Part shown: positions 1-23,439 of the stretch, in pieces | How the letters are laid out: every line of letters starts with the position of its first letter | How positions within the stretch are numbered: the stretch's first letter is position 1 | Virus record (IMG/VR): IMGVR_UViG_3300045988_013110 | Coordinates: 1 to 23,439 of that record | Source: a virus | Taxonomy: Duplodnaviria; Heunggongvirae; Uroviricota; Caudoviricetes | Strand: one strand, 5' to 3' | Length of the DNA stretch: 23,439 nucleotides | Notes under the pieces: model-generated | What the model saw: the letters and a program-made list of their open reading frames with translations, nothing else | Told to the model about the DNA's origin: nothing | Database searches by the model: none | Program-made: the position numbers and the translations under genes

Positions 1-57
1 TGGGAATGATTAACAGCTAACTCATAGCAACTCATTCCTATTCAGATACTAATTTAA

Positions 58-88
58 CCCTCTGTTTTTACAGAGGGTTTTTGTTTTT
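58..88 (+). terminator. rho-independent terminator, probably of the flanking upstream gene
   Basis: Stem CCCTCTG (58-64) / CAGAGGG (71-77), 6-nt loop, followed by TTTTTGTTTTT. Confidence 0.6.
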
Positions 89-136
89 ATGTATTCATTT
101 CTATTCACTCTACACCATATTTTTCGTCGGTACAGG

Positions 137-174
137 TGACGGTATTACCTTAAAGGTATACTCTCATACCGTCA
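137..174. promoter_or_regulatory. inverted-repeat cluster upstream of int containing one operator-like site (TTACC-TTAAA-GGTAT, 145-159)
   Basis: TGACGGTAT (137-145) and ATACCGTCA (166-174) form a 9-bp inverted repeat; between them lies a one-mismatch copy of the TTACC-N5-GGTAA motif. Confidence 0.35.
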
Positions 175-201
175 TGAAAATGGTTTCTATACGGGTGAAT
201 T

Positions 202-1452
202 GTGCTTACCGATACAAAATTAAAAAACCTCAAGCCGCAGGACAAACTGTACAAGGTCTCCGATCGTGACGGGCTGTATGTAGCTGTGCTTACGTCAGGC
301 ACGGTCTCGTTTCGCTATGACTACCGTATCAACGGTCGCCGCGAAACACTGGTAATCGGGCAGTATGGGCGTGACGGTATCAGCCTGGCAGAAGCGCGGG
401 AAGAACTGATTGCTGCAAAGAAGCTGCTTAAAGCAGGCCAGTCACCGGCTGCGGCTAAACGTGACGGTATCAAAAAGATTCGTGGTGCCGAGACGTTTGC
501 GGTACATACCGACAGTTATATGAAACACGTTATCCTGGCTGACAGTACCCGCGCAATGAAGCAGGCGGTGATCGACCGTGACATACTTCCGGTTCTTGGC
601 AACAAAATGATGGCTGAAATTACCACATCGATGGTTCGTGATTTGTGTGACCGGATTGTCGAACGCGGTGGTCGGGCAACAGCAGTACAGGCCAGGGAGA
701 TCATCAGCAGCGTATACCGTCACGCCAATGACCGTGGTCATGGTTTGTTTAATCCTGCGGCTGACATTAAACCTTCGTCTATCGCCATATTTAAACCACG
801 AGAGCGAACACTGACACCAGAAGAAATTGGCCTGTTCTTCCGCACGCTGGATGCCATTGGTGCTATGGGCACTATGAAAATGGCTTTAAAGCTGGTGCTT
901 ATCACTATGGTTCGTAAAGGCGAATTCACCAATGCAACGTGGGATGAAATAGATTTTAAAAAATGGACATGGACAATTCCTTCAGAGCGCATGAAGGGAA
1001 GCCGGGCGCACGTTATTTACCTGCCTAAACAGGCACAGGATATATTGGTTGGGTTGCAGATGTGCGCTGGTGGAAGTGAATATCTGGTTCCTGGTCGTTA
1101 CAATTTCCGGAAGCCATTATCTAATGCCGCGCTGAACTCTCTGATCGACAGAACGGTGAAAATAATAAATGAAGATGGTGAGCATATTCAGGGCTTCACC
1201 GTACACGATATGCGCCGTACAGCCAGTACGTTGTTGCATGAGGCTGGTTATCCTTCAGACTGGATTGAAAAGGCTCTGGCACATGAGCAGAAAGGTGTGC
1301 GCGCCGTATATAACAAAGCGGAATACGCCAGACAGCGCGCCTACATGTTGCAGCAGTGGGCCGATATGATTGATTCCTGGATTAACGGGGAGCATACGGA
1401 TCTGATTCCGTTCTCCCCGTCGAAGTTTGAGAAGTGGATGGCGGGGGAATAA
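202..1452 (+). CDS. int: tyrosine recombinase / phage integrase (P4-type)
   Basis: 416-aa ORF with GTG start. N-terminal arm-binding-type region (LTDTKLKNLKP...YRINGRRETLVIG) and C-terminal catalytic region (HDMRRTASTLLHEAG ... VRAVYNKAEY) are typical of P4-family integrases. Confidence 0.9.
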   Translation: MLTDTKLKNLKPQDKLYKVSDRDGLYVAVLTSGTVSFRYDYRINGRRETLVIGQYGRDGISLAEAREELIAAKKLLKAGQSPAAAKRDGIKKIRGAETFAVHTDSYMKHVILADSTRAMKQAVIDRDILPVLGNKMMAEITTSMVRDLCDRIVERGGRATAVQAREIISSVYRHANDRGHGLFNPAADIKPSSIAIFKPRERTLTPEEIGLFFRTLDAIGAMGTMKMALKLVLITMVRKGEFTNATWDEIDFKKWTWTIPSERMKGSRAHVIYLPKQAQDILVGLQMCAGGSEYLVPGRYNFRKPLSNAALNSLIDRTVKIINEDGEHIQGFTVHDMRRTASTLLHEAGYPSDWIEKALAHEQKGVRAVYNKAEYARQRAYMLQQWADMIDSWINGEHTDLIPFSPSKFEKWMAGE

Positions 1453-1455
1453 CGT

Positions 1456-1650
1456 TTAATTATTCTGCTGATTTTCTTCCATCTCGGCTTCTGCTGCCAG
1501 TGATTCAATTTTGTTTTCGAATATTGCTGACAGTGTTGCAAATTCAGCATCAGTGACAGCGGGAATTGGAACAAACCTGATCCCGCTGTGTGCAAGCATG
1601 TTTGCAGTTTCAAGGCATTTTCTTAAATCTGCTGGTGATGCCCTGTTCAT
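1456..1650 (-). CDS. hypothetical small protein (64 aa), translationally coupled to the methyltransferase
   Basis: Internal ATG at 1650..1648 overlaps the methyltransferase stop (ATGA). Acidic C-terminus (EAEMEENQQNN). Ends 3 bp from the convergent integrase stop. Confidence 0.45.
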   Translation of the reverse strand: MNRASPADLRKCLETANMLAHSGIRFVPIPAVTDAEFATLSAIFENKIESLAAEAEMEENQQNN

Positions 1651-2297
1651 GCAGCACGCTCCCGCCCCTGGTTGTCTGTTGGTGACAGCGGAGCATTGCT
1701 GAATGCATTTGTTAATCTGGCAATATCCAACGCGTATCCAGGGTGTAGTTGCACTGCCGGGTCTTCGCACTGATTACCCCAAACATCGAAACCATGAGAC
1801 GACTGGCGGGCGAACAGTTCAATGCGAGAAACATCGCCTAACAATTGCACAAGTTTTTCACGAACGATATCTGGCTTTCTTGAATGCTCAAGCCGCGGTG
1901 CGGTAAATGACTGAACGATCCCTGCATTAATGCGCGTAGGTAGTTTTCCATTTACCGCAAACAGGCAATCTTCACTATTGGCGCGAGTCATGTGTCCCAT
2001 ACCCATAACCAGTTTATCTGGTTGTCGACTACCACATTTTATCCACGTGAAGCCCTTCATGGTCATCAGACGGAATCCCCAGGCTTCAACAACTTTTAGT
2101 GCTTCGAGTGGTTGTGTTGGCACCCACCACATGGCCAACAGACAGTTTTCATCGGCCAAATCCCACACAGGAAGGCGGCAGATATCCAGCACACTCATAA
2201 CCGGATATTTAAAACCGGCACCGCGATTACCATCTGCGGCTTTGTCCCGGTATACCCAGGGTGGATCTGCATAGATTAGTGTGTATTTCTTAGTCAT
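1647..2297 (-). CDS. DNA N6-adenine methyltransferase (MT-A70 / Dam-like, orphan)
   Basis: Motif IYADPPW matches the DPPW signature of N6-adenine methyltransferases. ATG at 2297 preceded by GGGGTGG; no adjacent restriction endonuclease candidate. Confidence 0.8.
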   Translation of the reverse strand: MTKKYTLIYADPPWVYRDKAADGNRGAGFKYPVMSVLDICRLPVWDLADENCLLAMWWVPTQPLEALKVVEAWGFRLMTMKGFTWIKCGSRQPDKLVMGMGHMTRANSEDCLFAVNGKLPTRINAGIVQSFTAPRLEHSRKPDIVREKLVQLLGDVSRIELFARQSSHGFDVWGNQCEDPAVQLHPGYALDIARLTNAFSNAPLSPTDNQGRERAA

Positions 2298-2589
2298 AAA
2301 CCACCCCACAACATCCTATGCCGCTATAGTCGCCACGGCGAAGGCCGTTACCTTTTGTGATACATTGGTCCCTGCGAACCGCGATCCTTGCACGTTCAAC
2401 ATCACCAGAAGCAACATCCATACACTGAAGCCAAAGGTGAGCGGCAATGCGGAACTGCCCTTTTTTCTCTCTTTCAATCGCGCGTTTTTCGATCTCTATC
2501 GCCGCAGGAGTAACGGCGATAACCTTTGAAGGACGGCGCATTGAAACCTTGTTCATGTGATATTTTTCAAGTCGGCTTAACTTTCTCAC
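2290..2589 (-). CDS. hypothetical protein
   Basis: 99-aa ORF; GAGGG Shine-Dalgarno about 10 nt upstream of ATG 2589; stop overlaps the methyltransferase start region. Confidence 0.4.
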   Translation of the reverse strand: MRKLSRLEKYHMNKVSMRRPSKVIAVTPAAIEIEKRAIEREKKGQFRIAAHLWLQCMDVASGDVERARIAVRRDQCITKGNGLRRGDYSGIGCCGVVYD

Positions 2590-2698
2590 TTAATCCAACC
2601 CTCTCTGAAAATTAATGCCAGCAGATAAAGCCATGCTGAAACAGAGGCCAGGAATAAGTACCATCCTGACCATTTGCTCCAGTGCCTTAGCAGCACAC

Positions 2699-2947
2699 TC
2701 ATGCAGCGTTTCTCACAGGACGATATACACGTTGCTGAACAGGAGGCTTTTTACCCTGGAACTCTGCCGGGCTTGCTGCCTGACGTTCATCAAGCCAACG
2801 CTCAACTTCGTCACGGTTCCATGCGCAGCGTTTGTCAGTGATATACCAGCGTTTAGGAAATTCACCTGCGCGCTCCATACGGTCGATAGTGCTCCATGAC
2901 AGTGGCACCACCGCCAGGAGTTTCTTCTTATCTAATGCACCTTTCAT
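2699..2947 (-). CDS. AlpA-family DNA-binding protein / probable excisionase
   Basis: Core LSWSTIDRMERAGEFPKRWYITDKRCAWNRDEVERWLDER resembles AlpA/Xis-type HTH proteins that pair with P4-type integrases. GAGAGG Shine-Dalgarno upstream of ATG 2947. Confidence 0.65.
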   Translation of the reverse strand: MKGALDKKKLLAVVPLSWSTIDRMERAGEFPKRWYITDKRCAWNRDEVERWLDERQAASPAEFQGKKPPVQQRVYRPVRNAA

Positions 2948-2996
2948 AAATACCTCTCTTGGTTGCAGTGCGGCGCGTGTGGCGCCGCGGTGGTGG

Positions 2997-3914
2997 TTAC
3001 ATAGATGTTTCGTTTAATTCTTCCCGACGAACGCTGTAAACGTCGGTGGCTTTTGCCAGCAGTTCGTCATCATCTGAAAGTTTTTGTGCAATGTATTTGT
3101 AAGCCTTATCCAGTTCGGAGACAGTGCTGTAATTCATCGCTGCGCTGGTAAAGGCCATCAGCACTTCTTCTGGATCACGGCTATCCGCTTTACGCGTTTG
3201 CTCATCATGCTTTTTCACTGGTTTAGCGTTGATCAGACTGTTCATGCTGGATGCTGTGCCGTGCTTTGCCTGACTTCTTGGAGTTACGTCACGTTCAATA
3301 ATGTCAGGTGAGTCGATATATTTACCTTCCATTTCCTCAGCTGTGGCTTGTTGACCAATCTCCGGCCATGCTTTACGTAATGCCTGTGCCTCTGCGCATT
3401 TTGCCAACTGCGCATAAGGGCGCTTTTTCCACATGGCATTTGGTGCCGATGTGTCACGCCCCCCAGTTGCATAGTTCTCAATCCAGTATTCTTTGGCGCT
3501 AAACTCTACGATTTCCCCGCTTGCCATTCGCTTGCTGACGGTGTACTTACACCACTGAGGGAAGGTAACCTCCACGCCTGAAAGCGTTTGTGTTACATCT
3601 GGACCGAACTCAGGTTCATTAGCGCCTGCGTAATCGCCGGAACGGTAGGCCTGAATGCGATAAAGTCCAATGCCAGGCATGACCACGTCGCGCCATTCAT
3701 TCTTTCCACTCTTCGAGTCTTTAACACTCATTGGTACCAGGTGTACCGGCTTAAGAAGAGGATCGAGTTGACGCGCCCGGCAGTAATCGACTGCCATCAT
3801 TACCGATTCATCTTTTGCCCCAGGGTAAATACTGTTTTTCAGAGCGCTCCATGTAACTTCATCGATTCCCCGAATAGCCAACACATCATTGGTGATTGCA
3901 ATTTCGTTGCTCAT
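2997..3914 (-). CDS. RecT/Red-beta family single-strand annealing protein
   Basis: Segments HLVPMSVKDSKSGKNEW and AMWKKRPYAQLAKCAEAQALRKAWPE resemble the RecT family by recollection. ATG 3914 overlaps the exonuclease stop (ATGA). Confidence 0.8.
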   Translation of the reverse strand: MSNEIAITNDVLAIRGIDEVTWSALKNSIYPGAKDESVMMAVDYCRARQLDPLLKPVHLVPMSVKDSKSGKNEWRDVVMPGIGLYRIQAYRSGDYAGANEPEFGPDVTQTLSGVEVTFPQWCKYTVSKRMASGEIVEFSAKEYWIENYATGGRDTSAPNAMWKKRPYAQLAKCAEAQALRKAWPEIGQQATAEEMEGKYIDSPDIIERDVTPRSQAKHGTASSMNSLINAKPVKKHDEQTRKADSRDPEEVLMAFTSAAMNYSTVSELDKAYKYIAQKLSDDDELLAKATDVYSVRREELNETSM

Positions 3915-4732
3915 ACGTACATATCCTGTTTGCGTGCCCACTCAGGGCGTTTAATAATTTCCACGCCGCCCCATTCATCGCTGATGCGGCATTCGTGATA
4001 GGTATTCAGATCCCGGCGGAACAGAGCGTGCCCGGCATCGACATCCGGCGCATCCAGCCCGAACACGCGTACCGGATACCGACCACAATCAATGCTTTCG
4101 CTCACGGCAAGAAAGAAAAAACCATGCGGCTGACCAGTAACCCTCATTGCGCCTTCGCGGTACATTGCGTCCTGCACGTGGTAGCGGAATTCCTCGATGT
4201 GACGTGCAAAACGGTCCATATCTGCAACCTTTTTCACGTCGACGATCACGTTGTGCTCGTTCAGCCATTTGTCTGGACGAATTCGGCACAACTCACCCGT
4301 CTCTTCATCGTTCCAGTACATTGATGCTTCGCAGTAACCAGGTGCTTCCAGCATCCAGCGTGCCGCCGGGTGAGCCATTGCGCTATCACGCATCAGCTCC
4401 AGTTTCCGCCACTGCTCGGCATCAAGTACCGTAATCCCCATATCCGCTACATCACGAAGAAATGCTTCTTCGTCAGCTTTACCTTGTTTCGTCCGACGAT
4501 CGAACTTCGGTGAAACAATGAAGCGTTTGTCGAATTCTCCAGGCTCCAGAAGCAGACAGTGCAATGCGGTTCCCATATCCAGTGCAGACTTTTTCTCTTC
4601 GTCTTCTGGTGCTGCCTGAACCCATTTAAGAAGCGCCGGATTCTTGGCAACCATGTCCAGTTGCGACTTACTCACGCCGTCACCGGCGTGGTAGTCTTCG
4701 TTGCTGATGTCGAAATAAATTCCCGGTTTCAT
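3911..4732 (-). CDS. RecE-type recombination exonuclease (PD-(D/E)XK fold)
   Basis: N-terminal GIYFDISNEDYHAGDGVSKSQL and downstream acidic/Lys residues resemble the RecE C-terminal nuclease domain. Sits directly upstream of the annealase, as in RecET modules. Confidence 0.75.
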   Translation of the reverse strand: MKPGIYFDISNEDYHAGDGVSKSQLDMVAKNPALLKWVQAAPEDEEKKSALDMGTALHCLLLEPGEFDKRFIVSPKFDRRTKQGKADEEAFLRDVADMGITVLDAEQWRKLELMRDSAMAHPAARWMLEAPGYCEASMYWNDEETGELCRIRPDKWLNEHNVIVDVKKVADMDRFARHIEEFRYHVQDAMYREGAMRVTGQPHGFFFLAVSESIDCGRYPVRVFGLDAPDVDAGHALFRRDLNTYHECRISDEWGGVEIIKRPEWARKQDMYV

Positions 4733-5028
4733 GCCGCGTCCCTCTGTCCATCAAGCTGATCCGCCAGATCCCAGCGCGCTATAATTGCCATTGCCTCGCG
4801 CCGGTAGGCATCCATCAGTTCTTCGAACTCAGGGCTGTCTTTAGCAGCCTCCAGCACTTCCTGACGAACGCCTTTGCCTGTTACAACGTCGAAAGTTGAG
4901 GACAGTTGATGAAGTCGGATGCTCTCAATCAGTTCAACTTGTCGGTCATATAGCTGTTCTGACAGGCGGTAGTCCTTGTCGAATGCCAGCATGATTTTTT
5001 GAAGATTTTTCTGCTGATTAACGTTCAT
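4729..5028 (-). CDS. hypothetical protein, possibly a Gam-like host-nuclease inhibitor
   Basis: 99 aa from ATG 5028 with GGAGG Shine-Dalgarno. C-terminal DSPEFEELMDAYRREAMAIIA loosely resembles the lambda Gam C-terminus by memory. Stop overlaps the exonuclease start (ATGA). Confidence 0.4.
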   Translation of the reverse strand: MNVNQQKNLQKIMLAFDKDYRLSEQLYDRQVELIESIRLHQLSSTFDVVTGKGVRQEVLEAAKDSPEFEELMDAYRREAMAIIARWDLADQLDGQRDAA

Positions 5029-5030
5029 TA

Positions 5031-5183
5031 TCAGCCCTCCCATATCTCGTTATCGTTGGCTACATCGCGAGCTTCTTTGCTGACGAAAGCCCACTTAATG
5101 CCTTCCTGTAAGGTGCGGAACTTCCAGCTCATGAATCCGCATGCAGTAACGCAGTACCAACCGTTGATGATTTTCCACTGCAT
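5031..5183 (-). CDS. small hypothetical protein (50 aa), first gene of the leftward operon
   Basis: Translated by hand as MQWKIINGWYCVTACGFMSWKFRTLQEGIKWAFVSKEARDVANDNEIWEG. GAGGT Shine-Dalgarno 8 nt upstream. Below the length cutoff of the ORF track. Confidence 0.35.
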   Translation of the reverse strand: MQWKIINGWYCVTACGFMSWKFRTLQEGIKWAFVSKEARDVANDNEIWEG

Positions 5184-5189
5184 AACTTG

Positions 5190-5279
5190 TTACCTCGGTC
5201 TGTTACCGTTGGGGTAATAATTATGCTTATTTGGTTTGGTGTCAATAGATATGAGTTAAAAAAATTACCCGTAAGGTAA
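5190..5279. promoter_or_regulatory. OL-like operator pair plus half-site upstream of the leftward operon
   Basis: Perfect TTACC-N5-GGTAA at 5203-5217 and 5265-5279 (centres 62 bp apart), plus a TTACC half-site at 5190-5194. Confidence 0.55.
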
Positions 5280-5291
5280 TCTATCTGGCAA

Positions 5292-5315
5292 TAAAAAAGC
5301 CGCCATGAGGCGGCT
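5292..5315 (-). terminator. rho-independent terminator downstream of the repressor gene
   Basis: Stem GCCGCC / GGCGGC with loop ATGA; on the minus strand it is followed by TTTTTT. Confidence 0.6.
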
Positions 5316-5336
5316 TACTTACTGAAAACTATAGTT

Positions 5337-5921
5337 TTATTGTTTGCTTTTTTCGTTCTGGTTGATGACAAATTCAATGTAACTTTCGATCTTTGCTTTC
5401 TCGGTTTCGGGTAACAATGCGTAGCGCGAGCGATCATAGTTGATGGTCGCAGGGTCGTGCGGGTGAATCAGTAATTCATAGCCGTGACGCCCGAATGCGG
5501 ATGCAACATTCTCCAGGGTGGAAATGGAAACGCTGACCTCATTGTTTAACAGGCGACTGATTGTCACCTGGGCGACGCCGGATGCGCGGTGAAGTTTTCC
5601 CTGCGTTGAAAGGTCGCGGCTTTCGCTCATCCAGCGTTCCAGGTTGTGAGCCGCCAGCTGACCAATGTCGCTTGGGCCGACAGGCTGAAAACCTTCCTGA
5701 GAAAGCGAGCGATCGATATCAAGCCAGTTACGGGGTTTATTGGCGGCAGCTTCAATTTTTCGCGCAACCTGGTCGCCGATAACCTTCTTGCCAAGAGCCC
5801 AGCGGTTTACCAGATTTGCCTGAGTTCCAAGTTTTTCTGCCATCCGCGTCTGAACACCATTGAATTCACGGTCGATCAAGTCGTTGAGATTTTGCCTGCG
5901 GACGTCCTGGATACTTTTCAT
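5337..5921 (-). CDS. prophage repressor (CI-like) with two HTH regions and no obvious S24 peptidase domain
   Basis: Two XRE-type HTH stretches (MAEKLGTQANLVNRWALGKK and ASGVAQVTISRLLNNEVSVSISTLENVA). No GDSM-type Ser/Lys autocleavage motif seen. Divergent from a Cro-like gene with operators in between. Confidence 0.7.
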   Translation of the reverse strand: MKSIQDVRRQNLNDLIDREFNGVQTRMAEKLGTQANLVNRWALGKKVIGDQVARKIEAAANKPRNWLDIDRSLSQEGFQPVGPSDIGQLAAHNLERWMSESRDLSTQGKLHRASGVAQVTISRLLNNEVSVSISTLENVASAFGRHGYELLIHPHDPATINYDRSRYALLPETEKAKIESYIEFVINQNEKSKQ

Positions 5922-5976
5922 TTTCTGGAAAATCGCCTCATATATGAATCAGTAGATGATTCAATTTAAAGCAATA

Positions 5977-6039
5977 TTACCCAACAGGTAAATGCACCCC
6001 ATAGGTAACTATCCTTGATTTTTGTTACCTTATGGGTGA
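5977..6039. promoter_or_regulatory. OR-like tripartite operator region between the repressor and Cro-like gene
   Basis: TTACC-CAACA-GGTAA (5977-5991), GCACC-CCATA-GGTAA (5994-6008) and TTACC-TTATG-GGTGA (6025-6039) lie in the 154-bp divergent intergenic region. Confidence 0.6.
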
Positions 6040-6075
6040 ATATTTATTATCTGAAATAAATATCAGGCAATAGCT

Positions 6076-6306
6076 ATGAGCGATAACGGACATTTCGATT
6101 TCAAAAAGCACTGGCTTGCACTTACTCCGGATGAGCGTGAAGCCTTCGCACAGGAAGCCGGAACGACGAGTCACTATATCCAGACTCACTTAACAGGTAA
6201 GCGCAAAATGCCAGGTAAGGTATTGATGAATGGGCTTTTTAAAGCCTGTAAAACAAGACAATGGCTGCGCTCAAAAGCAGAACTGGCATACTTCTTCTAC
6301 TCATGA
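6076..6306 (+). CDS. Cro-like HTH protein
   Basis: 76-aa ORF divergent from the repressor; HTH-like stretch TSHYIQTHLTGKRKMPGK; followed by a terminator. Confidence 0.55.
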   Translation: MSDNGHFDFKKHWLALTPDEREAFAQEAGTTSHYIQTHLTGKRKMPGKVLMNGLFKACKTRQWLRSKAELAYFFYS

Positions 6307-6327
6307 TATCCAGCCACAACCCTCTGT

Positions 6328-6351
6328 AGACCGCCATCCGGCGGTCTTTTC
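6328..6351 (+). terminator. rho-independent terminator after the Cro-like gene
   Basis: Stem AGACCGCC / GGCGGTCT with loop ATCC, followed by a short T-run (TTTTC). Confidence 0.5.
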
Positions 6352-6362
6352 ATATCTATTCG

Positions 6363-6377
6363 CACCTAAAAGGTAAC
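6363..6377. promoter_or_regulatory. operator-like site (GCACC-TAAAA-GGTAA) ahead of the replication operon
   Basis: Same left-half variant (GCACC) as the OR site at 5994-6008; lies just downstream of the terminator at 6328-6351. Confidence 0.4.
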
Positions 6378-6457
6378 AAAAAACCAAATCTGGTTGATCT
6401 TTTTTTTTGTGTCAGCACAAAATGACCGTAATCCCAATACTAATAACAGGGCTTACC

Positions 6458-6658
6458 ATGGAAATCATTACACGTATTGATGCCGCAAAGCGCGGACTTA
6501 AACGCTACTACACCGGAAAACCATGTAAGCATGGACATGACAGTGAACGCTGGGTTTACAACGGACACTGTGTTGAGTGCACCATGGAATCAAACCGTCG
6601 CATCAGGGCAGAGATTAAGCAGATCATGATTAATTCCTCCCCACAACACTCAAGCTGA
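6458..6658 (+). CDS. hypothetical Cys/His-containing small protein
   Basis: Start taken at MEIITRID (the upstream ATG at 6407 has no Shine-Dalgarno). Contains CKHGHD...CVEC, a possible zinc-binding motif. Confidence 0.4.
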   Translation: MEIITRIDAAKRGLKRYYTGKPCKHGHDSERWVYNGHCVECTMESNRRIRAEIKQIMINSSPQHSS

Positions 6659-6673
6659 TAGCGGAGATTAATC

Positions 6674-7507
6674 ATGAGCAGACATGCAACAGATTGGGCC
6701 TGGGAGACAGATCCAGGTAGCTCATCATTAAAGCTCATACTGCTCTCGATGGCTGACAGAGCCGATGAATATAACCTCTGCTACCCCAGCATAGAACGCC
6801 TCGTTAAAGACACTTGCCTGAATAAAAAAACCGTGCAGGCCGGGCTTATATCGCTCATGAAAATGGGGCTTATTTCAGATACCGGAGAGAGAAAGGGAGC
6901 GACAAAAAGAGTGCGGGTTTTCTCTCTTAATATAACCAAAAACGGGAACATTAAAGGCAACCTAGAAGGGTGTAATGAACCCGAAAACGGTAATGTTCCC
7001 GAAAACGGGAATATACCCAAAAACGGGATGTTGAATGATCCCAAAAACGGGATGTTGAATGATCCCAAAAACGGGATCCAGAACCAGTCATATAACCAGT
7101 CATTTAACCAAGAGAGGGAGAGCAGGACAAAAACCGGGGATTCTGTGCCTCATGACCCCGGCGCAAACAACGCCGTGATGAATAACTTTGTTCCTCCTGG
7201 TGGGCCAGGGCAATTAGGCAAATTTGTCATGCATGAACAATGGCAGCCATCAGATGACTTTCTTCGGAAAAGCTCATTGCAGGGAATCTACCTGGACAGT
7301 CTGCCAACGGCACAGGAACTTGCAGAGTTCAGAATTTACTGGATGGCTGAGGGTAAGGCATACCATCAGGCACAGTGGGAGCAGAAGCTGGCAAGGCGCA
7401 TCCAGTTCTGTAGACAGAAATCAGGTGAAGTCAGAAAGAGCCTTGACTGGCATAACACTGACTGGATAGATGAGGTGTGGGATGAAATCAACTCCAGAAC
7501 TTCTTAA
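6674..7507 (+). CDS. replication initiation protein (HTH N-terminus, DnaT-like C-terminus) with embedded iterons
   Basis: N-terminus (WAWETDPGSSSLKLILLSMADRADEYNLCYPSIERLVKDTC) resembles HTH domains of phage replication initiators; the C-terminal region looks DnaT-like. An iteron array lies inside the gene, as ori does in lambda O. Confidence 0.7.
   Translation: MSRHATDWAWETDPGSSSLKLILLSMADRADEYNLCYPSIERLVKDTCLNKKTVQAGLISLMKMGLISDTGERKGATKRVRVFSLNITKNGNIKGNLEGCNEPENGNVPENGNIPKNGMLNDPKNGMLNDPKNGIQNQSYNQSFNQERESRTKTGDSVPHDPGANNAVMNNFVPPGGPGQLGKFVMHEQWQPSDDFLRKSSLQGIYLDSLPTAQELAEFRIYWMAEGKAYHQAQWEQKLARRIQFCRQKSGEVRKSLDWHNTDWIDEVWDEINSRTS
6935..7104. repeat. iteron array, candidate origin of replication
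   Basis: Six copies of core CC(C/A)(G/A)AAAACGG(G/T) starting near 6936, 6980, 6998, 7016, 7040 and 7064 (spacing 18, 18, 24, 24 bp), then AACCAGTCAT twice (7082-7103). Confidence 0.6.
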
Positions 7508-8264
7508 TGAGTACGATCGCTTTCGTGGTGGGCATGACCACTCGACGGCGGTTGCTTCTGCTGACGATGAAAGGGCAAAGAAGGAGCAGGTTGCAAGAAT
7601 TTTCAACGAAATGTTTGTCCAGTTACAGGCTGCATTTCCAGGCAGCATCGCTGCTATCAGCGAGCAAGGAAAGCTAAACGAATTTCGAAAACAATGGATG
7701 CTTGCGTTTCTGGAGAATGGGATCACAACAATGGAACAGGTTAACGCTGGTATGCGCCACGCCCGCGCCAGTGAATCTCCGTTCTGGCCGTCGCCAGGGC
7801 AATTTATCAAGTGGTGCAAAGACAGCAAGATGGTTCTTGGCGTCACCATTGACGATGTGATGGCGGAGTTTCACCGGTACAGCAAGGAAAAAAGTTTATA
7901 TCCTGGTGGTCCCGAAAGATTCCCGTGGCGACATCCGGTTATGTACTGGGTCGTATGTGATACCCGCCGTGCAATGTATCAGCGCCAGCTTAGCGAGATT
8001 GAGGTTGAGAAACACGCGCGCAGGCTGCTCGATGATTGGGCGAAAAAGGTAGCTTCCGGACAGCAGATACCCGATCCGGTGATCAGCATACAGGCAAAGC
8101 GAGAGCCCATGAGTACACCTCCGGACACAGGGAGAGACGTTTACCATCCACCAGGGCGAAGTTTCGGGTGCATGCCTAACGCCGCCACCCTTGGGGGAAT
8201 AACACCGGCGCAGTGGCTGATGGAGGAATACAGGCGGGGAAAGGCGGCAGGATTTATCAAGTAA
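7482..8264 (+). CDS. replication protein P-like helicase loader
   Basis: KQWMLAFLENGITTMEQVNAGMRHARASESPFWPSPGQFIKWC matches, by recollection, the conserved core of lambda P. GAGG Shine-Dalgarno before ATG 7482; overlaps the initiator gene 3-prime end. Confidence 0.8.
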   Translation: MKSTPELLNEYDRFRGGHDHSTAVASADDERAKKEQVARIFNEMFVQLQAAFPGSIAAISEQGKLNEFRKQWMLAFLENGITTMEQVNAGMRHARASESPFWPSPGQFIKWCKDSKMVLGVTIDDVMAEFHRYSKEKSLYPGGPERFPWRHPVMYWVVCDTRRAMYQRQLSEIEVEKHARRLLDDWAKKVASGQQIPDPVISIQAKREPMSTPPDTGRDVYHPPGRSFGCMPNAATLGGITPAQWLMEEYRRGKAAGFIK

Positions 8265-8301
8265 TACCAGCGCGATAGCGCATTTTTTTACGTCTTGATA
8301 A

Positions 8302-8378
8302 TTACCTGTTGGGTAATAAAATATTCTAAAATCTATTGATTTCGTGTCTTATGTGGTTTTTAATTACCTCAGAGGTAA
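8302..8378. promoter_or_regulatory. operator pair upstream of the middle-gene operon
   Basis: Perfect TTACC-N5-GGTAA at 8302-8316 and 8364-8378, centres 62 bp apart. The proximal site overlaps the Shine-Dalgarno (AGAGG) of the gene starting at 8382. Confidence 0.5.
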
Positions 8379-8381
8379 ATC

Positions 8382-8726
8382 ATGAGAAAACAGATACAGG
8401 CTCTTGGTCGACTCAAAACAGGCCAGATGAACAAAACAGAATCTGCGTATTGCCAGCACCTTGAGCAGCGTAAACGTGCAGGGGAAATCGCTTGGTATCG
8501 ATTCGAGGGTATCAAGCTGCGGTTAGCTGACAACACGTTCTATACGCCCGATTTTGCTGTGATGCTCGCTACCGGCGAGATGGAACTGCACGAAGTGAAA
8601 GGTTTCTGGACCGACGACGCCAGAGTGAAAACAAAAGTCGCCGCAGATCAGTATCCGTTCCGAATAATCGGGGTAACGGTTAAACCAAAGAAAGCAGGTG
8701 GCGGCTGGAACATCGAAGAGTTCTGA
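8382..8726 (+). CDS. hypothetical phage protein (DUF1064-like by recollection)
   Basis: 114-aa ORF; pattern YTPDFAV...HEVKGFWTDDARVKTKVAADQYP. Confidence 0.5.
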   Translation: MRKQIQALGRLKTGQMNKTESAYCQHLEQRKRAGEIAWYRFEGIKLRLADNTFYTPDFAVMLATGEMELHEVKGFWTDDARVKTKVAADQYPFRIIGVTVKPKKAGGGWNIEEF

Positions 8727-8787
8727 ATCGACGATCTTTTTAGTTATCAATGTAATCAATAAGTTATGTGGATAAGCGAGGATAAAG

Positions 8788-9372
8788 ATGAAACCGAGTT
8801 ATGAAGAACTTGAAGAGCAACTGAACAGATCTCGACGTCTCTGTGATGCTGCTCTGGCTAATGAGCAGGCATGGGAAACAGCCATGATGCAGGCATGCGG
8901 TGAAGACGGTCCGAAGTCAGTAGCTGATAAGTTTGCGGAACTTGAAGCCAGATGCGCGGCGCTGGCGGCGGAGAGTGCGCTGGCTCGTAAAGCAGTTCAG
9001 GCATTTTGCGATGTTGTTGGCGACAGCACCGAGGTTATCTGCGAGGAGATTGGGCGAGATGGCGTTCTGGTTATTTTGGAGGCAATGAAGGCAACAGGAA
9101 ATATGTCAGCCACCGACGCTTTCCTGGCTGAAATACGTGCGGAGGCACGCAACGAGGGGATTAACTACACCGCAAGCCGTCTTGCTGCTGCGTTCAATCA
9201 CGGATTTATCAATAAGTCTTTGCGTGAAGTTTTCGACGTTACACGCATGATTTTGTCAGCGAAAGAAGAGTTGGCTAATGAACCGCATCCGATTGATGGC
9301 CTGTCCGGTGAATATGCGGAGAAATCCCTTGAAGAATGGGCGGAACAGATTCGCAAAGGAGGCAACCAGTGA
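8788..9372 (+). CDS. hypothetical protein
   Basis: 194-aa ORF with GAGGATAAAG Shine-Dalgarno; predicted helical/coiled-coil N-terminus. Confidence 0.5.
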   Translation: MKPSYEELEEQLNRSRRLCDAALANEQAWETAMMQACGEDGPKSVADKFAELEARCAALAAESALARKAVQAFCDVVGDSTEVICEEIGRDGVLVILEAMKATGNMSATDAFLAEIRAEARNEGINYTASRLAAAFNHGFINKSLREVFDVTRMILSAKEELANEPHPIDGLSGEYAEKSLEEWAEQIRKGGNQ

Positions 9373-9593
9373 GCGGAAAAAGAATGACTAACAGAGAGCT
9401 TGTCGATGCCGCGATTAAGCTTGCTGGTGATTTTTATTCAATGATGGGGTACACGCATCGCCCAGGCTTCAAATATTGGGAGTCTCCTCACCCGCAAGAG
9501 CAACTGGTATTTCAAATGGCCTGCCGTGCTTTTGAGGTTATTCGCGGTTCTGATGTGATGGACGCCGTTGCCGACTTGGAGGATGAAGAGTGA
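9369..9593 (+). CDS. hypothetical protein
   Basis: GTG start at 9369 overlaps the upstream stop (GTGA) and is preceded by AAGGAGG at a 6-nt spacing. Confidence 0.45.
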   Translation: MSGKRMTNRELVDAAIKLAGDFYSMMGYTHRPGFKYWESPHPQEQLVFQMACRAFEVIRGSDVMDAVADLEDEE

Positions 9594-9955
9594 GCGAGAT
9601 TGACTATCAGGCACTGCGTGAGGCGGCAGTAGCAATTGAAACAGTGGCAACGCCTCAAAAATTGCAGGCGTTTCGGATAAAGGTCACACCGTCGGTGGTA
9701 CTGGCGCTGCTGGATGAAATTAAGCGCCTGGAGGACACAAATATTGATGCTATGTGCCGAATTGCAGAACTGGAAGCGAGGGAAGTCGAGTTACCGGACG
9801 GCTACGAACCCCGTATGGGCCACCCAATAAATAGCGGTGAGCGGGTGGTAATGATGCCGCACCACTTTGGTGGATGGCTGGACCGCTTCGACGTCGAACA
9901 CGCATTGCAGGCAGCGGAGATCAAATTCAAAACAGCGGGGGGTGAGTACGAATGA
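9590..9955 (+). CDS. hypothetical protein, Ead/Ea22-like
   Basis: N-terminus MSEIDYQALREAAVAIE... resembles Ead/Ea22-like prophage proteins by recollection. Confidence 0.45.
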   Translation: MSEIDYQALREAAVAIETVATPQKLQAFRIKVTPSVVLALLDEIKRLEDTNIDAMCRIAELEAREVELPDGYEPRMGHPINSGERVVMMPHHFGGWLDRFDVEHALQAAEIKFKTAGGEYE

Positions 9956-10185
9956 TTGAGGGTATTAGCAATAAATCGTTGAACACAGCATGTGTCGACG
10001 GTGGGTTGTTGTACAAAGTGACGTTTACGCAAATCGACAACGAAGATAACGCATTCACTGTGATTTACACGTCGCCAGCGATGGCGCAGAAGTGGGTGGA
10101 TCTGCACAGGCTATGTGGTTTTCGTGTTGAGTGGGGGTGTTATGAGATGCGATGCAGATGGCATCATCGGGGGGATGAAAAATGA
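9952..10185 (+). CDS. hypothetical protein
   Basis: 77-aa ORF, start overlapping the upstream gene. Confidence 0.4.
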   Translation: MIEGISNKSLNTACVDGGLLYKVTFTQIDNEDNAFTVIYTSPAMAQKWVDLHRLCGFRVEWGCYEMRCRWHHRGDEK

Positions 10186-10559
10186 GCACTACGCTTGAGC
10201 AATGGCTGGAACAGCAGCACGGCAAAATTGATGTTGATTGCGGCTGTGTGAGCACTGAAACGCTTATGCACTGGATGCGTGTGGCGTATGAGGCTGGCAA
10301 CTCTCCGGTAACTCCGGAGAGTTGGATAAGCTGTAGTGAACGAATGCCAGAAATGGGAGAGCGACAATGCTATGTGTTAGCTGCTGACTTTAAAAACAAC
10401 TACCCACCAAGCATCCCCAACACTCAGGTCGGCGTATATGGCGACTGGTTTAATGATGGCAAGCCCACTTGGGATGACGGTGGTGGCGAAGACCTGTATC
10501 TCAAGGAGGTAACCCACTGGATGCCGCTGCCAGAACCGCCGGAGCAGGATGGTGAATGA
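10182..10559 (+). CDS. DUF551-like phage protein
   Basis: C-terminal THWMPLPEPP resembles the DUF551 family signature. Confidence 0.55.
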   Translation: MSTTLEQWLEQQHGKIDVDCGCVSTETLMHWMRVAYEAGNSPVTPESWISCSERMPEMGERQCYVLAADFKNNYPPSIPNTQVGVYGDWFNDGKPTWDDGGGEDLYLKEVTHWMPLPEPPEQDGE

Positions 10560-10645
10560 TGCCGCCAGTTAAAGTTGTGATTATCACTTTGGTGATGATA
10601 GTGATTGCGAGAATCATGTCTGGTGAAGTTTGGTGGATATGGTAA
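10556..10645 (+). CDS. candidate hydrophobic micropeptide (29 aa)
   Basis: ATG overlaps the upstream stop (ATGA); GGA-rich Shine-Dalgarno. Product MMPPVKVVIITLVMIVIARIMSGEVWWIW looks like a single transmembrane helix. Below the ORF-track cutoff. Confidence 0.25.
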   Translation: MMPPVKVVIITLVMIVIARIMSGEVWWIW

Positions 10646-10983
10646 TGGCTAAGGCAGCAGCAGAGCGCAAAGCCGCTCAGAGAGCCAGACAAGCTGCATC
10701 TGGTGTGCGTAAGCTGGAGATTGTGCTTGATGCTCAGGAAATTGAAATGCTGGAGCGTAACTGTGCCACACGTCGCCCCGGGCGTGCGCCTTACGAATTT
10801 GGTGAGTATATAGCGTTACTGATCCGCCAGGATGATGCGCGCGTGCACGGGCGTATAAAATCGATCAGCAGAAAACGTTGCGGTAAGTGCGGCGAGAGAG
10901 TTCCTGTGAATTCATGCCCGTGTAATGGTGACTCGCAATGCTGGGTGACTAAAGGCTGGCATGAAACGAAATTAATATTGTGA
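10630..10983 (+). CDS. hypothetical protein with C-terminal Cys cluster
   Basis: C-terminus RCGKCGERVPVNSCPCNGDSQC; last gene before the terminator that precedes the packaging operon. The start could instead be ATG 10645. Confidence 0.45.
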   Translation: MVDMVMAKAAAERKAAQRARQAASGVRKLEIVLDAQEIEMLERNCATRRPGRAPYEFGEYIALLIRQDDARVHGRIKSISRKRCGKCGERVPVNSCPCNGDSQCWVTKGWHETKLIL

Positions 10984-11032
10984 CATGTCACGAGTGGGTT
11001 ATGCATGATGAATTTGATGGGTTTTGAATACT

Positions 11033-11058
11033 GCCGCCAACTATGGCGGCTTTATTTT
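11033..11058 (+). terminator. rho-independent terminator upstream of the terminase genes
   Basis: Stem GCCGCC / GGCGGC with loop AACTAT, followed by TTTATTTT. Confidence 0.65.
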
Positions 11059-11066
11059 GCATGGTA

Positions 11067-11102
11067 CTATTACCACAACGGTAACTATTACCACGGTGGT
11101 TA
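11067..11102. promoter_or_regulatory. operator-like sites and direct repeat at the packaging-operon entry
   Basis: Perfect TTACC-ACAAC-GGTAA (11070-11084) and imperfect TTACC-ACGGT-GGTTA (11088-11102), within a 10-bp direct repeat CTATTACCAC (11067-11076 and 11085-11094), immediately before the TerS start codon. Confidence 0.45.
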
Positions 11103-11701
11103 TGATGCCTGCTGAACCTAAAACCTATAAACGCAAATCAACGCAATTTAAGCCACTAACAGCAATGCAGGAGGCTTATTGCCAGTCATACATCAAAACG
11201 CCTGAAAACCAGACTCAGGCTGCGATTAATGCAGGATTCTCCCCAAATACAGCGGCAGTTAAAGCCAGTGTCATGATGCGCGATGAACGCATTCAGAAAC
11301 GGATTGCCGAGTTGATGGAGGAGCGCAACAAACGAATGCGCGTCAGTGCTGATTACGTTCTCATGCGCCTGGTGGAGATCGACCAGATGGACGTGATTGA
11401 CATTCTCAACGACGATATGAGCATCAAGCCGGTCTCGGAATGGCCTAAGGTCTGGCGGCAGTACCTGACAGGTTTCGAACTGGCCGACATGTTCGAAGGC
11501 CGTGGAGACGAGAAAGAGCTGGTTGGCATCCTCAAAAAAATTAAATGGCCTGACAAGGTGAAGAACCTCGAACTGATTGGTAAGCACGTCGACGTCAACG
11601 CATTCAAAGAACGCCTGGATGTTAATGTGAATGTGACAATTGCTGATCGCATAGCGGCAGCCAGGAAGAGACTGAAAGAACGTCAGGATGGCAATCAGTG
11701 A
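11102..11701 (+). CDS. terminase small subunit
   Basis: Start set at ATG 11102 because the track start at 11024 is a TTG lying upstream of the terminator. HTH-like segment LTAMQEAYCQSYIKTPENQTQAAINAGFSPNTAAVKAS is typical of small terminase subunits. Confidence 0.8.
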   Translation: MMPAEPKTYKRKSTQFKPLTAMQEAYCQSYIKTPENQTQAAINAGFSPNTAAVKASVMMRDERIQKRIAELMEERNKRMRVSADYVLMRLVEIDQMDVIDILNDDMSIKPVSEWPKVWRQYLTGFELADMFEGRGDEKELVGILKKIKWPDKVKNLELIGKHVDVNAFKERLDVNVNVTIADRIAAARKRLKERQDGNQ

Positions 11702-13173
11702 CAGATACAGCGTTATCTCCTGAAGAGCAGTTAATCGAGGATATTGCAGGGTTCACTCACGATCCGCTTGGCTATGCCCTCTATGCGTTCCCATGGGGGG
11801 AAGAGGGGACTGAACTGGCACATGCCACCGGCCCACGTCAGTGGCAGGCTGATGCGTTCCGAGAGATACGTGATCACCTGCAGAATCCAGAGACGCGATA
11901 TCAGCCGCTTATGCTGGCACGTGCTTCTGGTCACGGTATTGGTAAATCCGCATTCATCTCAATGCTGATCAACTGGGGCATGTCCACTTGCGAGGATTGT
12001 AAGGTCGTGGTGACCGCCAACACCGACAACCAGCTACGAACGAAGACCTGGCCGGAAATTATCAAGTGGTCAAACCTTGCTATCACGAAAGACTGGTTTA
12101 CCTGTACCGCTACCGCGATGTACAGCAATGACCCTGGGCACGACAAGCGGTGGCGAGCTGACGCAATCCCCTGGTCTGAGCACAACACTGAGGCATTCGC
12201 CGGACTACACAACGAGCGTAAACGCATCATTGTGGTATTTGATGAAGCGTCGAACATTGCGGATCTGGTGTGGGAAGTTGCCGAGGGTGCGCTAACGGAC
12301 GAAGACACTGAGATTATCTGGGTGGCTTTCGGAAACCCTACACGTAACACCGGGCGTTTCCGTGAATGTTTCCGCAAATACAAACACCGCTGGAAAACTG
12401 CGCAGATTGACAGCAGGACGGTGGAAGGCACCAACAAACAGCAGTTGCAGAAATGGGTTGATGACTACGGGGAAGATAGCGACTTCGTTAAAATCCGTGT
12501 GCGTGGCATATTCCCTGATGCATCTGAATTGCAGTTTATCCCTACCGGTCTTACTGACGAGGCAATGAAACGGGTGGTAACCGCTGCGCAGGTTGCACAT
12601 GCTCCGGTGATAATCGGTGTTGACCCGGCATATTCAGGCGTTGATGACGCGGTGATATACCTGCGGCAGGGGCTACACAGTAAGGTGCTGTGGACTGGCA
12701 ACAAGACTACCGACGATCTGATTATGGCGAAGCGTATCGCTGACTTTGAAGACCAGTATCAGGCTGACGCGGTGTTCATCGACTTCGGTTACGGAACCGG
12801 TTTGAAGTCAATCGGTGACGGCTGGGGTCGTACATGGCAACTTGTTCCGTTCGGTGGCGCGTCTACTGACCCGCAGATGCTCAACAAGCGTGGGGAGATG
12901 TTCAACTCATGCAAGACATGGCTGAGGCTGGGCGGCATGCTGGATGACCAGGAAACAGCGGACGACCTGTCGGCGGCAGAGTACAAAGTTCGAGTGGACG
13001 GTAAAATCGTTATCGAACCGAAGGAAGATATCAAGGAGCGGCTTGGGCGTTCGCCGGGTAAAGGCGATGCGCTACTGCTGACGTTTGCTTTCCCGGTCTC
13101 GAAACGCATAAATATACCAGGACAGCAAAGCCAGCAGGGAAGGGCCATTACAGATTACGATCCCTATGCTTAA
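11698..13173 (+). CDS. terminase large subunit
   Basis: 491 aa; Walker A-like GHGIGKS; GTG start overlapping the TerS stop (GTGA). Confidence 0.9.
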   Translation: MTDTALSPEEQLIEDIAGFTHDPLGYALYAFPWGEEGTELAHATGPRQWQADAFREIRDHLQNPETRYQPLMLARASGHGIGKSAFISMLINWGMSTCEDCKVVVTANTDNQLRTKTWPEIIKWSNLAITKDWFTCTATAMYSNDPGHDKRWRADAIPWSEHNTEAFAGLHNERKRIIVVFDEASNIADLVWEVAEGALTDEDTEIIWVAFGNPTRNTGRFRECFRKYKHRWKTAQIDSRTVEGTNKQQLQKWVDDYGEDSDFVKIRVRGIFPDASELQFIPTGLTDEAMKRVVTAAQVAHAPVIIGVDPAYSGVDDAVIYLRQGLHSKVLWTGNKTTDDLIMAKRIADFEDQYQADAVFIDFGYGTGLKSIGDGWGRTWQLVPFGGASTDPQMLNKRGEMFNSCKTWLRLGGMLDDQETADDLSAAEYKVRVDGKIVIEPKEDIKERLGRSPGKGDALLLTFAFPVSKRINIPGQQSQQGRAITDYDPYA

Positions 13174-13221
13174 TCCGCTGCTGGGGATAATGTCGTTGAT
13201 ATCCTCTGATGAGGATAAAAT

Positions 13222-13250
13222 AAAGCCCGCCAAATGCGCGGGCTTTATTT
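13222..13250. terminator. bidirectional terminator between TerL and the reverse-strand gene
   Basis: Stem AAAGCCCGC / GCGGGCTTT followed by ATTTTT on the plus strand and a T-rich tract on the minus strand. Confidence 0.6.
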
Positions 13251-13258
13251 TTAAATAA

Positions 13259-13606
13259 TTATTTCTTGATAATATTTCCAGACATTGTGCTGGCGTTTCC
13301 ACCAACAGTTTCGCAGATTACATCTCCAGACATGGTGTTTACATTTCCCAATACATTGGAACAATGGACATCACCAGACATAGTTTTCACATAATGTGCA
13401 TCACCGCTTACAGTCACTGATCCATTTTCAATCTCAACACCTTCCACGCTTCCATTAATTGTTACGTTAATCTGTCCGTCAAGATTGCTATTTTTTTCGA
13501 CACCATCAACGATCACTTTTCCATTGTTAATCGTAATATGATGACCAGTGAAGTCTTCTCCGTTGACGCTAACGCTAGCACCACGTACGTTATTGATTTT
13601 AATCAT
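13259..13606 (-). CDS. reverse-strand accessory gene: Gly/Val/Asn-rich beta-helix repeat protein (bactofilin-like)
   Basis: 115 aa; repeated G-x-V/I pattern (ITINNGKVIVDGV..INVTINGSVEGVEIENGSVTVSGD..MSGDVHCSNVLGNVNTMSGDVICETVGGNASTMSGN). Only clear opposite-strand gene in the late region, bracketed by its own terminators. Confidence 0.6.
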   Translation of the reverse strand: MIKINNVRGASVSVNGEDFTGHHITINNGKVIVDGVEKNSNLDGQINVTINGSVEGVEIENGSVTVSGDAHYVKTMSGDVHCSNVLGNVNTMSGDVICETVGGNASTMSGNIIKK

Positions 13607-13714
13607 TATAAATCATCCTCTTTTTGAATCGAGATTAACCTCAGGAGATACTATGACATGTTTTTCATGTATGTCGTAATCTGCATCGATATCATAATTG
13701 TGACGTATCACGCC

Positions 13715-13739
13715 AAAAAAAATGCCCGGCGAACCGGGC
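13715..13739 (-). terminator. rho-independent terminator (minus strand)
   Basis: Stem GCCCGG / CCGGGC with loop CGAA; minus-strand T8 run follows. Confidence 0.6.
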
Positions 13740-13816
13740 GAACTGGAAGCAATGAGTTATGCCTTCCGTGGCTGTACTGGTTTACAGCATGAAGCCATCG
13801 CAATGGCGTCCTGCTG

Positions 13817-13859
13817 TAAAAAGGGCGGTGATAGTCCTTCAAGGGAAACCATCACCGCC
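13817..13859 (-). terminator. candidate terminator downstream of the tRNA
   Basis: 9-bp stem GGCGGTGAT / ATCACCGCC with an 18-nt loop, followed on the minus strand by CTTTTTA. The long loop lowers confidence. Confidence 0.4.
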
Positions 13860-13902
13860 AAGCCCCTGGAACTTCTGGCATCACGGTCCTTAGGCGTGAT
13901 TC

Positions 13903-13979
13903 TGGCGTGGCATGCAGGATTCGAACCTGCGACCAACCGCTTAGAAGGCGGTTGCTCTGTCCAACTGAGCTAATGCCAC
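13903..13979 (-). tRNA. tRNA-Arg (anticodon UCU)
   Basis: Hand-folded 77-nt cloverleaf with CCA: acceptor GTGGCAT/ATGCCAC, D-arm GCTC-AGTTGGACA-GAGC, anticodon stem ACCGC/GCGGT with loop CTTCTAA (anticodon TCT), T-arm GCAGG-TTCGAAT-CCTGC, discriminator G. Confidence 0.85.
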
Positions 13980-14301
13980 AACGCTGAGAGCACTTAGCCT
14001 GTTAAGGCGCCACACTTTGTCGCGGCTCCATAAATGCTCTCATCGTTGTACCCTCGTCTCTTCCGAGGCGTCACACCGAATCGCCGGGATGGTGAATCCC
14101 CGTGCGCGGAATAAAACCGCTCGACTTGCACATTCCGGCTACCTGGTTCGTTTGCCACAGCCAGGGAGGGTGCCCCTTAAACGCATCCAGACCGCTATCG
14201 GCGCATGTGCCATACGCCGTACTGCTCAAAATAAAAGCTCACTCCACCTGTTCAATTTAACGACAAGCCAGTCAGGTTAGTAACCGGAATGAACTCTTTG
14301 G

Positions 14302-14316
14302 TTACCTGAAAGGTAA
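14302..14316. promoter_or_regulatory. operator-like site upstream of the virion operon
   Basis: Perfect TTACC-TGAAA-GGTAA; a GGTAA half-site at 14374-14378 sits at the same 62-bp centre offset. Confidence 0.45.
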
Positions 14317-14406
14317 TAATTCGCGCGTTAAATGTCAACTGTCTACGATAAATAAATCATATGTGGTTAAATTGGTAATAATTTAATTGCGTACGGAGTC
14401 ATTGAT

Positions 14407-14613
14407 ATGTGCATGGGTAGCTCACCATCAGTGCCTGCAACACCAGAAGTTCAGGCAGCACCACAGGAGCAGGATGCCGCCGTTGTTGATGCCCGCGACG
14501 AAGAAACTCGTCGCCGTCGCGCTGCTGCTGGTCGTAGTTCTACGCTGCTTACCGGTTCTCAGGGCGACACATCAACTGCTAATACCAGCGGTAAAACGCT
14601 GCTTGGTCAGTAA
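14407..14613 (+). CDS. hypothetical low-complexity protein (68 aa)
   Basis: GGAG Shine-Dalgarno; its initiation region CGGAGTCATTGATATG is nearly identical to that of the portal gene (CGGAGTCATTGAAATG). Confidence 0.4.
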   Translation: MCMGSSPSVPATPEVQAAPQEQDAAVVDARDEETRRRRAAAGRSSTLLTGSQGDTSTANTSGKTLLGQ

Positions 14614-14627
14614 CCGGAGTCATTGAA

Positions 14628-16307
14628 ATGGCGGAAACAACTAAAGAGCGATTGAACAAACAGTTCGCACAACTTGAAAGCGAGCGTCAGTCGTTCGAGC
14701 CGCACTGGCGCGAGTTGAGTGATTACATCAACCCGCGTGGTTCCCGCTTTCTGACTTCTGAGGTTAACCGTAACGATCGACGCAATACACGCATTATTGA
14801 TTCGACCGGGACTATGGCGGCGCGCACTCTCGCCAGCGGCATGATGTCAGGCATCACAAGCCCCGCGCGTCCGTGGTTTCGCCTGGCTACGCCAGATCCT
14901 GAAATGATGGATTATGGCCCTGTTAAGTTGTGGCTTGAGGCGGTGCAGAACCGCATGAACGATATGTTCAATAAGTCGAATCTCTATCAGTCGCTGCCGC
15001 AGTTATACGGAAGCCTCGGCACATACAGCACTGGTGCAATGGCAGTGCTGGAGGATGACGAGGACATCATTCGCACAATGCCATTCCCGATAGGCAGTTA
15101 CTACCTGGCTAACTCACCTCGTGGCAGTGTGGACACCTGTTTTCGCAAGTTCTCTATGACTGTTCGTCAGCTTGTTCAGGAGTTCGGGCTAAATAACGTC
15201 AGCGAATCCGTAAAAAGCATGTGGGAAAGCGGAACCTACGAGAAGTGGATTGAAGTGATGCATTCGGTTTACCCGAACATTGACCGCGATACATCGAAGC
15301 TGGATAGCAAGAACAAGCCATTCAAATCGGTTTATTACGAGGTTGGTGGCGATAACGACAAGTTGTTGCGTGAGTCCGGATTCGATGAGTTTCCAATTAT
15401 GGCTCCGCGCTGGGAAGTTAACGGCGAAGATGTTTATGGATCATCATGCCCGGGTATGCTGGCGCTTGGACCTGTTAAGGCATTGCAGCTTCTCCAGAAG
15501 CGCAAGTCGCAGTTGATTGATAAAGCCACCAATCCGCCGATGGTTGCTCCGAATTCCCTCAAGAATCAGCGTGCCTCCCTTCTTCCTGGCGACATCACGT
15601 ATATCGATCAGATTACTGGTCAGGATGGTTTCAGGCCTGCTTATCTGGTTAACCCCAGTACAGCAGATTTGGTGGCAGACATTCAGGACACCCGTCAAAT
15701 CATTAACAGCGCCTACTTTGTCGATCTGTTCATGATGTTGCAGAACATCAATACCCGCTCGATGCCTGTTGAAGCGGTGATCGAAATGAAAGAAGAAAAA
15801 CTTCTGATGTTGGGGCCGGTTCTGGAGCGTCTGAACGACGAATGTCTTAATCCTCTCATTGACCGCGCTTTCTCGATGATGGTGCGTAAAAACATGCTGC
15901 CGCCACCGCCTGACGCGATGGAAGGTATGCCCCTGAAGGTCGAATACATTTCCGTCATGGCTCAGGCGCAGAAGTCTATCGGCCTGTCCAGTCTGGCGTC
16001 TACGGTCAACTTCATTGGTCAACTTGCGCAAGCGAAACCAGAAGCTCTCGACAAACTCAACGTTGATCAGGCGATCGATGCATTCGCTGATATGTCCGGA
16101 GTGTCTCCAACCGTCATTGTTCCGCAGGAACAGGTTGAGCAGGCTCGCCAGCAACGGGCACAGCAACAACAGCAGCAACAAATGATGGCGATGGGGATGG
16201 CGGCGGCACAGGGTGCCAAGACGCTAAGCGAAGCTAAAACTTCGGATCCGAGTGTTTTGTCAGCTATGGCGAATGCAGTTAGTGGTCAGGGTGGGCAATC
16301 ACAATGA
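14628..16307 (+). CDS. portal / head-to-tail connector (podovirus, T7 gp8-like)
   Basis: 559 aa. N-terminus and Gln/Ala/Met-rich C-terminus (QQQQQQQMMAMGMAAAQGA...) resemble the T7 connector by recollection. Confidence 0.8.
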   Translation: MAETTKERLNKQFAQLESERQSFEPHWRELSDYINPRGSRFLTSEVNRNDRRNTRIIDSTGTMAARTLASGMMSGITSPARPWFRLATPDPEMMDYGPVKLWLEAVQNRMNDMFNKSNLYQSLPQLYGSLGTYSTGAMAVLEDDEDIIRTMPFPIGSYYLANSPRGSVDTCFRKFSMTVRQLVQEFGLNNVSESVKSMWESGTYEKWIEVMHSVYPNIDRDTSKLDSKNKPFKSVYYEVGGDNDKLLRESGFDEFPIMAPRWEVNGEDVYGSSCPGMLALGPVKALQLLQKRKSQLIDKATNPPMVAPNSLKNQRASLLPGDITYIDQITGQDGFRPAYLVNPSTADLVADIQDTRQIINSAYFVDLFMMLQNINTRSMPVEAVIEMKEEKLLMLGPVLERLNDECLNPLIDRAFSMMVRKNMLPPPPDAMEGMPLKVEYISVMAQAQKSIGLSSLASTVNFIGQLAQAKPEALDKLNVDQAIDAFADMSGVSPTVIVPQEQVEQARQQRAQQQQQQQMMAMGMAAAQGAKTLSEAKTSDPSVLSAMANAVSGQGGQSQ

Positions 16308-16600
16308 CAGATTACGAAGACGATCAACTGAAAGAAGAAAACGCCCGTAAGCAACGTGACATGGCGCAGCGTGAAATTGATGACATTCGCTTTGTCATGA
16401 GCAGTGAACAGGGGCGTCGCGTTGTCTGGTCGGTGCTGGAGAAAGGCCGTGTGTTTTCCGCTATCTCACCGATGGACGCTATGGCAATGGCATTTAATGA
16501 GGGGCAACGCAATCTGGCGCTGGAACTGTTTCAGCGCGTTATGGCGCATTGCCCTGAACAGTATTTGAAGATGGCCAAAGAGGCCAGTGAACAGGAGTGA
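16304..16600 (+). CDS. hypothetical head-assembly-region protein
   Basis: 98 aa; start overlaps the portal stop (ATGA). Confidence 0.45.
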   Translation: MTDYEDDQLKEENARKQRDMAQREIDDIRFVMSSEQGRRVVWSVLEKGRVFSAISPMDAMAMAFNEGQRNLALELFQRVMAHCPEQYLKMAKEASEQE

Positions 16601-16602
16601 TC

Positions 16603-17298
16603 ATGAATTTATTTGAGCGTTTGCTGTATCGCCGTCTTTGCAATGAGCAACCAGTCGATGGTGGAGCAGCTCCGGCTGCGTCAGAACCGTCAGCGCCTGC
16701 AGGTGATAACCCTGCTCCAGTTGGTGATCCATCACAACAGGAAGGTGATAAGCCACAACCTGTTGCTGATGGCGATAAACCTGCTGATGACAAAAAGCCT
16801 GAAAACGATAAGCAGGATGAAAAAAAGGACGGCGATAAACCAGAGGGTGCGCCTGAAAAGTACGAGTTTCAGGCTGCCGAAGGCGTAGAGCTGGATACAG
16901 AAGCGTTGAAGGAATTCGAGCCGGTGGCGCGAGAACTAAACCTGACCAACGAGCAAGCGCAAAAGCTGGTTGATGCTTATCCGAAGATTCTGGCAGGTGT
17001 TCAGCAGCGCCAGGCAGAAGCCTGGCAGAAAACAACCGAGCAGTGGGCAGCGGATGTAAAAGCCGACAAAGAAATCGGTGGCGACAAGTTGATTTCTAAC
17101 CTTAGCGCCGCACAGCGTGCGCTTGACCAGTTCGGGACACCTGAACTCAAAGAATATCTGAACACCACCGGGCTGGGTAATCACCCTGATCTGGTCAAAA
17201 CGTTCGTGAAAATCGGAAAGGCGATGTCTGAAGATGGCATGGTCACCGGTGGTAATGAAGGCCAGTGTAGTGCGGCCGAAGTGCTCTATGGCAAATAA
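16603..17298 (+). CDS. putative scaffolding protein
   Basis: Acidic, Pro/Asp/Lys-rich low-complexity N-terminus and helical C-terminus; sits between portal and capsid genes. AGGAG Shine-Dalgarno before ATG 16603. Confidence 0.55.
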   Translation: MNLFERLLYRRLCNEQPVDGGAAPAASEPSAPAGDNPAPVGDPSQQEGDKPQPVADGDKPADDKKPENDKQDEKKDGDKPEGAPEKYEFQAAEGVELDTEALKEFEPVARELNLTNEQAQKLVDAYPKILAGVQQRQAEAWQKTTEQWAADVKADKEIGGDKLISNLSAAQRALDQFGTPELKEYLNTTGLGNHPDLVKTFVKIGKAMSEDGMVTGGNEGQCSAAEVLYGK

Positions 17299-17312
17299 GA
17301 GAGGAAATGACA

Positions 17313-18299
17313 ATGGCTGTTAAAGGCTTAACTGCGCTAACGCTGGCTGACTGGGGTAAGCGCGTCGATCCAAACGGGAAAGTCGATAAGATTATCGAGC
17401 TTCTCGGTCAAACTAACCCGATCCTTCAGGATATGCCTTTTGTCGAAGGGAACCTTCCTACCGGACACCGAACCACCATTCGTTCTGGTTTACCTTCAGC
17501 TACCTGGCGTTTGCTGAACTATGGCGTACAGCCAAGCAAATCAACCACAGTGCAGGTAACCGATTCCGTTGGCATGCTGGAAACCTATGCTGAAGTCGAT
17601 AAGTCACTGGCTGATCTGAACGGCAATACCGCTGAATTCCGCCTGTCTGAAGACCGCGCATTTATTGAAGCGATGAATCAGCAGATGGCGCAGACGCTGT
17701 TTTATGGTGATTCCAGCGTTAACCCTCAGCAGTTTATGGGACTGTCCTCCCGCTATTCCAGCCTGTCTGCGGGTAATGCTCAGAACATCATTGATGCTGG
17801 TGGCACGGGTACAGATAACACCTCAATCTGGTTAGTGGTGTGGGGCGAAAACACCGTGCATGGCATCTTCCCGAAAGGGAAGAAGGCTGGCATCCAGATG
17901 GAAGATAAAGGCCAGGTGACACTGGAAGATGCTAATGGCGGCAAGTACGAAGGTTATCGCACCCATTACAAATGGGACAACGGACTTGCTCTGCGTGACT
18001 GGCGTTATGTTGTTCGCATTGCAAACATCGATGTCAGCAATCTTTCAGAACCATCCTCTGCCGCAAATATTGCCAAGTTGATGGTTAAGGCACTGCATCG
18101 CATTCCAAACCGTGGCATGGGCCGCCCGGTGTTCTACATGAACCGCACTGTAGGCCAGGCTCTTGATCTGCAATCTCTGGAGAAAACATCTCTGGCTATC
18201 AGCGTAAAAGAGACTGAAGGCGAGTGGTGGACTTCATTCCGTGGTGTACCAATCCGTGAAACTGATGCGCTTCTGGAAACAGAAGCCCGCGTGGTGTAA
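17313..18299 (+). CDS. major capsid protein
   Basis: About 328 aa after the scaffold gene; AGAGGA Shine-Dalgarno 8 nt before ATG 17313; a stable hairpin and a terminator follow the capsid block. Confidence 0.65.
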   Translation: MAVKGLTALTLADWGKRVDPNGKVDKIIELLGQTNPILQDMPFVEGNLPTGHRTTIRSGLPSATWRLLNYGVQPSKSTTVQVTDSVGMLETYAEVDKSLADLNGNTAEFRLSEDRAFIEAMNQQMAQTLFYGDSSVNPQQFMGLSSRYSSLSAGNAQNIIDAGGTGTDNTSIWLVVWGENTVHGIFPKGKKAGIQMEDKGQVTLEDANGGKYEGYRTHYKWDNGLALRDWRYVVRIANIDVSNLSEPSSAANIAKLMVKALHRIPNRGMGRPVFYMNRTVGQALDLQSLEKTSLAISVKETEGEWWTSFRGVPIRETDALLETEARVV

Positions 18300-18350
18300 C
18301 GCCTGTTATTAACCTGTGGGTCGTAACAGACCCACTAATGGAGAAAGAAG

Positions 18351-18788
18351 ATGATCACCGACAAACTGTTGATGTTCTCCGAAGCTCAGGCGGTTACGAA
18401 TACCGCGGCTTCTACTGACGTAATCGATCTCGGTCCAATTGACGGAAAACGTCGTGATATCGGCGTGGGTTACCCGCTTGAGTTTTGGGCGCTGGTTAAC
18501 GCAGCCGCCGCGGCAAGCGGTGATGCAACTGTAAACATCCAGTTGCAGACGAGTGAGAATAACAGCTCATGGACCACTATTTATGATAGTGGCGCACTGG
18601 CAAAGACCGCCCTGACAGCAGGTAAACGAGTTGTTTCTGCAAAGGTGCCTGCCGGTGTTCAGCGATATCTGCGTGTTAACTACTCCGTCGCAACTGGCCC
18701 ACTAACGGCTGGCAAATTCACTGCGGGTATCAGTCTGGATGTTGATGCCAATACGCCGTACCCGATCCGCTCAAAAGTAACTGGTTAA
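18351..18788 (+). CDS. hypothetical virion protein (possible capsid decoration protein)
   Basis: 145 aa, Ala/Thr/Val-rich; assignment by position only. Confidence 0.4.
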   Translation: MITDKLLMFSEAQAVTNTAASTDVIDLGPIDGKRRDIGVGYPLEFWALVNAAAAASGDATVNIQLQTSENNSSWTTIYDSGALAKTALTAGKRVVSAKVPAGVQRYLRVNYSVATGPLTAGKFTAGISLDVDANTPYPIRSKVTG

Positions 18789-18798
18789 GGTGATATCG

Positions 18799-19134
18799 AT
18801 GTCAGGTGAGAAACCAAGATACCGCGTTCTGCGCCTCTCTCATATCCATAACACTCTGTGGCCGGAGGGGGCAGAAATCGAATACGAAGGTGAGCCTGGT
18901 AGCGCACTGGAACCTGTTAACGATGCAGCCAGACAGGCAAAAGCAAAAGTTGCAGGAAAGGTGTCAATGGCAGCAACCAGCACCAAAATCATCAACGATA
19001 TGTCAGATGATGGTGAACTGGATAAGCTCCGTGAAGAGTACGAATTGCTCTTTAACGAGAAGCCACACCATAACGCCAAAGCAGAAACGCTACGCGAGAA
19101 GATCGCAGATAAGCGTAAAGAACTGGGCGTGTAA
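18799..19134 (+). CDS. hypothetical protein
   Basis: AGGTGA Shine-Dalgarno 6 nt before ATG 18799; followed by a terminator. Confidence 0.45.
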   Translation: MSGEKPRYRVLRLSHIHNTLWPEGAEIEYEGEPGSALEPVNDAARQAKAKVAGKVSMAATSTKIINDMSDDGELDKLREEYELLFNEKPHHNAKAETLREKIADKRKELGV

Positions 19135-19150
19135 GCCTCGCGAATCAGAC

Positions 19151-19172
19151 AAGGGGCTTCGGCCCCTTTATT
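19151..19172 (+). terminator. rho-independent terminator after the capsid block
   Basis: Stem AAGGGGC / GCCCCTT with TTCG tetraloop, followed by TATT. Confidence 0.55.
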
Positions 19173-19190
19173 GCAGGAGTATAGAAACTT

Positions 19191-19796
19191 ATGGCCTCTG
19201 TAGTAGAGATCTGCAATCGTGCGCTGTCCAATATTGGCAACAGCCGCAGTATTAACAGCCTGACGGAAGCCAGCAAGGAAGCAGGGGAATGTTCGCTGCA
19301 CTTTGAGGCCTGCCGTGATGCTGTGCTTTCTGATTTTGACTGGAACTTTGCTACCAAACGCGTGGCGCTTGCAGATACGAGCAATCCACCGCCTGACTGG
19401 GAATATGCGTACCAGTACCCGTCCGATTGTCTGCGCATTACTGAAATTATGCTTCCTGGTGTACGCAATCCAACAGCAGCAATGCGCGTTCAGTACGAAG
19501 TTGGTGCAGACACCAACGGAACAGGAAAGTTGATCTACACAGACCAGCCGCAGGCATGGCTCAAGTATGTATCTCGCGTTTCAGATGTAAACATGTTTGA
19601 TGCCATTTTTATGGAGGCGCTGGCCTGGCGTCTTGCGGCAGCCATTAACATGGCGCTGACTGGGAATGCGGATCTCGGTACATTTGCTCTCAATATGTAC
19701 AATCGCGTGATTCTTAGTGCTGGCTCGCATAGCCAGAATGAATCACAGGAACCACAGCCACCGGTTGACGAGTTTACCATTGCGAGGTTGTCCTGA
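19191..19796 (+). CDS. tail tubular protein A-like (T7 gp11-like)
   Basis: 201 aa; N-terminal pattern VVEICNRALSNIGNSRSINSL is similar to the gp11 N-terminus by recollection; size and position before the gp12-like gene fit. Confidence 0.55.
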   Translation: MASVVEICNRALSNIGNSRSINSLTEASKEAGECSLHFEACRDAVLSDFDWNFATKRVALADTSNPPPDWEYAYQYPSDCLRITEIMLPGVRNPTAAMRVQYEVGADTNGTGKLIYTDQPQAWLKYVSRVSDVNMFDAIFMEALAWRLAAAINMALTGNADLGTFALNMYNRVILSAGSHSQNESQEPQPPVDEFTIARLS

Positions 19797-22267
19797 TGGC
19801 TATCAGTTGGATCCAGCCCAGCTTTGCCGGTGGTGAGATTGGACCGTCGTTGTACGGGCGTATTGACATGGCGAAGTACCAGGTGGCATTGCGCAAGTGC
19901 GATAACTTTATCGTGCGGCAGTATGGCGGCGTTGAGAATCGACCAGGTACGCGTTTTGTCGGTGCCGCCAAATACCCAAATCGGAAATGCCGCCTGATCC
20001 CGTTCCAGTTCTCGACGGTTCAGACCTATGCTCTGGAGTTCGGACACCAGTACATGCGCGTTATCAAAGATGGTGCGTTGGTGCTGAACAGCAGCAATGT
20101 TATTTATGAAATTGCCACGCCATATACTGAAGCCGATCTGTTCCGAATTAAATTCACGCAAAGCGCCGACGTGCTTACGCTTGTTCATCCGGCATACCCG
20201 CCGAAAGAGTTGCGTCGCTATGCGCATGACAACTGGCAACTGGTTGATGTGGTAACGAAGAACGGACCATTTGAAGATATCAATATTGACGAGTCAGTGA
20301 CGGTTTATGCCAGCGCCAGCACCGGGACAATTACGTTAACGGCAAGCGCCTCTATTTTTGGCGCGGAGCAGGTAGGCAAATTGTTCTATCTGGAACAGCC
20401 TGCAGTGGATTCTGTGCCGGTATGGGAAACCAGTAAGAGTACGTCAATTGGCGATATTCGCCGTGCAGACAGTAACTACTATCGCGCCGTTACAGTAGGC
20501 AAAACAGGCACTTTGCGCCCTTCGCATACAGAAGGCACATCATGGGATGGCTGGGGCGGATCCGGTGATGATGATACCGGCATTGAGTGGGAGTATCTGC
20601 ACAGTGGTTTTGGCATTGCCCGTATCTCTGCTGCAAATGGAACTACTGCAACTGCCGAGGTGATTTCCTATATCCCTTCGCAGGTAGTTGGCGAGGATAA
20701 TGCCAGCTATAAATGGGCTAAATATGCCTGGAACAGTGTTAATGGTTATCCTGGCACTGTTGTTTATTATCAACAACGTCTTTACTTCGCCGCATCGACT
20801 GCGTTTCCTCAGACTATCTGGGCCAGCCGTACCGGGGATTATAAGGATTTTGGCAAAAGCAATCCTACGCAGGATGACGACAGAATTATCTACACCTATG
20901 CCGGGCGTCAGGTTAATGAGATCCGCCACCTGATTGATGTTGGTTCGCTGGTGGCGCTGACTTCCGGAGGTGAGTACGTCATCACTGGCGACCAGAACAA
21001 AGTGCTTACCCCATCATCATTTGCATTCAGCTCTCAGGGATCAAATGGCTCGAGCAATGTCCCACCAATTGCCGTGGCGAATATTGCTCTGTTCGTCCAG
21101 GAGAAAGGCAGTGTTGTCCGTGATCTGGCCTACTCATTCGATGTTGACGGCTATCAGGGGAACGACCTTACTATCCTTGCCAATCATCTTTTTCAGAAGC
21201 ACAGCATTGTTGACTGGTGCTTCTCAATAGTCCCTTACTCCAGCGCCTTCTGCATCCGTGATGACGGTAAATTACTGGTGATGACCTATTTGCGTGATCA
21301 GCAGGTTTTTGCATGGGCACCACAATCCAGTACCGGAAAATATGAAAGCACATGCAGTATCAGCGAAGGCAATGAAGATGCGGTGTATTTCGTCGTTAAC
21401 CGAACCGTTAACGGGCAAACAGTGAGATACATCGAGCGACTGTCCAGCCGTTTATTTACCAGCGATGAAGATGCTTTCTTTGTTGATTCTGGCCTTAGCT
21501 ATGATGGAAGAAATACGTCTGACAGAACGATGATCATCACTGGTGGTTCTGGCGAATGGGATTACCGCGCGGAATATACAATCAGTGTTTCTGGTGGTGC
21601 GTACTTCACCAGTAGTGATGTCGGCGCGCAACTACAGTTCCCTTATACCGGAACTGATCCTGATACTGGCGATGAGGTGTCAAAAGAATTACGTTGCGAC
21701 ATTATTTCTGTAACCAGCAATACCGCTGTAGTGGTTCGTGCTAACAGGAACGTCCCGCCATCCCTCAGGAATGTGGCCACCACGAACTGGCAGATGGCGC
21801 GCCGGACATTTGGAGGCCTGTCTCATCTTGAAGGCCAGACCGTAAACATTCTCTCTGATGCGAACGTGGAACCACAGAAAGTTGTTTCCGGAGGTGCCGT
21901 CACGCTGGAATCTCCGGGGGCTGTTGTGCACATCGGCCTGCCAATAACTGCTGAATTCGAAACACTGGATATCAACATTAACGGACAGGAAACGCTGCTG
22001 GACAAAAAACAGGTGATCCCCTCCGTTACTCTGGTTGTGAATGCCAGTCGCGGCATCTGGGCGACTACGCCCGGCGGCAAATGGTACGAATATCCACAGC
22101 GTGAATTCGAGTTCTACGATGATCCTGTTGATGATGCTACCGGAAAAGTAGAAGTGAAACTGGACAGTAACTGGGGCAAAAACGGACGTGTAAAAATCCG
22201 TCAGCTTGATCCGTTGCCGCTGTCTGTTCTTGCCGTTATTCCTCGCCTTACTGTTGGTGGGTTCTGA
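19796..22267 (+). CDS. tail tubular protein B-like (T7 gp12-like)
   Basis: 823 aa; N-terminal ISWIQPSFAGGEIGPSLYGRI...GVENRPGTRFV resembles gp12 by recollection; start overlaps the upstream stop (TGATG). Confidence 0.6.
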   Translation: MAISWIQPSFAGGEIGPSLYGRIDMAKYQVALRKCDNFIVRQYGGVENRPGTRFVGAAKYPNRKCRLIPFQFSTVQTYALEFGHQYMRVIKDGALVLNSSNVIYEIATPYTEADLFRIKFTQSADVLTLVHPAYPPKELRRYAHDNWQLVDVVTKNGPFEDINIDESVTVYASASTGTITLTASASIFGAEQVGKLFYLEQPAVDSVPVWETSKSTSIGDIRRADSNYYRAVTVGKTGTLRPSHTEGTSWDGWGGSGDDDTGIEWEYLHSGFGIARISAANGTTATAEVISYIPSQVVGEDNASYKWAKYAWNSVNGYPGTVVYYQQRLYFAASTAFPQTIWASRTGDYKDFGKSNPTQDDDRIIYTYAGRQVNEIRHLIDVGSLVALTSGGEYVITGDQNKVLTPSSFAFSSQGSNGSSNVPPIAVANIALFVQEKGSVVRDLAYSFDVDGYQGNDLTILANHLFQKHSIVDWCFSIVPYSSAFCIRDDGKLLVMTYLRDQQVFAWAPQSSTGKYESTCSISEGNEDAVYFVVNRTVNGQTVRYIERLSSRLFTSDEDAFFVDSGLSYDGRNTSDRTMIITGGSGEWDYRAEYTISVSGGAYFTSSDVGAQLQFPYTGTDPDTGDEVSKELRCDIISVTSNTAVVVRANRNVPPSLRNVATTNWQMARRTFGGLSHLEGQTVNILSDANVEPQKVVSGGAVTLESPGAVVHIGLPITAEFETLDININGQETLLDKKQVIPSVTLVVNASRGIWATTPGGKWYEYPQREFEFYDDPVDDATGKVEVKLDSNWGKNGRVKIRQLDPLPLSVLAVIPRLTVGGF

Positions 22268-22731
22268 TGATCGATGTTCAAATTATTCCCGCAACCGAAG
22301 AGCATCTTCAGATGATTTTGCCGGATGTTCGTCAGGCTGATATTGACGAACTGTATGCGGTATCACTGATGACTACCGAAGATGCGCTGCGTGTTGGTCT
22401 TCGCACTGCGACTATGGCCTGGTCAGGATTTGCGAACGGAGAACTGGTAACCATGTTTGGCGTATCTCCGGCGTCAATGATCGGTGGCAATGGTACGCCC
22501 TGGCTGGTAGGAACCAGCCGTATTGAAAAATATCAGAAGACATTTCTTCGCCACTGCCGCCCTGTATTGCAGCAGATGCTGGCAGTTTATCCGCGCCTGG
22601 AAAACTACGTCGACGAGCGAAACCATGTTGCCAAAGCATGGCTGCACTGGCTTGGATTCAGGCTTGAAGAAGCCGCGCCTTATGGTGCTCTTGGTCTTAA
22701 TTTCCACAGATTTCACATGGAGAGAAAATAA
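22267..22731 (+). CDS. hypothetical virion-associated protein (gp13 position)
   Basis: 154 aa; start overlaps the upstream stop. Assignment by position only. Confidence 0.4.
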   Translation: MIDVQIIPATEEHLQMILPDVRQADIDELYAVSLMTTEDALRVGLRTATMAWSGFANGELVTMFGVSPASMIGGNGTPWLVGTSRIEKYQKTFLRHCRPVLQQMLAVYPRLENYVDERNHVAKAWLHWLGFRLEEAAPYGALGLNFHRFHMERK

Positions 22732-23276
22732 TGTGCGATCCGGTTATTGCTGGTGGCGCAATGCTCGCCATGAGTGGCATTCAGGCATACACCCAGTACC
22801 AACAGGGAAAGTATGCCTCGAAGGTTGCAGAAGCGAACGCAGATATAGCCACAGCTCAGGCAAATGATGCAATAAACAGAGGTAACGCTGAAGCTGAGCA
22901 ACGGCGCAGAGAGACCCGACAGCGGCTTGGTACACAGGCGGCGACAATGGGGGCTACCGGCGCTGATTTATCTACAGGTAACGCGCTGGATATATTTGGT
23001 GACACTGCTCAGTTCGGCGCTCTTGATTCGCTGACGACGGTGAATAACGCGCAACGCGAGGCTTACGGTTATCAGGTTCAGGCTGCCAACTATAAAGCAG
23101 AAGCCAGTTCAGCCCGTAAACAGGGGAATGTGGGAGCAGCAACAACATTGCTCACTGCGCCTCTGAAGGCATACGGTGCGTACCAGATGTTTGGTGGGAC
23201 GTGGAGTCCGTTTACTCAAAGCACTCCTGCGCCAATCGGGGCAGCAGCAGGAACCAGATTACCCGGAGGATTATAA
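22731..23276 (+). CDS. putative internal virion / ejection protein
   Basis: 181 aa, Ala/Gln/Gly-rich with a hydrophobic N-terminal stretch; GGAGAG Shine-Dalgarno. Assignment by position and composition. Confidence 0.4.
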   Translation: MCDPVIAGGAMLAMSGIQAYTQYQQGKYASKVAEANADIATAQANDAINRGNAEAEQRRRETRQRLGTQAATMGATGADLSTGNALDIFGDTAQFGALDSLTTVNNAQREAYGYQVQAANYKAEASSARKQGNVGAATTLLTAPLKAYGAYQMFGGTWSPFTQSTPAPIGAAAGTRLPGGL

Positions 23277-23439
23277 TGCCAGTCGTACCAACAGTATCCG
23301 GACGCCAGGTGCAAAGTCGTGGTGTGCAAACCGGTGGTTTTCAGACCTTCGATGTTCCTCAAGCAGGTCAGGTGCTGGCGAATGTCGCAGATCAGTATGC
23401 GGTGGCATATGGTGAAGCCAGGCAGAAAGCGAATGTTGC
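23276..23439 (+). CDS. partial CDS (N-terminal fragment) of the next virion protein
   Basis: ATG 23276 overlaps the upstream stop (TAATG), preceded by GGAGGA; open frame MPVVPTVSGRQVQSRGVQTGGF... runs off the window end. Confidence 0.5.
   Translation, partial: MPVVPTVSGRQVQSRGVQTGGFQTFDVPQAGQVLANVADQYAVAYGEARQKANV

Follow-up and report, generated by a model that had tools for sequence, protein, structure and literature searches.

An uncatalogued, pseudoknotted RNA family of enterobacterial temperate phages, encoded upstream of a phage tRNA-Arg(UCU) gene

A conserved structured RNA precedes tRNA-Arg(UCU)

The DNA on the 5′ side of a minus-strand phage tRNA-Arg(UCU) gene encodes a conserved structured RNA, the core of which is a previously uncatalogued RNA family. 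The window, i.e., the whole analysed stretch of 23,439 nucleotides (Caudoviricetes record IMGVR_UViG_3300045988_013110), holds a single copy of this family. R1, a covariance model built from the relatives, recognises it. The window copy aligns over all 161 model positions and contains all helices and motifs of the model (score in Table 1); the next best match in the 23-kb window has 9.8 bits.

The sequence-only reading had described this region as GC-rich, non-coding DNA upstream of the tRNA, and composition, a spurious ORF and the tRNA position agree with that description. Positions 13980-14300 are the 5′ side of tRNA-Arg(UCU), GC-rich and without coding function. The G+C content is 0.55-0.60 over about 13950-14250, compared with 0.35-0.39 in the flanks 13200-13650 and 14250-14400, and the entire non-coding interval (13607-14406) is wider than had been assumed. 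Among the options named at that time, a second small RNA was essentially right, as the conserved RNA occupies 14047-14220 with a stem extension to 13978. It had also been considered that relatives might share no conserved structure; they share a strong, covarying fold.

The Rfam covariance scan proposed in the sequence-only reading was run, and no family covers the core. With Rfam 15, including riboswitches, ribozymes, sRNAs, C4/isrK, tmRNA, RNase P, 6S, SRP and Y RNA, the only match in the window at the gathering score is the tRNA, and there is no minus-strand match inside 13980-14300 at E values up to 10. Applied to 12 related loci, the Rfam models leave the core unmatched and find only the tRNA and, elsewhere, C4/isrK; in mEp460, the C4/isrK matches lie away from the core. 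In the literature on put-like RNAs, N-independent antitermination, P1 ban transcriptomes and tRNA-like prophage RNAs, and in searches by sequence, no description of the element was found; the put-RNA survey of King et al. 2011 lay outside the scope of this search.

Fold and covariation of the core

The core, 148-180 nt long among family members, folds into four nested helices (P1, P2, P4 and P5) and one pseudoknot; further hairpins, located inside P2 and at P3, are variable. The single-stranded segments hardly change across the family. Alignment cells assigned to helices are paired in 92.2% of cases (39 sequences) and 92.8% (71 distinct sequences), compared with 25-46% when the partners are slid by 1-3 columns. 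Both sides have changed in 13 of 26 and 12 of 22 pairs, and none of 500 shuffles reached the observed covariation score. The family alignment contains 169 G-U pairs but 37 A-C mismatches, and this asymmetry fixes the strand of the RNA.

Individual helices give the same picture. P5 covaries as CCUCG/CGAGG, CCUGG/CCAGG and GCCGG/CCGGC. A local hairpin CCTCG/CGAGG had been noted from the sequence at coordinates one base off; it is real and corresponds to this helix. In the mEp460 clade, the pseudoknot reads AACC x GGUU in place of CACC x GGUG. With the first alignment, RNAalifold exchanged the P1 hairpin for a long-range pairing in which GCACAU in the P1 loop meets AUGUGC in the invariant 19-mer. 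This replacement was rejected, as covariation supports P1. The same pairing may form a second pseudoknot; both of its sides are invariant.

Table 1 Features of the locus in the window; promoter, start and terminator entries are predictions
Feature	Position	Strand	Remarks
Promoter-like site	14316-14345	minus	-35 TAGACA 14345-14340, 18-nt spacer, -10 AATTAT 14321-14316; consensus scan, 9/12 matches
Operator-like palindrome TTACCTTTCAGGTAA	14302-14316		overlaps the -10 hexamer and the predicted start
Predicted transcription start	near 14309	minus	deduced from the promoter-like site
5′ leader	14221-14301	minus	between predicted start and conserved RNA; weak hairpin 14268-14287
Conserved structured RNA core	14047-14220	minus	covariance model R1, 144.6 bits, E = 6e-48
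P1 hairpin	14199-14219	minus	loop GGCAC
J1/2 AGCGGU	between P1 and P2	minus	
P2 domain	14143-14190	minus	
Near-invariant 19-nt stretch GGUAGCCGGAAUGUGCAAG	14125-14143	minus	
P3 hairpin	14106-14120	minus	
P4 hairpin	14086-14100	minus	
Pseudoknot	14091-14094 x 14074-14077	minus	P4 loop CACC x GGUG
P5 hairpin	14052-14068	minus	loop GAAGAGA
Stem D1, ~20-bp duplex	13978-14049	minus	joins the core directly to the tRNA
D1 5′ strand ACAACGAUGAGAGCA	14035-14049	minus	
D1 3′ strand UGCUCUCAGCGUUGU	13978-13992	minus	
Variable 42-nt cargo	13993-14034	minus	enclosed by D1
tRNA-Arg(UCU), encoded CCA end	13903-13979	minus	ARAGORN; Rfam tRNA 73.3 bits; abuts D1
Conserved hairpin AAUCACGCCUAAGGACCGUGAUG	13879-13901	minus	downstream of tRNA-Arg
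Terminator-like hairpin T1	13818-13859	minus	14-bp stem, then CUUUUU; inverted repeat I3
Hairpin between T1 and T2 (ACAGCAGGACGCC...CAUGCUGU)	13784-13817	minus	inverted repeat I1
Terminator T2 GCCCGGUUCGCCGGGC, then eight U	13715-13739	minus	end of the non-coding unit

A putative non-coding transcription unit

To judge from the sequence, the minus-strand region from 13980 to about 14309 is the 5′ part of a putative non-coding transcription unit of ~600 nt. Its order is promoter-like site with operator-like palindrome, leader, RNA core, 20-bp stem, tRNA-Arg, hairpin and two terminators. The suggestion that the region might hold the tRNA promoter and leader stood in part: the 5′ leader of the tRNA precursor is there and a promoter-like site exists, but this site lies just beyond 14300. 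In 26% of 108 contexts, a promoter-like site precedes the RNA by 6-55 nt, compared with 7% of control windows.

The operator-like motif (ATTACCTTTTAGGTAAT and similar) also occurs 5′ of the RNA in four other loci (L065, L072, L082 and L101). The epsilon15 record has an annotated repressor ("lysogeny") binding site 200-220 nt upstream of the conserved RNA, a correspondence that is positional. With epsilon15-like relatives, the leader is partially conserved (GGUGGAGUGAGCUUUU...), and the hairpin behind the tRNA recurs as aatcacgcctNaggaccgtgat in epsilon15-like and lambdoid loci. Homology with most phiV10-like relatives ends at T2, where their matches begin only at query position 117 (window position 13716).

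Stem D1: The last two bases of D1 are the first two bases of tRNA-Arg. The predicted duplex energy is -27 kcal/mol in the window and -24 to -33 kcal/mol in most of 111 contexts. The enclosed cargo measures 29-191 nt in these contexts, and compensatory strand pairs are numerous. Based on the modelled duplex, D1 is a candidate RNase III site.

Distribution and genomic contexts

The RNA family travels as a module between unrelated temperate phages of Enterobacterales. Its hosts are phiV10-like podophages, N-less lambdoid and Stx phages, P1/P7 and other Enterobacterales prophages, and it also occurs in a lytic Klebsiella phage. Among the carriers are O157 typing phages, Stx2a and Stx2c converting phages and the cdtI phage. 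The element is present in 1,822 of 5,426 complete E. coli genomes, about a third, including 546 plasmid copies, and it is unannotated in almost all matches listed in this search.

The RNA strand is always that of the neighbouring genes or transcription unit. In lambdoid loci, the RNA is the first element after the operator-bearing promoter PL, and an acceptor-stem-like domain occupies the place where a tRNA would sit; the tRNA-like element of L095 scores 43.9 bits. Other phiV10-like loci resemble the window in that the RNA directly abuts a downstream tRNA-Arg. In P1/P7, the RNA lies between tRNA-Ile and ban, 14 nt after the former and 85 nt upstream of the latter, in a mid-operon position with terminator-free surroundings. 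Two copies are found in L024, and SopranoGao carries a stand-alone unit at the genome end behind its own promoter. In epsilon15, most of the RNA and the tRNA were lost by deletion.

Upstream neighbours vary (cI in lambdoids, tRNA-Ile in P7, a divergent lipoprotein/portal pair in the window), and the first downstream ORFs fall into at least eight sequence types, as judged on N-terminal residues. No conserved protein partner was found among the neighbours of the RNA. Between the RNA and the first ORF, most of 116 distinct non-P1-type contexts have 1-4 intrinsic terminators. In mEp460, an 11-gene early-left operon follows the RNA and a terminator of -20.7 kcal/mol; this phage has Q and no annotated N. 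Eleven loci of the family carry a put-like module in the same leaders as the core. L086 has a canonical rrn boxB-boxA immediately behind the core, and other relatives carry a 16S-like fragment as cargo.

Comparison with known RNAs

put RNA: The HK022-type put antiterminator is an RNA of about 70 nt with two stem-loops. It binds the zinc-binding domain of the RNA polymerase beta′ subunit and suppresses pausing and termination in cis. Like putL and putR, the core is located just downstream of a repressor-controlled early promoter in N-less lambdoids, and terminators follow. This position holds for the lambdoid members and for the window, with its promoter-like site and terminators, but fails for P1/P7. 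Put needs no phage protein, as we propose for the core, and the strongly conserved nucleotides are consistent with binding to a host machine. Put keeps its activity when severed from the transcript (PMC9378689), and the function of the core may likewise survive. In sequence, the two are not alike: seven core variants compared with the HK022 PL-PR region by blastn-short yielded only chance matches of 9-14 nt, none of them in putL, and R1 found nothing in HK022 24.5-32 kb at E values up to 1. The core also differs from put in its size (148-180 nt versus ~70 nt) and architecture, with P1, P2, P4, P5, variable hairpins and a pseudoknot. It usually occurs as one copy per phage and not as an L/R pair, extends to podophages, P1-like phages and the lytic Klebsiella phage, and coexists with a separate put-like module in some leaders.

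rrn leaders: Like the boxB-boxA-boxC leader of rrn operons, the core stands at the start of a long transcript that is not translated and includes tRNA or tRNA-like modules. Stems of ~20 bp, predicted processing sites in the case of D1, surround a variable cargo, and tandem terminators close the unit. The canonical boxA of L086 and the 16S-like fragment of other relatives add to this likeness. However, the core has no counterpart in the rrnA leader. A BLAST search against the rrnA operon gave nothing significant for the core; only a cargo fragment and the boxA in relatives match. A single-stranded boxA consensus (UGCUCUUUAACAA or CGCUCUUA) beside a boxB hairpin, as in lambda nut and rrn antitermination sites, is absent from the core. 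The boxA-like UGCUCUCA at 13985-13992 is the paired 3′ strand of D1; it covaries with the opposite strand, and in some members an unrelated sequence takes its place. It is not family-wide, and a true rrn boxA is present only in L086. Identities with 16S rRNA noted by eye (AGCGGUCCGG; UCACACCAUG versus UUCACCAUC) were treated as chance, and a sarcin-ricin/loop-E reading of GGUAGCCGGAAU was discarded on inspection as the geometry is unfit.

RNAs associated with phage tRNAs: The species 1 and 2 RNAs of phage T4 are stable RNAs that are co-transcribed and co-processed with phage tRNAs, and the C4 RNA of P1 and the CI RNA of P4 are matured by RNase P. The core shares with them that it is a phage non-coding RNA beside tRNA genes, that its ends are likely set by tRNA-processing enzymes and that its function is not obvious from the sequence. 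It differs in being far more widespread among enterobacterial temperate phages, and the Rfam models of C4/isrK do not match it. GOLLD and ROOL are large, ornate phage-associated RNAs that often lie next to tRNAs. Like them, the core is structured, phage-borne and often beside tRNA genes, with no established function; it is much smaller, has its host range in Enterobacterales and does not match their Rfam models. The Pas sRNAs of EPEC prophages were rejected as equivalents since they sit near capsid/tail genes or Q. For a ToxI-like type III toxin-antitoxin RNA, no tandem or direct repeats and no PADLOC match were found, and the downstream ORFs are unrelated between loci.

A possible cis-acting leader for processive transcription

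We propose, with a probability of roughly 0.4, that the core serves as a leader acting in cis to render host RNA polymerase processive while it makes early transcripts that are for the most part not translated. In function, it would then be a counterpart of HK022 put RNA and of the rrn leader. It would act in cis on the elongation complex of the host sigma-70 RNA polymerase soon after initiation, and the long untranslated early transcript would become resistant to Rho and/or intrinsic terminators. In N-less lambdoid phages, transcription from PL would then pass the terminator(s) in front of the early-left genes. Halting such a polymerase in the phiV10-type unit would require T1 and T2, two long-stem terminators in tandem, as at the ends of rrn operons. 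The RNA would probably be severed from its tRNA or tRNA-like neighbour by RNase III at D1 and by RNase P at the tRNA 5′ end (13979). Such processing is compatible with a cis-initiated role because put RNA remains active once severed from the transcript (PMC9378689).

Several observations favour this proposal. Varied neighbours combined with nearly invariant unpaired nucleotides suggest a conserved host partner. A cis role is favoured by the constant strand agreement between the RNA and its transcription unit, by the excess of promoter-like sites upstream and, in lambdoid loci, by the leading place of the RNA behind operator-bearing promoters. For antitermination count the terminators behind the RNA in most non-P1 contexts, T1 and T2 in the window included, and the early-left operon of mEp460, which lies behind RNA and terminator with no annotated N. 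The mEp phages were gathered as Nus-dependent phages (PMC11893012). Leaders shared with a put-like module or an rrn boxA likewise point to an antitermination context.

Other observations count against it. With put-like modules or boxA beside the core in several leaders, the core itself may not be the antiterminator. The P1/P7 copy lies mid-operon with no terminator nearby. In the window, a polymerase reading through T1 and T2 would transcribe just one small cargo ORF before it reaches a bidirectional terminator beside the terminase gene. PMC10325885 reports that long terminator stems resist processive antitermination; to that extent, the 14-bp stem of T1 also speaks against the proposal. The deletion in epsilon15 indicates that the element is dispensable there, and the G-rich, highly structured RNA would be a poor Rho substrate anyway. 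Finally, the constant tRNA or tRNA-like neighbourhood fits a co-processed stable RNA at least as well.

Alternative explanations

A stable RNA of this kind is the main rival, which we regard as possible, if doubtful. Here, the core would be the trans-acting payload of a small non-coding operon, transcribed early with its tRNA or tRNA-like module and excised by RNase III (at D1), RNase P or tRNA 3′-processing enzymes. By binding or titration, it would act on some conserved macromolecule of the host, for instance a nuclease, polymerase, ribosome-associated factor or defence sensor, and T1 and T2 would merely close the unit. Phage T4 provides a precedent with its stable RNAs C and D inside the tRNA cluster. 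The RNA abuts a tRNA in the window and other phiV10-like loci and follows tRNA-Ile in P1/P7, and the lambdoid acceptor-stem-like domain and the L095 element are found at the same place. The long, near-perfect stem D1 resembles an RNase III substrate, the window unit is closed by tandem strong terminators, and SopranoGao has a stand-alone unit with its own promoter. The two copies in L024 could be a dosage effect. No conserved protein partner but invariant single-stranded segments would also be expected of such an RNA. However, if lambdoid PL transcripts stopped at the terminators, the early-left operon in its entirety would lack a visible promoter. Moreover, nothing points to a particular target, and accumulation of the RNA is hypothetical.

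Tentatively, and with less than even odds, the element may represent an unrecognised class of phage RNA, pseudoknotted and about 170 nt long with invariant junctions, that works with no phage protein, either by reprogramming polymerase in a manner unrelated to put or as a stable RNA that is matured by the tRNA machinery and neutralises a host factor. Such a class would head unannotated "mini-rrn-like" operons composed of the core, an RNase III stem with cargo, a tRNA or tRNA mimic and tandem terminators. If the core is an antiterminator, processive antitermination would have a second RNA solution with a structure of its own, and the core would offer a compact genetic part for terminator-proof transcription. 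It could also explain how early-left operons are expressed past terminators in N-less lambdoid phages. As a trans-acting stable RNA, the core would instead represent a new early effector by which the phage targets a host function. Under either reading, the family merits an Rfam entry; the element is abundant and occurs in textbook and medically relevant phages (P1/P7, phiV10, O157 typing, Stx2a/Stx2c converting and cdtI).

We consider it improbable that the core is a self-cleaving ribozyme or RNA-processing element that parts modules or sets the 5′ end of its tRNA or tRNA-like neighbour. Like the core, small ribozymes typically have a compact, pseudoknotted fold in which the junction nucleotides are invariant, and the position at module boundaries in structured-RNA arrays would suit this role. 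Yet no Rfam ribozyme family matches at E values up to 10, a conserved candidate cleavage site was not found, and the predicted RNase III and RNase P sites already explain processing.

There is equally little reason to expect a riboswitch-like element that senses a metabolite, ion or uncharged tRNA and so controls passage through the downstream terminators. The order of promoter, conserved pseudoknotted aptamer-like fold, terminator and genes would be suitable, and UGGC in the P1 loop complements the terminal GCCA of the adjacent tRNA-Arg. But 200-500 nt with unrelated modules separate the core from the terminators, no alternative pairing connects the two, the downstream genes have no common function, and no Rfam riboswitch matches. 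A T-box-like contact of UGGC with GCCA was rejected, as the loop does not covary with the discriminator base: the tRNA-Ile of the P1 type has ACCA, yet the loop stays UGGC.

As a complete explanation, an ordinary tRNA promoter and leader or a remnant of a captured host tRNA locus is refuted, and its remaining probability is very small. The tRNA precursor does have its 5′ leader here, with a promoter-like site, and the tRNA-Arg has D and T arms identical to those of E. coli K-12 argU. However, the RNA is present without a tRNA within 800 nt in 91 of 127 related loci and the argU flanks are unrelated, so the donor-locus remnant considered in the sequence-only reading is unsupported. Alignment to K-12 argU with its flanks, the comparison with a host tRNA locus that had been suggested, shows no upstream similarity: the resemblance is confined to the tRNA, and R1 finds nothing there. 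Moreover, the covariation reflects selection on the RNA's own fold.

The least probable explanation, with hardly any chance of being right, is a protein gene (an 87-aa plus-strand ORF or a small minus-strand ORF) or a DNA site such as att, pac or an origin. An open frame does exist at 14017-14280 on the plus strand (TTG start, 87 aa, 11 Arg), with no Shine-Dalgarno-like sequence in the 20 nt upstream. It had been called spurious, Arg-rich and lacking a Shine-Dalgarno sequence, a judgement borne out by the absence of a Pfam family and of frame conservation among relatives. The ORFs over the element have no Pfam, PHROG or PADLOC support. Member lengths modulo three split 17/12/10; because they differ without respect to three, no conserved reading frame is possible. 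Compensatory helix changes and the G-U excess are an RNA-strand signature that speaks against both a coding and a DNA-site role, and the genomic position varies between phage types, contrary to a packaging or attachment site. Some annotators place hypothetical proteins over the element; the RNA explains such spurious calls, for example mEp460_037.

A conserved RNA structure upstream of the tRNA gene

The sequence-only reading had described positions 13980-14300 as GC-rich non-coding DNA upstream of a tRNA, with an apparently spurious ORF and local hairpins, and this observation is confirmed. As ARAGORN and Rfam place tRNA-Arg(UCU) at 13903-13979 on the minus strand, the interval is indeed on its upstream side. 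The GC content is 0.55-0.60, against 0.35-0.39 in the AT-rich flanks. The ORF at 14017-14280 (+) starts with TTG and encodes 87 aa with 11 Arg; it has no family match and no Shine-Dalgarno-like sequence in the 20 nt upstream. The hairpin CCTCG/CGAGG is real and is placed at 14052-14068. The window represents an E. coli phage or prophage of the phiV10/TL-2011b (epsilon15-like) type, with 98.7% identity to TL-2011b across the region, and the neighbours are the large terminase on the left and the portal on the right.

The suggestion of a second small RNA holds. R1, a covariance model of 161 positions and 22 pairs built from relatives, finds exactly one copy in the window, at 14047-14220 (-), with 144.6 bits and E = 6e-48. 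This segment, the core, is almost certainly a structured RNA. It belongs to a family of structured RNAs that is abundant in enterobacterial temperate phages and has not been catalogued. The secondary structure was drawn by hand from aligned segments.

P1: This stem-loop-stem reads CGGCGUAU-GGCAC-AUGCGCCG, and AGCGGU (J1/2) joins it to P2. A compensatory change replaces G:C by A:U (34 vs 35 sequences).

P2: This variable domain has the closing pairs CUGG/CCAG, with a compensatory change from C:G to U:A (49 vs 21 sequences), and is followed by the near-invariant segment GGUAGCCGGAAUGUGCAAG.

P3 and P4: P3 is a variable hairpin. The P4 hairpin has the loop UCACC, or UUCACCA where the innermost U:A pair is missing, and compensatory variants A:U, U:G, and C:G. 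CACC of its loop forms a pseudoknot with GGUG, in which the mEp460 clade has a compensatory change from C:G to A:U.

P5: Separated from P4 by GGCG-N4-GGUGUGAC, this helix reads CCUCG-GAAGAGA-CGAGG and shows a compensatory change from C:G to G:C (42 vs 20 sequences).

The structure is conserved across relatives. When 39 diverse members were aligned with MAFFT, 92.2% of cells held standard pairs, compared with 25.6-45.8% when the 3′ partners are slid by 1-3 columns; both sides change in 13 of 26 pairs, and none of 500 shuffles reached the observed covariation score. A model-based alignment of 71 distinct sequences, which takes in genome-derived copies, gave 92.8% paired vs 24.9-42.1% slid, with both-side changes in 12 of 22 pairs. 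Because G-U pairs far outnumber A-C mismatches (169 vs 37), the opposite strand would pair worse (84.2%). The functional strand is thus that of the tRNA, which argues for an RNA over a DNA structure. Member lengths (148-180 nt) do not favour multiples of three, which excludes a conserved reading frame.

Predicted transcription unit

The core is predicted to be co-transcribed with its neighbours. A motif of the TTACCTTTCAGGTAA type also precedes the RNA in several relatives, and epsilon15 has an annotated repressor binding site at the equivalent position.

Coordinates of features in the window and of the putL-like module in related loci
Feature	Position	Strand	Basis or remark
Promoter-like site	-35 14345-14340, -10 14321-14316	-	predicted
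Palindrome TTACCTTTCAGGTAA	14302-14316		overlaps promoter-like site
Leader, ~90 nt		-	before core
Core	14047-14220	-	R1
Stem D1, ACAACGAUGAGAGCA x UGCUCUCAGCGUUGU	14035-14049 x 13978-13992	-	begins 2 nt past core
tRNA-Arg(UCU), CCA encoded	13903-13979	-	ARAGORN, Rfam
Conserved hairpin	13879-13901	-	
Terminator-like hairpin T1	13818-13859	-	14-bp stem
Further hairpin	13784-13817	-	
Terminator T2	13715-13739	-	
115-aa ORF	13606-13259	-	phrog_3163, PHROG of unknown function
Bidirectional terminator	~13215-13249		adjoins terminase gene
putL-like module	L035 5208-5247	-	
putL-like module	L033 6864-6903	+	
putL-like module	L006 2785-2824	+	found in 8 further loci

The final two bases of D1, the stem between core and tRNA, are G1 and U2 of tRNA-Arg. 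Such a duplex (-24 to -33 kcal/mol) is general: among 111 distinct contexts, most can form it between the 24 nt past P5 and a segment ending in GUUGUGG that lies 29-191 nt further downstream, and many strand pairs are mutually compensating. D1 is plausibly an RNase III site, and the tRNA 5′ end at 13979 would be an RNase P site. Given this layout, 13980-14300 matches the predicted 5′ leader of the tRNA precursor almost exactly, as the proposal of a tRNA promoter and leader had it. The conserved RNA makes up most of that leader, and a plain leader is less likely. A remnant of the locus that donated the tRNA is not supported, because the window tRNA resembles K-12 argU inside the tRNA alone, the argU flanks are unrelated, and R1 has no match there (nor at rrnA or HK022).

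The 115-aa ORF after T2 has no Pfam or PADLOC match. Most phiV10-like relatives, in which homology starts at T2, have a different ORF here. With terminators on both sides, the window ORF has the look of an exchangeable cargo gene; a possible promoter of its own and the palindrome ACATGAAAAACATGT lie at ~13640-13680.

Epsilon15 (L004 1507-1576; also L138 6962-7031) carries a deletion derivative of the element in which P1 and the start of P2 are fused directly to T1. The junction is the UUCCCUUGAUGCU shared by the P2 and T1 loops, and the record labels this stretch ‘RNaseIII’ on the opposite strand. As this phage lacks the tRNA and the remainder of the RNA, the element is not essential in epsilon15. 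The pyrimidine-rich (U/C)CCUUGA recurs in the apical loops of both P2 and T1 at many loci (window 13830-13850; L010, L065); it resembles the 16S rRNA 3′ end and is also the recombination point of this deletion.

Distribution and neighbourhood

The RNA moves between phages that are otherwise unrelated. With the intergenic region as query, megablast returned the expected phiV10-like phages and, as a second type, matches of ~82% identity confined to 13973-14220 in unrelated lambdoid phages (mEp460, cdtI, 2H10, and Stx2c and Stx2a phages); in P1/P7-like phages, the match is confined to 14058-14220. Matches in unrelated phages are unannotated or covered by ‘hypothetical protein’ calls. In the lambdoid phages, the element is flanked by the cI repressor gene and the first of the early-left genes, whose strand it shares. 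P7 has it between tRNA-Ile and ban, within the C1-controlled ban operon and on the operon's strand. A phage deposited as Stenotrophomonas phage has it after a cI-like gene, and the lytic Klebsiella phage SopranoGao after the lysis genes, with its own promoter in front.

Two pattern scans of IMG/VR each gave at least 120 loci, whose cores form at least 36 clusters at 90% identity. A scan limited to a single genome for each species gave 23 true copies. Enterobacterales account for 22 of them (Kosakonia, Citrobacter, Klebsiella, Enterobacter, Kluyvera, Phytobacter, Erwinia, Buttiauxella, Pseudescherichia, Superficieibacter, Pseudocitrobacter, and Escherichia species); the other is on a 1.7-kb contig binned as Bacillota, probably wrongly. 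With the core alone as query, 1,822 of 5,426 complete E. coli genomes were positive, with 2,448 sites, up to 4 per genome and 546 on plasmids; 24 of the 25 E. coli matches listed are unannotated.

A tRNA lies within 800 nt of the core in only 36 of 127 loci, always on the strand of the RNA: phiV10-like loci have tRNA-Arg downstream of it, and P1-like loci have tRNA-Ile(CAU) upstream. Many other loci, such as the lambdoid mEp460 downstream of D1, have in its place a domain opening with GUGGUGA and closing with UCACCAC-AAC, and a perfect 7-bp acceptor-like closure occurs in 48 of 84 contexts. One such domain, at L095 1077-1203(-), is a tRNA-like element (Rfam tRNA, 43.9 bits; no ARAGORN call) in which 64 inserted nt stand in for the anticodon arm and the acceptor, D, and T arms are intact. 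The cargo within the processing stem of L097 (~458-497 nt into the leader extract) holds a 40-nt copy of 16S rRNA nt 243-282, with 34/40 positions identical to E. coli rrsA; L101 also carries it, as judged by eye.

Comparison with known RNAs

Rfam 15 families gave no match to the core at gathering score or E ≤10 in the window and a dozen related loci. The closest functional analogue is put of HK022, a phage without N; this RNA lies just downstream of PL and acts alone on RNA polymerase (PMC9378689). Unlike the core, put is ~70 nt with two stem-loops, and the two share no sequence or profile similarity.

Core-bearing leaders are mosaics that also contain recognisable antitermination signals. 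A ~65-nt module, AAGCCCAGACGAUAUCUGAGUGGCUUAAAAAACAGAUGGGAGCCGGUGGAAUCCCGGC, aligns with the HK022 putL anchors (AGCCCA, UUAAA, GGGAGC.CGG) in 11 loci and is probably a put-family antiterminator. It takes the place of P5 in L035, L011, L012, L036, and L044. In L086 (core 3169-3329), a boxB-like hairpin and then a canonical rrn boxA, TTTGCTCTTTAACAATCTGGAT, lie ~25-47 nt past the core; the boxA agrees with that of the E. coli rrnA spacer at 21/22 positions, and the pair looks like an rrn-type antitermination signal within a phage leader.

In the literature consulted, we found no published description of the element; the main residual risk to the novelty claim lies in the new put RNAs of King et al. 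2011. We place the core among phage leader or stable RNAs acting with host machinery; that it is a categorically new class is doubtful.

Proposed function

The core RNA is conserved and pseudoknotted, and its unpaired segments are invariant. It has no conserved protein partner, as the first downstream ORFs are of at least 8 sequence types. Early units under repressor control begin with it or have it near their 5′ end: 26% of contexts, vs 7% of controls, have a promoter-like site 6-55 nt upstream, and the lambdoid loci show operator-like dyads across the -35. Most contexts other than those of the P1 type hold 1-4 predicted intrinsic terminators between the RNA and the first ORF. In mEp460, Q is present, N is not annotated, and both the leader and a strong terminator precede an 11-gene early-left operon. 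The collection that yielded the mEp phages was one of Nus-dependent phages (PMC11893012), and others have speculated on a put-like mechanism in related N-less lambdoids (PMC12315714).

On these grounds, our leading hypothesis, with a probability of roughly 0.4, is that the core acts in cis to modify the elongation complex of the host and so gives processive transcription. A long untranslated early RNA would then be transcribed processively, resistant to Rho and/or terminators, and the modified polymerase would finally be halted, in the window, by the two long-stem terminators in tandem.

The main alternative, somewhat less probable, is that the core itself is the product. It would be a stable RNA freed by RNase III and RNase P, as are others encoded in phage tRNA clusters, and its target in trans would be a conserved host factor. 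In favour are the constant neighbourhood of tRNAs or tRNA mimics, the location in the middle of an operon in P1, the unit that stands by itself in SopranoGao, the separate put-like or boxA elements found alongside the core, and the duplicate core in L024, where 4802-4958(-) and 3995-4153(-) lie on the same strand ~800 nt apart. Readings of the core as a ribozyme, riboswitch, plain leader, coding sequence, or DNA site are less likely.

Genes for isrK and C4 antisense RNA (Rfam 67 and 83.6 bits) are present in mEp460 (4851-5039 (+)) and L007 (208-396 (-)). In the early-right operon of those lambdoid phages they precede the Rha/antirepressor gene, an arrangement that resembles an immI-like module.

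Follow-up and report, generated by a model that had tools for sequence, protein, structure and literature searches.

Lambdoid-type early genes and a predicted T7-type short tail in the left part of a probable Uetakevirus genome from Escherichia coli

Here we describe the gene content of a stretch of viral DNA of 23,439 nucleotides, analysed as a whole and referred to below as the window. It runs from an att core through an integrase, leftward recombination genes, an immunity switch, replication genes and accessory genes, and then through the terminase and head genes into the beginning of the tail and ejection genes, where it ends (Table 1). The E-values of the observed genes lie far beyond chance. 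A first-pass annotation had read this layout as a lambda-like early half, carrying RecET-type recombination genes and a P4-type integrase, joined to a T7-like virion module.

Table 1. Features of the window, with positions, strand and supporting evidence
Position	Strand	Feature	Evidence
1..11	+	att core, last 11 nt of attgagTGGGAATGATT	sequence read; core from PMC9782041
202..1452	+	tyrosine integrase, P4-type architecture	Pfam Arm-DNA-bind_3 (E 4e-20) + Phage_int_M + Phage_integrase; PHROG 1
1647..2309	-	MT-A70 adenine DNA methyltransferase	PF05063; PADLOC MTase_II E 4.5e-77
2997..3941	-	RecT single-strand annealing protein	PF03837 E 1e-28; PHROG 2449
3911..4732	-	RecE-type (exonuclease VIII C-terminal, PDDEXK) nuclease	PHROG 412 E 1.4e-125; PF12684
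5337..5921	-	prophage repressor, two HTH domains	HTH_3/HTH_26 at residues 104-147; PHROG 8
6076..6306	+	cro-like small regulator, divergent from repressor	PHROG 35 E 5.6e-13
6674..7507	+	replication initiator, HTH_36 + DnaT DNA-binding domain	Pfam domains; PHROG 1032
7470..8264	+	lambda P-type helicase loader	PF06992 E 4e-53
8788..10559	+	variable accessory genes (Ead/Ea22-like, DUF551, others)	DNA comparison, domain matches
11024..11701	+	terminase small subunit (terS)	PF03592, PHROG matches (PHROG 51 / PHROG 2 across both subunits)
11698..13173	+	terminase large subunit (terL)	PHROG matches (PHROG 51 / PHROG 2 across both subunits)
13903..13979	-	tRNA-Arg, anticodon TCT, in terminase-portal gap	ARAGORN
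14628..16307	+	portal (head-to-tail connector), T7 gp8 family, 559 aa	PF12236 Head-tail_con E 2.4e-187
16304..16600	+	Bbp19-like protein	PF25181; PHROG 528 / PHROG 458 over 16304..17298
16597..17298	+	epsilon15 gp6-like 'protease'/scaffold-position protein	PHROG 528 / PHROG 458 over 16304..17298
17307..18299	+	major capsid protein (MCP), epsilon15 gp7/BPP-1 family, HK97 fold	PF20911 E 3e-149; NCBIfam MCP_gp7_epsi_15
18351..18788	+	Bbp16-family capsid cement/decoration protein	PF21190 E 3.5e-47
18790..19134	+	epsilon15 gp9-like small protein	99% identity to PhiV10p12
19135..19190	+	56-nt spacer with GC hairpin	site of relatives' 324-bp gp10 'capsid staple' gene
19191..19796	+	tail adaptor, epsilon15 gp11, T7 gp11/tail tubular A fold (predicted), 201 aa	PHROG 394 'tail protein' E 8e-87
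19796..22267	+	tail nozzle, epsilon15 gp12, T7 gp12/tail tubular B fold (predicted), 823 aa	PDB 8ck1_A 'Tail Nozzle' E 6e-217
22267..22731	+	IVP-A-like internal virion (ejection) protein	PHROG 308 (over 22267..23276)
22731..23276	+	T7 gp14-family internal virion protein	PF24072
23276..23439	+	epsilon15 gp15-like large virion protein, start only, runs off window	translation; PAS61 25430-28237 by position

The first nucleotides of the window appear to mark the left end of a prophage, or an attP site. They belong to the core attgagTGGGAATGATT with which phiV10, epsilon15 and ZX5 target the 3′ end of guaA (PMC9782041); the full 17-mer is absent from the window because the window starts inside it. 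The attgagtgggaatgatt core remnant (last 11 nt) precedes the integrase by 190 nt, as in ZX5, and the window carries no host flank. The P4-type assignment of the integrase is borne out by an N-terminal Arm-DNA-bind_3 domain (DUF4102; PF13356, E 4e-20), found together with PF22022 and the catalytic PF00589, and the NCBIfam model PRK09692 gives 149 bits, under its full-length cut-off of 434. The RecET-type module was likewise recovered, as a RecT protein (PF03837) and an exonuclease VIII C-terminal nuclease.

The lambda-like character that had been proposed for immunity and replication stands in part. The repressor and the cro-like gene do have the divergent lambda layout, but the likeness is one of layout only, since the repressor lacks an S24 autocleavage domain: Pfam gave no match to Peptidase_S24 (LexA-like) and found HTH domains only, the second of them a weak HTH-like match at residues 21-61. 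The repressor sequence is identical among ZX5, phiV10, phiv142-3 and O157 typing phage 10; that of ZX5 blocks lytic growth, repressor and anti-repressor having been tested by overexpression, and an anti-repressor is used by the relatives (PMC9782041). As to replication, the homologue of lambda P is the only lambda-type gene, whereas the initiator is DnaT-like and falls outside the lambda O family, O-like PHROGs matching it weakly.

Comparison at the DNA level places the window among well-characterised phages. It is 97-98% identical to phiv142-3, PAS61, TL-2011b, ZX5 and HEMP4 over 82-86% of its length, the values for phiv142-3 and PAS61 being 97.6-97.7% across 86% of the 23.4-kb window. In the collections searched, the best record covers 89% of the window at 99.1% identity, none being identical to it, and a similar prophage (at least 80% of the window) occurs in 440 of the 5,426 complete E. 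coli genomes. Furthermore, 12 proteins for packaging and virion structure show 90-100% identity to their phiV10 counterparts, at least 97% for all except terS. The database records of PAS61, phiV10 and epsilon15 carry the genus name Uetakevirus, and the ICTV guideline for a genus is about 70% nucleotide similarity; judged by its nucleotides, the window shares the high similarity that unites the recognised members. Almost certainly, then, it represents the leftmost ~23.4 kb in the genome, ~39 kb long, of a temperate E. coli podovirus of this genus (epsilon15/phiV10-type). About 60% of the genome is thus visible, and the tailspike, the lysis genes and the anti-repressor would fall in the right ~40%. 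For its relative ZX5, a short tail and integration at guaA have been described (PMC9782041).

From att and integrase to the ejection proteins, gene order is shared with phiV10 and its kin (phiv142-3, vB_EcoP_PAS61, TL-2011b, vB_EcoP_ZX5), as are the att core, the repressor type and structural proteins of 97-100% identity; the tRNA-Arg gene is found in TL-2011b too. The window differs from this group in lacking the gp10 staple gene, in its set of small accessory genes at ~9400-10630, in its cargo segment at ~13230-13770 and, partly, in the RecT region. Epsilon15, a Salmonella phage and the type species of Uetakevirus, has the same order of modules, and its order terS, terL, gp3, portal, gp5, gp6, MCP, gp8, gp9, gp11-gp15 is present, gp10 excepted, with identities of 36-94% across the set. 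Its DNA matches the integrase/methylase region of the window. The comparison with epsilon15-like phages that had been suggested gives 81-88% identity to epsilon15 for the portal (81%), adaptor (85%) and nozzle (88%); the terminase is still closer (small subunit 89%, large 94%), while the head-shell cassette diverges (MCP 43%, Bbp16-like 36%, gp9-like 40%).

The absence of gp10, the 'capsid staple' gene of epsilon15, whose place is taken by a spacer, bears on the state of the element. A defective or decaying prophage, unable to form stable particles through loss of the staple gene or of genes beyond the window, is unlikely, if the best placed of the alternatives: gp10 is cleanly missing and the right ~40% of the element lies outside the window, but all genes examined are intact full-length ORFs with the lengths of phiV10, and the same gp10-less junction is found in E. 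coli genomes (70-84 by estimate) and in the Escherichia phage EC.W1-9 (PP445227), a sewage phage recorded as a complete genome, where it is exact (one unbroken alignment of 201 nt at 99%). EC.W1-9 also has the structural module in common with the window, its early region matching only from ~6495 on. Moreover, gp10 of epsilon15 is expendable for maturation and infectivity, according to a review (PMC7602432). Among related E. coli prophages, about 13-16% also miss gp10.

A Uetakevirus phage being the preferred reading, it may be asked whether its two halves met recently. A novel mosaic, born of new or recent recombination that brought the early region of a lambdoid phage and a T7-like virion module together, has very little in its favour beyond the lambdoid-type functions of the early genes and the 104 records of Stx-converting phages that share DNA with the window. 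That sharing is limited to short patches at 8941-10670, mainly accessory genes, whereas the early and late halves alike line up, at 97-98% identity, with one set of known phages, such as phiV10, and epsilon15 has the same architecture. The collinearity of both halves with known Uetakevirus phages contradicts a new mosaic, and the earlier comparison to epsilon15-like mosaics proved too cautious, the window itself being one such phage.

As for the virion, genes for a connector, a tail tubular A-like and a tail tubular B-like protein had been proposed, and ORFs lie exactly at the expected places. The portal falls with T7 gp8 in PF12236 (623.7 bits for the window protein, 379.4 bits for T7 gp8) and matches PDB 8ck0_A of Carin-1 at E 6e-179; a pairwise BLASTP search against T7 gp8 gave nothing significant. 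The capsid protein is nearer to BPP-1 (3j4u_A, E 1e-128) than to epsilon15 (3j40_A, E 3e-85), and on sequence grounds it is assigned to the BPP-1/epsilon15 type, to the exclusion of the T7 type. Published trees group the terminase and capsid of epsilon15 with siphoviruses. The cement protein corresponds to Bbp16, the 'cementing protein' of BPP-1 (3j4u_H, E 4e-26), and to the decoration protein of Carin-1 (8cjz_B); it also has a single weak match to a PHROG 'major tail protein' (E 3e-4). BPP-1, a Bordetella phage, and Carin-1, a phage of Cobetia marina, both have solved virions; their hosts and early regions are unlike those of the window.

The tail adaptor and nozzle were approached through predicted structures. 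The AlphaFold model of the adaptor (pLDDT 81, pTM 0.71) retrieved in Foldseek the 'Connector Protein' of Carin-1 (8ck1_E, E 8e-16, 32% identity in the structural alignment; E 3e-26 by sequence search), T7 gp11 (7box_M, E 2e-6, TM 0.57), KP32 TTPA (5mu4) and the adaptors of PhiM1, P-SCSP1u and A4. The nozzle, with 1195 bits against PHROG 376, gave a model (pLDDT 88.8, pTM 0.85) matching the Carin-1 chain (44% identity in the structural alignment), T7 gp12 (7ey9_s, E 1.9e-24, TM 0.52), 6r21_a, 7boy_s and the nozzles of Kp9, HRP29 and P-SCSP1u; its matches number 18,304 cluster representatives at E≤0.001. The models thus point to the gp11 fold for the adaptor and the gp12 fold for the nozzle. That these belong instead to a P22-like, siphovirus or myovirus system, the outcome named beforehand as refuting a T7-type tail, is barely conceivable, for although P22 and lambda likewise have their terminase upstream of the portal, P22 gp10 is a distant fold match of the nozzle (E 9e-9) and the cement protein has the weak match mentioned above, the Foldseek rankings contradict it: the top 17 matches of the nozzle and the top 23 of the adaptor are full-length adaptor or nozzle chains from short-tailed phages, T7 included, P22 gp10 spans just part of the nozzle model (TMq 0.30), and neck proteins of siphoviruses, myoviruses and GTAs appear only at E of at least 0.03.

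In sequence, the link to T7 is fainter, and the profile searches that had been advised succeeded for the portal and failed for the tail. Neither Tube (PF17212, the T7 gp11 family) on the adaptor nor Phage_nozzle (PF25675, the T7 gp12 family) on the nozzle gave anything at E≤10, so the T7 link of both proteins exists at the fold level only. BLASTP was negative for both against their T7 counterparts, and hhalign was negative for the adaptor and marginal for the nozzle (E 3.5e-4, probability 37%, window 207-439 / T7 257-466). Searched against PDB sequences, the adaptor family profile found Carin-1 and LME-1 only, and that of the nozzle found a third solved structure, 'nozzle gp13' (E 8e-6), T7 remaining unmatched. 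Between the epsilon15 and T7 groups, HMM-HMM comparison of gp12 has given E<1e-10, with syntenic IVP-A/B homologues (PMC4819975).

Nevertheless, the sizes and gene order claimed to resemble T7 (Autographiviridae) do so: portal, adaptor and nozzle measure 559/201/823 aa against 536/196/794 aa, and T7 genes 8 to 14 are collinear with portal, scaffold/protease, capsid, adaptor, nozzle, IVP-A-like and T7_gp14-family genes. The last, 3′ of the nozzle, scores 31.2 bits with PF24072 (cut-off 27, E 2.5e-7), and Phage_T7_Gp13 leaves a sub-threshold hint (E 0.09) in the same ejection region. In turn, the window departs from T7 in its capsid lineage, its terminase upstream of the portal and its temperate lifestyle. 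When ~30 ORFs of the window were compared with PHROGs or Pfam, no RNA polymerase family was matched, the sole ORF above 600 aa being the nozzle; with an integrase and a repressor present, membership of the Autographiviridae was rejected.

By analogy with characterised relatives, the integrase would direct insertion to the 3′ end of guaA, where the two-HTH repressor would silence the prophage, relief coming probably from a phage anti-repressor and not from RecA-driven self-cleavage. The HK97-fold capsid (epsilon15 gp7/BPP-1 type) would be filled by the terminase through the T7-gp8-family portal, twelve copies of the gp11-like adaptor protein and six of the gp12-like nozzle protein would make up the short tail, and the internal virion proteins may be ejected to bridge the cell envelope.

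In Uetakevirus, a lambdoid early region together with a T7-type tail is normal and has long been fixed, with no recent recombination junction, and the layout noticed in the first-pass annotation is therefore no new mosaic. The phage type is an ordinary and well-known one, of an already described group.

The window belongs to a known and very common type of E. coli prophage: the genus has been described since the 2000s, relatives have cryo-EM structures, and hundreds of copies exist in sequenced E. coli. In megablast against phage genomes, the Escherichia phages phiv142-3, vB_EcoP_PAS61, TL-2011b, vB_EcoP_ZX5 and HEMP4 share 97-98% identity with it over 82-86% of its length. In the packaging and structural half, DNA identity is 97.5% with phiV10 and 78% with epsilon15, and twelve proteins encoded there are 90-100% identical to those of phiV10. 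The records of PAS61, phiV10 and epsilon15 state the genus Uetakevirus. The likening of this mosaic to epsilon15-like temperate podoviruses in the first-pass annotation is supported. Of 5,426 complete E. coli genomes, 440 have a prophage that spans 80% or more of the window, though none holds an identical copy.

Bases 1-11 (tgggaatgatt) match the final part of a 17-nt att core, attgagtgggaatgatt. In phiV10, epsilon15 and ZX5 this core is reported to precede the integrase by 190 bp, and the matching attB lies at the guaA 3′ end (PMC9782041). The full core is not found in the window because the window begins inside it; with its start in the att core of guaA-integrating uetakeviruses (attgagTGGGAATGATT), the left edge would be the prophage end or attP.

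The early half had been described as carrying lambda-like immunity, replication and RecET-type recombination genes together with a P4-type integrase, a description which Pfam and PHROG assignments largely uphold, subject to some provisos. In the integrase, a P4-type Arm-DNA-bind_3 domain is accompanied by central and catalytic domains. RecT and a RecE-type PDDEXK nuclease are found, and replication relies on a homologue of lambda P (PF06992, E 4e-53); the lambda O-family protein, however, is replaced by an initiator with HTH_36 and DnaT domains. The repressor (194 aa, 5337-5921, − strand) faces a cro-like gene (6076-6306), and in Pfam it shows two HTH regions only, with no S24 (LexA-type) peptidase domain. 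In ZX5, overexpression experiments showed that the repressor and a separate anti-repressor both act in controlling the switch (PMC9782041). The layout of the immunity region is lambda-like, but induction probably does not proceed by CI self-cleavage: a repressor with two HTH regions and without an autocleavage domain points to anti-repressor-mediated induction, and “lambda-like immunity” should not be read here as an SOS-cleavable CI.

A recent mosaic origin can be rejected, as DNA in common with lambdoid phages is limited to 8941-10670. These short patches lie mainly in accessory genes of the Ead/Ea22-like and DUF551 kinds. They share 87-96% identity with Stx1- and Stx2-converting lambdoid phages, and no other recent exchange with lambdoid phages is seen in the window. 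From integrase to replication, the backbone has DNA-level matches to uetakeviruses only. The “join” between the lambdoid early region and the virion module is thus an old, genus-wide architecture subject only to small recent exchanges. Among ten accessory ORFs, PADLOC matched a methyltransferase alone and found no defence system. One ORF of 115 aa (13259-13606, − strand), with repeated TMSGDV/NI motifs, belongs to PHROG 3163 (unknown function) and has no Pfam or PADLOC match; its phiV10 counterpart is annotated as similar to Sf6 gene 66, and it occupies a cargo slot of variable content (~13230-13770) that is not the same in PAS61. In the gap between terminase and portal, a tRNA-Arg (TCT) gene (13903-13979, − strand) lies on the strand opposite to these two and is conserved in TL-2011b; its conservation alone accounts for 64 megablast matches to Synechococcus phages.

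Six-frame translation yields a tight operon on a single strand that begins at 14628 and continues to the window's right edge, and the region described in the first-pass annotation (14628-22267) runs exactly from the portal start to the nozzle stop.

Open reading frames of the virion operon and the spacer between the gp9-like and adaptor genes
Feature	Position	Strand	Length and remarks
Portal	14628-16307	+	559 aa
Bbp19 family	16304-16600	+	98 aa
ORF between Bbp19-family and capsid genes	16597-17298	+	233 aa
Capsid protein, epsilon15 gp7 family	17307-18299	+	330 aa
Bbp16 family	18351-18788	+	145 aa
gp9-like	18790-19134	+	114 aa
Spacer lacking gp10	19135-19190	+	56 nt, GC hairpin only
Adaptor	19191-19796	+	201 aa
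Nozzle	19796-22267	+	823 aa
Internal virion protein, PHROG 308	22267-22731	+	154 aa
T7_gp14 family	22731-23276	+	181 aa
Last ORF	starts 23276	+	runs off window end

The connector assignment is borne out, as the portal and T7 gp8 share the Pfam model PF12236 (Head-tail_con; E 2.4e-187 for the former, 379 bits for the latter), while BLASTP between them gives nothing significant. In PAS61 (OQ921333), a 538-bp tandem duplication in the portal gene (15937-18144), to which window positions 14846-15383 match twice, results in an annotated 735-aa “connector”; it may be an assembly artefact or real. The capsid protein belongs to the epsilon15 gp7 family (PF20911, E 3e-149; NCBIfam MCP_gp7_epsi_15), and the Bbp19 and Bbp16 families are, according to Pfam, of the Bordetella phage BPP-1 type. 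PHROG places the adaptor in family 394 and the nozzle in family 376, both labeled “tail protein”, and the 154-aa product in the family “internal virion protein”; the 181-aa product exceeds the Pfam threshold for T7_gp14 (31.2 bits against 27).

The adaptor and nozzle had been called tail tubular A-like and B-like. In sequence they are not similar to T7 gp11 and gp12; in their predicted structures, the kinship with T7 is clear at the level of the fold. Two Pfam models derived from T7, Tube (PF17212) and Phage_nozzle (PF25675), recover the T7 proteins themselves with 231 and 1275 bits but match neither the adaptor nor the nozzle even at E<=10. BLASTP of the two proteins against gp11 and gp12 gives nothing significant, and no NCBIfam model matches the adaptor, the nozzle or the portal. 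Profile-profile comparison (hhalign) of a 24-sequence adaptor profile with T7 gp11 produced no alignment, for which the low depth of the profile (Neff 2.1) is the probable cause, and a 29-sequence nozzle profile aligned marginally with T7 gp12 (E 3.5e-4, 37% probability; nozzle residues 207-439, T7 residues 257-466). This alignment overlaps the central nozzle domain in which Hardies et al. (PMC4819975) described HMM-HMM similarity between epsilon15 and T7, with a published E<1e-10.

Against solved structures, the nozzle matches the “Tail Nozzle” (8ck1_A, E 6e-217) and the adaptor the “Connector Protein” (8ck1_E, E 3e-26) of Carin-1, a marine podovirus (identity of 8ck0/8ck1 taken from the Foldseek descriptions and PMC12407071); both also match their counterparts in Legionella phage LME-1. 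The tail complexes of Carin-1 and LME-1 have been described as T7-like (PMC12407071). Furthermore, Foldseek aligns the adaptor model (pLDDT 81) with T7 gp11 (7box_M, E 2e-6, TM 0.57), KP32 tail tubular protein A and the adaptors of PhiM1, P-SCSP1u, A4 and HRP29, and no neck protein of long-tailed phages or GTA matches it better than E 0.03. The nozzle model (pLDDT 88.8, pTM 0.85) matches T7 gp12 (7ey9_s, E 1.9e-24, TM 0.52; also 6r21_a, 9jyz_P and 7boy_s) and other podovirus nozzles, with P22 gp10 lower in the list (E 9e-9). The best fold matches are thus to podovirus adaptors and nozzles, and the assignment to siphovirus or myovirus tail families that would have spoken against the first-pass annotation did not occur. 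The two proteins belong to a very large family: for the nozzle, the number of cluster representatives at E<=0.001 is 18,304. As no Pfam or NCBIfam model covers the two proteins, their usual annotation is “hypothetical protein”; for annotation pipelines this means that T7-derived Pfam models miss the adaptor and nozzle of a family with more than 18,000 cluster representatives.

Divergence from epsilon15 is uneven along the operon. Identity is 94% for terL, 88% for the nozzle, 85% for the adaptor and 81% for the portal, whereas it drops to 43% for the capsid protein, 40% for the gp9-like protein and 36% for the Bbp16-like protein, so that E. coli and Salmonella members have different head-shell cassettes. 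Moreover, the capsid protein is nearer to that of BPP-1 (3j4u_A, E 1e-128) than to epsilon15 gp7 (3j40_A, E 3e-85). The contrast between 17307-19134 (36-43%) and the flanking portal, adaptor and nozzle (81-88%) suggests, from sequence comparison, a cassette swap within the genus. Hardies et al. (PMC4819975) assigned terminase and capsid of epsilon15 to lineages of siphoviruses and saw T7 kinship for tail and ejection proteins only, a division with which our results agree.

In phiV10, PAS61, TL-2011b and ZX5, a 324-bp gene (PhiV10p13 in phiV10) lies between gp9 and gp11; it is the homologue of epsilon15 gp10, labeled “capsid staple protein” in RefSeq. In the window only the short spacer occupies this place. 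A relocation of the gene within the window is rejected, as all tblastn matches to gp10 have E>1. A junction identical in form exists in the Escherichia phage EC.W1-9, obtained from sewage and recorded as a complete genome. Among E. coli genomes, the gp10 flanks are present in 517 and the gene in 433, and a single-piece junction lacking it was seen in 8 of 60 rows of an evenly spaced sample of E. coli prophages; from these counts, ~13-16% of related E. coli prophages are without gp10. We tentatively consider, at slightly less than even odds, that the window belongs to a natural E. coli uetakevirus sub-lineage, made up of these prophages and EC.W1-9, which has cleanly lost gp10 and kept the BPP-1-type capsid with its Bbp16-type cement. 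In epsilon15, gp10 has been reviewed as expendable for maturation and infectivity (PMC7602432). The Bbp16-type cement protein is kept in the window, and it may be what renders the staple redundant. If such a sub-lineage exists, phiV10-type heads would normally bear two independent decoration systems, and any head with the cement protein could do without the staple. Phages that naturally lack the staple can be set against those that have it to learn how gp10 and Bbp16-type proteins each contribute to capsid stability.
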